This document shows positions 1 through 64,000 of a DNA stretch of 64,000 nt, in pieces. The position numbers and the translations under genes are program-made. This DNA is from Leucoraja erinacea (Eukaryota). Numbering within the stretch: the stretch's first letter is position 1; each line of letters opens with the position of its first letter. The notes under the pieces were generated by a model. It saw only the letters and a program-made list of their open reading frames with translations, had not been told where the DNA came from and did not search any database. The stretch covers positions 8,990,001 to 9,054,000 of the forward strand of contig NC_073415.1 of the NCBI RefSeq assembly GCF_028641065.1, in the 5' to 3' direction.

Positions 1-33
1 ACTCACAGGTGTAATACAACTATTATTATTTGG

Positions 34-275
34 TCAAGTCTGTGAGTTATTGTCATTGCCGTTTGAAATCACTTCCTGCAAAGGAAAAATGTCCAGAGAT
101 TCATTCACACGAGGGATTTCTTGGTTTCTGCTGGGTGTTGGATTCAGTACATTATATTCTCCTGTTTTCCGAGCTCCGTCGATCCGGCAATAGCAGATTA
201 TTGCCATTATTATTATTATTATTGCCCCCACAATTGAAAAGCCCACGATGATGATCACCCATGACGATTCTTCAC
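34..275 (-). CDS. Gene A (ICAM/VCAM-like) last exon: transmembrane helix + cytoplasmic tail
   Basis: cacag| acceptor at 276-277, phase 1; encodes EESSWVIIIVGFSIVGAIIIIIMAIICYCRIDGARKTGEYNVL...SQT, TGA at 34-36; near-identical to 25021-25298. Confidence 0.85.
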
Positions 276-1293
276 CTGTGGATAATTCACAAAAACCATT
301 ACACAATCATCATCCATTCTGAGCAAATACATCTACTGTAAAACTACAGATCCTTTCTTTCCAAAATCCATGAATTTTGCCTGCACTCATTTGCAGGTAT
401 AATTTACTTATAATCTCTCGAATTACTATCTACCTCATCGGGGACCCTCGGACTATCTTTGATCGGACTTTACTGGTTTACCTTGCACTAAACGTTATTC
501 CCTTATCATGTATCATGTATCTGCACACTGTGAACGGCTCGATTGTAATCATGTATTGTCTTTCCACTGGCTGGTTAGTACACAACAAAAGCTTTTCACT
601 GTACCTCAGTTACATGTAACAATAAGCTAAACTAAACCAATGTTTTCTCATTATATTTATAAACACATTGTGCGTACGAATGGCATAGCATGCTACTCGA
701 CGGCCAATTAAATATTTTTTGAAGAATAAAGTCCATTTTCATTTAACTTAGTTTAGCAATTCAGTGCGGAAACAGGGTCTTCGGCCCACTGAGTCCATGC
801 CGACCATCAATAACCCATTTACATTAGTTCAATGTTATCCCACTAACCGGAGATACCAGATAAAACGTACACAGGTCACGGGGAGAATGTACAAACTTTG
901 TACAGACAGCACCCGTAGTCAGAATCGAACCCATGTCTTTGGTGCAGAAACGTGCCCTTTGGCCCACAGAGTCCGCACCGACCAGCGGTTCCTAACACTA
1001 ACAGTATCATACACACACTAGATACAATTTACAATTATACCAAGCCAATTAACCTACAAAACTACGTCTTTGGAGTGTGGGAGGAAACCGGAGATCCCCG
1101 AGAAAACACATGCAGTTTACGGGGGGGGGGGGGGGAGCATGTAAAGCTGCATATAGACAAGCAACCCGTAGACAGGGTCGAACCCGGGTCTCTGGGGCTG
1201 TAAGGCAGCAACTCTACCGCTGCGAAATCATCCCACCTCATTCATGATTGAAAGCCAGAGCAGACTCGATGGCACCAATGTAAAGTTACTTAC

Positions 1294-1578
1294 TTTGCAC
1301 ATTGAGTGTGATATTCTGTTGCTTAACAATGGGTTCAGGGTGATTTTGGAGTGTCAGTTTAGCCACACAAGTCAACTGCTGTCCATTCATCTCCATCTTT
1401 GGATGCAAAGTGTGGTAGATAGTGTGCTCTGTACTGGATGACTCGCTTGGCAAAGACATATTCCCATTCTTCAGTGTAAGTTGAAGTTCTCCCGAGACAT
1501 TAAACACACTGCAGGTAATATTCACCGGTTTTCCATCAATGATGGTCAGTGATGCTTGGATTACAGGTTCGGAGAAAA
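1294..1578 (-). CDS. Gene A Ig domain exon D4
   Basis: ttgcag| acceptor, |gtaagt donor, 285 bp phase 1-1; FSEPVIQ...NITCSV...MNGQQLTCVAKL...TLNVQ with Ig Cys pair. Confidence 0.88.
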
Positions 1579-1649
1579 CTGCAACAACAGAAAGATATTG
1601 TTAGAAACCCTATCAAAGCTTAGAGCAGCACTGTGGCGCGGCGGTAGAT

Positions 1650-2172
1650 TTTAATGTTCAAGTTCAAGTGAGTTTATTGTCATGTGTCCCTGTATAGGAC
1701 AATGAAATTCTTGCTTTGCTTCAGCACACAGAACATAGTAGGCATTTACTACAGAACAGATCAGTGTGTCCATATACCATTATATAAATATATACACACA
1801 TGAATAAATAAACTGATAAAGTGCAAATAACAGAAAATGGGTTATTAATAATCATAGTTTTGTCCTAGCCAGGTTTAATAGCCTGATGGCTGTGGGGAAG
1901 TAGCTATTCCTGAACCTGGTTGTTGCAGTCTTCAGGCTCCTGTACCTTCTACCTGAAGGTAGCAGGGAGATGAGTGTGTGGCCAGGATGGTGTGGGTCTT
2001 TGATGATACTGCCAGCCTTTTTGAGGCAGCGACTGCGATAAATCCCCTCGATGGAAGGAAGGTCAGAGCCGATGATGGACTGGGCAGTGTTTACTACTTT
2101 TTGTAGTCTTTTCCTCTCCAGGGCGCTCAAATTGCTGAACCAAGCCACGATGCAACCGGTCAGCATGCTCTC
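1650..2172 (-). mobile_element. 5'-truncated Rex1/Babar-type LINE fragment nested in a SINE
   Basis: ORF 1852-2166 (...IIKDPHHPGH...[11 protein letters not shown]...FRNSYFP), (cttgaa)n tail; paralog at ~28190-28703. Confidence 0.8.
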
Positions 2173-2544
2173 ACCTTATGTAATTGCCTTATAGTAGTGT
2201 CAAAGACCTAGGTTCGATCTTGACTATGGGTGCTGTCTGTACGGAATTTGTACATTCTCCCCGTGACTTGTGTGGGTTTTCTCCAGGTGCTCCAGTTTCC
2301 TCCCGCACTCCAAAGACGTACAGGTTTGTAGGTTAATTGACTTTAGCTATGGCTCTACATCCAACTGTAGTTGGACAATGATCGGAGGCAATTACCCAAA
2401 GTCACCCTATTATTCCCGGCATCATTCACCCCCTATACCAATCTCATCAAACCTAGTGACATGTTGGTTGAACGCATCCTGATGAGTGGAATTTGAAATG
2501 TCCACAATGTTTGGGCAACACTGGCAAAGTTCCCATTGAACACC

Positions 2545-3092
2545 GGGTGTAGGAAGGAACTGTAGATGCTGGTTCACACCGAAGATAGGCACAAAATGCT
2601 GGATAACTCAGCGGCACAGGCATCATCTCTGGAGAGAAGGAATAGGAGACATTTTGTGTCGAGACCCTTCTTCAGACTGCAAATCAGGGGAGAGGGAGAT
2701 ACAGCGATAAGGAAGGTGTCAAAATGAGACCTGAGACAATATAATAGATGAGGTCATGACAATATCATGACATGAGACAAGATGAGGATCAAGAAAAATG
2801 TAGAATAGATCAGAATGTAGAATAGGAGAAGGTGACCACAAAGCAAACGGAGACAAAATGTCATTGGGGAGACTGGTGGGAGAACTGGGAAGGGGGAGGG
2901 ATGGAGAGAGAGGAAGAGCAAGGGTTACTTGAAGTTAGAGATGTCAATGTTCATACCACTGGGGTGTAATCTGCCCAAGCCAAATATGAGGAGCTGTTCC
3001 TCCAATTTGTGTTGGGCCTCACTGTGACAATGGAGGAGGCCCAGGACAGAAAGGTTGGTGTGGGAATGGGAGGGGATTTATAGTATTTAGCA
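2545..3092 (-). mobile_element. Penelope-like element fragment with its associated terminal repeat
   Basis: Degenerate GIY-YIG-type C-terminal coding remnant at 2925-3090 next to the gaagggtctcgac-type repeat; paralog at 29078-29620, similar at 51115-51600. Confidence 0.5.
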
Positions 3093-3842
3093 TCTCCACC
3101 CTGGCTGGTAACAAGCCAGAGGCTTCTATGTCACTTCAGGGAACTCTTTGCTTTCAAAACAATGGTAAATAGTCCACTGATTTAATTCCTGGGCGTAAGG
3201 AAGGTACTACAATATTTCTCCTTTATGTAAATGTTATGCATATATATTCAGTTTGTATCTCTGATAAATTCAGTTGCCGGTAGCTGCCTCTGTAACAGGA
3301 TCTACATTAAAAACAGACGAAATAAGAGCAGGGCTTTATCACACACTCCAACGAGGCAGCTCTTGAATGAAGAAGGGTCTCGACCCTAAATGCCACCCAT
3401 TCCTTTTATCCAGTAATGCTGCCTGTCCCGCTGGGTTACTCCAGCATTTTGTGTCTATCTTCCATTAATAAGAATGTAGCTGAATCTAGGTGACATCATG
3501 TTGCCTTTTTCCCCCTAATTATTGTGGTTTCTGTACAGGCTGATTAAAGTTTTGTGACTCTCCTATACCAAATGTCCCCATGCAATGGGTGCCCATAGGT
3601 AGAAAGGGATCTTTAACAGTTCCCAGAGGAGGTAGTTGAGGCAGGGACTATCCCAATGTTTAAGATACTAGTTACACAATTACATGGATAGGACAGGTTT
3701 AGATGAATATGGGCCGAACGTGGGCAGGTGGGATGAGTGTAGCTGGGACATGTTGGCCGGAGTGGGAAAGTTGGGCCGAAGCGGTTTCCACGCTGTATGA
3801 CTATGACATCAATCATAATCTCCGGTTATCCAGCATGCTTAC

Positions 3843-3899
3843 TGTACACCTCAATGGAAATGTTGGCACTCCTTGTTAGATTTAATGGATAATCCTCAA
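3843..3899 (-). pseudogene. Remnant (3' ~57 bp plus donor) of gene A D3 exon; acceptor and most of the exon deleted
   Basis: Matches gene B 30356-30412, then jumps to intron sequence equivalent to B ~30659. Confidence 0.85.
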
Positions 3900-4264
3900 C
3901 ACAAGGAATTCATTGCTTATTAGTTTTCTGTAGACAATGGAGCCCACTGAGTCCGCGCCAACTGGCACACTAATGCTATCCTATACACACTAGGGACAAT
4001 TACAATTATCCGAGCCAATCAATCTACAATCCTATATGGCTTTGGAGTGTGGGTGGAAAACGGAGATCCCAGATGAAATCCATGCAGATCATGGGGAGAA
4101 CGTGCAAACTCCATACATTCAGCACCATTAGTCAAGATCGAACTCGGGTCTCGGGCGCTGCAAGGCAGTTGCTCTTTTGCTGTGCTACCGTGCCACACAA
4201 ATCTGTTATTTAAATTGACTTTATTTATACTATAATAGTTGTAATGAGGTGGGGGGGGAGGTTG

Positions 4265-4570
4265 CTTGGCACAGCGGTAGAATTACAGCCTTACAGCGCC
4301 TGAGACTCGGGTTTGATCCTGACTATGTGTGTGGTTTGTACATATTTTGTACGTTCTCCCCATGATCTGCGTGAGTTTTCTCCAGGAGCTCCGTTTTCCT
4401 CCCACACTCCAAAGATGTGCAGGTTTGTAAGTTAATTGGCTTGGTAAAAATTGTAAATCTACCCTAGTGAGTAGGATAATGTTAGTGTGCGGGAATCGCT
4501 GGTCGGCGTGGACTTGGTGGGCCGAAGGGCCTGTCTCCACGCTGTATCACTAAACTAAACTATACTAAAC
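4265..4570 (+). mobile_element. tRNA-derived V-SINE (HE1-like); representative of dozens of copies in the window
   Basis: A/B-box-like head (ggcacagcggtaga...gggtttgatcc), conserved core gttctcccc...ttcctcccacactccaaaga, gggccgaagggcctgt tail, (taaac)n. Confidence 0.8.
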
Positions 4571-4714
4571 AGTGCAGAAACACACATTGTGTTAACGTGT
4601 TCTACAGAGGAAACCTTGCAGACAGGGTAAACTCAACTTAAAGTGCTTGTTCTGTAGATAACTCATCTCTCCTGGTTTAGTGTGTGTGGCTTGCTTGTAA
4701 ATGTGTCAGCAGAC

Positions 4715-5015
4715 AGCACGGTGGCACAGGGATAGAGTTACTGCCTTACAGCACCAAAGACCAGGGATCAATCCTGACTAAGGGTGCTATCTGTACGGAG
4801 TTTGTACATTCTCCCCGTGACCTGTGTGGGTTTTATGCAGGAGCTCTGGCTTCCTCCCACACTTCAAAGACATGCAAGTTTTGCCGGCTAATTGGCGTGC
4901 TACAATTATAAATTGTCCATAGTGTGTAGGATAGTATTGGTGTGGGGGGATCTCTGGTTGGCACAGACCCGGTGGGCCAAATGGCCTGTTTCCACGCTGT
5001 ATATATAAACTAAAC
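4715..5015 (+). mobile_element. V-SINE (HE1-like)
   Basis: Same head, core and tail motifs. Confidence 0.8.
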
Positions 5016-5092
5016 TTTACAAAATGCGACTCCAGTTTGTTTCAACTTAGTCTTGAGCAGAGGAGAGCAATTATTGTTCAAGTGGAACTCAC

Positions 5093-5407
5093 AGTAGGTT
5101 TGCAGAGTCACGGAGGAGGATTCGATTTCTTTTGTGGTATTTGTGACCAAGTCCAGCTCTGCCAAGCATGTGTACACTTGTCCATCCTCAGCCATGCTTG
5201 CATTGAGATTGAGAATATTGACCACCGGAGTCACATCTTCTGGAAACTTTTGTTCCGTTGGGTTAACTGACTTCACAACTTTGCTCCCTCTGAGCCACTT
5301 GAGATGGAGCTTGGTGTTTGGATACACTCTTGGACCGGTGCAATTAAGCTGATATGTTTTGTTAATTTCCATCGCCTTTGGATGTGGTGCAATGACAAGA
5401 TCTCGAT
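5093..5407 (-). CDS. Gene A Ig domain exon D2 (ICAM/VCAM D2-type)
   Basis: caacag| acceptor, |gtgagt donor, 315 bp phase 1-1; YQLNCTGPRVYP..LKWLRG...EDGQVYTCLAELDL. Confidence 0.9.
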
Positions 5408-5546
5408 CTGTTGAAGGAGAATCATGTTAATAAAATTCACTGAAATAATGAACCTGAATAGTATTTGTCCCACCTCATCTCATATTCACCGATTATTCAA
5501 GTGACATACACACAGCATGAATGTACATATGTTCTTCAATATTTAG

Positions 5547-5855
5547 GGTGGCACAGTGGTGCAGTGGTAGAGTTGCTGCCTTACAGCACCATAGACCCAG
5601 GTTTGATCTAGAATACGGGTGCTGTGAATACGGAGTTTGTAAGTTCTCCCCATGACCACATTGGTTTTCTCCAATATCTTTGGTTTCCTCCCACATTTCA
5701 AAGAGGTACAGATTTGGAGGTTAATTGGCTTGGTATAAGTGTAAATTGTCCCGAGTGTGTGTAGGATAGTGATAGTGTGCCGGGATCGCTGGTCCTTATG
5801 TACTTGGTAGGTCGAAGGGCCTGTTTCCGCACTGTACCTCTAAACTGATCTAAAC
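5547..5855 (+). mobile_element. V-SINE (HE1-like)
   Basis: Same head, core and tail motifs. Confidence 0.8.
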
Positions 5856-6895
5856 AAATCTAAATTGTAAGCAAGAACTTAAATGTTCTCTCCCCACAGA
5901 TGCTGGTTGGACTGCTGTGTTTCTAGTATTTCAGATTTAGTTTAATTCAGAGATGCAGCATGGAAACAGGCCCTTCAGTTTACTGACTCCAATCCGACCA
6001 TCAATCACCTGTTCATACGAGTTCCACGTCATCCCACTTTCTCATCCACTCCCTACACAATAATGGCAATTTACAGAGGCCAATTAACCCATCTATTCTA
6101 CATTATTTATTCTACATTTTCCTTGCTCTGCATTCCCTTTGTCCTGTTTTCACACCTTTCACTTCCTTATCTATGTACCTCTCTCTCCCCTGACATCAGT
6201 CTGAAGAAGAGACTCAACCCGAAACATCACCCATTCCTTCTCTGCAGAGATACTGCCTGTTCCGCTGACTTACTCCAGCATTTTGTGTCTATCTTCAGTT
6301 TAAACCAGCATCTGCAGTTCCTTCCTACACATTCAGAGTTTGAGTTTAGTTTATTGTCACGTGTACCAAAGTACAGAGAGAAGCATTTGTTGTGTGCTGA
6401 CTAGTCACCGGGAAGACTATACATGATATTCTGCAATGTTACCTATGTAACTAATTATTTAACATTTTAGAATAAGAGGTTTCGCTTATTATACACTGTG
6501 ATCACAAGTTTTCAAAGCTTTTGGTTTAGTTTAGTTTAGGGAAACAGGCTCTTGAGTCCGTGCCGATCAGTGATCCCTGCACACTAGCACTATCCTACAC
6601 ACACTAGGGACAATTTACAGTTTTACTGACAGTAATTAACCTACAAGCCTGGAGTGTGGGAGGAATCCGGAGCACCCGGAGAAACCCCATGCAGGTTACG
6701 GGGAAAACCTCCAAACTCATAGTCAGGATCAAATCCTCGTCTCTGGCGCTGTAAGGCAGCGACTCTACTGCTGCGCCACTGTGCTGTCCGATTCTGCATA
6801 TTATTCTGCTAGCAAATGGTTATAGAGTGATACAGTGGAAACAGGCCCTTCGGCCCAACTCTCCTATACCGGTTAGAATAAGAAATTACACTTAC

Positions 6896-7171
6896 TGTAC
6901 ACAATGATCACTGTTTTGTTCTCAACCGGAGTATTGCTTACAGATTTGCACAATACACTGCAAACCATTGGTAAATCCCACCTCTTCACAGTTGGGATTT
7001 GGCATGTGATTGAGTTGTTAACGTTATTGCAGTATTTATTTAGCCCTGGTTTTAGTTCCATGGATATAATAGGATCTAAACATGTGGTTCTGCAGGTCAC
7101 ATTCAAAGAGCCCTCGATTTCCACAGCTGGAGTGTCTGTGTTTATCTGAACCTCAAATCCATTCCCTTTAG
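6896..7171 (-). CDS. Gene A N-terminal Ig domain exon D1 (ICAM-type CxxxC...CxxxC)
   Basis: gacag| acceptor, |gtaagt donor, 276 bp; GSLNVTCRTTC...MEL...MVCSVLC...IIVY. Confidence 0.9.
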
Positions 7172-7974
7172 CTGTCAGAGAAAAAGCACAATAAGTACAG
7201 AGATACAGAATCCATTTAAACAAAGGGCAAAATCAAGGTAATTTCTTGATCTAAAAGAGTCATTTCTAATTACTCACAAACCAATAAAATGTTATTTTTC
7301 TACGAATTATATAACTCCAGGAACTGGGAGTCGGTGTTAGAGACTGAGGTGATTCTTAACATTTCCCGGTGTTGAAGTAAAGAATGTTTCTGTTTAGCAA
7401 GTGTTGAATATACAGTAGAATAAAGAGTTTGACAACAGAGAAACGAATGAAGTGATTTTACAAGGCGGAGTTCCATATCAACACTGTACATGCTGTTTTT
7501 TTAAGATAGACACAAAATGCTGGAGTAACCCAGCGAGTCAGGCAGCCTCTCTTGAGAAAAGGAAGAGGTGAAGTTTCGGGTCGAGACCCTTCTGCAGACA
7601 GTCAGGACAAAAGGGAAACGAGAGATTTAGAACAAATGAATGAAAGATATGCAAAAAACGTGACAATGATAAAGGAAACGGGCCATTGTTAATTCAGCGG
7701 CTCAGGCAGCGTGTGTGGAAGGAACAGACAGGCGGGACCCTTCAGGCAAAATGCATTCCAGGCAAACATTTAAATCACAAGAGAATCACATTTAAATCCT
7801 CTGAAAAACATGTTCAAACTTCCTTCCAGATGGAAAGCCGGTGATGTTTCTGACCCGCCGGGGCAGCGGGTCCCCGTTCCCGTGTGGAACAGGCATCACT
7901 GCCGGGGCTGGAGACGAGACCTCCCCCCGTCCGTGATGCTCACTGCCCGGCGGCCCAGAGGCCCCGGTCCACAG

Positions 7975-8345
7975 GTACTCACTCACTTACACTCACTCAC
8001 ACTCATTACTCTCACACGAACATTCACACTCACTCTCTCTTTCACACATCCACACACACACATCCACAAACACTCATAAGCACACCCACACACACCCTCT
8101 CACTCACACACGCACTCACTTACACAAACACACGTGCACTCACACATGCTCTCACAATCACACACACTCACAGTTACACACACATTCATCACTATCACAC
8201 ACGCACACATCTATTCTCTCGCACACTCATATATCCTCACTCACACACACATTCATACACATACACACTCACCCTCACGTACACATTCCACATGCTCGCA
8301 CACTTAAGCACGTGCACACTCACTCTCACACATATACGCACACAC
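7975..8345. repeat. Degenerate (CA)/(CACT) microsatellite in intron 1 (paralog 36340-36650)
   Basis: Low-complexity sequence. Confidence 0.9.
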
Positions 8346-9147
8346 TAGCTGCTCCGGTGCTGGTAATGGCGTGATCACAGAGTCCCTGCGTCCCTCTCCC
8401 ACTGCGTCCCTGCTTCACGCCACCAAAAATAAGCAATCATCTGCTATCGTAGCGTTGTTACAAAACCTACCATCAGCGGCGCTACAAATCTGCCACTGCC
8501 GGCGCGTGCGATTCCGGTGGCTTTGGGGTGGGATTAAAATGCAGGTTTATATTGGTTGTCGGAGAGGGATTTCCTCGGGCTGCTACCTGATGAAGAAAAA
8601 TCGTTCGCGCTTCCGTTCGCGTTTTTAAAAAAAATTGCCGGACGATTGCGACGCAGGATTAATCTTAAATGCGACTAAAACATCTTCAACATTTTAAATA
8701 TATACTAGACCAAGTATAGATCCCCAACGAGGGGGGGGGGGGGGGGTGCTGCGGTTTCACACGCACACAAACCACCCCCCCCACACACACACACACACAC
8801 ATTTGTAGATGGTACTGTGGTTTCTGGAAAGGTGGAGATTTTTGATTCAGGTAAATTTAAAGACTGAAGTTGTTAGGGCAGGAAATATATTGAACTACAA
8901 TTTTGCCTTATTTTGTATCAACATGAATATTCTTCAATATTCTGGAAAATAGACCACATTTGTTTTCAAGGGACCCAAGAATTTGGAAACAAAATCTGTG
9001 GTGTGTTTGACAGAAGATAGGCCAACAGTATATGCCATGGAACACACATGGCCAATACATGTTAACTTGTTCTACTGTAACGATTCTTATTCACTGGATG
9101 AGTAAGGAACACATTTATTTTGTATTACTGTTGCATCCTGGACTCAC

Positions 9148-9330
9148 CGGTGGGTGTAATTGGTGCGGTCATTAAGGTGGTGGTAGCTTCAGTTGAAGAT
9201 GCACTTGTGCTGCCTGCAGTTGTTTCTACTGTCCTTGATGTGGGAACTGATGTGATGCTTGAAGCTGTTGTAGTTGCCTCTGAACTTGTAGATGGTACAG
9301 TGCTTTTTGGTACGGTGATGAATTTTGATT
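9148..9330 (-). CDS. Putative mucin-type (Ser/Thr-rich) cassette exon, 61 codons
   Basis: ttaccag| acceptor, |gtgagt donor, 183 bp phase 1-1; ESKFITVPKSTVPSTSSEATTTASSITSVPTSRTVETTAGSTSASSTEATTTLMTAPITPT. Confidence 0.55.
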
Positions 9331-9624
9331 CTGGTAAATTTAAAGACTGGTGTTATTAGGGCAGAAAATGTATTGAACTACAATTTTGCCTTATTTTTGT
9401 AACAACATGATAATTTTCTTCAAGTTTCTGGAAAATAGACCACATTTGTTTTCAAGGGACCCAAGAATTTGGAAACAAAATCTGTGGTGTGTTTGACAGA
9501 AGATAGGCCAACAGTATATGCCATGGAACACACATGGCCAATACATGTTAACTTGTTCTACTGTAACGATTCTTATTCACTGGATGAGTAAGGAACACAT
9601 TTATTTTGTATTACTCTTGCATAC

Positions 9625-9807
9625 CGGTGGGTGTAATTGGTTCGATCATGAAGGTGGTGGTAGCTTCAGTTGAAGATGCACTTGTGTTGCCTGCAGTTGT
9701 TTCTACTGTCCTTGATGTGGGAACTGATGTGATGCTTGAAGCTGTTGTAGTTGCCTCTGAACTTGTAGATGGTACAGTGCTTTTTGGTACGGTGATGAAT
9801 TTTGATT
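9625..9807 (-). CDS. Putative mucin-type cassette exon
   Basis: AG acceptor, |gtatgc donor, 183 bp, open S/T-rich frame. Confidence 0.5.
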
Positions 9808-10101
9808 CTGGTAAATTTAAAGACTGGTGTTATTAGGGCAGAAAATGTATTGAACTACAATTTTGCCTTATTTTTGTAACAACATGATAATTTTCTTCAA
9901 GTTTCTGGAAAATAGACCACATTTGTTTTCAAGGGACCCAAGAATTTGGAAACAAAATCTGTGGTGTGTTTGACAGAAGATAGGCCAACAGTATATGCCA
10001 TGGAACACACATGGCCAATACATGTTAACTTGTTCTACTGTAACGATTCTTATTCACTGGATGAGTAAGGAACACATTTATTTTGTATTACTCTTGCATA
10101 C

Positions 10102-10284
10102 CGGTGGGTGTAATTGGTTCGATCATGAAGGTGGTGGTAGCTTCAGTTGAAGATGCACTTGTGTTGCCTGCAGTTGTTTCTACTGTCCTTGATGTGGGAA
10201 CTGATGTGATGCTTGAAGCTGTTGTAGTTGCCTCTGAACTTGTAGATGGTACAGTGCTTTTTGGTACGGTGATGAATTTTGATT
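10102..10284 (-). CDS. Putative mucin-type cassette exon
   Basis: AG acceptor, |gtatgc donor, 183 bp, open S/T-rich frame. Confidence 0.5.
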
Positions 10285-10587
10285 CTGGTAAATTTAAAGA
10301 CTGGTGTTATTAGGGCAGAAAATGTATTGAACTACAATTTTGCCTTATTTTTGTAACAACATGATAATTTTCTTCAAGTTTCTGGAAAATAGACCACATT
10401 TGTTTTCAAGGGACCCAAGAATTTGGAAACAAAATCTGTGGTGTGTTTGACAGAAGATAGGCCAACAGTATATGCCATAGAACACACATGGCCAATCCAT
10501 GTTAACTTGTTCTACTGTAATGATTCTTATTCACTGGATGAGTAAGGAACACATTTATTTTGTATTACTGTTGCATCCTGGACTCAC

Positions 10588-10770
10588 CGGTGGGTGTAAT
10601 TGGTGCGGTCATTAAGGTGGTGGTAGCTTCAGTTGAAGATGCACTTGTGCTGCCTGCAGTTGTTTCTACTGTCCTTGATGTGGGAACTGATGTGATGCTT
10701 GAAGCTGTTGTAGTTGCCTCTGAACTTGTAGATGGTACAGTGCTTTTTGGTACGGTGATGAATTTTGATT
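10588..10770 (-). CDS. Putative mucin-type cassette exon
   Basis: AG acceptor, |gtgagt donor, 183 bp, open S/T-rich frame. Confidence 0.55.
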
Positions 10771-11064
10771 CTGGTAAATTTAAAGACTGGTGTTATTAGG
10801 GCAGAAAATGTATTGAACTACAATTTTGCCTTATTTTTGTAACAACATGATAATTTTCTTCAAGTTTCTGGAAAATAGACCACATTTGTTTTCAAGGGAC
10901 CCAAGAATTTGGAAACAAAATCTGTGGTGTGTTTGACAGAAGATAGGCCAACAGTATATGCCATGGAACACACATGGCCAATACATGTTAACTTGTTCTA
11001 CTGTAACGATTCTTATTCACTGGATGAGTAAGGAACACATTTATTTTGTATTACTCTTGCATAC

Positions 11065-11246
11065 CGGTGGTGTAATTGGTTCGATCATGAAGGTTGTGGT
11101 TGCTTCAGTTGAAGATGCACTTGTGTTGCCTGCAGTTGTTTCTACTGTCCTTGATGTGGGAACTGATGTGATGCTTGAAGCTGTTGTAGTTGCCTCTGAA
11201 CTTGTAGATGGTACAGTGCTTTTTGGTACGGTGATGAATTTTGATT
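11065..11246 (-). pseudogene. Mucin-type cassette exon with a 1-bp deletion (182 bp)
   Basis: ccggtggtgt here versus ccggtgggtgt in the other units; would shift the frame if included; could be a sequencing error. Confidence 0.5.
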
Positions 11247-11549
11247 CTGGTAAATTTAAAGACTGGTGTTATTAGGGCAGAAAATGTATTGAACTACAAT
11301 TTTGCCTTATTTTTGTAACAACATGATAATTTTCTTCAAGTTTCTGGAAAATAGACCACATTTGTTTTCAAGGGACCCAAGAATTTGGAAACAAAATCTG
11401 TGGTGTGTTTGACAGAAGATAGGCCAACAGTATATGCCATAGAACACACATGGCCAATCCATGTTAACTTGTTCTACTGTAATGATTCTTATTCACTGGA
11501 TGAGTAAGGAACACATTTATTTTGTATTACTGTTGCATCCTGGACTCAC

Positions 11550-11732
11550 CGGTGGGTGTAATTGGTGCGATCATTAAGGTGGTGGTAGCTTCAGTTGAAG
11601 ATGCACTTGTGCTGCCTGCAGTTGTTTCTACTGTCCTTGATGTGGGAATTGATGTGATGCTTGAAGCTGTTGTAGTTGCCTCTGAACTTGTAGATGGTAC
11701 AGTGCTTTCTGGAAAGATAGAGATTTTTGATT
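11550..11732 (-). CDS. Putative mucin-type cassette exon (first in transcript order, variant start ESKISIFPES)
   Basis: AG acceptor, |gtgagt donor, 183 bp. Confidence 0.5.
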
Positions 11733-12344
11733 CTGGTAAATTTAAAGATTAAATAACCGCAAACGTTTAAAATTGTAAAGAATTTAGTACCGGACAAAAA
11801 CGGGAAGTAACAAACGGGGAAACGCACACGAACATTGCATAAATACACACACATCCAAGATCAGAGTTTTATAAGTATAGAGATTGGTACTGATTAGGGA
11901 TGATCAGCCATGATCACATTGAATGGCGGTGCTGGCTCGAAGGGCCGAATGGCCTACTCCTGCATCCATTGTCTATAAACAATACATTTGAGCTTAGCAT
12001 TAAGGTTAACAGGTGCATTGAGAATAGAATTATAAAATAAAAGGCACATCTGGTATTTCGTACAGGGAAATAATTAAAGGTGTTTGTTATATATACAAGA
12101 CATGTGTTTATAGTGACAAGGTTATAAAATGCCGACGAGGGAGAGGGATTTGGCTGCAGATGTGGCGGGCGGGGCGGTGAACGGGCATCAACAGCTGGAA
12201 TAACGGGCATCACAGCTGGAAATAACGGGTTCCCCCAATGCGCGGTATCGGGGGGGGGGGCGGCATTCAGCATCACATGCACATTAACCACCCCCCACAC
12301 ACACAGGGGGGGAGGGGTGAGAGGGGGTAGGGGGAGACGGGGTG

Positions 12345-12586
12345 NNNNNNNNNNNNNNNNNNNNNNNNNNNNNNNNNNNNNNNNNNNNNNNNNNNNNNNN
12401 NNNNNNNNNNNNNNNNNNNNNNNNNNNNNNNNNNNNNNNNNNNNNNNNNNNNNNNNNNNNNNNNNNNNNNNNNNNNNNNNNNNNNNNNNNNNNNNNNNNN
12501 NNNNNNNNNNNNNNNNNNNNNNNNNNNNNNNNNNNNNNNNNNNNNNNNNNNNNNNNNNNNNNNNNNNNNNNNNNNNNNNNNNNNNN
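12345..12586. other. Assembly gap (242 N)
   Basis: Run of N. Confidence 1.
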
Positions 12587-12899
12587 GACAGCTTTTGTGT
12601 TAAGTCATTGGAAAAGCAATAGGGAACAAGATGCTAATTTCCGAATATGAAAATGGCCATAACATTTTTAATACTGAAGATCTGAAAGTGAATTAGGTAT
12701 CAAATTAAAGTTATTTTTATGCTTTATCTGATGGGATAAATTACATGCTTGATTTTTACATTCCTACTTTTTGTTTGGACATTAATAAATGACAAGATAT
12801 CCCCCCGCTGATTATTGAGCTCCGCTTAATAGCTTGGCCATGAAATAAAAACGCTGCATGCCATGGGAGAATGCCATTTGATATGAGGATTGTACTAAC

Positions 12900-12966
12900 T
12901 TGTTAATGTGAATACGAACAAGACGAGGTGAAGGTATCTCCCGCTTGAAGTGAGTGTAGAGACCAT
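12900..12966 (-). CDS. Gene A exon 1, signal peptide (MVSTLTSSGRYLHLVLFVFTLT)
   Basis: ATG at 12966 (gtcATGG), hydrophobic core, phase-1 donor |gttagt; joins D1 in frame (...TLT-T-KGNG/FEV); same peptide in gene B. Confidence 0.8.
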
Positions 12967-13571
12967 GACTGCGACCCTTGGCGCCTGCTGCCTCTCCGAT
13001 CACCGCCCGTCCAAATGAACACAGCGCTCCCACAGCCCACAAACAAAAATTCTGTAGACCAAAGATTCTAGTATCTTTACTGTACACTGCCCTTAACATC
13101 AGTGGAAGATTCACACTGGCTCTGATAATCAGCGCAATGGGTGTTACTCCCCACCCTTCTCACCCTCGCCTACATTCCGATCATAAAAAAACACCATCGG
13201 CAGTTCCTTGCTTCATAGTACCCTACTCCTCTACTCCTGCCTCATCATAGTAAACCTCCTACATTCCGTTCACTGTAACCCCCTCCCTACCCAGTCTCCC
13301 ATCACAGTAACAACTTCCACCCCCACCACCGCTGTTCCCCATCATAGTTCATACCTTCATAAGTTCTAGGAGCAGAAAAGACCCATCAAGTCTATTCCGC
13401 CAATCAATCTTTGCTGATCTATCTCTCCCTCTCAACCCTATTCTCCTGCCTTCTCCCCATAACCCCTGACACTACTAAAGTATGCAGTAGGGTTTTTATA
13501 ACAAATGTAAATGATTCTGTTTGTGTCTACATGATACCAAGTGTGCTAATTTACAATTCACCATTTTGTAA

Positions 13572-14225
13572 ATCTTCTTTTCGTGTCTTTGAAGCTGGTT
13601 GGTTATATGACTTTCCCATTCCTTTACACAGTCCTTTGCGTTTTTATTGAACACGGCAAGATCCTTTGGGCTGCACTGGTTGGGTAGTAGGGGGCAGACA
13701 AGGCAGTGCTGCATTGTATGGTCCTCTTCTCCACATTCACAGGTGGTTTGGCCAGTTTCATAGCCCCATCTGGCCATGGCAGCTTTTGATCGCCCTGTTC
13801 CTGTTCGCAGGCAGTTGAGCGTCTTCCACTGGACCCATGGTGCTTCTGAGCCTGGAGGGAGGGCTTCAGAAGGAGGGATACCCATGTCAGTAGGAGGGGG
13901 GTCGTCCTCAAGCCTTTTTGTCCATAGTTGGAGTCTGGTTTCTTCCCGTGATGCTATTAGGGGCTGGACATGGCTGAGAAAGCTTCTCCTGGACTTCAGC
14001 CGTTGGGTCGGGGGTACACGTCTGTAGAGGAGGTGGCGTTCATCACTCGTGGCCTTGGTCATCTCTACTCGGCTGGCGACTTCCCGTCTCACATCAGCAG
14101 GGGCAATGCCAGCGAGGAGGTGCAGGTTGTTTATGTTGGTGGGCTTCAAGCAGCCAGTGATTGAGTGGCAGGTGTTATTCAACGCTGGGTCTAGTTTCTT
14201 GGCATGGGATGATCTATCCCAAACT
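13572..14225 (-). mobile_element. 5'-truncated Vingi/Ingi-like LINE (ORF C-terminus with zinc knuckle)
   Basis: ORF 13496-14281: ITGCLKPT...LAGIAP...LNCLRTGTGR...WGY...CECG...TMQHCLVCP; gacacgaaaagaaga 3' tail. Confidence 0.7.
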
Positions 14226-16152
14226 TTACAAATTTGTAAATGACCGAGCCTTAATACTTCCTCTCTATCGGTTGTTCCCACGTTGCTCCTAATTCTATTG
14301 ACGTTTCTGGTCTTTCATTTTGCAGCCCAGGGCATGACCCTTCCACATTCTCCACCGATTCAGGGCTGACACAGTGGTAGAGAAGTTCCTGCAAACCCCT
14401 GCCCACGGCCCGCACCACAGAGTGGTAGTGAGCGGATTCACAGCCTCACTTCTCCCCTCCAGCACACGTTGTATCTGGGCAAACACAGAGACATCGTGAG
14501 TGACTTCCCCTCCAGAGGATGAGAAATGACTGGAAGGTCAGCTCTGGGCCATGGGTATAATTAGCCTGGATAAATAGTCATAGAGGCTTACAGCGTGGAA
14601 ACAGGCCCTTCAGCCCAACTTGCCCACACTGGCCAACATGTCCCATGTACCCTTGTCCCACCTGACTGCGTTTGACCTACAGTATATCCCTCTAAATCTG
14701 TCCTATCCATGTACCTCTTTAAATGTTCCAATAGTCCCTTCCTCAAATATCTCCTCTGGCAGCTCGTTCCATACACCTACCACCCTTTGTGACGGAGACC
14801 CCGGTTTGATACTGACTACGGGTGCTGGTCTGTTTGGTTTGTACGTTCTCGCCCGTCACCCATTCGGTTTCCTCCCACACACCAAAGATGGATAGGTTTG
14901 TATGTTAATTGGCTTGGTATAAATGTACAATTGTCCCTCGTGTGTGGGATAATGTTAATGTGCGGGGATCGCTGGTCGGTGCGGACTCGGTAGGCCGAAG
15001 GGCCTGTTTCCGCACTGTATCTCTCAGCTAAACTACAGTGAACTACAAACTACAAGGCTACAAACCAAGAGTCGGGAAGTCGGTGGAGACTCAATGGCTC
15101 TTTTAAAATGGAGACACAAGGAACTGCAGATGCTGGTTTGTACAAAAAGACACACGGTGCTGGAGTAACTCAGAGGGTCATACATTTTTGGAGAACATGG
15201 ATAGGTGATTTGGATCAGGCTGCTTCTTCGGACTGACAATAATCGAGGCGCTGTTCCATTTATTGAGATGGTTCACTACCATTGTTGTCAGCTGTGAGCA
15301 ACTAACTCTGACATATCTCTTATCCTTACACCAGGAGGAAACAATTGAAGCTACCTCTTACCTGATTCTTCCCACGTGGTGTATTTGATGATCCTCCTGC
15401 CTCCAACATTAGAACCTCTCTCCTAACTGGATGGATAAGACAAGTTTGGAGGGTTACGGGCAAAATGCAGGCAGGTGGGACGAGTGTAGCTGGGATATGT
15501 TGGCCGTGTGTGGGCAAGTTGGGCCGAAGGGCCTGTTTCCACACTGTATCAGTCTATGACTCTAAATCCTTCCTTTAGTGTGGTGACCAGAACTGTATCT
15601 AGTACACCAGCTGTGATACAGATAGGGAACTTGGGATGATGAGACATTAGATGTTTAGTTAAAATGAAAAAAGAAAATGAAAAGGTTCAGGAAGCTGAAA
15701 ACAGACAAGGCCCATAAGGATTACAAATGGCGCAGAAAATAATTTAAGTACTTTGGGTGGCAAGGTAGCACAGCGATAGAGTTGCTGCCTCACAGCGCCA
15801 GAGATCTGGGTTCGATCCTGACTATGGGTGCTGTCTGTGCGGAGTTTGTACGTTCTTCCTGTGACCATGTGGGTTTTCTCCAGGTGCTCTAGTTCCCTCC
15901 CACACTCCAAAGATATGCAAAGACATGCAGGTTTGTAGGTTAATTGGCTTCTCCGAATTATCCCTTTAGTGTGAGATGCATTGAGATAACATACATAAGT
16001 GGGATAACTTGGAACTAGTGTGCCGGTGATCAATGGTGGACTCGATGGGCTGGAGGGCCTATTTCCACATTGTATCGCTAGACTCTAAAGAAACTGGGAG
16101 TTATAAAGAGGCCAATAATAGTTGTAGACAAGTAGGATTAACAAGTATCCCT

Positions 16153-16340
16153 TCATCTTCTTGTGTTTGCAGAGGTTATGTAACGCCCTGCAGGCCCTGT
16201 AGCCAGTTCAATGTGCTGTTGTCGAGGGCCGTGAGGTCTACCCCTCCACCAGGGGGACGGAGGACAGCGCAGTCGAAAATGACGTGCTGCGCTGTTTGCT
16301 GGTCTGCTCCACACATGCAGGCTGCTGATGAACACAGCTC
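16153..16340 (-). mobile_element. Short 3' fragment of a second Vingi/Ingi-like LINE
   Basis: CMCGADQQTAQHVIFDC zinc-knuckle motif, aagaagatgaag tail. Confidence 0.6.
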
Positions 16341-17187
16341 CCAGGAGTATCCCAATGCAGAGGGTTGGCAGGGGAAAGGTAGGTTCACTCAAGTACAAAG
16401 GAAGAAATGTACGTGTGGAGCCAGAGGAAGTGGGTGAGGTTATTTAGGAGTACTTTGCATCAGCATTTCACCAAGCAGAAGGATATGGATGATAGTGAGA
16501 TTAGCGTGGGGAATCTTTATAGAGACATGCAGCTTGGAAACATGCCACAGCCTCACAGAGAGACTTCAACTCCATTAGCCAAAAGATATAGTGTGCGGGT
16601 GATCAATGGTCGGCGTGGACTCGATGGGCCAAAGGGCCTATTTCCATGCTGCATCTCCAGTCATACAACATGGAAGCAGGCTCTTTGTCTAACTAATGCA
16701 TGACAACCAAGATGCCCCATCAATGCTAGTCCTATTTGTCCATGTTTGGCACATATTCCACTAAACTTTCCATATTCAGGAACTCATCCAGTATATTTAT
16801 ATTAAGAAAAATATGTTGGGTCTTTTGAAAAACATTAAGGTGGATAAGTTCTTGGAGTCTGATAGGATCTATCCGGTGATTCTGAGGGAAGCAAGTGAGG
16901 AGATTGCTGGGGTCATGACAGAGATGGACAGAGTGCTGGAGTAACTCAGCGGGTCGGGCAGCATGTGTGGAGAACATGGATAGGTGGCGTTTTGAATCAG
17001 GCTCCTTTTATGTCTCGACCTAAAGTATCACCTAGCCATGTTCTCCAGAGATGTTGCCACACCTGTTGAGTTACTCCAGCACTTTGTGTCATGTACATTA
17101 ACCAGCATCTGCAGTTCGTTGTCTCTACACTATGACAGAGATTCTCTGTTTTCTCTTTAGCCACAAAGTGCCAGAAGATTGGGGACT

Positions 17188-17449
17188 GTCACCTATCCAT
17201 GTTCTCCACAGATGCTGCCTGACCCGCTGAGTTACTCCAGCACTCTGTGAAACGTCACCTATCCATGTTCTCCACAGATGCTGCCTGACCCGCTGAGTTA
17301 CTCCAGCACTCTGTGAAATGTCACCTATCCATGTTCTCCACAGATGCTGCCTGACCCGCTGAGTTACTCCAGCACTCTGTGAAATGTCACCTATCCATGT
17401 TCTCCACAGATGCTGCCTGACCCGCTGAGTTACTCCAGCACTCTGTGTC
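17188..17449. repeat. Four tandem 66-bp units derived from the Penelope-associated dispersed repeat
   Basis: Units start at 17188, 17254, 17320, 17386 and are near identical. Confidence 0.95.
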
Positions 17450-18149
17450 AAAACCAAGAATCTTTGAGCCATTTGCAATTACACTGGAAGATAGCCAATG
17501 GCTTTGAATTTAACTGTAAACAGGATCATTTAACAGTCTAAATTATCTTGAATTGAAAGAATGTCATGTTGTTCTGACTGATTTTCATCAAAATGCTTGA
17601 ATGGACTCATTCTTCCCTCTTCAGAAAAATTAAAGATGCAGGAAGATGCAGAGAAGCATTCCCAAATGGGATGTGCAGTAAAAAATATGAGGTCATCCAC
17701 TTTAGAGCACAAAATCTAAAAGGAGGGTATTTTGGGTGTTCACAAGCATGTACATGTCCATGTACACATCACCTTGCAAACACAGCGAACAATTAGGAAG
17801 ACAAATGATTTGTTGCCTTTAATTATGAGAGTATTTGTAAAAAAGTAAAGCAGTTTTGCCTGCACATCTCCACTCCATACCAAGCCAGAGCCGCAGATTA
17901 TTCACACAGGTTCACGTCGATCGTTGCAAGCCTTGTACACTGTAAACAGCTACACAGTGGAATCGGCAGAATCGCTGATCACAACACATCCCCTCCACCC
18001 CCAACAAGCTCAATGCATTGCATGTGTATGAAGGAACTGTAGATGCTGGTTTAAACCAAAGATAAGACACAAAATACTGGAGTAACTCAGTGCTGGACCC
18101 GAAACATCACCTATTCATTTACGCAGAGATGCTGCCTGTCCCACTGGTC

Positions 18150-18960
18150 TAAGATTATGTTGGCTGCTTTCCCAAGGCAGTGTGTTTATGTGGAGTCACT
18201 GGTGGGTGGGGGAGGTGGGGAGAGGCCGGTTTGTGAGAGGCACAGAGCTGTAATCACATTTCGGCAGTTTCTTGCAAACTTGAGCAGAGCAGATGCCATG
18301 CATCTGATTAGGATACTTTGTGTGCTACGTCTATAGAAATTAGTAAGAGTCATTGGAGATGTGTCAAAATTCCTTGGCCTTCTCAGGAAGTAGAGGCGTC
18401 TGTGTGCTTTGTTGGCTGTTGCATCAATGTGGTGAGACCAGGACAAGTGGTTGGTGATATTTACCTCAAGAAACCGATCGCTCTTGGCCACCTCCTCCTC
18501 AGCATTGATGGCACAGACTGGGATGTGTGCTCCACCCCATTCCCTGAAGTCAATAACCAGCTTCCTTGCTTTACTGACATTGAGGAAGAGGTTGTTGGCA
18601 TCCTCTTGTTCCTAGAGTCGTTTGCAACCTGGCCCACTGTGGTGTCAGAGCAGAATGTGGCCACACAGTCACGAGTGCAAAGGGAGTATAGAAAGCGGCT
18701 GAGACCACAACCTTGTGGGACACCAGTTTCGAGCATGTTGTGTAGGAAAATCTCTGGAGAAAACCCCAGAGATAGGATTTACTCACTCTTGATGTGAATT
18801 TATCAGGAGAATCTGCAAGGTTTTGTAGCAACTGACCCCAAGATCCCTCCGAGAGTCTGGGGAAGGGTCTTTACGAGAGGTGGTGGTCCCAAGGTTGGAA
18901 TCAAGCATTTAATTGCAGAGGAGGTTGCTGAGATATAGGTCCAGAAGATTGGTTGTTGGA
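18150..18960 (-). mobile_element. Degenerate Rex1/Babar-type RT fragment (paralog 52985-54030)
   Basis: TGVPQGCGLS..LYSL.T.DC and FL.V.IT..LSWS.H...KA..RLYFLRR remnants with frameshifts. Confidence 0.75.
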
Positions 18961-20745
18961 GCTATGGTCAATAAATAGGGGGGGGCATAATAATCTTCTT
19001 AAAGCAGACAGAAAACTCAGGGTGGAGTAGGGGGAGGTTAAAGATGTCCTCCAGTAGTTTAGATTTGTTTATTGTCATGTGTTCCGAGGTGAGGACAAGA
19101 AAATAGGTTGGAGGTCACGTTACATTGATGATATTTGGGGTCTGCAAAGGGATATATAGTAGATAGGTTGAGTGCATGAGTAAAAACTTGGCAAATGGAA
19201 TTTAAGCACTTCAGCAAAAGGAATCTAAAAGCAGACTATTATCTACATGGACACAAAAGCTGGAGTAATCAGCGGATCTGACAGCATCTCTGGAGAAAAG
19301 GAAGAGGTGGTGTTTCAGAACTTTTGTTTAAAGCAGCTTCTTCGGTTCCTTCCTACACATATTATCTACATGGTGCAGGTTAGGAGATGGTGTGGTGTCG
19401 AGAGAGCTGTAGTTTAGAGATAAACTAAACTACAGCTTTAGAGACCTACGCAGGTCACAGGGAGAACGCACGAACTCCGTACAACAAGCACCCATAGTCA
19501 GGATCGAACCCGGGTCTCTGGCCCTGTAAGGCAGCAACTCTACCGCTGCCACCCTGCCACCCGATGAATTGTCCTTGTATGAATTGCACAAAGTCAGCTG
19601 GCAAATGGTTTACAAGGTAAATGGCATATTGGCAATAATAGCATCGACCTGGAGTTCAAGAATAGGGAGCAATTGTTTCAATTATACTGGGCTGTGGTGA
19701 GGCCACTCCTGTAGACTGGAAGGTGATAAATGTTTTATGAATCATGGAATTGAGGTGCTGCCTAACCCCCTGAGCTATTCCAACACTTTTTTTTTGTAAA
19801 TTAACCAATTAATCTACAAATCTGCCAATTGGTTAACTTGTTATCTTTCATTCTCAGTTCTGATAAAGGCTCTTTGACTTTGATTTTCATTTGAAACTCT
19901 TTTATGTTGCCTTGTCTTTAACTTTCAAGAGCTGGTTCTGCCACCATTGAGGTTGTGAATGCACATAAAACCTCCCTTTCACATTATTGGATTTGAATGA
20001 GAATGTGCAAGGCATGATTTGTATGTTTGCAGATGACACTAACATAGTTGGTATAGTAAACGCATGAAGATGTACAAGATATTAGTCTTGCCACCCTTAT
20101 TGTGTTCCGTGTTGGCCCTGCTAACGAAAGATGGCATGAAGCTGAAAATACTTACAAAGATGCTGCCAGGATTGAAGCATCTGAGCTGAAGTTGAGTAAA
20201 CTAGGGCCTTCTTATTCCTTAGAGTGCAAGAGGCTAACATTTATGAGGGCTTAATATTATTAAACTGATCTGAGTCAGGGAGACGGACTATCTGAGATGT
20301 CACCAATCCACGTTCTCCAGGGATACTGCCTGACCTGTTGAGTTACTCCAGCACTTTGTGTCCTTCCATGATCAAACTCAGTCTCTGATCTGATGACCAC
20401 ACAGTGACTTCCTTCTGTTATCAGTAAAGTTTACTGTTTCAGCATTCAACAACTGAAAATAGTATCCTAAACCTCCTATGGTTTAATTGCTCTCTCTGCT
20501 GGACAATATGCTTCAATACAGGTTGCTGTAAAATGCTTTGTTGAACGTCCCATTGTGGTAGTTGGATGGATTGGGACCATGAAGCTTAGAGGGTAACAAT
20601 GGAGAGATGGGGTGGGGGGTGGAGTGGTGAGGTAGGGTTGAATCATTCGTGGCTACAGGGAGAGTGGGTCATGTTTGCTGCTGGGGCTAGATGGCTGTAA
20701 TTAGCTGCTGACTATGGAGGGGGATTGAGATAGAGTTGCCATGAG

Positions 20746-21035
20746 GTGCAGAGTGGCGCAGTGGTAGAGTTGCTGCCTTACAGCATCATAGACCCGGGTT
20801 CAATCCTGACCACGGGTGCTTGTCTGTACGGAGTTTGTATGTTCTCCCTGTGACCGTGTGGGTTTTCTCCGGGTGCTCCGGTTTCCTCCCACACTCTAAA
20901 GACGTGAAGGTTGGTAGGTTAATTGGCTTCTATAAATTGTCCCTGGTGTGTAGGATAGAACTAGTGTGGGGCAATCATTGGTCAGCATGGACCCGATGGC
21001 CGAAGGGCCTGTTTCCGCGCTGTATCTCTAAAGTA
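20746..21035 (+). mobile_element. V-SINE (HE1-like), near full length
   Basis: Same head, core and tail motifs. Confidence 0.8.
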
Positions 21036-22917
21036 AAGTCTGAAGTATAGAAGGTAAGGTATAGCTTAAAGGTCATCAGTTAATGTCAGTTCCCAGTTAA
21101 AACCCACTCCAATTGTTAAGGCATCTCTATGGGTTACCACATCTTACACGTGAAGGAGCTGGAAGAAAGACTCTATACTTTGGAACCCACATGATTTAAT
21201 TTTTGATAAAGTTTTATCAGGTAGCCCACAAAAACATTATATCACATGGAACAATTTCTGGCCAGTATATTTCAGTTGGAAACCGTTTAAACATTTCTGG
21301 ATGACAAGCCTAACGCCTACGTTGGTCATCATCAGTGTATGGTTTTGGAACTAAAATGATTACTACGCACCTTTCAGCCAGAGTTCAAGTTCAAGTTCAC
21401 ATTTATTGCCACATGCACCAGTTAAGGTACAGTGGAATTTGATTTACCATGCAGCCACACAATCAAAATGAGCACAATACACAATAGAATACAACATGAA
21501 CATGTGGTGGAAGGCAATAACGTTCAGTCAGTCTTCCTTCTTTGTTCATCCGTGATCGGGGCCATGAACCCTCCGCAGTTGCCTCTACGGACGGCCCGAT
21601 GTACAGGCCGTCTTGTCGGGATGATCGAACCTCCGACTTCTTCAGTTATCCTTCTGTTGTGACTTGTAATATCTCAACCCTCTCACGCCCAGCTGACCTG
21701 ACTCGCATGTTGCTGCTAGTGTTCTTGCCTAAGGGGAAGGAGTTTTACTCTTGTGATTGAAAGTGAATGTTCACCTATTAATTTCCGTTATTTAATTCAA
21801 TGTCAAACACCAATAGATAGAAACACATCGACAACTCAGAAGGTATAAAATAAACTTGAATGCCACATTTGAATCCTCTCAATAAATGCTGCTTTTTTGA
21901 GTTTGTGTGTGTTTAGTTTATTATTAGAGTATCTTTGATCGGACTTTACTGGCTTTATCTTGCACTAAATGTTATTCACATTATTCCCTTCATCGTGTAT
22001 CTGTACACTGTGGACGACTCGTTTGTAATCATGTATTGTCTTTCCACTGACTGGTTAGCACGTGACAAAGGCTTTTCTCGGTACCTCGGTACACGTGACA
22101 TTAGACTAAACTCCAGCCTGGTAGGAACGTAGCCAGCCTGTGTTTAAAAGTCTGTACACTTTGGTTATATTTTCATCCCCTTAAAGTTAGGTCACCTCTA
22201 CCAATAGTGAGATCACTGAGAGAACCAGCGTAATGTGTGCTGTCTGTGTTGGACACTTACACAATGCACTGGCCGAGACATGGAGGTCACGGAGAGAAGG
22301 TACAAACTCCATACATACATCACCTGTAATCAGGATTAAACTCGGATCTCTGGGCTGTGAGGTAGCAACTCTACCGCTGCGCTACCATGCCGCCCGTAAA
22401 TGTAGATGACAAGCGGTGTGGGTGAAGGACATGTCCACGGGGTCGAGGGCAAGCCGCCAAATTAGATTCAAAAGTGACTTGGTATGACGAGATACATGGG
22501 TGATGAAGAGTATGGGCTTTGTTGATGCAAGCACATGACCAGTGATGTACCACAACGACTAGTGCTGACATTCTATACATGAACAGCTTGGATATGAATG
22601 TAGGAAGTCTGAGGAGTCAGCTTACAGATGAGGCAAACGCTGATGGTGTTGTTGAATAGGCTATAGGATGATATATATATAGGGCCGAGCTTCTATACCT
22701 TGTAAGGAGTTATCGTCTATTCCTGGAATCATAGCTTCTGTAGGCGTAGGGGTCATAGGTCCCAACTGAAGGAACTTGATGTAGTTGAGCTGATTGACCA
22801 CAGAAACAATGAGTGGCTGGCTCTGTTGCAGTGTTAAATATACAATCCAGAGATGTAGGAAAACTTTAGCAGAGGACAGTATGTGCGGAGACTTCTAGAG
22901 GTGTACCATAGATCATA

Positions 22918-23285
22918 TAGTGGTATACAAAATCATGAGAGGAATAGATTGGGTAGATGCAGAGTCTTGCCCAGAGTAGGGAAATCGAGGACCAGAGAAC
23001 ATAGGTTCAAGGTGAAGGGGTAAAGATTTAATAGGAATCCAAGGGGTGAAATTTTTCACGCAAAGGGTGGTGGGTGTATGGAACAAGCTGCCAGAGGAGG
23101 TAGTTGAGGCTGGGACTATCCCATCGTTTAAGAAACAGTTAGACAGGACAGGACATTGATAGGACATGTTTGGAGGGATATGGACCAACCGCAGGCTAGT
23201 GGGACTAGTGTAGCTGGGACATTGTTGGCCGGTGTGGGCAAGTTGGGCCGAAGGGCCTGTTTCCACACTGTATCACTCTATGACT
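22918..23285 (+). mobile_element. CR1-type LINE 3' fragment
   Basis: Degenerate ...RT.GH..KV.G.RF...FFTQRVV..WN.LPEEVVEA C-terminus and tail; similar fragments at 35310-35617, 37358-37785, 55780-56115, 58410-58870, 62118-62350 and on the minus strand at 60660-61080. Confidence 0.8.
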
Positions 23286-23851
23286 GTGGCCAATGCTGTG
23301 AGAAAACAGCTGTAGTTACTTTCAATGCCAACACTGATGTGAATAGGTTCTTTTTTCCAACATTTGTATTTAATATTGCTTCACCAATAAGCTATATTTT
23401 ATTCAAAGATATATTCTGTTTACTTGTACAAATGTATCACTAGAAACAGCCCTTGTTATATCATTACCTACATCTTCATTTAGTGGTTACAAATATAAGT
23501 AGCATCGTTGGAAAAATTGTCTTGACAAGAAATGGCTTTAGGCTGTAAATGCAGTGAAATACACAGTATGTATTCAGGAACCAGCGGCAACAAAAGTCTA
23601 ATATATGACTGTGAAATTAATGCTATAACAGGCACAATATAATACAGTATAAACAATTTGCTTGATAGAGTCTACAGTGTCGTTAACATCAGGAGGCCCA
23701 ACCTGTGAAAAGTGCTAGCCTGATTATCGGGGTACTGCTGAAATGGGGGGGAGTCAAAAATGGATCGAGGAGTTAGAATTGAATTAGCATGAAAAGTAAG
23801 TAAGAAAGTGAAAAAGGTAAACACTACAACTATGCAAATAGACAAGAGGCT

Positions 23852-24205
23852 ATCACTGTGTAACATTTGGGTACGGGACTGGTGAGGACACGTCTGTCAC
23901 TGTATAACACTGGGGTACTGTAACGGAGGGGACACGTCTGTAAATGTGTAACACTGGGATACAGCACTGGCGGGGACAGGTCCGTCACCGTGCAACACTG
24001 GGGTACTGTAATGGTGGGGACGGGTCTGTACCTGTACAACACTGGGGTACAGTACCGGTGGGGATGGGTCGGTCACCGTGTAACCCTGGGGTACAGTACT
24101 GATGGGGATAACTCTGTCACTGGGGTACAATACTGGTGGGGACAGGTCTGTCATTGTGTAACACTAGGGTGCAAACCTGTCATGTATAATACTGGAATGC
24201 AGTAT
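23852..24205. repeat. Minisatellite, ~8 degenerate units of ~42-43 bp (tcactgtgtaacactggggtacagtactggtggggacaggtctg)
   Basis: Visible periodicity. Confidence 0.85.
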
Positions 24206-24397
24206 TCTAGAGCACTAAGTGCAATTCCACTGATTACTCTAGCAGAGAGATCATTTGATTTACTCTCACGAGTGGAAATCAGGATGAATAAGAATTTGTA
24301 AATGGACATGAATGAATACTGAGCATTGTGTAGTTGGAGGAGGTTACAGGGATAGGAAGGGATGAGAGTATGGCAATAATGAAACAATAGGAAGAGA

Positions 24398-24586
24398 AGA
24401 CAGGCACAAAAGGCAGGAGTAACTCAGAGGGTCAGGCAGCATCTCTGGAGAAAATAAATAGGTGACGTTTCGGGTTGAAACCCTTCTTCAAACTGAAGAA
24501 GGGTCTCGACCCAAAACATCACCTATTCAATTTCTTCAGAGATGCTGCCTGACCCGCTTAGTTACTCCAGCCTTTTGTGTCTGTCT
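24398..24586. repeat. Near-perfect ~190-bp inverted repeat (head-to-head Penelope-associated repeat)
   Basis: agacaggcacaaaagg...cccttcttca-aac-tgaagaaggg...ccttttgtgtctgtct. Confidence 0.85.
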
Positions 24587-25020
24587 ACGGTTTAAACCAG
24601 CATCTGCAGTTCCTCCCTAGGCAAGAGGGTAAGAATACAGGAAAAGGCATCGACTCACATTTTATCCATTTATGACAATATTTTATCAGACAACATTCAC
24701 GTAATTTAAGCAAGTAGTTCACCTTGGAAAGATTATTGCACCAAGTGTGTGATCCAATGTCCATTCCCATCAATGGGAAGAAAAGTCGCATGGCTCTGAT
24801 GTTCTCAGTGCACAGCTGGCTTTGATGCCAGCGTTCTGGTATCAGTTCAGAGTTTGACAAATGGACACAAAAACGACCCAAAATTCAGAACATTCCTGAG
24901 AATGAACTGTTGTTACATTTGTTGTTACATTTCCTAGAGTAAGTGCCATCAGTCGACTGTAACATTGCATCAGGAGCCGCCTCAGTAACAATATTCAGAC
25001 AATTGTTGTGATATGTCCGT

Positions 25021-25298
25021 CTAACTCACAGGTGTAATACAACTATTATTATTTGGTCCAGTCTGTGAGTTATTGTCATTGCCGTTTGAAATCACTTCCT
25101 GCAAAGGAAAAATGTCCAGAGGTTCATTCACACGAGGGATTTCTTGGTTTCTGCTGGGTGTTGGATTCAGTACATTATATTCTCCTGTTTTCCGAGCTCT
25201 GTCGATCCGGCAATAGCAGATTATTGCCATTATTATTATTATTATTATTGCCCCCACAATTGAAAAGATGATGATGATCACCCATGACGATTCTTCAC
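25021..25298 (-). CDS. Gene B last exon: TM + cytoplasmic tail
   Basis: cacag| acceptor; WVIIIIFSIVGAIIIIIIMAIICYC TM, tail RARKTGEYNVL...CITPVS, TAG at 25021-25023. Confidence 0.9.
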
Positions 25299-27831
25299 CT
25301 GTGGATAATTCACAAAAACCATTACACAATCATCATCCATTCTGAGCAAATACATCTACTGTAAAACTACAGATCCTTTCTTTCCAAAATCCATGAATTT
25401 TGCCTGCACTCATTTGCAGGTATAATTTACTTATAATCTCTCGAATTACTATCTACCTCATCGGGGACCCTCGGACTATCTTTGATCGGACTTTACTGGT
25501 TTACCTTGCACTAAACGTTATTCCCTTATCATGTATCATGCTGCACACTGTGAACGGCTCGATTGTAATCATGTATTGTCTTTCCACTGGCTGGTTAGCA
25601 CACAACAAAAGCTTTTCAATGTAGCTCAGTTACATGTGACAATAAACTAAACTAAACCAATGTTTTCTCACTTTATTTATAAACACATTGTGCGTACGAA
25701 TGGCATAGCATGCTACTCGACGGACAATTAAATATTTTTTGAAGAATAAAGTCCATTTTCATTTAACTTAGTTTAGCAATTCAGTGCGGAAACAGGGTCT
25801 TCGGCCCACTGAGTCCATGCCAACCATCAATAACCCATTCACATTAGTTCAATGTTATCCCACTAACCGGAGATACCAGATAAAACGTACACAGGTCACG
25901 GGGAGAATGTACAAACTTTGTACAGACAGCACCCGTAGTCAGAATCGAACCCATGTCTTTGGTGGTGTAAGGCAGCAACTCTACTTCTGCGCCACCATGC
26001 CACTCGCATGTTCTAATGCCTTGTCTGAAAGGTGGCACCACAGACACTCTTTGCCACTATTCACCAAAAGCAAGTTGGGTGATGCTTTGTAGAGCACATC
26101 TGTTTAACCCAGAAGGGAAACTCCGAACCTTTGGTATCCTGTCACTACGGTTCTCCATCCCAGGCAGCATCCATGGAGAACATGGAGAGGTGACGTTTTG
26201 GGTCGGGACCCTTCTGCAGACAAGGGCAAACATTTGAGTGTCCAGAAATTGACAGGGGCTCGTTTTTCTACCTGCTGTTATTTCATTATTTTGGTGTTAC
26301 TATTTATGGGTTAATCAGAAACAAGAGGTGTGAAATCACAGAATATTCTCAAGAGTTCTCAGAACAGTGCTTTTATTGTAGACTACCGGATGTTTCCTTG
26401 TGTTAATTATCTGCTAAGTGTGTTTGGTGTAGACACTGGGGATGCTGAGGGTTGTGACAAGGCAAAGATTGCTTCAACAAAGGCATTGGTGGACAAACGG
26501 ACTCCTTTACATTAGACTGAGAGTGGTCAGTCTAACATAAAGTCGTACAGCTGGTACTCTTGCCTGGAGTCAGGAGATTAGTGGTTCAAGTCCCAAACAC
26601 CAGGATATTCCAGGGACACAAAGATATTCCATGGAAATACTGACAAAGAATCTCTGAGGTGCCACATTATTTTTTAATATGGCTGTATGGTAATTCACCT
26701 ACCACTGTACCTTAATTGGTATACGTGACAATAAACAGACCTTTGAACCATTGAAGATTAACGACTGTATCCTTCATGTCTATGGTTGGCATTGTGAGTT
26801 GCATTTAGAACAGTAAATGATGCGTTGTGCAATATTAATGCCTATTCTGCATTGCATCCACCCTGAAGAAGAGACAGAGTATTGCAGTAGCTCAGCGGGT
26901 CAGGCAATATCTCAGGAGCGGCCTATCCATGGTCTCCTGAGATGCTGCTTGACCCGCTGAGTTGCTCCAGCACTCCGTGTCCTCGTCTGTAAATCAGATC
27001 TTTGTTGAAAGGTTTCGACCCAAAACGTCACCCATTCCTTCGCTCCAGAGATGCTGCCTGTCCCACTCAGTTACTCCAGCATTTTGTGTCTATCTTCGGT
27101 TTAAACCAGCATCTGCAGTTCCTTCCTACACACTCCTTGTTTCTACATTGGAAGCATCCTGTTTTTTGAAGCGAACCACGAGAAAGCATGCAGTTCCGAT
27201 CAGATCCACTAGGCGGCAATGCTAGATGTTCCTACACCCATTGGTTATAGCGGTCTTTGTTGCATTCACGAAACAGCCTTTTCAATCCATGTACTGAGGC
27301 CATTTATTCCCTGTGATCCTCACCTGATAGAAAATGTACATTCAATATAAATTATAATTCTGCATTCCCAATATTCCCACCCTAAACAGGTAGATGTGAA
27401 CAGAGAGTCTACAAGTTACAGTCACAGTTGCAATGGTTCTAGAATACCATCTTTTTATCTTAGTTTAGTTTAGTTTAAAGATACAGCGCAGAAACGTGCC
27501 TTTTGGCCCACAGAGTCCGCACCGACCAGCGGTTCCCAACACTAACAGTATCATACACACACTAGATACAATTTACAATTATACCAAGCCAATTAACCTA
27601 CAAAACTACGTCTTTGGAGTGTGGGAGGAAACCGGAGATCCCCGAGAAAACACATGCAGTTTACGGGGGGGGGAGCATGTAAAGCTGCATATAGACAAGC
27701 AACCCGTAGACAGGGTCGAACCCGGGTCTCTGGGGCTGTAAGGCAGCAACTCTACCGCTGCGAAATCATCCCACCTCATTCATGATTGAAAGGCAGAGCA
27801 GACTCGATGGCACCAATGTAAAGTTACTTAC

Positions 27832-28116
27832 TTTGCACATTGAGTGTGATATTCTGTTGCTTAACAATGGGTTCAGAGTGATTTTGGAGTGTCAGTTTAG
27901 CCACACAAGTCAACTGCTGTCCATTCATCTCCATCTTTGGATGCAAAGTGTGGTAGATAGTGTGCTCTGTACTGGATGACTCGCTTGGCAAAGACATATT
28001 CCCATTCTTCAGTGTAAGTTGAAGTTCTCCCGAGACATTAAACACACTGCAGGTAATATTCACCGGTTTTCCATCAATGATGGTCAGTGATGCTTGGATT
28101 ACAGGTTCGGAGAAAA
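27832..28116 (-). CDS. Gene B Ig exon D4
   Basis: AG/GT, 285 bp, phase 1-1, Ig Cys pair. Confidence 0.9.
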
Positions 28117-30355
28117 CTGCAACAACAGAAAGATATTGTTAGAAACCCTATCAAAGCTTAGAGCAGCACGGTGGCGCGGCGGTAGATTTTAATGTTCAAT
28201 TTCAAGTGAGTTTTGTGTCCCTGTATAGGACAATTAAATTCTTGCTTTGCTTCAGCACACAGAACATAGTAGGCATTTACTACAGAACAGATCAGTGTGT
28301 CCATATACCATAATATAAATATATACACACATGAATAAATAAACTGATAAAATGCAAATAACAGAAAATGGGTTATTAATAATCATAGTTTTGTCCGAGC
28401 CAGGTTTAATAGCCTGATGGCTGTGGGGAAGTAGCTATTCCTGAACCTGGTTGTTGCAGTCTTCAGGCTCCTGTACCTTCTACCTGAAGGTAGCAGGGAG
28501 ATGAGTGTGTGGCCAGGATGGTGTGGGTCTTTGATGATACTGCCAGCCTTTTTGAGGCAGCGACTGCGATAAATCCCCTCGATGGAAGGAAGGTCAGAGC
28601 CGATGATGGACTGGGCAGTGTTTACTACTTTTTGTAGTCTTTTCCTCTCCAGGGCGCTCAAATTGCTGAACCAAGCCACGATGCAACCGGTCAGCATGCT
28701 CTCACCTTATGTAATTGCCTTATAGTAGTGTCAAAGACCTAGGTTCGATCTTGACTATGGGTGCTGTCTGTACGGAATTTGTACATTCTCCCCGTGACTT
28801 GTGTGGGTTTTCTCCAGGTGCTCCAGTTTCCTCCCGCACTCCAAAGACGTACAGGTTTATAGGTTAATTGACTTTAGCTATGGCTCTACATCCAACTGTA
28901 GTTGGACAATGATCGGAGGCAATTACCCAAAGTCACCCTATTATTCCCGGCATCATTCACCCCCTATACCAATCTCATCAAACCTAGTGACATGTTGGTT
29001 GAACACATCCTGATGAGTGGAATTTGAAATGTCCTCAATGTTTGGGCAACACTGTCAAAGTTCCCATTGAACACCAGTTGTAGGAAGGAACTGTAGATAC
29101 TGGTTCACACCGAAGATAGGCACAAAATGCTGGATAACTCAGCGGCACAGGCATCATCTCTGGAGAGAAGGAATAGGAGACATTTTGTGTCGAGACCCTT
29201 CTTCAGACTGCAAATCAGGGGAGAGGGAGATACAGCGATAAGGAAGGTGTCAAAATGAGACCTGAGACAATATAATAGATGAGGTCATGACAATATCATG
29301 ACATGAGACAAGATGAGGATCAAGAAAAATGTAGAATAGATCAGAATGTAGAATAGGAGAAGGTGACCACAAAGCAAACGGAGACAAAATGTCATTGGGG
29401 AGACTGGTGGGAGAACTGGGAAGGGGGAGGGATGGAGAGAGAGGAAGAGCAAGGGTTACTTGAAGTTAGAGAAGTCAATGTTCATACCACTGGGGTGTAA
29501 TCTGCCCAAGCCAAATATGAGGAACTGTGCCTCCAATTTGTGTTGGGCCTCACTGTGACAATGGAGGAGGCCCAGGACAGAAAGGTTGGTGTGGGAATGG
29601 GAGGGGATTTATAGTATTTAGCATCTCCACCCTGGCTGGTAACAAGCCAGAGGCTTCTATGTCACTTCAGGGAACACTTTGCTTTCAAAACAATGGTAAA
29701 TAGTCCACTGATTTAATTCCTGGGCGTAAGGAAGGTACTACAATATTTCTCCTTTATGTAAATGTTATGCATCTACATTCAGTTTGTATCTCTGATAAAT
29801 TCAGTTGCTGGTAGCTGCCTCTGTAACAGGATCTACATTAAAAACAGACAAAATAAGAGCAGGGCTTTATCACACACTCCAACGAGGCAGCTCTTGAATG
29901 AAGAAGGGTCTCGACCCTAAATGCCACCCATACCTTTTATCCAGAGATGTTGCCTGTCTTGCTTTTGTGTCTATCCTCCATGAGTAAGAATGTGGCCGAA
30001 TAACAGCATCTAGGTGACATCATGTTGCCTTTTTTCCACTAATTCCTTTGTTTTCCGTACAGGCCGATTAAAGTTTTGTGACTCTCCAGTACCAAATGTC
30101 CCCTTTAATATTCTTTAATAGTTGCCAAAGGAGGTAGTTGAGGCAGGGACTATCCCAACATTTAAGAAACTAGTTACACAGTTACATGGATAGGACAGGT
30201 TTAGAGGAATATGAGCCAAACGTGGGCAGGTGGGACAAGTGTAGCTCGAACATGTTGGCCGGAGTGGGAAAGTTAGGCCGAAGGGCTTGTTTCCACGCTG
30301 TATGACTATGACTCTATGATATCAATCATAATCTCTGGTTATCCAGCATGCTTAC

Positions 30356-30649
30356 CGTACACCTCAATGGAAATGTTGGCACTCCTTGTTAGATTTAATG
30401 GATAATCCTCAAAATCTGCTCTGCAGGTGAATTCAGTCAGTCCTGTGTCTTGTGGTGTCCATGTTGTTGTTGCCCAGATATCGTGGGATGATGACGTCTT
30501 TGTAACTGGCTTCAGTTCTTCTTCATTGTGAAACCATGTTACAGTCAACTTCTCAGCTGGATAGACATTTTGGACCTCACATTCCAACGTGGCCTCCTCA
30601 TTCACTTCAATGGGCTTTCTGTTGAGGATTCTAGGAGGCTTTGGAAAAG
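30356..30649 (-). CDS. Gene B Ig exon D3
   Basis: ttttcag| acceptor, |gtaagc donor, 294 bp; FPKPPRI...ATLECEVQNVYPAEKLTVTWF...EFTCRADF...IEVY. Confidence 0.9.
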
Positions 30650-32265
30650 CTGAAAAGACACATAAGGAATTCCCTGCATATTAGTTTTCTGTAGACAATG
30701 GAACTAAAGGAAAACAGACCAATACTGGCATTGCATTGAACGCAAAAACAATTCACCACACCCGAGTCAGAATCTGGATGTCCCGTAATTTAGTTTAGTT
30801 CAGAGATACAGCGCAGAAACAGGCCCTTTGGTACACCGAGTCAGCGCCAACTGGCACACTAATGCTATCCTATACACACTAGGGACAATTACAATTGTAC
30901 CGAGCCAATTAACCTACAATCCTGTACGGCTTTGGAGTGTGGGAGGAAACCGGAGATCCCAGATGAAATCCACGCAGGTCACGGGGAGAACGTGCAAACT
31001 CCATATAGTCAGCACCATTAGTCAGGATGGAACTCGTGTCTCAGGCGCTGCAAGGCAGTTGCTCTACCGCTGTGCCACACAAATTTGTTATTTAAATATA
31101 CTTCTCCTATGCTTCTGGCATCATGAGGATCTAACTCTGCTTTGAGCTCCAGCCACGGACTGTGGTACAAGCCAATACACTCACTGACATAGCACGACAC
31201 AAAGTGCTGGAGTAACTCAATGGGTCAGACAGCCTTTCTGGAGAACACAGATAGGTGATCTTTCACGACCCCTTCCATGCTCTCCAGGGATGCTGCCAGG
31301 CCTGATGAGATACTCTAGCACTTTGTATAAACCAGCATCTGCAGTTTCTTGTTTCTACTGTGCCCAGATAGGTTTGGTAACTGTTGTAAGGAACAATCTC
31401 CGGAGCACTCTAGAAGTTGTAATGAGGTGGGGGGGAGGTTGCTTGGCACAGCGGTAGACTTGCTGCCTTACAGCGCCTGAGACCCGGGTTTGATCCTGAC
31501 TATGTGTGTGGTTTGTACATATTTTGTACGTTCTCCCCATGATCTGCGTGAGTTTTCTCCAGGAGCTCCGTTTTCCTCCCACACTCCAAAGATGTGCAGG
31601 TTTGTAAGTTAATTGGCTTCATAAAAATTGTAAATCTACCCTAGTGAGTAGGATAATGTTAGTGTGCGGGGATCGCTGGTCGGCGTGGACATGGTGGGCC
31701 GAAGGGCCTGTCTCCACACTGTATCACTAAACTATACTAAACAATGCAGAAACACACATTGTGTTAACGTGTTCTACAGAGGAAACCTTGCAGACAGGGT
31801 AAACTCAACTTAAAGTGCTTGTTCTGTAGATAACTCATCTCTCCTGGTTTAGTGTGTGTGGCTTGCTTGTAAATATGTCAGCAGACAGCACGGTGGCACA
31901 GGGGTAGAGTTACTGTCTTACAGCACCAAAGACCAGGGATCAATCCTGACTAAGGGTGCTATCTGTACGGAGTTTGTACATTCTCCCCGTGACCTGTGTG
32001 GGTTTTATGCAGGAGCTCTGGCTTCCTCCCACACTTCAAAGACATGCAAGTTTTGCCGGCTAATTGGCATGCTACAATTATAAATTGTCCATAGTGTGTA
32101 GGATAGTATTGGTGTGGGGGGGATCTCTGGTTGGCACAGACCCGGTGGGCCCAATGGCCTGTTTCCACGCTGTATATCTAAACTAAACTTTACAAAATGC
32201 GACTCCAGTTTGTTTCAACTTAGTCTTGAGCAGAGGAGAGCAATTATTGTTCAAGTGGAACTCAC

Positions 32266-32580
32266 AGTAGGTTTGCAGAGTCACGGAGGAGGATTCGATT
32301 TCTTTTGTGGTATTTGTGTCCAAGTCCAGCTCTGCCAAGCATGTGTACACTTGTCCATCCTCAGCCATGCTTGCATTGAGATTGAGAATATTGACCACCG
32401 GAGTCACATCGTCTGGAAACTTTTGTTCCGTTGGGTGAACTGATTTCACAACTTTGCTCCCTCTGAGCCACTTGAGATGGAGCTTGGTGTTTGGATACAC
32501 TCTTGGACCGGTGCATTGAAGCTGATATGTTTTGTTAATTTCCATCACCTTTGGATGTGGTGCAATGACAAGATCTCGAT
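32266..32580 (-). CDS. Gene B Ig exon D2
   Basis: AG/GT, 315 bp, phase 1-1. Confidence 0.9.
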
Positions 32581-34080
32581 CTGTTGAAGGAGAATCATGT
32601 TAATAAAATTCACTGAAATAATGAACCTGAATAGTATTTGTCCCACCTCATCTCATATTCACCGATTATTCAAGTGATATACAGACAGCATGAATGTACA
32701 TATGTTCTTCAATATTTAGGGTGGCACAGTGGTGCAGTGGTAGAATTGCTGCCTTACAGCACCATAGACCCGGGTTTGATCTAGAATACGGGTGCTGTCA
32801 ATATGGAGTTTGTAAGTTCTCCCCATGACCACATTAGCTTTCTCCAATATCTTTGGTTTCCTCCCACATTCAAAAGAGGTACAGGTTTGGAGGTTAATTG
32901 GCTTGGTATAAGTGTAAATTGTCCCGAGTGTGTGTAGGATAGTGATAGCATGCCGGGATCGCTGGTCCTTATGTACTTGGTAGGTCGAAGGGCCTGTTTC
33001 CGCACTGTACCTCTAAACTGAACTAAACAAATCTAAATTGTAAGCAAGAACTTAAATGTTCTCTCCCCACAGATGCTGGTTGGAGTGCTGTGTTTCCAGT
33101 ATTTCAGATTTAGTTTAATTCAGAGATGCAGCATGGAAACAGGCCCTTCAGTTTACTGACTCCAATCCGACCATCAATCACCCGTTCATACGAGTTCTAC
33201 GTCATCCCACTTTCTCATCCACTCCCTACACAATAATGGCAATTTACAGAGGCCAATTAACCCATCTATTCTACATCACATTCTATATTATTTATTCTAA
33301 ATTTTCATTGCTCTCCATTCCCTTTGTCCTGTTTTCACACCTTTCACTTCCTTATCTATGTACCTCTCTCTCCCCTGACATCAGTCTGAAGAAGAGACTC
33401 AACCCGAAACATCACCCATTCCTTCTCTGCAGAGATACTGCCTGTTCCGCTGACTTACTCCAGCATTTTGTGTCTATCTTCAGTTTAAACCAGCATCTGC
33501 AGTTCCTTCCTACACATTCAGAGTTTGAGTTTAGTTTATTGTCACGTGTACCAAAGTACAGAGAGAAGCATTTGTTGTGTGCTGACTAGTCACCGGGAAG
33601 ACTATACATGATATTCTGCAATGTTACCTATGTAACTAATTAATTAACATTTTAGAATAAGAGGTTTCGCTTATTATACACTGTGATCACAAGTTTTCAA
33701 AGCTTTTTGTTTAGTTTAGTTTAGGGAAACAGGCTCTTGAGTCCGTGCCGATCAGTGATCCCTGCACACTAGCACTATCCTACACACACTAGGGACAATT
33801 TACAGTTTTACTGACAGTAATTAACCTACAAGCCTGGAGTGTGGGAGGAATCCGGAGCACCCGGAGAAACCCCATGCAGGTTACGGGGAAAACCTACAAA
33901 CTCGTAGTCAGGATCAAATCCATGTCTCTGGCGCTGTAAGGCAGCGACTCTACTGCTGCGCCACTGTGCTGTCCGGTTCTGCATATTATTCTGCTAGCAA
34001 ATGGTTATAGAGTGATACAGTGCAAACAGGCCCTTCGGCCCAACTCTCCTATACCGGTTAGAATAAGAAATTACACTTAC

Positions 34081-34356
34081 TGTACACAATGATCACTGTT
34101 TTGTTCTCAACTGTAGTATTGTTTTCAGATTTGCACAATACACTGCAAACCATTGGTAAATCCCACCTCATCACAGCTGGGAATTGGCATGTGTTTGAGT
34201 TGTTAACTTTATTGCAGTATTTATCTAGCCCTGGTTTTAGTTCCATGTTTATGTCAGGATTTAAACATGTGGTTCTGCAGTTCACATTCAAAGAGCCCCC
34301 GAATTCCACAGCTGGAGTGTCTGTGTTTATGTGAACCTCAAATCCATTCCCTTTCG
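34081..34356 (-). CDS. Gene B N-terminal Ig exon D1 (ICAM-type)
   Basis: AG/GT, 276 bp; VEFGGSLNVNCRTTC...INMEL...CSVLC. Confidence 0.9.
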
Positions 34357-34489
34357 CTGTCAGAGAAAAAACAAAACATCACAATAAGTAGAGATACAAA
34401 ATGCATTTAAACAAAGGGCAAAATCAGGGTAATTGCTTGATCTAAAAGAGTCATTTCAAATTACTCACAAACCATTAACATACATTACA

Positions 34490-35270
34490 TACTCTGATGA
34501 TACTTTGATCATGGACACCACCAACTCACAGGGACAGTTATGTCTGAGATGGACATTTTTGCAGAGTGGTGTAGGCGGAATTACCTTGACATTAATACCT
34601 CCAAAACAAAGGAGTTGGTTGTTGACTTCCGTAAAGGTCCTTCCATCATCCCCACTCTGTTAGTCAACAACCGGCTAATAGAAAGGGTCGAGACACCTTG
34701 GGACAATAATTGATCACAAACTCACCTTCCAACTAAATAGTGAAACTATATTTTCTAAGTGTCAGCAACACCTCTTTTTCCTGAGGAAACTCCACAGACT
34801 TCAGGCTCACCAGTCAGTCCTGACAGCTTTTTACAAATGTTTCATTGAATCAGTAATAACCTTCAATATGTCAGCCTGGTTTTGGTCACTATCCAACATC
34901 CATCGCAACCCACTAAACAAAATCATATCAATGAGCAGTAAAATAATCGGACTGGAGCAGGAACCATTGATCAGCATTTACAATAGAAGGACTAAACTAA
35001 AAGGAACACAAATAGCCTCAGACACCACTCACTCACTGCACAGCCAATACAGTCTTCTAGCCTCAGGCCAGAGATACAGGTCACTCACATTCAGAGCCAT
35101 GTCGAGTTTTGTGCCTACATCAATTAGACTGACGAATAGGTGATCTAATTAGTTATTCATTTATCTATATATACATTTTTACATTATTTTAATGTTTTTA
35201 TTGCCTATTCTTCATGTATTGTGCTTTGCAAGTTTTACCTACTGACCACTGTTGGACTGCTGGTATGTGA
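34490..35270 (+). mobile_element. Degenerate LINE RT fragment (Rex1/Babar or L2 group) in gene B intron 1, absent from gene A
   Basis: YSDDT motif, ...IASDTTHSLH...LLASGQRYRS...SFVP.SIRL remnant. Confidence 0.7.
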
Positions 35271-36879
35271 TGTGTGTGGTATATTGTGTTGTGTTGCTGG
35301 GTATGTGAACAAGGTATGTTCCCGATGTTGGGGAAGTCCAGAACAAGGGGTCACAGTTTAAGGATAAGGGGGAATTCTTTTAGGACCGAGATGAGGAAAA
35401 CATTTTTCACACAGAGAGTGGTGAATCTCTGGAATTCTCTGCCACAGAAGGTAGTTGAGGCCACAGTTCATTGGCTATATTTAAGAGGGAGTTAGATGTG
35501 GCCCTTGTGGCTAAAGGGATCAGGGGGTATGGAGAGAAGGCTACTGAGGATACAGGATACTGAGTGGGATGATCAGCCATGATCATATTGAATGGCGGTG
35601 CAGGCTCGAAGGGCCGGAAAAAAAAGTTAATTGAATTGAATTGTGAAACTTTTTTTTCTACGAATTATATAACTCCAGGAACTGGGAGTCGGTGTTAGAG
35701 ACTGAGGTGATTCTTAACATTTCCCGGTGTTGAAGTAAAGAATGTTTCTGTTTAGCAAGTGTTGAATATACAGTAGAATAAAGAGTTTGACAACAGAGAA
35801 ACGAATGAAGTGTTTTTACAAGGCGGAGTTCCATATCACCATTGTACATGCTATTTTTTTTTAAGATATACACAAAATGCTGGAGTAACCCAGCGAGTCA
35901 GGCAGGCAGCCTCTCTTGAGAAAAGGAAGAGGTGAAGTTTCGGGTCGAGACCCTTCTGCAGACAGCCAGGACAAAAGGGAAACGAGAGATTTAGAACAAA
36001 TGGATGTAAGATATGCAAAAAACGTATCAATGATAAAGGAAACGGGCCATTGTTAATTCAGCGGCTCAGGCAGCGTGTGTGGAAGGAACAGACAGGCGGG
36101 ACCCTTCAGGCAAAATGCATTCCAGGCAAACATTTAAATCACAAGAGAATCACATTTAAATCCTCTGAAAAAACATGTTCAAACTTCCTTCCAGATGGAA
36201 AGCCGGTGATGTTTCTGACCCGCCGGGGCAGCGGGTCCCCGTTCCCGTGTGGAACAGGCATCACTGCCGGGGCTGGAGACGAGACCTCCCCCGTCCGTGA
36301 TGCTCACTGCCCGGCGGCCCAGAGGCCCCGGTCCACAGGTACTCACTCACTCACTCACTTACACTCACTCACACTCACACAATTACACTCACACAATTAC
36401 TCTCACACGAACATTCACACTCACTCTCTCTTTCACACATCCACAAACACTCACAAACACTCATAAACACACTCACTTACACACGCACTCACACACACGT
36501 TCTCCCTCACTCACACAATTACTCTCACACGCACAATCACTCACTCACTCTCATACGCGCACACACTCATACGCATACACACTCACCCTCACATAGACAT
36601 ACACATACTCCACACGCTCGCACACTTTTACACACATGCTCACACTCACACTAGCTGTTCCGACAATGGCGTGATCACAGCGTCCAGGCTGCGCCCCTCT
36701 CCCACCGCGCCCCTGCTTCACTCCGCCAAAAATAAGCAATCATCTGCTTTTTGTTTTGACATTAATAAATGACAAGATATCCCCCCGCTGATTATTGAGC
36801 TCCGCTTAATAGCTCGGCCATGAAATAAAAACGCTATATTCCATGGGAGAAGCGCGTTTGATGTGAGGATTGTACTAAC

Positions 36880-36946
36880 TTGTTAACGTGAATACGAACA
36901 AGACGAGGTGAAGGTATCTCCCGCTTGAAGTGAGTGTAGAGACCAT
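36880..36946 (-). CDS. Gene B exon 1, signal peptide
   Basis: ATG at 36946, 67 bp, |gttagt donor; the six exons sum to 1515 nt = 504 aa + stop. Confidence 0.85.
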
Positions 36947-37055
36947 GACTGCGACCCTCCTCGGCGCCTGCTGCCTCTCCGATCACCGCCCGTCCAAATG
37001 AACACAGCGCTCCCACAGTCCACACACTCGCTGTTAATGCAAACAATCTCTCTGA

Positions 37056-37066
37056 TTTCCCGGAAA
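37056..37066 (-). promoter_or_regulatory. GAS / STAT palindrome TTTCCGGGAAA
   Basis: Perfect TTC-N3-GAA with extended palindromic arms, 110-120 bp upstream of the gene B ATG. Confidence 0.7.
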
Positions 37067-37172
37067 CAATTCAGAAACTAAACTTCGGAGAAAGCCCCTA
37101 AAAAAAAGAGTTTAAAGAAAAAGCCTCCCCTCGGCTCAACTTTGTGCTCGCCGTTGCAACAGAGACTGACTT

Positions 37173-37184
37173 GGGGAAAGTCCA
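37173..37184 (-). promoter_or_regulatory. NF-kB-like site TGGACTTTCCCC
   Basis: Near-consensus kB site ~230 bp upstream of the ATG; a second, weaker site GGGGCTTTCTCC lies at 37087-37098. Confidence 0.6.
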
Positions 37185-38719
37185 GTGACAATCGTGCGGT
37201 AAACACGCCCATAATGTGCAGAGCGATGACCACTGCCGAGAGGTATGTACAGGGTCTTTGCTGTAGACTGCCCTTAACATCAGTGGAAGATTCACACTGG
37301 ATCTGAGCTCTGATAATCAGCGCAATGGGGTTACTCCCCATCTCTCTCACTCCCTCACATTACATATGAAGAAAGACTGGATAGACTCGGTTTGTACTCG
37401 CTAGAATTTAGAAGGTTGAGGGGGGATCTTATAGAAACTTACAAAATTCTTAAGGGGTTGGACAGGCTAGATGCAGGAAGATTGCTCCCGATGTTGGGGA
37501 AGTCCAGAACAAGGGGTCACAGTTTAAGGATAAGGGGGAACATTTTTAGGACCGAGATGAGAAAAACATTTTTCACACAGAGTGGCGAATCTGTGGAATT
37601 CTCTGCCACAGAAGGTAGTTGAGGCCAGTTCATTGGCTATATTTAAGAGGGAGTTAGATGAGGAACTTGTGGCTAAAGGGATCAGGGGGTATGGAGAGAA
37701 GGCAGGTACAGGATACTGAGTTTGGATGATCAGCCATGATCATATTGAATGGCCGAATGGCCTACTCCTGCACCTATTTTCTATGCTTCAATGCTTCTAT
37801 TCCCATCACAGTAAACCAGCATCTGCAGTTCCTTCCTTCACAGTAACCCCCCCCCCCCCTCCCACCACACACACACACACACCCCTCCTGCCTCTCATCA
37901 TAGACCTCCCACATTCCCATCACTGTAACCCCCTCCCTACCCAGTCTCCTGTCACAGTAACAACCCCCCCCCTGTTGTTCCCCATCATAGTTCATACCTT
38001 CATAAGCTCTATAAGCAGAATTAGACCCATCAAGTCTACTCCGCCAATCAATCTTTGCTGATCTATCTCTTCCTCTCAATCTTTGCTGATCTATCTTTCA
38101 TTCTGCTGCCTTTTCCCCATAACCCCTGACACCCGTACGAATCGAGTATCTGTCATTCTCTAAAAATATTACCCCCCACAATAATGAATTCCACAGTTTC
38201 ACCACCCTCTGACTGAAGAACTTCCTCCCTATCTCCTTTTTAAAGGTACGTCCTTTTATTCTGAGGCTATGGCCTCTGGTCCTAGACTCCTCCCACTAGT
38301 GGAAACATCCTCTCCACATCCACACTATCCAGCCTCTGCAAAAGTCATAGATAGGTTTCTTGAACTGCTTGAAGGTAGATAGAAACGCAGGAGAAACTCA
38401 GCGGGTGAGGCAGCATCTATGGAGCGAAGCAATAGGTGACGTTTCGTGTTGAGACCCTTCTTCAGACCTGAAACATCACCTAGTCCTTCACTCCATAGAT
38501 GCTGCCTGACTCACTGAGTTTCTCCAGCATTTTTATCTACCTTCGATTTTTCCAGCATCTGAACCGCTTTAGATCGTTTGACAAATGCTGAAGACTTGGA
38601 CATCACCTGGGATTAGCCTTCATGGTTCATTCACAGGGAACACATATATCACCTTCTTTGGTGCACTGTCCTCTACACTCTTTCTGTGAATTCTGTGACG
38701 GCAATGGCATATTCATCTA

Positions 38720-40070
38720 GCATAGTGAACCCCAAGAAGGCTACCGGCCCAGATGGAGTCCCTGGTAAGGTGCTCAAAGCGCGCGCCCACCAGCTCACTG
38801 CCATCTTCACCAGAATTTTCAACCTCTCCCTGGCCCAGGCAGTTATTCCGTCCTGCCTAAAATCAGCCACAATCGTCCCTGTGCCGAAGAAGTCTACCAT
38901 CACCAGCCTTAATGACTACCGTCCTGTGGCCCTCACTCCGGTAATCACAATAGTGCTTCGAGAGGTTGGTCCTCCAGCACATCAAGGACTATCTACCACC
39001 AGACTTCGACCCCCACCAATTCGCCTATCGCCAAAACAGATCCACAGAAGACGCCATTACCGTAGCTCTCCACTCTGTGCTGAGCCATCTGGAGCAGGGG
39101 CAGAGCTACGTCCGGATGCTCTTTGTGGATTTTAGTTCAGCCTTTAATACAATCATTCCGGACATTCTCATTGGTAAACTGGTCACTCTCGGCCTCCCCA
39201 CTGTCACATGTGCCTGGATAAAGGATTTCCTCACCAACCGGCCCCAGACTGTGAGACTCGGCCCCCACCTCTCCTCCACTCGCAGGTTGAGTACCGGTTC
39301 CCCACAGGGCTGTGTGCTAAGCCCCCTCTTATACTGTCTCTACACCTACGACTGTAGTCCGGCCCACAACAACAACCGCATCGTCAAATTTGCTGACGAC
39401 ACTACTGTGGTCGGACTTATTTCAAAGGGAGACGAGGCAGCCTACAGAGAGGAAGTCCTGAAGTTGACAACCTGGTGCTCAGAAAACAACCTGGCTCTGA
39501 ACACCAGGAAAACAAAAGAGCTCATTGTCGACTTCAGGAGGCACAGCACCAACTTAGCCCCCCTACACATCAACGGCGAGTGTGTGGAGAGGGTCAACAC
39601 CTTCCGGTTTCTCGGCGTCCATATCGCTGCTGACATCTCCTGGACGGACAACACGACAGCGGTCATCAAGAAGGCTCAGCAGCGGCTGCACTTCCTGAGG
39701 GTCCTCAGGAAGCACAACCTGGACTCTAACCTGCTGCTGACCTTCTACCGCTCGTCCATCGAGAGCCTGCTGACATACTGCATTACAGCATGGTATGGCA
39801 GCTGCACCATGGCAGACAGGGAGAGGCTTCAGAGGGTAACCAGGACAGCGCAGAGGATCATTGGCTGCCCTCTCCCCTCCCTGATGGACATCTACACCTC
39901 CCGCTGCCTTAGCAGGGCAAAGAAGATCATCAAAGACAGCTCCCATCCTGCGTTTGGACTGTTCGACCTGCTGCCCTCTGGAAGGCGCTATAGGTGCATC
40001 AAATCCAGGACAAACAGACTCAGGAAAAGTTGCTTTCCGAGAATTATAACTACTATAAATTCAAATTCAA
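38720..40070 (+). mobile_element. Rex1/Babar-type LINE, 5'-truncated; RT largely open with one frameshift near 38950
   Basis: ORFs 38686-39135 and 38966-40258: [47 protein letters not shown]. Confidence 0.92.
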
Positions 40071-42750
40071 CATGCACTGACTCACAACATGCACTTCCAT
40101 CTGTATATATGTACATACATATAGCGCCGCCCAACACCTATTCCCCCCCCCCCCTCTCCCTTTGTGGACTAAATTGTATGTATGCACTGAGTACGAGCAG
40201 CTTTCATTTCACTGTACATGTATGTATATATGTGGCATATCTATCTATATCTATCTAGTCACTTTCTGGAAGGAATCATTCCGCTTCAGTAGGAAGGAAC
40301 TGCAGATGCTGGATCAGTCTGAAGAAGGGTCTCGACCAGAAATGCCACCCATTCCTTCTCTCCAGAGATGTTGCCTGTCCCGCTGAGTTACTCCAGTATT
40401 TTGTGTCTACCTTATGCTTCAGTTTGTGTTTGTAAGCACAGAGTAGAATCACATTACAATATTTCAGAGGAAATGAGTCAGTTAAACGTCACCTCCAACT
40501 GTGACTTCCTGATTGCCTTTCACTGTTTCTAGTCCTAGCACAGCCCTTGTGACCATGCTCCCCGACCAAACAAAGCAGATTGAAAAGGCAAACCTTTGTT
40601 TTAGCTACTGTCGTGAACACACAAAACACCATCATCTGCTGTTAACGACCATATCTGTTCATTATCCCAAGATATGGGTTTGAAGAGCTTCCAACTAACC
40701 TAAACTAAACTAAATGAAACTTTAGGATTTTGTGGCCTTTGCAGTATTGCAAAGCCTTTCACCAAAGCCACTAATGATGTTAGGTCAGCCTGTGGCAAAG
40801 ATTTAAACAAGTCTTTGTCACAGCTAACCACAATATCCTCTTCCAAAATAGACTATGCATCCAAAACTGATTGTAGTTTACTCGGTTCCATTGTGGACAA
40901 TTCAATTATAGAAAAAAAAACACATCAGAGCAACTTATATGTAATTGTTTGTTTCAGAATCACTGGCTATGGTCAACATGACACAGTCCTCTAGCTAACA
41001 ATGATCTATTCTACATTTTCCATCAACTTCATCCCTTTTGATCTTTAGTTTTCACAACTTTTCCCTCCATTTCTGATCCCTCTCCCCTGACTTTCAGTCT
41101 GAAGAAGGGTCTCGACTCAAAATGTCACCCATTCCTACTATCCAGAAATGATGCCTGTCCTGCTGGGTTACTCCAGCATTTTATGCCTATCTTAAAAACA
41201 AAAGATAGCATGTACTATGGTGATATGGAGCTCTGCCTTGTAAAAACACTTCTGATGACATCTCCATTTTCAAACTGTTTATTCTATATTCAACACTCGC
41301 TAAACAGAAACTTCCTTTACTTAAACACTGGGAAGAATTAAGAATCACCTCAGACTCTAACACTGACTCCATTTCCTGGAGTTATATAATTTGTATATAA
41401 ATGTTTTGCTGCTTTGTGATATAATGGCACAACGGTACATGTGACGTATGGCCATGTGGTAGCGGTTGTCAGCCTTCAATATTGAGTTTAGTTTAGTTTA
41501 ATTTAGAGATACAGCGTGGAAACAGTCTCTTCGGCCCGCTGATCCCCGCACATTAACACTATCCTGCCCTAGGGACAATTTTTACATCTATATCAAGCCA
41601 ATTAATCTACAAACCGGTACATCTTTGGACTGTGGAAGGAAACCGAAGTCCTCGGCGAAAACCCACGCAGTCACGGGGAGAGCGTACAAACTCCATACAG
41701 ACACCACCTGTAGTCCGGATTGAACCTGGGTCTCTGGCACTGTAGGTCAGCAACTATACCGCCGCACCACCATGCCCCCCACAACACATGTTCTAAAGTT
41801 ACTGGTGAATCCTGGAATTTGTTCAATGTGTTATTTACCATTTTTTACAATGATGGGTCATGGACCACATCCCAGTACACGACACCTAGCAGCCCACTGC
41901 ATTCACACCCTAGGTTGTTTATAATTTTGGAGTCATAGAGTCAATACAGCATGGATCATCAAGCACCCATCTACACACAGTGTGTCACTACACCAAAACT
42001 AATCAATTTTGCTCTCAACACAAACCCATCCACCAGGGTGGCAGAGTGGCACAGCGGTAGAGTTGCTGCCTTACAGCGCCAGAGACCTGAGTTCGATCCT
42101 GACTGCGGATGCTGTCTGTACGGAATTTATACACGAAAAAGATAAATTTGAACATTTGTTCAAAATCTTATTTATTTATATATTCAATTTTGTATAAAGC
42201 AACATAGAATTAATTTAAAAAAAGCATTGCAATGTAAATGTTTGCAGCATTTTTACAGATTTTTCATTGCTATTGAAGTATGCAATAAGGTTATTCTAAC
42301 AAATGAAAATGATTCTGTTCATGTCTACACGATACCAAGTGTGGCAGACAACACTCTGTGTCAATACTTACAATGCAAATTTATCAAATTTAATCTGGAA
42401 TTATATTTCCCATCTTCCAAATTACTGTGCCATGCAATATATGTGTCAGAGGACGCGACTGGCTATTTGCCAAAAGCATCAATTCACTCCTCATCATCTC
42501 ATTTAATTACTGGCAAAGTGCCCGTAACATTCCCACATAAATGGAAACGGAAATATCAAATTCCCTTGTCCTAAAAGTCAGTGAGTACTGGAGGTCAGTT
42601 GAAATATTTCCTATTTTATCTAATCTCGTTTAATTTAGAGATACAGCACGGAAACAGGCCCTTTGGCCCACCGAGTCCACGCCGACCTGCGATACCCGCA
42701 CACTAACATTATCCTACACTCACTGGGGACAAATTACAATTAAACCAAGC

Positions 42751-44084
42751 CGGTGGCCCTTACCTCGGTAGTCATGAAATGCTTTGAGAGGCTGGTGAAG
42801 AATCACATCTGCGCCTTCCTCCCTCGGAACATGGACCCGTTGCAGTTTGCATACCGTCCGAACAGGTCCACGGACGATGCGGTCTCCCAGGTCTTGCACA
42901 CCGCTCTCTCCCATCTGGACAGCCAGAAGGGGGGCTACGTGAGGATGCTGTTCATAGACTACAGTTCAGCCTTCAACACGATAGTCCCCACCAGACTGGC
43001 CGGGAAGCTACTGGAATTGGGGCTCAACACCTCCCTGTGTGCCTGGGTCCTGGACTTTCTCACCGCCAGGCCCCAGGTAGTCAAGATGGGAGGGAATACA
43101 TCGAAGTCCCTCACCCTGAGCACAGGATCGCCCCAGGGTTGCGTCCTCAGCCCCCTATTGTACTCCCTGTACACACATGACTGTGTGGCTAGGTTCAGCT
43201 CCAATTCAATAATTAAGTTTTCTGATGACACTGTGGTGGTGGGCCTGATCTCAGACAATGATGAGAGGGCCTACCGGGAGGAGGTGGCTGATCTAGCACT
43301 CTGGTGCCAGGAGAACAGCCTCCTCTTGAACATCAAAAAAACGAAGGAGCTGATCATGGACTTTAGGAGGGCACATCATCCGAGGACGTACACTCCCATG
43401 TGGATAAATGGGGATACTGTGGACAGTGTGAGCGGTTTTAAATATCTGGGAGTCCACATCTCTGAGGATATGACATGGTCATCACACGCCTCAGCACTGG
43501 TGAGTAAGGCAAGGCAGCGCCTTTACCACCTCAGGCAATTGAGGAAATTCAGAGTGTCTCCGAGGATCCTCCAGTGCTTCTAAGCAGCGGCGGTGGAAAG
43601 CATCTTGTCCGGGAACATTACCATCTGGTTCGGGAATTGCTCTGCCAAGGACAAGAAGGCTCTGCAGAGAGTAGTGCGTTCGGCCGAACGCACTATGGGA
43701 ACTTCACTCACCCCCCTGCAGGAACTATACAACAGGAGGTGCAACTCCAGAGCAAACAAAATCATGAGAGACCTCTTCCACCCCTGCAACGGACTGTTCC
43801 AGCCGCTACGGTCAGGCAAACGCCTCCGTTGCCATGCAGTGAGAACGGAGAGGTTGAGAAGGAGTTTCTTCCCAGAGGCAATTCGGACTGTAAACGCCTT
43901 TCTCACCAGGGACTAACTGTACAGAACGTTTTTCCTTCTATTATTTATTATGTAAAATAATATGTGTGTTATGATTGTGTTTATAATTTGTTTGGTTGTT
44001 TTGTTGTTCCGCGAGCATTGCCACTTTCATTTCACTGCACATCTCGTATGTGTATGTGAGAAATAAACTTGACTTGACTTGACT
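42751..44084 (+). mobile_element. Rex1/Babar-type LINE, 5'-truncated, one in-frame stop (43581-43583), nested in a minus-strand SINE
   Basis: ORFs 42753-43583 and 43593-43916 in the same frame; aataaa(cttga)n tail; SINE halves at ~42630-42750 and 44085-44262. Confidence 0.92.
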
Positions 44085-47000
44085 ATTAACCTGCAAACCT
44101 GTACATCTTTGGAGTATGGGTGGAAATCGGAGCATCTGGAGAAAACCCACATGGGTCACGGGGAGAACGTACAAACTCCGTTCTGACAGCACCCGTAGTC
44201 AGGATCGAACCCAGGTCTCTGGCGCTGTAAGGCAGCAACTCCCGCTGAGCCACCGTGCCACCCTTAATGTATTTCATTACGATATAAAAGGTCATTTAGC
44301 CCATTGACTATATACCAGATCTCAGAGCAGTCCCATCTATCCAAATTCCCCATTTATTTCCTCTTAACCTATTTGCTTTCACACAACAATCAGTGCCTCT
44401 GATTCCCTTTCCACCCTCCTACACTCAGAGTCATTTACAGCATCCTGTTAACCTATTTACCGGGATGTGAGTGGTAACCAGGGCTTCCATGAAGCAGTGA
44501 TAGGGAGAGAATGCGAACTCCACACAGACAGCACTAACAGAGGGCGGGATGGAGCTGTGAGACAAGCTTGCTAACTGTTCTGTGTAGGAAGAAACTGCTG
44601 ATGCTGGTTTATGTCCAGGACAGACATTATGGGCTGTACTGTTCTGTTCTAAAGCCATTATCTTGGGCCCTGGCACACAGTTTATACACTCTCCCCATCC
44701 CTATTCCCAGCCAGCATCTGGAACAATGATGTACATCAGCTATGAACCAATGGTTCACACTTTATCCGAGAGTGAAAATTGTCTGAGTTCAAGTCCCAAG
44801 CTGGAGGTTTGAGCAGAGAGATGCCCACACTGTTGCTCTGGTGCAACACTGAAGGAGTATCAAAAGGAAACATTAAAAAGAAGCCCATCTCTCACACTGC
44901 ACGTTAAGCTGAGCTCTTGTCTGCTCTCCTACGCGGATGTTAAAGATTCCATAGAACTATGAAGATAAGAAGTTATTAACTGTGTCCTGACTAATGTTTA
45001 TCCTTCAATCAACATCTCAAACAAAGATCATCTAGTTGTAACCAAAGCACAGTTTGTAGAACAGCACAGCATAGGACGGGGCCTTTTAGCTTACAATGTC
45101 TGTGATGCCAAGTTAAACTGATCTCATCTGCCTGTACATGATCCATATCCCTCTATTTCCTGTCCCTCCATGCCTATCTAAAAGCCTCGTGAACACCACT
45201 ATCATATCTCTCTCCACCATTGGTGATGGCACAGGGGTAGAGTTGCTGCCTTACAGCGCTAGAGACTCAGGTACGATCCTAACTAGGGGTGTTGCTGCCT
45301 GTACGGAGTTTGTATGTTCTCCCCGTGACCTGTGTGGGATTTCTCTGGGATCGCCCCGGTTTTCTCCTACATTAACCCAGGTTTGTAGGCCAATTGGCTT
45401 TGTTAAAATTGTAAATTGTCCCCAGTGCACGTAGGGTAGTGTCAGTGTACGGGGATCGCTGGTCGCACAGACTCGGTGGGCCAAAGGGTCTGTTTCCGTG
45501 CTGTATCTCTAAACTAAAATAAACTAAAATTACCCATGGCATTACGTTCCAGGCCCCCACCACTCACTGTGTAAAAAACCTGCCCCTGTCCTGCACTTCT
45601 CCATTTATCTTTCCCCCCCTCACCTTATAGATATGCCCTCTAGTGTTGGACATTTCCATACTGGGAGAAAGTTCTGATTGTCTGCCCTATCTATGCCTCT
45701 CATAACATTATATGATAGATTGTGGCAGATTAGCTTGTGAAAATTGACTGCTGCCTTTCCCAACATTACCTCTGGGATTACAGTTGTTTAAAATAGACAT
45801 TCTTATGATGAACCATTGACCCAGGATAGACCTTCTGATGCTATATCTTCCCCATCACCAGTAACATGTGTTTCCTCCTTTGTAACATCACCACTCTGCT
45901 GCTGTGACCCTCACCCTTGCCCTTCCTTCCCAGAAACTCAATCATTCCATCACATACTGAGCCAATCTCACCCCTTTCACTCTCCATAAACCAGAGCACC
46001 TCCACAACCCTGGTGTTCTTGCCACAAACCCCATTCACTCATTATCCTGGTTCAGCTGACCAAACTTAATGAGTTGTCAGTTTGGCAATTTGTTCATTTA
46101 AAAATGCTCTTCTGCATTTTTGGTTCCCTCTAATTCCCTCGTGCTCCCTGTATTAGTAACCTCTCACAGTTCCGCTGTCTTCCATTTCCGCATTGCTAAC
46201 TCTGGCTACTTGATCTTTCAGGATTTGACTCAATGGCAGCTGATGGCTTTGAATCCTCCTCCCCTTAGAATTAACAATTTACTTCTTCAACTTTCCTTAA
46301 ATCCTACAGTTCTTTCAGATATATTTTGCATTACCAACCCACATCCTTTCCTTAATGTCTCAGTGACAAGCTACTTGATGGTTGTGCTTGTGAATGACCT
46401 TTAAATGGGTGTAGCACAGAACTGCAAATGGTGATTGATATAAGGGTAGACAAAACATGAGATGTGTAGTTTTGTTTTAGTTTAGTTTAGTTTAATTTAG
46501 TTTATTGTCACGTGTACCGTGGTACAGAGTAGAGCTTTTGTTGCGTGCTAACCAGTCAGCGGAAAGACAATACATGATTACAATCGAGCCATCCACAGTG
46601 TACAGATACACGACAAAATAGAATAATGTGAATAATGTTTAGTGCAAGATAAAGTCCAGTAAAGGTATTGGATGGAGCTGTTCCCAAACCATGCTGTGAA
46701 AATGCTTTCTACGGCGCGTCTGTAGAAGTTGGGGATATATAGCAGGACAGGCAGCATGTGCGGAGAAGGAATCAGAATAAACTTTGGTACTAACCAAAGA
46801 ACATCAATCTGTTTCTCCCCACCTGACCGCTGAGTGTTTCCAGCATTCTCTGTTCAATTTCAGATTTCCAGCATCAGCTGTTCATGATGCTTTTAAGGAC
46901 CATCATTCACTAATTCCCCATTTTTTAAATGACCGAGCCTTAATACTTCCTCTCTATCGGTTGTTCCCACGTTGCTCCTAATTCTATTGAAGTTTCTGTT

Positions 47001-50000
47001 CTTTCATTTTGCAGCCCAGGGCATGACCCTTCCACATTCTCCACCGATTCAGGGCTGACACAGTGGTAGAGAAGTTCCTGCAAACCCCTGCCCACGGCCC
47101 GCACCACAGAGTGGTAGTGAGCGGATTCACAGCCTCACCTCTCCCCTCCAGCACACGTTGTATCTGGGCAAACACAGAGACATCATGAGTGACTTCCCCT
47201 CCAGAGGATGAGAAATGACTGGAAGGTCAGCTCTGGGCCATGGGTATAATTAGCCTGGATAAATAGTCATAGAGGCTTACAGCGTGGAAACAGGCCCTTC
47301 AGCCCAACTTGCCCACACTGGCCAACATGTCCCATGTACCCTTGTCCCACCTGACTGCGTTTGACCTACAGTATATCCCTCTATATCTGTCCTATCCATG
47401 TACCTCTTTAAATGTTCCAATAGTCCCTTCCTCAACTATCTCCTCTGGCAGCGTGTTCCATACACCTACCACCCTTTGTGACGGAGACCTGGGTGCTGTC
47501 TGTACGGAGTTTGTACATTCTCCCCGTGACCTGCGTGGGTTTTCTCCGGGTGCTCCGGTTGCCTCCCACACTCCAAAGACGTACAGGTATGTAGGCTGGT
47601 TGGCTTGGATAAATGTAAAAAATGTCCCTGGTGCGGGACAATGTTAGTGTGCGGGGATCGCTGGCCAGTGCAGACTAGGTGGGCCGAAGGGCCTGTTTCC
47701 GCCTTATATCTCCAAACGAAACTAAAATGAGAAGTTTTACTGGTGTTCATCGCATAGCCAGTGTGGATTTTACTGCATCTGACCACCCTCAGTAAGGTAG
47801 GGAGCCAATGCTGAACAGTTTATGTGTGAAGAGTTTATTAAGTGAGGTTAAGAATAGAGGAAGAACTTCGCCTCAAAATACTCATTCTACTGATTATTTT
47901 TTCCTTATGATTATTCCTTACACATTATTTTTTTTTATTATTGTGAATAGGAAGCAACTATTTTCTATATTCTTTAAAACATCCTGCATTTGACTTGTGC
48001 AAAGCAGTTAAATAACTTTGGGTGCCTTTCATTTAACCTTCAGCTCGACACTTCAGAACAACAATACTGGTGAATGGGGCCCAGCCATCAGTGCCAAGTG
48101 TTTGCAAAATATTTGCTGACCCATTCAAACTCGGTTTCCCGCACTCCCTGGCTGTTGACCAATGTACCGGTAATTACAGTTATATTTTGTAGCAATATTT
48201 AACACTATGAGAACTGCGGAATGAGTGAATCGAATCAATTTACTTCTCGTCGCAGTGAGGCTTCGGGTTTTATAGATTGAAGAATTAGAGGGGATTAAAG
48301 AGAAATGTTTTCAGCCAGACTGGTGAGTGCCGAGAATTCACAATCTGCAAAGGTGCCGAGTTACTCCAGCACTCTGTGAAACATCACCTATCCATGTTCT
48401 CCAGAGATGCTGCCTGACCCGCTGAGTTATTCCAGCACTCTGTGTCAAAACCAAGAATCCTTGAGCCATTTGCAATTACACTGGAAGATAGCCAGTGGCT
48501 TTGAACTTAACTGTAAACAGGATAATTTAACAGTCTAAATTATCTTGAATTGAAAGAATGTCATGTTGTTCTGACTGATTTTCATCAAAGTGCTTGAATG
48601 GACTCATTCTTCCCTCTTCACAAAAATTAAAGATGCAGGAATTGGGAGGAGTATTCCCAAATGGGATGTGCAGTAAAAAATATGAGGTCATCCACTTTAG
48701 AGCACAAAATCTAAAAGGAGGATATTTTGGGTGTTCACAAGCATGTACATGTCCATGTACACATCACCTTGCAAACACAGCGAACAATTAGGAAGACAAA
48801 TGATTTGTTGCCTTTAATTATGAGAGTATTTGTAAAAAAGTAAAGCAGTTTTGCCTGCACATCTCCACTCCATACCAAGCCAGAGTCGCAGCTTATTCAC
48901 ACAGGTTCACGTCGATCGTTGCAAGCCTTGTACACTGTAAACAGCTACACAGTGGAATCGGCAGAATCGCTGATCACAACACATCCCCTCCACCCCCAAC
49001 AAGCTCAATGCATTGCATGTGTATGAAGGAACTGTAGAAACTGGTTTAAACCAAATATAAGACACAAAATACTGGAGTAACTCAGCGGGACAGACAACAT
49101 CTCTGGAGAGAAGGAATGGGTGATGTTTCGGGCGAGACCTTTCTTTTGACGACTCTCAACCAACATCCAAAAACAACTCTCAGCCATCACTTTCTCCTCC
49201 TATTACATAGGAAATAAATATCGAATCTACCAAGTCCCCTGGATCCCACGGGCTGTTAAAGTTGAATCAGCCTCTCAAGTCAGTCTTTGTCAAAGACCTT
49301 GCTTGAGTAATTCTAGATGACATCCTTTGCATTACCCTCATTGACACACTTAGCTAAACCTTTGGAAAAACTCAATCAATTTAACAGACAGTGTCTTCCC
49401 TTATCAAAGCCACATTGCCCCTCCAAGTGCAAATTATACCTGTCCCACAGAATGTTTTCCAATAACTTCCTTATCTCTGATGATAGATTCATCAATGTGT
49501 AACTACCTGGCTTATATTTGTTCCCCATCTTGGATACAGGTACCACTGTCATTTGGCACCTCTTATGTGGCTGAAGAGACTCAGCAATCTCTTCCCATCA
49601 TTTATACATCTATAACCCTGTTCAGACATCTATTATCTCCTTTTAATTGATCATTTGCTTCAACATTCCATCTGCTGCAAATCACTAACTTCTCCAGCCA
49701 GTGAATGGAGTTGGGAAGTATTGAGTACACAAGTTCACGTTATAGGAGCAGAATTAGGCCATTCGGTCCATCGAGTCTACTCCGCCATTCGATCATGGCT
49801 GATCTCTGCCTCCTAATTACATTTTACTGCCTTCTCCCCATAACCCTTGACACCCGTTCTAATCATGAATTTGTCTATTTCTGCCTTAGAATATCCGCTG
49901 ACTTAGCCTCCACAACCCTCTGTGACAGTCTGAAGAAGGGTCTCGACCCGAAATGTCACCCATTCTTTCTCACCAGAGATGCTTCCTGTCCTGCTGAGTT

Positions 50001-51374
50001 ACTCCAGCATTTTGTGTCTATCATGGGAAATATTCAGTTAATACCTCACCATTTTCAAGACAACACCAACCTAACAACATTCCATCTCCTGAAATATAAA
50101 ATTGTCCAAAGCTTTGCCTTTCTTCTCTCTGGAAAGCCTTCTGCTCTAAAATGCTGTAATGAGCATGTTGGCCATCCTTCTGACCAGATGTGGCCACCAT
50201 CTGCAGCAAATTGCCCAGATACTCCATCCTTCCTTATATGTCAAAATATCTCCCACTCACACATTCCTGAAAGAATTCAGGATTGCATCATCTGCTGCAG
50301 ACTTATTTACACATAAGAATCTCGGCCCCAGTGAAGGCTTCCTGCACTTTCAACATACACACTGCTCATCTGTAGCTTTAGTATTTTATTTATAAATACT
50401 TTTCCTGAATTAACACACTAACAGTCACTTTCTGCCTCATGTTTGTATGAAGCTCTCCAAGTATATGAGGCAAGAGAGGGAATTGCCTTCTTTCATTGTC
50501 CCAAATTTCCCTCTCATCAGATTCCATACCATACTCTGTGTTTGAAGCATTCTGCTTGAGACAACTATATGTTGGAGTACTTCAATTATGAGGAGAGACT
50601 AGGTCTGTTTTCCCTGGAGTGGAGTAGGTTAAGAGGTAACACGATTAAGGTATATAAAATTAAAAGGGGTGTAGATGGAGCAGACTGCACAAAACGTTGC
50701 CCCATATCAGAGATTAATACAATTTGAGGATAGACACAAAATGCTGGAGTAACAGTGGAACAGGCAGCATTTCTGGAGAGACGGAATGGGTGACGTTTCA
50801 GGTCGAGACACTTCTTCAGACTAATGTCAGGGGAGTGGGAGGTACATAGATAAGGAAGTGCATAGATAAGGAAGTGTAAGGTTCGAAAGGACACGGAATG
50901 GAGATCAAGGAACATGTAGAATAGATCATTGTTGGTTGGGAGAAGGTAACAAAGCAAACAGGACGACTCGAGGACACAGATTTAAGATAACAGGTAAGGA
51001 ATTTAGAGGGGATCTGAAGGAAACATTTTTCATTCAGAGAGTGGTGAGTACCTGGAATGTATTGCCTGAGAGAGTGGTGGAAGCAAGAGTCAAGAGTGTT
51101 TTAGTGTCAGAAAATAGACACAAAATGCTGGAGTAACTCAGCGGGACAAGGCAGCATCTCTGTAGAGAAGGAATGGGTGACGTTTCAGGCCTAGACCCTT
51201 TGTCAGACTGAAAGTCACGGGAAAGGGAAATGAGAGATATAGACGACGATGTAGGGAGACGTAGAACACATTAATGAAAGATATACAACAAAGTAACAAT
51301 GATAAAGGAAACAGGCCGTTGTTAGCTGTTTGCTAGGTGAGAAAGAAAAGCTGGTGTGATTTGGGTGGGGGAGG

Positions 51375-51378
<4 letters not shown>

Positions 51379-51457
<79 letters not shown>
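51379..51457. repeat. (GA)n microsatellite
   Basis: Pure dinucleotide run. Confidence 0.98.
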
Positions 51458-51461
<4 letters not shown>

Positions 51462-53052
51462 CAGAGGTTACCTGAAGTTAGATAAATCAATATTCATGCC
51501 ACTGGGATATAAGCTGCCCAAGCGAAATATGAGATACTGTTCCTCCAATTTGTGTTTAGCCTCACTCTGACAATGGAGGAGGCCTAGGACAGAAAGGTCA
51601 GTGTTTATTGTTATGTGTACCGTAATTGAACACTGAAATTCTTACTTGCATCAGCAGCATAACAGGTTTGTAAACACAGTACTGAGTAGATGGACATGTT
51701 GGGCTGATGGGCCCATTCCTGTGCTCTATGAGTCTATGTTGCTGAAGTTGTTAGAATATTGAAAGGAAATTGTGACAATCTAGTTGTTGTAATCCGTTGG
51801 AAAAAGGCCAGGAAAAACAGGAAAGGTTCTGTTTGTCAACCCAAGTGGAGCTAAATTAAAAAGCAAGACCTAATTCCCTAATTAATAAGTCATATGTAGG
51901 AAGGAAAACTAGCATTGAAAGTGGCTCCACCCAAACTGAGCGGGGATAAGGAAATAGGATGGTCTCAAGAAGATTAAAGTTGTCAATGGGTTGTGTGGTG
52001 AGGTCGAGAAAAAGGCAGCATTTATGATAGTTTTAAATACAATGAGAAGATAAATAGTTAATGGAACTACTTTAAGCAGCAGGAGAAAGTGTGAGAGGTG
52101 AAGGTAGAAAGTCAAGCGTTATCCTTTTGTTTTCACTTAAATTTTTATTGATTTTTTACAGAGATATATACAAAACAGTCCAACACTATCACCATAAATA
52201 ATACAAAATAGGAAAAACAACAATCAAAATAAAAACATAAATAGATAGGAAAAAAAAGAAGGAAATAGATTTTTTTAAAATGGAATTGGAAAAACCCTGT
52301 TGTTCACTTACCAAATTAAAAAAAAACATTACATTGATTAGTTATCTGGAGATATTTCAATATTCACACAAACATACCATCTAATTCTATATAACAGAAA
52401 GTGAAGCGTTATCCAAGCAAAATATATCATACATGGGTACAATGGGTAGGACAGGTTTGGAGGGATACGGGCCAAACATGGGCAGATGGGACTAGTGTAG
52501 CTGGGACATGTTGGCAAGTTGGGCCGAAGATCCTGTTTCCACACTATCACTCTACCACTCTATGACTCTAATGGGGAATGCAGAAGAAAAAAAATAAACG
52601 GTGTAGAAAATACTGTCACAGGTACAGAGAATGTACAAATAATACAAAAGGTGAGACTGCGATGAAATAGCATGCTAGATTGCCCCTAGCATATGAGAGG
52701 TATGTTTAAGGGTCTGATTACAGCAGGGAAGAAGCTGTTTTTGAATCTGGTGGCATGTGCATTCAAGCTTTTCTACCTTCTGCCCGACAAAAGAGGTGAT
52801 AAGAAAGAATAGCCAGTGTAAGTGGACTTAGATTACATATAGGAAGGAACTGTAGATGCTGGTTTACACTGAAGATGGACATAAAATGCCGGAGTAACTC
52901 AGCGGGACCGGCAGCAACTCTGGAGGAAAGGAATAGGTGATCACCTATTTATTTTACGCAGAGATGCTGCCTGTCCCACTGGTCTTAGATTATATTGGCT
53001 GCTTTCCCAAGGCAGTGTGTTCATAAGTGGAGTAGTTGGTGGATGGGTGGGG

Positions 53053-53090
<38 letters not shown>

Positions 53091-54661
53091 GGCACAGAGC
53101 TGTATTCACATTTCGGCAGTTTCTTGCAAACTTGAGCAGAGCAGATGCCATGCATCTGATTAGGATACTTTGTGCGCTACGTCTATAGAAATTAGTAAGA
53201 GTCATTGGAGATGTGCCAAAATTCCTTGGCCTTCTCAGGAAGTAGAGGCGTCTGTGTGCTTTGTTGGCTGTTGCATCAATGATGTGGTGAGACCAGGACA
53301 AGTGGTTGGTGATATTTACCTCAAGAAACCGATCGCTCTTGGCCACCTCCTCCTCAGCATTGATGGCACGGACTGGGATGTGTGCTCCACCCCATTCCCT
53401 GAAGTCAATAACCAGCTTCCTTGCTTTACTGACATTGAGGAAGAGGTTGTTGGCATCCTCTTGTTCCTAGAGTCGTTTGCAACCTGGCCCACTGTGGTGT
53501 CAGAGCAGAATGTGGCCACACAGTCACGAGTGCAAAGGGAGTATAGAAAGCGGCTGAGACCACAACCTTGTGGGACACCAGTTTCGAGCATGTTGTGTAG
53601 GAAAATCTCTGGAGAAAACCCCAGAGATAGGATTTACTCACTCTTGATGTGAATTTATAAGGAGAATCTGCAAGGTTTTGTAGCAACTGACCCCAAGATC
53701 CCTCCGAGAGTCTGGGGAAGGGTCTTTACGAGAGGTGGTGGTCCCAAGGTTGGAATCAAGCATTTAATTGCAGAGGAGGTTGCTGAGATATAGGTCCAGA
53801 AGATTGGTTGTTGGAGCTATGGTCAATAAATGGGGGGGGGGGGGAGATTTAGGTGCCGTCCGTCAGTATTCAGACGTTTCAGGGATGAAGGTAAGGGCCA
53901 GGGGGATGCTATCTGTTGCAACTGCAGGTGAATTGCAGTGGATTGAGACTGGAGTTAATGTGTGTGCATGAGCAGCCTCACAAAGAACTTCACGATGGTG
54001 GACATCAGAGCCGCAATGTGTTAGCTATTAGTCTGGCTTGCACTGGCTAAGACACAAAATGTCGGAGTAACTCAGCGGGACTGGCAGCATCTCCAGAGAG
54101 AAGGAATAGGAGGTGATGTTTCAGGTCGAGACCCTTCTTCTTCAGAAGAAGAAGGGTCTTGACTTGAAAAGTCACCCATTCGTCCGCGTTGGTTTTCTCC
54201 AAGATCTTCGGTTTCCTCCCACACTCCAAAGATGTACAGGTTTGTAGATTAATCGGCTTGGTATAAATGTAGATTATCGCTAGTGTATGTAGATAGTGTT
54301 AATGTGCGGGGATCGCTGGTCGGTGCTGAATCGGTGGACCGAAGGGCCTGTTTCCCTGCTGTATCTCTAAACTAAAGTAAACTAAACTATAACCAGTATA
54401 CAGTTTTTCTTTTGGAAACGTTTATTTTATGTAGAACAGTACATACAAATGATACATTTCTCTGTTTACTTTGTACAATCCGTTCAAAGATCCACAAATG
54501 ACTCAACTGCTATTGATTCAATAAACTAAACCAGAGAACAGACAGCGAGTAACACAAGGGCTCAAATTTAATCTTGTTAATGTTATAAACGCCAGCTATT
54601 CATCAACACTCATGCAAGCGATTGTAAAGCCTCACATCCTGACTTTATTAATGAGTTTTAA

Positions 54662-54857
54662 GGGCCTGTCCCATTGGCGATTTTTTCGGCGTCTGCCGGC
54701 ATCATTGACTGACGTATCAGGTCAGCGAAAAATTCACGGCGTGACGCGGCGGTGATGCACGGTGTTTTTTCAAGTGTCGCAACTTTTTTTTGTCACCGAT
54801 ATGACGCTGATATGATGCCGGCAGTCGCCGAAAAAAATCGCCAAGTGGAACAGGCCC
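54662..54857. mobile_element. MITE / non-autonomous DNA transposon with long TIRs, flanked by TTAA on both sides
   Basis: ttaa-GGGCCTGTCCCATTGGCGATTTTTTCGGCG...CGCCGAAAAAAATCGCCAAGTGGAACAGGCCC-ttaa. Confidence 0.85.
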
Positions 54858-57127
54858 TTAAGAATATCACTGTTCTGTTTCGGTCACAGGACACAGAATA
54901 ATTTTAAAGAAACATATTAAAGGAGGAAGGAGATAGATTAAAGGAAGATTACGGTTTGAAATGTCAAAGGCAAGGAAGTAATACGTTAAAATAAAGGAAG
55001 GTCAAAGAGCCACAGAGAGAAGAGCCGAGGGCATTCTTGTGGTTCGTGGGGAAATTTACCGAGTTAGGAAACAAGTCATCCAGAAAACTGATTGTAAATT
55101 GTTGCACTGCTTCTCCTGAACACTTGCTGGTAGCCCTCATCAAAACTCTTTGTTTACTTTGTTTACTGTACCGAGGTACAGTGAAAAGCTTTTGTTGTGT
55201 GCTATCCAGTCAGTGGAAATACAATACGTGATTACAATCGAGCCATTTACAGTGTATAGATACATGATAAGAGAACAATGTTTAGTGCAAGGTAAAGCCA
55301 GTAAAGTCCAATCAAAGATAGTCCAAGGGTCACAAATTAGGTAGATAGTAGTTCAGCACTGCTCATTTGTGACCCTCGGACTATCTTTGATTGGACTTTA
55401 CTGGCTTTGCCTTGCACTAAACGTTATTCTCTTACCATGTATCTGTACACTGTAAATGGCTCGATCGTAATCATGTATTGTATTTCCGCTGATGGTCAGC
55501 ACACAACAAAAGCTTTTCACTGTACCTCGGTACATGTGACAATAACTAAAGCAAAGATAGACACAAAATGCTGGAGTAACTCAGCGGGACAGGCAGCGTC
55601 TCTGGAGGGAAGGAATGGGTGACGTTTCAGGTCGAGACCCTTCTTCATGTCACTTGTTTGGCCAATGCCCTGGAAGGGTCACTTTATGCCTCTGTTAGAG
55701 GCAAAGATTACCAGATAGACAGGGAAACAGATTCTAAACCTCCTTGATGCAACGTCCCAACTGACTGCATGGATTCTATGGCCCATGACTTAAGAAGACA
55801 GGCAGAACCTTTTTCCCAGGGTGGAAATATCCAACGCTAGAGGGTGTAGCTATAAAGTGAGAGGAGGGAAGCCTAATGGAGATGTGCGGGGCACATTTTT
55901 TACACAAAGAGTGGTGGGGGCCTGGAACGTATTGTGGTGGTGAAAGCAGATATGACAGTGGCGATTAAGAGGCTATTAGATAGACACATGGAAGAGGAAG
56001 GAATGCAGGGATATGGACCATGTACAAGCAGATGAGATCAGTTTAACTGGGCATCATGTTTGGCACAAATATTGTGGACTAAAGAGCCTGCTCCTGTGCT
56101 GCACTGTCCTAAGTTCTAAGATACATTTTGGAAAGCGTTGAAACGCCAAGGTCATGATTCATCAATACCGATGACGTATGAAAGCACAGGATGTGTGGAA
56201 ATTTGTTCTAATAAAAACAATTGTCTAGCTCTGCCTTAAAAATATCCACTGACTTGGCCGCCACAGACCTCTGTGGCAATGTGTTCCAAAGATGCACCAC
56301 CCTCTGACTGAAGAAGTTTCTCCTCACCTCCTTTCTAAAAGAACACCCTTTAATTCGGAGGCTATGACCTCTGGTTCAAGGCTCTCCCACCAGTGGAAAC
56401 ATCCTTTCCACATCCACTCTATCTATACCTTTCATTATTCTGTAAGTTTCAATGAGACTCATCTACAATGGTAGGAAACAATTCTCCATCCCCCAACCCT
56501 CACCCCAAGTGAGTGTCTATGAAGAAGGCAGTCTTCAAAGTAGAATACAGTTTTGAAAAATACTTCTAGGGAATGTTAACAACACTTTCCCATTCCAGTT
56601 ATTAGAGAGCTCCTTAAATATTACATTCCAGAATTAAATCCCACAGCTGCATCTTGTACAAACTTGTGCAATAACAAAACAGATGAAACAATTATTTATG
56701 TTGGAAGGAACTGTAGATGCTGGTCTACTCCAAAGACAGACACAAAATACTGGAGTAACTCAGTGGGACAGGCAGCATCTTTGGAAGGAAGGAATGGGTG
56801 ACACTTCTGAAGAAGGGTCTCGACCCGAAACGTCACCAGAGATGCTGCTGATCCCTCTAAACAATGATTTATTCTAACCATTTCGCAACATACAGCAATA
56901 ATGATTGAGGAGAGGCAGCCAAGATATCAGTTTTAAGACATCTTTATAATTTATCTCGTTGGCTTTTAAAGCAGACAGATGGAAGAATAATTGTGCAAAT
57001 TCCCATCAAAATCATGTCTGGAGAGATCGGCAAGTGATAATTTCCAATAAACACAAACTGCTTCCCTATTTTGTTCTTGGTAGTTTATATTTCATATTCC
57101 TTTAAGAGTGATAATTGTCTGGTTTTA

Positions 57128-57291
57128 CTATCCGCTGAGCACCTGTGGATTGTTGTGAGGCTTTGCATTCCGTAGTTTGTATTCTTGTGATTTCTGAGCC
57201 TTTTGGTACAAGTAATAAATAACAGCCCCACTTGCAAAGGTTGCTGTGGCCAGTGCCATTACACTTACTCCTATGATGATCGCCGATTTAT
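57128..57291 (-). CDS. Gene C last exon: TM + ICAM-1-like tail
   Basis: ctacag| acceptor, phase 1; DKSAIIIGVSVMALATATFASGAVIYYLYQKAQKSQEYKLRNAKPHNNPQVLSG, TAG at 57128-57130 (not in the supplied ORF track). Confidence 0.85.
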
Positions 57292-58308
57292 CTGTAGAGA
57301 TAATCAGAACAAAATGATTTGTAAAGCTAACTGTATAGTCTAAACTATTTCAACAATAATTGATTTGAAGAGAAATGTTAATATTATGTAAGGCAGATTT
57401 TTGTTCTTTGCAGTTTAGTTTAGAGATACAGCATGGAAATGGCCCCCCTGAGTCAGTGCCGACCAGCAATCCCCGCACACTAACACTATCCTACACACGA
57501 GTGATATTTTACAATTCTTACCAATACCAATTAACCTAGAAGCGTGCGTGTGTGCGTTTGGAGTGTGGGAGGAAACCGAAGCACCTAGAGAAAACCCATG
57601 TGGTCACCAGGAGAACGTGTACAGACAGCACCCATAATGAGGATCGAACCCAGGTCTCTGGTGCTGTAAGACAGCAACTCTACCACTGCGCCACCGTGCT
57701 GCTTAACTATCACATCAGTTTCTGTTTACACACCGGCATCTTGCGCGTGTGAGCTCTGGCATCCCTGCCGGCCAGAAACGTTACGGGTATGTGCGTGCAC
57801 GGTAGTTTGGGAACACTGTTCAATCACGGGACTTGTGCGGGACTCGGCTAGGACACGGTTTGTTAGACTGCAGCCAGTTTACGTAGGTTAGGGTGATGTA
57901 CCCTGTTTGATGTTAGTTAGTAAATCAATGTTTCATTACTTCACACAACCACTGTTGTGGTTATTGTTCTGGGCAATACATAATAGATAGGAATAATAAG
58001 GAAGGATACAAGCCTTCTAACTGGGGTTGGTGGGCTGGGGCATCTTTGTCGGCGTGGACAAGATGGGCCAAAGGGCTTGTTTCTGTGCTGCATGACTATA
58101 CGCTGGCATTGTAGTGCACAGTATTGTAGACCTGTCACACACAAGTGGGTGAAAATATATAGTTGGACAAAATGGTCCGATTGGTGACGGGAGGGACAGT
58201 GAAGCATGTTAGAAGCCAGGAACTGTGAGTGGTGTGGGGGCACTTCTGATCTTTCACTCACTCTTGTTGAACTGGTGTTTAGGGTGATTTGCTTTTTACA
58301 GACTTTTA

Positions 58309-58400
58309 GTTTGTTGTGATGAAGGTAAGTATTTTAATTAACAGACATCGTTTTCAAACTGACCTTTCACTTTGATCTCCACTTTGTTCTCATCAGCTTC
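58309..58400 (-). repeat. Local duplicate of the 3' end, donor and adjacent intron of the gene C I-set exon
   Basis: Close match to ~58950-59039 (ADENKVEIKVKG|gtcagt). Confidence 0.85.
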
Positions 58401-59003
58401 ACTGCCTGCATCCCGGGAATGAGTGGGACTATGAGTGTTTGACGGCACAGGGCCCGTACTCGCTGGAGTGTAGAAAGATGAGGGGGGACCTAATTGAAAC
58501 TTACCAAATAGTGAAAGGCCTGGACAGAGAGGATGTGGAGATGATGTTTCCACTAGTGGGAGAGTCTAGGATCAGAGGGCACAGCCTCAGAATTAAAGGA
58601 TGCTCCTTTAGAAAGGAGATGGGGAGGAATTTCTTTAGTCAGATGGTGGTGAATCGGGGGAATTAATTGCCACAGAGGTCTGTGGAGACCAAGTCAATGG
58701 ATATTTTTAAGGCAAAGCTTTTTGATTAGCACATGTGTCAGAGGTTATGGGGAGAAGGCAGGGAATGGGGTTAGGAGGGAGAGATAGATCAGCCATGATT
58801 GAATGGCGGAGTAGATTTGATGGGCCGAATGGCCTAATTCTGCTTCGATCACTTATGATCTTATGACCGTTGCAGGGTCCCCTCGACAGAAACAAACAAA
58901 AAGAAACTAGGAACTGGTGTTTCGGCTGATTTCTTTTGGCATCGGTTTACTTTGTTGTGATGAAGGTAAGTATTTTAATCAAGAGACATGTTTTCAAACT
59001 GAC

Positions 59004-59282
59004 CTTTCACTTTGATCTCCACTTTGTTCTCATCAGCTCCATATTTATTACTAGCTGTACATTTGTATATTCCATTATTTTCCATCGTGGCTTCAGAAAT
59101 ATAGAGGACTGCGGAAGAATTGATTGCAATGTTGGTACTTTCAGGGTATTCCCATTTTAATGTTGGCTCTGGGTTCCCCAGTGTGTCACAGACTAAGGTG
59201 ATGCTGTCCCCATTAGCCACATGCACTGGAGACTCTGTGGAGCTTTGGTTATTTACTGATATCATTGTGCTTCGAGGTTCAC
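59004..59282 (-). CDS. Gene C Ig exon (I-set/C2 type, VCAM D3-like)
   Basis: ttcacag| acceptor, |gtcagt donor, 279 bp; EPRSTMISVN...ITLVCDTLGNPEPTLKW...NGIYKCTASNKYG. Confidence 0.88.
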
Positions 59283-59784
59283 CTGTGAAAAGAAAGAAAA
59301 TGCATTAAAGTTAAGCAAATTAAGCACGGTGACGCGGGGGTAGAGCTGCTGCCCCACAGCGCCAGAGACCCGGGTTTGATCCCGACTATGGGTGCTATCT
59401 GTACTGAGTTTGTATGTTCTCCCCATGACCTGCGTGGGTTTTCTTCTCTGTCCTGATGCCAGTTTGTATTTATCATCTTTACATTGTACAGATTATTAAT
59501 TGCTACTGGGGTAAACATTATAGTAGCATCCAAGACTTTTGTCATACGTTCCATCACTACTCTGGTATAATAAAGAAAATTAACCAACTAACATTCATTC
59601 AAAATGTTTAAGAAGGAACTGCAGATGTTGGAACAATGGAAGGTAGACAAAAATGCTGGAGAAGCTCAGCGGGTGAGGCAGCATCTATGGAGCGAAGGAA
59701 TAGGTGACGATTCGGGTCGAGACCTCACCCGCTGAGTTTCTCCAGCATTTTTGTCTACCTAACATTTATTCAAAGGTAACTTAC

Positions 59785-60099
59785 GGTAGGTTTGCAAGGT
59801 CACGGAGGAGTTTGTGATTTGCAAAGTGGTGTTGGAGCCTAGGTCTACTTCCGCCACGCAGGTGTAAACCTGTCCATCGTCCGTAGTCCTTGCAGTAAAT
59901 TGTAAGACATTCCTTAATCGTTTATCCTCATGCGAGATACCATTTTCTTCTGTAGAATTGGTCTCGATGATCTTGTTTCCTCTTTGCCATTTGAGAATTA
60001 GCTTATTGATAGGATTGACCCTGGGGCCAGTGCATTCCAGGCTATATGTTGTATTAATTTCCAACACTTCAGGAGGGGAAGTAATGTTCAACTCTCGAT
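59785..60099 (-). CDS. Gene C Ig exon D2-type
   Basis: caacag| acceptor, |gtaagt donor, 315 bp; clearly homologous to D2 of A/B (CTGPRV...DGQVYTC...SSVTLQTY). Confidence 0.9.
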
Positions 60100-61088
60100 C
60101 TGTTGAAATATAATCACAATGGACGGTAATCATCGAGGCATTACGATGTGTTAAAGGACTGTTGACAGTAATCATCGAACCAGTCTGTATTTGAACATGT
60201 TTCCCTGAAGATTCAAAATATAGCCAACGTGCAAACAGTCTGTGAGTGAAACTGAAACCCATTGTCAAATATGCCCTCTTAAATTTCTATTCCAGTTTAT
60301 AGGTTTAAGGTGAGGGGAGGATAGATTTAATAGGAAGCCAAGGGTAACCAGTGAGCAGTGCTGAACTACGATCTACAACATTGATGATCCTCAGACTATC
60401 ATTGATCAGACTTTGCTGGCTTTACCTGCATTAAATGTTATTCTATTTTCATATATCTGTCCACTGTAAAAGGCTCGATTGTAATCATGTATTGTCTTTC
60501 CGCTGGCTGCTTTCCCTGTAGCTCGGTATACGTGACAATGAACTAAACTGAACTGAACTAGAGGTGTATTTTTTTCCACGCACAGTATTATACATTATTT
60601 AGTAAGACCAAAGTTAGAATGGTTGAGGTATCTATTAGATGAAATATTAACAATATTATAGAACATTACATCAGCCCACAATGTTTGTGCCGAACATGAT
60701 GCCAAATTTAAACTGATCTCATCTGCCTGTACATGATCCATATCCCTCTATTCCCTGCACTTTCTTATGCCTATCCAAAAGCCTCCTAAATGCTTTTTAT
60801 CACATCTGCCTCCATCACCACCCTTGCAAGGCTTTCTGGGCCCCCAGCACTCTCTGTGTAAAATGAAACTTGCCCCACACATCTCTATTAAACTTCCCAC
60901 CTCTCACCTTATAGCTACGCCCTCTAGTGTAAGACATTTCTTCCCAGGGAGAAAGGTTCTGACTATATGCCCTCTCATAATTGTGTATACTTCTATCGTC
61001 ACCCCTCAACCTCCTACATCCGAAAGAAAACAATCCAAGTCTATCCAACCTCTCCCTATAGCTAAAAACCTCTAATCATGGCAGCATT

Positions 61089-61492
61089 CTGCTAAACCTA
61101 CTCCAAAGAGCAGCACGGTTGCATAGCGGTAGAGTTGCTAACTTACAGCACTAGAGCCCCGGGTCCTGGGTTCGATCCTGACTACGGGTGCTGTCTGTAC
61201 AGAGTTTGTACGTTCTTCCCGTGACTGCGTGGGTTTTCTCCGAGATCTTCGATTGCCTCCCACACTCCAAATGTGTACAGATATGCGGGTTAATTGGCTC
61301 CGTACGAATGTGAATTGTCCCTAGTGTGTGGAATAGTGTTAATGTGCGGTGATCACTAGTCGATGTGGATGGCTTAGTATAAATGTAAATTGTCGTTAGT
61401 GTGTGTAGATAGAGACATCACTGGCTGGTGCTGACCCAGTGGGCCAAAGTGCCTGATTCTGTGCTGTATCTCGAAACTAAACTAAACTAAAC
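61089..61492 (+). mobile_element. V-SINE (HE1-like) with internal duplication
   Basis: Same motifs; the aaattgtc-tagtgtgt segment occurs twice. Confidence 0.75.
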
Positions 61493-63060
61493 AAAGCCTC
61501 TGCATCTTTCTGTAAAGGGGCCACCAGAACTGCATGCAATACTCCAAATAAACACTCCAAGAATCTAAATATTATGGAATTATAATGATCACAATTTATA
61601 ATCAGGAAATAAATAAAAATTTAGAATGGTTGCGGTATCGTTTACATGACAAAATATGAACTATATTATGAAATAATAATGGTCAGGATATTGTAATCAG
61701 GGAAGGAATTATGTGAGGGATGAAAGAACAGAAGGGTGAGGAGGCAGCTGATTTAACTTTCAACAATCTTTGTTTAAAAGAACTCTAACAGCAAATATGT
61801 GTCCTCTGGCACCCCATTTCCTCTGGATAAATAAACTAAACACTTTATGTCATCTGAGCTGTAGATAAGAGAAAACGAGATCCTGTGTCAGTATTTTTAG
61901 ACACAATCGACTCCATTAACATGGGGCTGCTGAAACAGGCTTATCTGAAATTGTTGTCTAAATACATTATACCACAACCAGTGTGATGAAGCAGGAGAGG
62001 TCACTGCCACATCACTTAAGAATTGTTCACGGCCACTAGTTTAACATCCTCTGTTTTTTATTGGACTGAGGAGATCGGAGCTTTTTTCGGTAGCTAAAAT
62101 ATGTTTGGTGGCTAATACATGTTCCCGATGTTCGGGGAGTCCAGAACCAGGGACCACAGTTTAAGAATAAGGGGTAAGCCATTTAGAAAGGAGATGAGGA
62201 AACACTTTTTCAAACAGAGAGTGGTGAAACTGTGGAATTCTCTGCCTCAGAGGGCGGTGGAGGCAGGTTCTCTGGATACTTTCAAGATAGGACTCTTAAA
62301 AATAGCGGAGTCAGGGGACATGGGGCGAAGGCAGGAACAGGGTACTGATTGGTATAAATGCAAATTGTCCCCAGTGTGTGTAGGATAATGTTAGTGTGAT
62401 GGGATCGCTGGTCAGTGCGGACTTGGTGGACTGAAGGGCTTGTTTCTGAGCTGTATCTCTAAACTAAACTAAAGTCTATTCAGCCATTCAGTCTGATCTA
62501 TTTTTCCCACTCAATCTCATCCTCTTGCCTTCTCTCCCTATGAGTTTTGACGCCCTTAATAATCAGGAACCTGTCAACCTCTGCTTTAAAAATACCCAAT
62601 GACTTGGCCTCCACCGCCATCAGTGGCAGTGAATTCCACCATTGCACCTCCCCGGCTGAAAAAAATCCTCCTCATCTCCATTCTGAAGATACGTCCTTTT
62701 ATTCTGAGACTGTGCTCTTGTGTTCTACAGCCTCCCATTACTGGAAACTGTGAGAGACATTGGCACATTGCTCAGCTGTGTCAATTCCACCTTTGTGTAA
62801 ATGAATGAATGAATGATTAAGTTTATTGGCCAGGTATTCACATACAAGGAATTTGCCTTGGTACTCCGCCCGCAAGTGACAACATGACATACAGTGACAG
62901 TTAGGAATAACACTAAACATTAAACGTTAATAATAAATCATTATTGATTAAACATGTGAATTAAATATAATGTCAGAGCAAAAGGATGCTACAGATTTTT
63001 GATTATTGAGTAAGAACTATTACTTGTGGAAAAAAGCTGAAGAGAAATTCTTGTACTTAC

Positions 63061-63309
63061 TGTAGACAGGAATTATTGTATTCTGGGCATCACTTTCCCC
63101 AGATGAGCATATCGCAGTGCAATACATTTGAAGAGACCACATCAGAATTGTTGAGTAAGAATGTGCCACCCATTGAGGTTGTTTTGTTACATTATATCCT
63201 TTCGTTCCTTCAATGAATATCCTTGTTGCTACACAAGATGAACTGCAGTTCACTATCAAAGGATGTCCAAATTCCACAGCTGACGGTTCTGCTTTGATCA
63301 ATACTGTAT
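63061..63309 (-). CDS. Gene C ICAM-type D1 exon (upstream exon(s) outside the window)
   Basis: ctgcag| acceptor, |gtaagt donor, 249 bp; VEFGHPLIVNCSSSC...IFIE...MYCTAIC...IPVY. Confidence 0.88.
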
Positions 63310-64000
63310 CTGCAGCCACAATTTTGGACAAGAGAAGAAATCACGTTAAAAATAGTACAGATAATAGATAATGAAAATCCAAGGGCAGCACGGTGGCGCA
63401 GCGGTAGAGTTGCTGCCTCACAGCGCCAGAGACCCGGGTACGATCCTGACTATGGGTGTTGTCTGTACGGTGTTTGTACGTTCTCCCTGTGACCTGCATG
63501 GGCTTTCTCCAGGGTCTCCGCTTTCCTCCCGCACTCCAAAGACGTACAGATTTGTCGATTCATTGGCTTGGTATAATGGTGTGGGGGCGACAGATCACAC
63601 TTCGGGTCGGGACTTTTCTAATGAAGCATGAGGTCGTTCTTTTTCAGCTTCCTTTCTCCCCCCCCCCCCCTCCTCTCATCCTTCTCAGTCAGTCTGAAAT
63701 GTCCCGACCCGAAACGTTGCCCCACCATTTCCCTCCATAGACGCAGCCTGACCCGCCGAGTTCCTCCAGCACCTTGTGTTTTATATTAGAACAGCCACCC
63801 CGTCCCTGTAACTATTTCACCTTTCATTGTACCTTAATGTGAATCAGGACGTGGAAGCTTTTCATTGTATCTCGACAATAAACCTTTGATAATAAACTAA
63901 ACTCTCAGACTGAAACATTGAAAAGAGGTGTAGTAATAGGCCCTTCGGCCCTTCGAGCTAGCACCGCCATTCAATGTGAAGAATGGTCTTGACCCGAAAA

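Follow-up and report, generated by a model that had tools for sequence, protein, structure and literature searches.

In classical exon shuffling, symmetrical phase 1-1 modules enter phase-1 introns, are duplicated in tandem and become parts of extracellular proteins; the textbook cases are known mostly by inference from old, eroded events. Mucin and globular domains occur together in MAdCAM-1, which carries ICAM/VCAM-type Ig domains and O-glycosylated Ser/Thr-rich tandem repeats on one membrane protein, and in CD34/podocalyxin, where an N-terminal mucin domain is followed by a globular domain, a stalk and a transmembrane segment. To our knowledge, no vertebrate ICAM has been described whose mucin domain lies N-terminal to the ligand-binding domain. 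Non-mucin proteins can gain PTS repeats by "mucinization", in which the repeats are reported to be exonic and variable in copy number (PMC9417175). Helitrons (Helibat/Helraiser, maize) capture exon-intron fragments and move them into genes at the DNA level, which gives rise to chimeric transcripts; their hallmarks are a 5' TC, a CTRR-3' end, an A/T insertion site that is not duplicated, a stem-loop near the 3' end and an AT-rich 3' flank (PMC4778049).

Here we analyse a stretch of 64,000 nucleotides from the skate Leucoraja erinacea (the window), which holds a recently duplicated pair of ICAM-like genes, A and B, 95-97% identical apart from an array specific to A. Gene A (RefSeq locus LOC129714544) is encoded on the minus strand, and its product is a type I membrane protein of Ig domains with a transmembrane exon (Table 1). 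Its exons were searched singly, and the phases follow from exon lengths together with public proteins. The D1 exon matches the Pfam family ICAM_N (PF03921) at 21.6 bits, with a cut-off of 21; the gene B protein scores 26.4 bits, and within P0003, the full-length gene A product, the domain stays under the cut-off at 17.3 bits. The best solved relatives are ICAM-2 (8e-12), ICAM-5 (4e-7) and ICAM-1 (7e-6), with VCAM-1 weaker and MAdCAM-1 absent at E<0.01. The ATG of exon 1 is at 12966 and the final exon base at 12900, so the coding part of 67 nt places the donor in phase 1. The signal peptide of gene A exon 1 recurs unchanged at the start of P0004, which is gene B's RefSeq protein, and the phase of D1 is confirmed by P0003 (...PITPT-A-KGNGF) and P0004 (...FTLT-T-KGNGF).

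Table 1. Features of gene A and of the extra segment in its intron 1 (positions of the window)
Feature	Position	Strand	Remarks
Exon 1, coding part	12900-12966	-	signal peptide MVSTLTSSGRYLHLVLFVFTLT; 67 nt; phase-1 donor A/GTTAGT
A-specific sequence adjoining exon 1	12587-12763		very high-copy repeat, absent from B
Assembly gap	12345-12586		242 N
(GT)n / G-run / C-run motif, first copy	12250-12305	-	adjoins gap
Very high-copy interspersed repeat fragment	11886-11976		severed at ~11886
Stretch between putative 5' TC and first array unit	11756-11883	-	outside repeat unit
Array of exon+intron units	8803-11748	-	TRF: period 477, 6.1 copies, 96% matches
Cassette 1	11550-11732	-	183 bp, phase 1-1
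Cassette 2	11065-11246	-	182 bp, frame-shifting; one C missing in CACC-ACCG
Cassette 3	10588-10770	-	183 bp; both RefSeq proteins start at its single Met
Cassette 4	10102-10284	-	183 bp, identical to cassette 5
Cassette 5	9625-9807	-	183 bp
Cassette 6	9148-9330	-	183 bp, identical to cassette 3; in RefSeq X1, skipped in X2
Truncated seventh unit	8803-8847	-	outer AG is TG, inner ccAG kept
(GT)n, then second G-run/C-run stem-loop motif ("GC hairpin")	8721-8802	-	
TCTATACTTGGTCTAG with putative 3' CTAG end	8705-8720	-	echoes the 5' end (TCTCTATACTT) over 9-11 nt
A-specific tail of the extra segment	8446-8704		
D1 exon (ICAM N-terminal domain)	6891-7171	-	phase-1 acceptor at 7171
D2 exon	5094-5408	-	
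D4-type Ig exon	1289-1576	-	
Transmembrane and cytoplasmic exon	37-273	-	

When the window was compared with itself by BLASTN, the flanks of a stretch in intron 1 of gene A found their counterparts in gene B (A 12764-13044 in B 36744-37027, 93.7%; A 8321-8445 in B 36623-36748), but the interior did not. Thus 8446-12763 is present only in gene A, close to the ~8446-12767 of the first-pass annotation; the size of ~4.3 kb is nominal, as it includes the gap. The junction displays a 2-nt AG microhomology and nothing more, and the segment may reflect a gain in A or a loss in B. The part adjoining exon 1 reaches a summed depth of ~4e5 in X10, against 5-15 for unique flanks, and 8479-8621 in the tail belongs to another repeat family (X10 depth 6803, loose ends at 8621). 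The interspersed repeat fragment has further copies within the window, loose ends number in the thousands at 11886 and 11898, and no homology to it was found past 11886. An extension of this repeat into the putative Helitron 5' end, where TCTCTATAC resembles the repeat's TCTCTCCATAC, was rejected, the local alignment scoring under shuffles. A search of 8000-13200 against Rfam gave no match.

In the repeat search the units of the array are spaced by 477 bp for type b and 486 bp for type a; they are arranged a b a b b a, followed by the truncated seventh. Six AG...GT-bounded cassettes, about half Ser/Thr and five of them 183 bp long, stop-free and in phase 1-1, had been described before and are confirmed, the sixth being one base shorter. 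All are preceded by "...tttaccag" and followed by GTGAGT or GTATGC, and all are stop-free in frame, giving SK(F/I)...STVPSTSSEATTT...PITPT. A Ser+Thr content of 50-53%, 5 Pro per 60 residues and six repeats place them among mucin (PTS) sequences. Because cassettes 3 and 6, and likewise 4 and 5, are identical copies, the open frames do not count as independent coding evidence. Among the intron copies, identity is still 93-100%. In cassette 1 an inner acceptor (tctttccAG) survives 24 nt downstream, and an exon starting there would measure 159 bp or 53 codons; in the interior units this original acceptor ccAG now reads ccAA, and the AG 24 nt upstream takes its place. The seventh unit reads (E)TTVPSTN and resembles a MUC16-like repeat. 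The proposed position of the cassettes, between the phase-1 donor of the signal exon and the phase-1 acceptor of D1, agrees with the exon lengths and with P0003 and P0004. Since the cassettes share this phase on both sides, they should be spliceable between signal peptide and D1. These observations support the view that we are dealing with real exon-intron units of mucin type, whose phase matches that of the ICAM-like gene.

We queried 1.84 billion representative proteins with one cassette and obtained two matches only, the RefSeq protein of LOC129714544 and XP_032902718.1, a mucin-16-like protein of Amblyraja radiata (E 4e-15, 5 stretches). Over its 53-aa core, the cassette matches the N-terminal repeats of skate mucin-16-like proteins gap-free and in register at 60-64% identity (z 13-15 against shuffles), and this 53-aa repeat equals the 159 nt from the inner acceptor retained in units 1 and 7. 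The search for a donor mucin that the first-pass annotation had proposed therefore leads to a donor family, the mucin-16-like PTS repeats; at this identity, which is too low, the annotated repeats are not the direct recent source. The L. erinacea counterpart of XP_032902718.1 is P0007, with 30 SEA domains, and its gene lies on a different record from gene A (31.1 Mb versus 12.3 Mb). No SEA domain, as expected of the MUC16 type, was found at the gene A locus, and the PTS repeat is all that the two share; we therefore regard the array as a relative of one MUC16 module and not as a member.

RefSeq already models a mucin-Ig chimera at LOC129714544 (XP_055520209.1 and XP_055520210.1). Isoform X1 ("zonadhesin-like", 563 aa) joins cassettes 4-6 and isoform X2 (502 aa) cassettes 4-5 to D1-D2-D4-TM of gene A, so that the two differ by exactly one cassette. 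Both begin inside cassette 3 at the internal Met and are without signal peptide, which is consistent with the frameshift in cassette 2. Among proteins of 310-985 aa no mucin-Ig protein was found in other species; LOC129714544 is the only one. The chimera anticipated from the DNA is thus reflected in RefSeq, including a variant shorter by one cassette, but the full order signal-(mucin)n-D1 stays putative, given the frameshift, the internal Met and the want of junction reads. As a gene model the chimera is annotated but undescribed, and its RNA support is thin.

We lean towards early-stage exon shuffling, in which mucin-type PTS exons together with their introns joined intron 1 of gene A. The event would comprise exon shuffling and tandem amplification; a Helitron is not established as the vehicle. 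We suggest that it may have proceeded as follows. Genomic DNA with mucin-type introns and exons, the latter being relatives of the 53-residue repeat found N-terminally in the skate mucin-16-like gene, would have entered intron 1 of gene A, that is, of one copy of the duplicated pair. The sequence itself shows that the array grew in place by unequal crossing-over, with a higher-order a/b pattern, interior copies that are 100% identical and edge units that diverge more. It also shows that in the interior units ccAG has become ccAA and the AG 24 nt upstream has taken over, which lengthens the exon from 159 to 183 nt and leaves the phase unchanged. The product might carry an O-glycosylated stalk of up to ~300-360 residues ahead of the ligand-binding domain, variable in steps of 61 residues, and this stalk could mask D1 or present glycans. 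The transfer at the DNA level, the in-frame protein with a signal peptide and any function are what we infer.

It is less likely, though worth serious consideration, that a dead fragment of a mucin gene sits in the intron and that in gene A, if it is active at all, exon 1 is joined to D1 with nothing in between. On this view the RefSeq models would be artefacts of the long open cassettes, and the RNA would stem from a real mucin gene or from pre-mRNA. The frameshift of cassette 2 and the internal start of the RefSeq proteins agree with this, and the gene B-like transcripts P0004-P0006 join the signal peptide straight to D1. Gene A further has no counterpart of the D3 exon of gene B (30342-30680), and its D1 differs from that of B by 18 non-synonymous versus 3 synonymous changes; these are few changes, the TM block is misaligned by an indel, and no conclusion rests on the dN/dS comparison. 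Against a mere passenger, however, stand the two isoforms exactly one cassette apart, and the remaining exons of gene A are all intact.

The RNA data bear on the same choice. A 213-nt contig of the transcriptome-sized sequencing run X2 equals 9169-9330 with zero differences and departs from the genome exactly at the outer acceptor 9330, which is present only in the derived unit type; its 48 further letters are not on the intron. In the oligo-dT run X15, ~13 reads fall on cassette-exon bins and ~0 on three intron-only bins, a contrast which is weak in view of the read number, multi-mapping and intronic reads elsewhere. Gene-A-type reads at exon 1 and D1 were likewise confined to X15, at a depth similar to the cassette reads; in run X19, exon 1 and D1 reads are all of the gene B type and cassette reads are absent. 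These points speak for exonised cassettes, but X15 reads cover the unique intron 7297-7493 at similar depth, so pre-mRNA may account for some of the cassette signal. Junctions of exon 1 to a cassette or of a cassette to D1 (12900 to 11732 and 9148 to 7171 in the first-pass annotation) were not seen among the joints listed for reads and contigs, with 5-6% of each raw run covered, and the public run assemblies yielded no short cassette-bearing ORFs (41-127 aa). The summed depth of X10 DNA contigs on the array is 450-1100, far over six times the unique depth of 5-15, and hints at near-identical units elsewhere or at an array collapsed in the assembly. For this reason the cassette RNA is not assignable to gene A with certainty, which would suit a silent fragment as well.

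Delivery by a non-autonomous Helitron, running from 11883 to 8705 on the minus strand, carrying captured mucin exons and inserted between A and T in A-specific intron sequence, appears to us rather unlikely. The termini are literally present: on the minus strand A at 11884 is followed by TCTCTATACTT (TC 11883-11882), CTAG at 8708-8705 is followed by T at 8704, and there is no target-site duplication, in keeping with the published hallmarks (PMC4778049). The TC lies 2-3 nt from the real breakpoint that severs the high-copy repeat, the ~130 nt inside the 5' end (11756-11883) appear multi-copy in the genome (X10 depth 14304 at 11848), the 3' flank is AT-rich, and the cargo retains introns as DNA-level capture would. 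However, TC and CTRR are motifs of low information. The proposed hairpin does fold (8736-8782, 47 nt, -20.4 kcal/mol, z -4.3), but it consists of low-complexity G8/C15 sequence and ends 27 nt from CTAG, unlike the short palindrome at ~11 nt in Helraiser (PMC4778049). It belongs to a motif of ~70 nt with a further copy next to the gap (12250-12305), where the stem-loop motif at 12273-12295 is without CTRR terminus, and the likeness of the two copies ceases at TTGGGGA, 16 nt before CTAG. Neither end has a second copy within the 64-kb window. Since gene B also lacks the sequence on either side of 8705-11883, there is no empty site in the window. The whole segment 8446-12763 is not in an AT site, so at least two events would be needed, and a direct repeat, ATCT(CT)ATACTT at 11884-11872 and 8721-8711, offers a rival boundary. 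No papers naming both Helitron and Leucoraja were found. In the form given, the earlier proposal of Helitron delivery is not supported.

We consider improbable the wider scenario in which a transposon, Helitron-type or another DNA vehicle, moved mucin-16-type exons between chromosomes, cassette splicing yields graded N-terminal mucin stalks and the array is polymorphic in length; if true, it would be exon shuffling with the vehicle still recognisable and the product in use. That scaffolding misplaced or misbuilt the array, the error that would have undone the first-pass annotation, is very improbable: the gap is only 460 bp upstream with low-complexity sequence at its edge, the interior units are 100% identical and the depth hints at more units than assembled, but the array and D1-to-TM share one gap-free stretch (1-12344), and an X10 DNA contig of unique depth, possibly from the assembly's own sample, spans 8134-8478 across 8445/8446 with zero differences.

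Early-stage exon shuffling, our favoured reading, would make gene A an instructive case, with an imported module that retains its introns, a recognisable source family, a 95-97% identical sister gene without array for comparison, and an array still amplifying. Should the skate produce the chimera, a mucin domain would stand in front of the ligand-binding domain of an ICAM, and nature would have set up a test of the effect of a glycan stalk on an integrin ligand.

Compared with the known systems, the predicted chimera resembles MAdCAM-1 in combining Ig domains and Ser/Thr-rich repeats in one protein, but the mucin region of MAdCAM-1 follows the Ig domains near the membrane, whereas here it would precede D1 with each repeat its own exon. 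The layout is closer to that of CD34/podocalyxin, with a different globular domain and no sequence relation. The mucin-16-like proteins (XP_032902718.1, P0007) share the 53-residue repeat and, without gaps, the motif order E-TTVPS..S.E....ASS.TS.PTS.T.ETT.GSTSAS.TEATTT; they differ by the 60-64% identity, the SEA domains and the other record, and the interior units of gene A have 8 additional residues from the shifted acceptor. As in Helitron capture, an exon-intron fragment lies in a gene, with literal TC...CTAG ends at an A/T site, but neither a family nor an empty site was found in the 64-kb window, and no canonical subterminal palindrome was seen. As in "mucinization" (PMC9417175), a non-mucin gene acquires a copy-number-variable Ser/Thr-rich repeat domain; gene A differs in that it would have imported ready-made mucin exons and amplified them as exon-intron units. 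In principle it is the same as classical exon shuffling, in a young, lineage-specific case whose intron copies are still nearly identical (93-100%).

Gene A (LOC129714544), an ICAM-like gene, carries mucin-type cassettes bounded by AG and GT in its intron 1. The first-pass annotation had predicted from them a mucin-Ig chimera with a varying number of cassettes, and both the chimera and this variation are already a public gene model. We queried 1.84 billion representative proteins with a single cassette (60 aa) and obtained two matches. The first is gene A's own protein of 502 aa from Leucoraja erinacea, XP_055520210.1 ('uncharacterized protein LOC129714544 isoform X2'), with XP_055520209.1 ('zonadhesin-like isoform X1', 563 aa) as its cluster mate. 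The Ig and TM parts of both proteins map to the exons of gene A at 98-100% (tblastn). Isoform X1 runs from M-TAPITPT, the end of cassette 3, through cassettes 4, 5 and 6 to A-KGNGF... (D1-D2-D4-TM); isoform X2 has one cassette fewer. Neither has a signal peptide, and both begin with the single Met that cassette 3 contains. The longest-ORF rule would give such an internal start if the mRNA passes through the frame-shifting cassette 2. We found no mention of the LOC129714544 chimera in the papers searched.

The window holds three ICAM-like genes, all on the minus strand. The Pfam family ICAM_N (cut-off 21 bits) matches D1 of gene A with 21.6 bits and the RefSeq protein of the neighbouring gene B with 26.4 bits; the top solved relatives of the latter protein are ICAM-2, ICAM-5 and ICAM-1. 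Genes A and B are collinear and, a few indels excepted, 95-97% identical.

Exons of the ICAM-like genes in the window
Gene	Exon or domain	Position	Strand
A	signal exon	ATG 12966, last base 12900	minus
A	D1	7171-6891	minus
A	D2	~5408-5094	minus
A	D4-type domain	1576-1289	minus
A	TM	273-37	minus
B	exon 1	near 36946-36878	minus
B	D1	near 34378	minus
B	D2	32581	minus
B	D3	30680-30342	minus
B	D4	28114	minus
B	TM	25296	minus
C	D1	63340	minus

The D3 Ig exon is present in gene B and absent from gene A, where the A/B alignment skips from 3899 to 3945 over ~420 bp of B (30342-30834). The RefSeq protein of gene B (P0004, 406 aa) is without D3 although the gene has the exon. D4 is nearly identical between the two genes; D1 (6891-7175 and 34076-34360), the presumed ligand-binding domain, has 18 non-synonymous against 3 synonymous differences, a pN/pS of about 1.6 that on sequence comparison points to diversification or relaxed constraint. 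Genes A and B share an identical 107-aa open frame (GESMLTGCIVAWFSNLSALERKRLQKVV...) in the same intron (1855-2175 and 28386-28706, minus strand); it matches no Pfam family and probably comes from a retroelement. Immediately upstream of gene A exon 1, an open frame of 272 aa (13499-14314, minus strand) resembles a retrotransposon ORF in its C-terminal part, and a ~66-bp tandem repeat at 17128-17478 (minus strand) contains an open frame with four SQSAGVTQRVRQHLWRTWIGD copies.

TRF places the cassette array at 8803-11748 with a period of 477, 6.1 copies and 96% matches. Its units are of type a (486 bp, donor GTGAGT) or type b (477 bp, donor GTATGC) in the order a b a b b a, and a seventh unit ends after 45 nt at a (GT)n run. 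Six cassettes are each framed by ...tttaccAG and GT. Their length is 183 bp in five cases and 182 bp in cassette 2, which is short of one C eight bases before its end. All are stop-free in one frame with 50-53% Ser+Thr; with copies so nearly identical, these open frames count as a single observation rather than six. Identity is complete between cassettes 3 and 6, cassettes 4 and 5, introns 1 and 3, and introns 2, 4 and 5; for the edge units the figure is 93-95% against the others. Such an array, homogenised in its interior and more diverged at its edges, is what recent unequal crossing-over leaves behind.

The phase arithmetic put forward earlier is right. The coding part of gene A exon 1 is 67 nt, which gives a phase-1 donor, D1 starts in phase 1, and 183 is 3x61; the exons were analysed one by one. 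Unit 1 and the truncated unit 7 retain an inner acceptor (tctttccAG/AAAG...), from which a cassette measures 159 nt or 53 residues; unit 7 reads (E)TTVPSTN and is mucin-like. In units 2-6 the inner AG is now AA, and only the outer AG remains. It lies 24 nt farther upstream and lengthens the cassette by SKFITVPK with the phase unchanged.

The second match (E 4e-15, five matched stretches) is XP_032902718.1, a mucin-16-like protein of 3584 aa from the thorny skate. Its little-skate counterpart, P0007, has 4482 aa and 30 SEA domains and lies on a 31.1-Mb record, gene A on a 12.3-Mb record. Upstream of the SEA array, both mucins have 53-residue repeats to which the cassette core aligns gap-free and in register. 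The alignment score is 13-15 SD above residue shuffles, thus the likeness goes beyond common composition, and 53 residues are exactly the 159 nt of a cassette from the inner acceptor. From this likeness we conclude that the cassettes are putative derivatives of MUC16-type PTS exons. As immediate source the annotated mucin-16-like repeats are ruled out by their identity of 60-64% to the cassette core.

We compared four sequencing runs with 7100-13000: X2, a set of contigs amounting to 50 Mb that we guessed to be RNA; X10, whose 1.8 Gb of contigs have the size expected of DNA; and X15 and X19 (raw RNA-seq, 5-6% of each run read). A 213-nt contig of X2 matches 9169-9330 with zero differences, and the outer acceptor is the exact point at which it departs from the genome; a further 48 letters are not on the intron. 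As the 20 nt upstream of the outer AG are conserved in all units, a DNA variant breaking there is unlikely, and splicing at the outer acceptor is the simplest reading. In X15, ~13 reads' worth of bases fall on bins with cassette exons and about none on three intron-only bins (8873-9069, 10843-11039, 11237-11433). Gene-B-type reads on exon 1 and D1 were recognised by 12907C, 7114C, 7118A and 7146G. All exon 1/D1 reads of X19 are of this type, with zero cassette reads; X15 has an A-type minority there at a depth of ~1.5, like the cassettes (~1.8 per cassette). Joints of exon 1 to cassette, cassette to cassette or cassette to D1 are not among the best-supported 15 of 68 joints, mostly interspersed repeats. 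Cassette RNA is not assignable to gene A with certainty, since read numbers are tiny, pre-mRNA contributes (X15 depth 1.5 on the unique intron 7297-7493), some reads show variant combinations missing from the assembled array (9168, 11649), and the summed depth of X10, which is not copy number, is 450-1100 on the array against 5-15 on unique flanks. This depth hints at many more near-identical units, elsewhere or collapsed here.

Absent from gene B is the whole of 8446-12763, a minimum length because it contains a 242-N gap. The gene B junction, AAAAAG/CAGATG, has AG alone in common with the segment ends, and is as compatible with insertion in A as with deletion in B. The first exon of gene C (57131-63340, minus strand; longer D2 region and an I-set-like domain) lies outside the window, so its intron 1 is unusable for this question. 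One very abundant interspersed repeat has fragments at 11886-11976, 7503-7599, 6199-6295, 35558-35616, 37714-37784, 49748-49804, 58787-58849 and 63929-63979; its summed depth is in the millions in DNA contigs and it is heavy in RNA-seq. DNA contigs join 11890 straight to 7599, thus these two fragments are adjacent in the family consensus.

The first-pass annotation had a Helitron (11883-8705) bring in the cassettes. Helitrons have 5'-TC and CTRR-3' ends, insert at AT sites without target-site duplication and show an AT-rich 3' flank and a palindrome near the 3' end, in Helraiser 19 bp long and 11 nt from that end (PMC4778049). Read literally, the segment does have A/TC, CTAG/T, an AT-rich 3' flank and a stem-loop. 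Its TC lies 2-3 nt from a real breakpoint that cuts off a very high-copy repeat, with thousands of loose ends at 11886 and homology not continuing past it, and the ~130 nt that follow seem to be multi-copy, with a depth of 14304 at 11848. However, the stem-loop is of low complexity (G8...C15) and ends 27 nt from CTAG. It belongs to a ~70-nt motif ((GT)n-G-run-...-C-run-...TTGGGGA) that is present twice; the two copies diverge 16 nt before CTAG, and the upstream one is not followed by CTRR. Neither end recurs within the 64-kb window, and gene B offers no empty site because it is without the flanks as well. Moreover, the A-specific segment is a mosaic including at least three other repeat fragments and is not in an AT site, and a direct repeat, ATCT(CT)ATACTT, on both array sides is a rival boundary. 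The observation is confirmed and the chimera partly supported, but the Helitron as vehicle is unproven and in our estimate unlikely. The two motif copies (12250-12305, abutting the assembly gap, and 8734-8789) have the same orientation and a spacing of 3516 bp, and both, with an inner hairpin between G-run and C-run, fold as long stem-loops; the motif may be a transposon end, a recombination scar or sequencing-prone low complexity.

In kind, the locus is classical exon shuffling, a symmetrical phase 1-1 module entering a phase-1 intron in a gene of the Ig superfamily and then amplified in tandem. It is a new and young example of a known process, already an uncommented RefSeq model. The outcome is similar to MAdCAM-1 and to the 'mucinization' of non-mucin proteins (PMC9417175); here, however, the mucin stands ahead of D1 and each repeat has its own exon.

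What the first reader, a model, noticed from the sequence alone, without database searches (positions are those of the whole stretch)
37025..37254. ICAM-1-style cytokine-inducible promoter (GAS palindrome + variant kB) upstream of gene B
Seen: TTTCCGGGAAA at -120..-110 and TGGACTTTCC at about -238..-229 from the ATG, both on the sense strand, plus a second kB-like GGGGCTTTCTCC between them. Established (recalled, positions to be verified): the human ICAM1 promoter has the same 11-mer as its IFN-gamma/IL-6 response element about 110 bp upstream of the ATG, and a TGG-initiated variant kB site (TGGAAATTCC) about 110 bp further up. Inference: same motifs, order and spacing, implying deep conservation or convergence of STAT + NF-kB induction of an ICAM in a likely cartilaginous fish.
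Basis: partly seen in the sequence, partly recalled or inferred. Interest (0 to 1): 0.75.

Follow-up and report, generated by a model that had tools for sequence, protein, structure and literature searches.

The report
STAT site in skate ICAM leader
Just upstream of a little-skate ICAM-like adhesion gene lies a perfect binding site for interferon-activated STAT proteins, at the same distance from the start codon as in human ICAM1, but the one RNA contig available shows it inside the transcribed leader rather than in front of the gene, and the NF-kB-like motifs are no more than chance would give.

Summary
They lie on the minus strand, upstream of the ATG (36946) of gene B. Gene B is a little-skate (Leucoraja erinacea) ICAM-family gene whose NCBI model P0152 uses this ATG.

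The 11-mer TTTCCGGGAAA (37066..37056, -120..-110) is unique in the window, with 0 expected, and is the optimal STAT1 site. I also found a second GAS-type site, TTCTCCGAA, 27 bp upstream. It overlaps the "middle kB-like" motif.

Both kB-like motifs miss the consensus by one base. Such near-matches occur about once per 600 bp here, so they carry no weight.

Papers confirm the human ICAM1 layout: ATG at +41, kB at -188, an Ets/GGAA core at -75. The ATG-relative coincidence is therefore real.

A spliced RNA contig joins exon 2 to an exon 1 that runs to at least 37157, 211 nt upstream of the ATG. The 264 nt before the ATG are also ATG-free. Both GAS sites therefore lie in the 5' leader, and TGGACTTTCC sits at the apparent transcript start. 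This is not the human arrangement.

Paralog A lacks the whole 227-bp block.

Verdict: a plausible STAT element in an ordinary promoter and leader; the ICAM1-style architecture is unproven.

The parts
37028..37254 (-). 227-bp block present in gene B and absent from paralog A. It holds the apparent transcript start and most of the 5' leader, with both GAS-type sites and both kB-like motifs.
   Evidence: blastn of the block against the window: only 37255-37300 and 36990-37027 match gene A (13074-13119 and 13007-13044). Nothing else in the window matches (alignment).
37056..37066 (-). GAS 1: TTTCCGGGAAA, -120..-110 from the ATG, with the optimal STAT1 core.
   Evidence: 1 match, 0 expected. PMC5737217 gives TTCCCGGAA as the strongly preferred STAT1 site. 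The repeat-filtered STAT1 ChIP-seq motif is GATTTCCGGGAAATG (PMC2897888).
37084..37092 (-). GAS 2: TTCTCCGAA (fits TTCNNNGAA), -146..-138, 27 bp centre to centre from GAS 1.
   Evidence: 2 TTCNNNGAA loci in the 314 bp upstream of the ATG. The window density predicts about 0.11 loci (44 strand-counts per 64 kb).
37088..37099 (-). kB-like GGGGCTTTCTCC, one mismatch to GGGRNWYYCC.
37175..37184 (-). kB-like TGGACTTTCC, one mismatch (first base), 18-27 nt upstream of the 5' end of the RNA contig.
   Evidence: for the motif; for the contig end at 37157.
36880..37157 (-). Exon 1 as far as RNA shows it: leader 36947-37157 (at least 211 nt) and coding 36946-36880 (22 codons plus 1 nt, signal peptide).
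   Evidence: run X1, record 1: 616-nt contig, 36880-37157 with 0 other letters, joined to 34081-34356. The peptide is identical to residues 1-22 of P0152.
34357..36879 (-). Intron 1 (GT at 36879-36878 and AG at 34358-34357 on the minus strand).
   Evidence: joint in the X1 contig; X1 depth 0 in the unique intron bins. Sequence.
34081..34356 (-). Exon 2, ICAM N-terminal Ig domain (D1).
   Evidence: 91 aa, exact in P0152. ICAM_N hit.
36986..36991 (-). GC box GGGCGG at -45..-40, shared with gene A.
13045..13073 (-). 29 bp in paralog A that stand in place of the block. Gene A keeps exon 1 (ATG 12966) but has no GAS-type or kB-like motif within 320 bp upstream.
32267..32575 (-). Exon for Ig domain 2 of gene B.
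   Evidence: 103 aa, exact in P0152.
25024..25290 (-). Transmembrane and cytoplasmic exon of gene B.
   Evidence: 89 aa, exact in P0152.

Best explanation
The 227-bp block is the core promoter and most of the 5' leader of gene B, a little-skate ICAM-like gene.

Transcription starts at or a little upstream of 37157, probably between 37157 and 37212. The consensus GAS (37056-37066) and a weaker GAS-type site 27 bp upstream therefore lie about 65-110 bp downstream of the start, in DNA that encodes an unstructured, ATG-free leader.

My best reading is that the pair acts as a promoter-proximal STAT-responsive element. Activated STAT dimers would bind the DNA, possibly cooperatively on the two sites, and raise transcription after interferon-gamma or IL-6-type signals. 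This works like the STAT element of mammalian ICAM1 but sits differently relative to the start site.

The kB-like motifs are most likely chance. TGGACTTTCC lies in the core-promoter zone.

Shown: the motifs, the gene's identity, the splice, and the extent of the transcript.
Inferred: the exact start site, STAT binding, and inducibility.
For: - The GAS 11-mer is unique in the window, with 0 expected. It matches the optimal STAT1 site (PMC5737217) and the STAT1 ChIP-seq motif including flanks (PMC2897888).
- There are two TTCNNNGAA loci in 314 bp against about 0.11 expected.
- A spliced contig in run X1 joins 34081-34356 to 36880-37157, with 0 other letters in exon 1, and X1 depth is zero in the unique intron bins.
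- The 264 nt before the ATG contain no ATG. This is true of only 0.6% of positions on this strand of the window.
- The leader folds less stably than 197 of 200 shuffles, as expected of a translated leader.
- Paralog A lacks the block, and its two NCBI models (P0006, P0151) start in the mucin exons rather than at exon 1. This fits loss of the start site.
- The block is present in two other coded organisms: X16 contig 36960-37389 with 2 other letters in 430, and X18 contig 36995-37296 with 9 other letters and 14 gap letters.
- Gene B is ICAM-family.
Against: - The transcript extent rests on one contig of depth 6 from a run whose RNA nature is a guess by the tool. The splice argues for RNA.
- Contigs cannot show a true 5' end. 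They could also merge two overlapping transcripts.
- The raw RNA run X23 gave only about 2 reads' depth on exon 1 and none beyond the 36961-37101 bin. Its exon-2 reads are A-type or a third haplotype, so it neither confirms nor excludes a second, proximal start.
- No binding or induction data exist.
- In organism E the block's divergence (9 of 302) is the same as in the neighbouring intron (19 of 576 and 7 of 233), so no extra constraint is visible.
- A single perfect motif can arise by chance somewhere in a scan of many promoters.
Confidence: 0.5

Rival explanations
1. One reading: an ICAM1-style cytokine-inducible promoter. Under this view the GAS and the TGG-initiated kB variant are upstream elements of an inducible proximal start site some 40-60 nt before the ATG, kept since the common ancestor with mammals or reached by convergence. 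The long-leader transcript seen here would be a second, upstream, constitutive start.
For: - ATG-relative positions match the human gene closely. Skate GAS is at -120..-110 and the kB-like motif at -238..-229.
- In human the ATG is at +41 (PMC5751206), the kB site at -188 and a GGAA core at -75 relative to the TSS (PMC3320982). That is roughly -229 and -116 from the ATG.
- The spacing between the two motifs is 118 bp in skate against about 112 bp in human.
- Both kB variants start with TGG and end with TTCC.
- X23 raw reads show no depth beyond the 36961-37101 bin.
- An upstream second start in human ICAM1 is recalled; I did not see it in any paper here.
Against: - The only transcript evidence runs through both GAS sites to 37157.
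- The ATG-free run of 264 nt argues that the long leader is the form under selection.
- No TATAWA occurs in the 314 bp upstream.
- The GC box lies at -45..-40, where the proximal start would have to be.
- kB near-matches are at chance density.
- Skate genes A, B and C are lineage-specific duplicates, not shown to be 1:1 orthologs of ICAM1. The best solved relative is ICAM-2.
Confidence: 0.15
2. Chance motifs: the GAS and kB-like strings have no regulatory role, and the block is simply gene B's promoter and leader.
For: - The kB-like motifs are at or below chance density.
- The finding was picked from a very large scan in which any immune-type motif near any gene could have been flagged.
- There is no visible extra conservation of the block over the intron in organism E.
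- The motifs lie in transcribed DNA.
Against: - A perfect 11-mer optimum has 0 expected in 64 kb.
- A second GAS-type site 27 bp away makes two loci against 0.11 expected.
- The gene family is one whose mammalian member is STAT1-induced through a response element in this region (PMC10215618 passages).
Confidence: 0.3

Closest known systems
Human ICAM1 proximal promoter (variant NF-kB site plus the IFN-gamma/IL-6 response element bound by STAT1/STAT3)
   Same: Both genes belong to the ICAM family. The ATG-relative positions agree within about 3 nt for the GAS and about 10 nt for the kB-like motif. The order is the same, and the kB variant starts with TGG in both. A GC box lies downstream of the GAS in the skate. 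STAT1-Sp1 synergy at human ICAM1 is known to me only from a title in a reference list.
   Different: In human the elements lie upstream of a TATA-driven start 41 nt before the ATG (PMC5751206; PMC3320982). In the skate the observed transcript begins at least 211 nt before the ATG, so the GAS sites are in the leader. No TATA box is found. The kB-like motif sits at the transcript start and is not above chance. There is also a second GAS-type site.
Generic gamma-activated sites (GAS) of STAT1/3/5 target genes
   Same: It has the TTCNNNGAA palindrome with a 3-nt spacer and the optimal TTCC(G/C)GGAA core with T/A flanks, as in the STAT1 in-vitro optimum and the ChIP-seq motif.
   Different: It lies downstream of the apparent start site. 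Binding and induction are untested in any cartilaginous fish. My searches found no paper on GAS elements or ICAM promoters in elasmobranchs.
RefSeq ICAM1-like, VCAM1-like and ICAM5-like genes of other elasmobranchs and the elephant shark
   Same: These are homologous proteins found with the D2 profile: Mobula, Pristis, Stegostoma, Rhincodon, Narcine, Heptranchias and Callorhinchus. They share the signal-D1-D2 layout.
   Different: Their promoters could not be read here. Gene B is shorter, with 3 Ig domains in P0152, and belongs to a skate-specific duplication.

Membership tests
GAS (gamma-activated site, STAT dimer binding element) | Palindrome TTCNNNGAA with a 3-nt spacer | tested here: met
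   TTCCGGGAA at 37057-37065 and TTCTCCGAA at 37084-37092.
GAS (gamma-activated site, STAT dimer binding element) | High-affinity core TTCC(G/C)GGAA | tested here: met
   GAS 1 only. It matches the optimum in PMC5737217 and the ChIP-seq motif in PMC2897888.
GAS (gamma-activated site, STAT dimer binding element) | Bound by tyrosine-phosphorylated STAT and needed for cytokine induction | not testable with these tools
   Needs EMSA or ChIP and reporter assays in skate cells.
NF-kB site | Fits GGGRNWYYCC | tested here: not met
   The window has 4 matches, none in the block. Both candidates have one mismatch.
NF-kB site | Occurs more often than chance near the gene | tested here: not met
   105 one-mismatch matches against 142 expected. 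28 relaxed 9-mers against 30.6 expected.
ICAM family protein | ICAM N-terminal domain (Pfam PF03921) above the gathering score | tested here: met
   P0152 scores 26.4 bits against a cut-off of 21. The single exon alone scored 18.3 bits, below the cut-off.
ICAM family protein | Closest solved relatives are ICAMs rather than other Ig adhesion molecules | tested here: met
   ICAM-2 8e-12, ICAM-5 3.6e-07, ICAM-1 7e-06, VCAM-1 2e-03.
ICAM family protein | Acidic integrin-binding residue in D1 | tested here: inconclusive
   HMMER aligns skate G-L-D with the G-L-E of ICAM-2 across a gap. A nearby M-E-L is an alternative. No structure or binding data.
ICAM1-type cytokine-inducible promoter | GAS and kB at the human distances from the ATG | tested here: met
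   Skate -120..-110 and -238..-229. Human about -116 and -229 by conversion from PMC3320982 and PMC5751206.
ICAM1-type cytokine-inducible promoter | Both elements lie upstream of the transcription start, with a TATA box about 30 nt before it | tested here: not met
   The RNA contig reaches 37157, upstream of both GAS sites. No TATAWA in 314 bp. A second, proximal start is not excluded.
ICAM1-type cytokine-inducible promoter | Elements conserved in orthologous promoters | not tested
The block exists in two close relatives, but the letters at the motifs were not shown.

The most novel reading that the evidence does not exclude
The STAT site about 115 nt, and a TGG-initiated NF-kB variant about 230 nt, before the start codon are an ancestral ICAM control module kept in place since the last common ancestor of skates and humans (about 450 million years). 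They would be used in the skate from an inducible proximal start that the unstimulated RNA sampled here does not show.
Probability: 0.12. Interest if true: 0.7.

Novelty: new member of a known kind. Interest (0 to 1): 0.33.

Why it matters
If the GAS pair is functional, interferon/STAT control of an integrin ligand would already exist in cartilaginous fish, the oldest lineage with LFA-1-type integrins (PMC8359198 passage).

The recent duplicate A, which lost the block, would then be a natural promoter knock-out for comparison.

If the positional match with human ICAM1 reflected descent, it would be a rare case of promoter architecture kept over 450 million years.

As it stands, this is a predicted transcription-factor site in an otherwise ordinary promoter and leader. 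Its value is as a cheap, well-defined target for CAGE and reporter tests.

Tried and rejected
- Orthologous promoters. I searched 1.84 billion representatives with a profile of the three D2 exons in the window. This gave 181 hits at E up to 0.001 and 75 at 1e-10. I named ten of them. The decisive conservation test is therefore missing. The word search (search for homologous proteins) was not used, because an exon-length query cannot see full-length models and it gives no genomic context.

- Block as a transposon or repeat. Rejected: it has no other copy in the window.

- Insertion in B versus deletion in A. I favour deletion in A. The block carries B's transcript start and is present in two other organisms. 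A's 29-bp filler contains GTCTACAG, which also stands in B's upstream flank, as in a templated repair. Without an outgroup this is an inference.

- RNA element in the leader. Rejected: z-score +1.88, with 197 of 200 shuffles folding at least as well. The only Rfam matches have E 0.75 and 0.94, far below gathering scores.

- ISRE, AP-1, C/EBP, CRE, TATA and GATA consensus scans of the 314 bp upstream found none.

- Raw RNA run X23 as a TSS map. Too few reads, and its exon-2 reads carry gene-A letters or a third haplotype, so it cannot place B's start.

- Papers. I read passages only (find mode) in PMC5737217, PMC11430830, PMC2363043 (no hits), PMC3320982, PMC10215618, PMC2212358, PMC3340179, PMC2897888, PMC8359198, PMC2192508, PMC5751206 and PMC10450919.
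  - PMC10215618 gives -187..-178 as relative to the translation start, whereas PMC3320982 gives -188 relative to the TSS. I followed the latter because it numbers the kB and the -75 core on one scale.
  - The original human pIRE papers (Caldenhoven 1994, Look 1994) are not held. That the human element is exactly this 11-mer, at -76..-66, is recalled.
  - Supplementary files were not opened. Supplemental table S1 of PMC3320982 may hold the exact oligos.
  - Searches found no paper on ICAM promoters or GAS elements in elasmobranchs.

Full report
WHAT IS THERE

The finding lies on the minus strand. Read in the sense direction, the three motifs are exactly as described.
- TTTCCGGGAAA is at 37066..37056, which is -120..-110 from the A of the ATG at 36946.
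- TGGACTTTCC is at 37184..37175, which is -238..-229.
- GGGGCTTTCTCC is at 37099..37088.

The finding's coordinates coincide with a 227-bp block (37028-37254). It is present in gene B and replaced by 29 bp (13045-13073) in the recently duplicated gene A. A/B homology resumes on both sides. The block has no other copy in the window, so it is not a repeat.

THE GENE

The ATG at 36946 opens a 22-codon signal-peptide exon that ends at a GT donor. Downstream on the minus strand lie Ig-domain exons and a transmembrane exon.

A profile of the D2 exons of the window's three ICAM-like genes found 181 relatives at E up to 0.001 among 1.84 billion representatives. The cluster look-up places gene A in Leucoraja erinacea (XP_055520210.1 and XP_055520209.1). 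It also returned P0152, a 406-aa NCBI protein. P0152 contains, exactly, the translations of exon 1, exon 2, the D2 exon and the TM exon of gene B, and 78 of 79 residues of the D4 ORF.

P0152 passes Pfam's ICAM_N threshold, with 26.4 bits against a cut-off of 21. Its best solved relatives are ICAM-2 (8e-12), ICAM-5 and ICAM-1, ahead of VCAM-1. NCBI calls the relatives in other elasmobranchs ICAM1-like, ICAM5-like or VCAM1-like. "An ICAM in a cartilaginous fish" therefore holds at the family level. One-to-one orthology with ICAM1 is not shown.

ARE THE MOTIFS MORE THAN CHANCE?

The 11-mer occurs once in the window, with none in 100 shuffles. The 9-mer core occurs twice against 1.18 expected, about 0.005 per 250-bp promoter.

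It is the site that STAT1 prefers in vitro (PMC5737217, conclusion passage). With its flanks it matches the repeat-filtered STAT1 ChIP-seq motif GATTTCCGGGAAATG (PMC2897888, table 1).

Scanning the 314 bp before the ATG, I found a second GAS-type site, TTCTCCGAA (37092..37084), 27 bp from the first. That makes two loci where the window's density predicts about 0.11.

The kB story is weak.
- Neither motif fits GGGRNWYYCC.
- One-mismatch matches number 105 in the window against 142 expected.
- The relaxed 9-mer has 28 matches against 30.6 expected.

No ISRE, AP-1, C/EBP, CRE or TATAWA is present. One GC box lies at -45..-40.

THE HUMAN COMPARISON

From passages:
- The human translation start is at +41 of the TSS (PMC5751206, figure 7 legend).
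- The kB site TTGGAAATTCC is at -188, and GGAA cores are at -181, -118 and -75 relative to the TSS (PMC3320982).
- A review places the STAT1-bound IFN-gamma element in the region -116 to -36 (PMC10215618).

Converted to the ATG, the human sites lie near -229 and -116, against -238 and -120 in the skate. That the human element is this exact 11-mer at -76..-66 is recalled; the original papers are not held.

WHERE TRANSCRIPTION STARTS

This is the key new evidence. I laid four runs on 34000-38200.

Run X1 is labelled by the tool as a guess at RNA. It holds one 616-nt contig of depth 6 that covers 34081-34356 and 36880-37157 and skips 34357-36879. X1 depth is zero in the unique intron bins. The skipped part has GT..AG ends on the minus strand, so the contig is spliced cDNA.

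Its exon-1 part has 0 other letters and includes 130 nt of the B-only block, so it comes from gene B. It ends, at the contig's own end, at 37157. That is 211 nt before the ATG, upstream of both GAS-type sites, and 18 nt short of TGGACTTTCC.

Independently, the 264 nt before the ATG contain no ATG (the nearest is at 37212). Only 0.6% of positions on this strand have such a run. This fits a long leader kept free of upstream start codons. The leader is also less structured than 197 of 200 shuffles and has no Rfam match.

I therefore place the start between 37157 and about 37212. The GAS sites then lie in the leader, roughly +65 to +110, and TGGACTTTCC lies in the core-promoter zone.

CAVEATS

- The evidence is one contig. 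Contigs cannot show true ends and can merge overlapping transcripts.
- The raw RNA run X23 gave depth of only about 1.3 in the exon-1 bin, 0.5 in 36961-37101 and 0 beyond.
- X23's exon-2 reads carry gene-A letters at 34170, 34183 and 34225 in all reads, with a mixed pattern elsewhere. X23 therefore cannot place B's start.
- A second, inducible proximal start is not excluded.

THE DUPLICATE AND THE RELATIVES

Gene A keeps exon 1 (ATG 12966, same peptide and donor) and the GC box. It has no GAS-type or kB-like motif within 320 bp upstream, and it has an upstream ATG at -133. Its two NCBI models begin in the mucin exons of intron 1, not at exon 1. This fits loss of the start site with the block.

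The block is present in contigs of two other coded organisms: X16, 36960-37389, 2 other letters in 430; and X18, 36995-37296, 9 other letters and 14 gap letters. In X18 its divergence equals that of the adjoining intron (19 of 576 and 7 of 233). No extra constraint is visible at this short distance. Which letters differ was not listed.

VERDICT

The gene is an ICAM-family gene of the little skate, the GAS is as good as a GAS can be and has a partner site, and the ATG-relative match with human ICAM1 is genuine.

Against it, the motifs lie within the transcribed leader of the only transcript seen, the kB-like motifs are at chance level, there is no TATA box, and conservation is untested.

My odds:
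- About 0.5: a promoter-and-leader block with a probable STAT-responsive GAS pair downstream of the start.
- About 0.3: chance motifs without function.
- About 0.15: a true ICAM1-style architecture with an unseen proximal inducible start.

The scan had already noted this gene pair on the same window (s1-878675, s1-878714, s1-878700). I know of no note on other DNA.

Noticed in passing
window 30339-30605 (minus): An Ig-domain ORF gives the best Pfam hit of all the exons (ICAM1_3_5_D2, 31.3 bits). It is not part of the NCBI model P0152, nor of the Logan transcript protein P0153. Most of it has no counterpart in gene A: B 30413-31406 is unmatched. It is possibly a skipped or decaying exon.
   Followed up: partly
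window 12900-12966 and 9120-11752 (minus): Gene A keeps an intact signal-peptide exon (ATG 12966). Both NCBI models of gene A (P0006, P0151) nevertheless begin inside the mucin-repeat exons and so lack a signal peptide.
   Followed up: partly
window 34081-34356: In raw RNA run X23 the D1-exon reads are a mix of gene-A letters and a third pattern that is neither A nor B of this assembly. The Logan protein P0153 is 381 of 406 identical to P0152, and many of the changes are in D1. D1 looks polymorphic or subject to exchange between the copies.
   Followed up: partly
window 58975-63331 (minus): A third ICAM/VCAM-like gene (C) has D1 and D2 exons (50% identical to B in D2) and an I-set-like third domain. 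Its first exon and promoter lie beyond the window's end.
   Followed up: no
window 35270-35700 and 37360-37800: Two copies of a very abundant repeat tail flank exon 1 of gene B. Summed contig depths there run into the millions in the DNA runs and the thousands in RNA. Reverse-transcriptase ORFs lie at 38966-40258 and 42753-43583.
   Followed up: no
window 36947-37211 (minus): The 264 nt before gene B's ATG are free of ATG, which is true of 0.6% of positions on this strand. As RNA the leader folds less stably than shuffles, z +1.88.
   Followed up: yes
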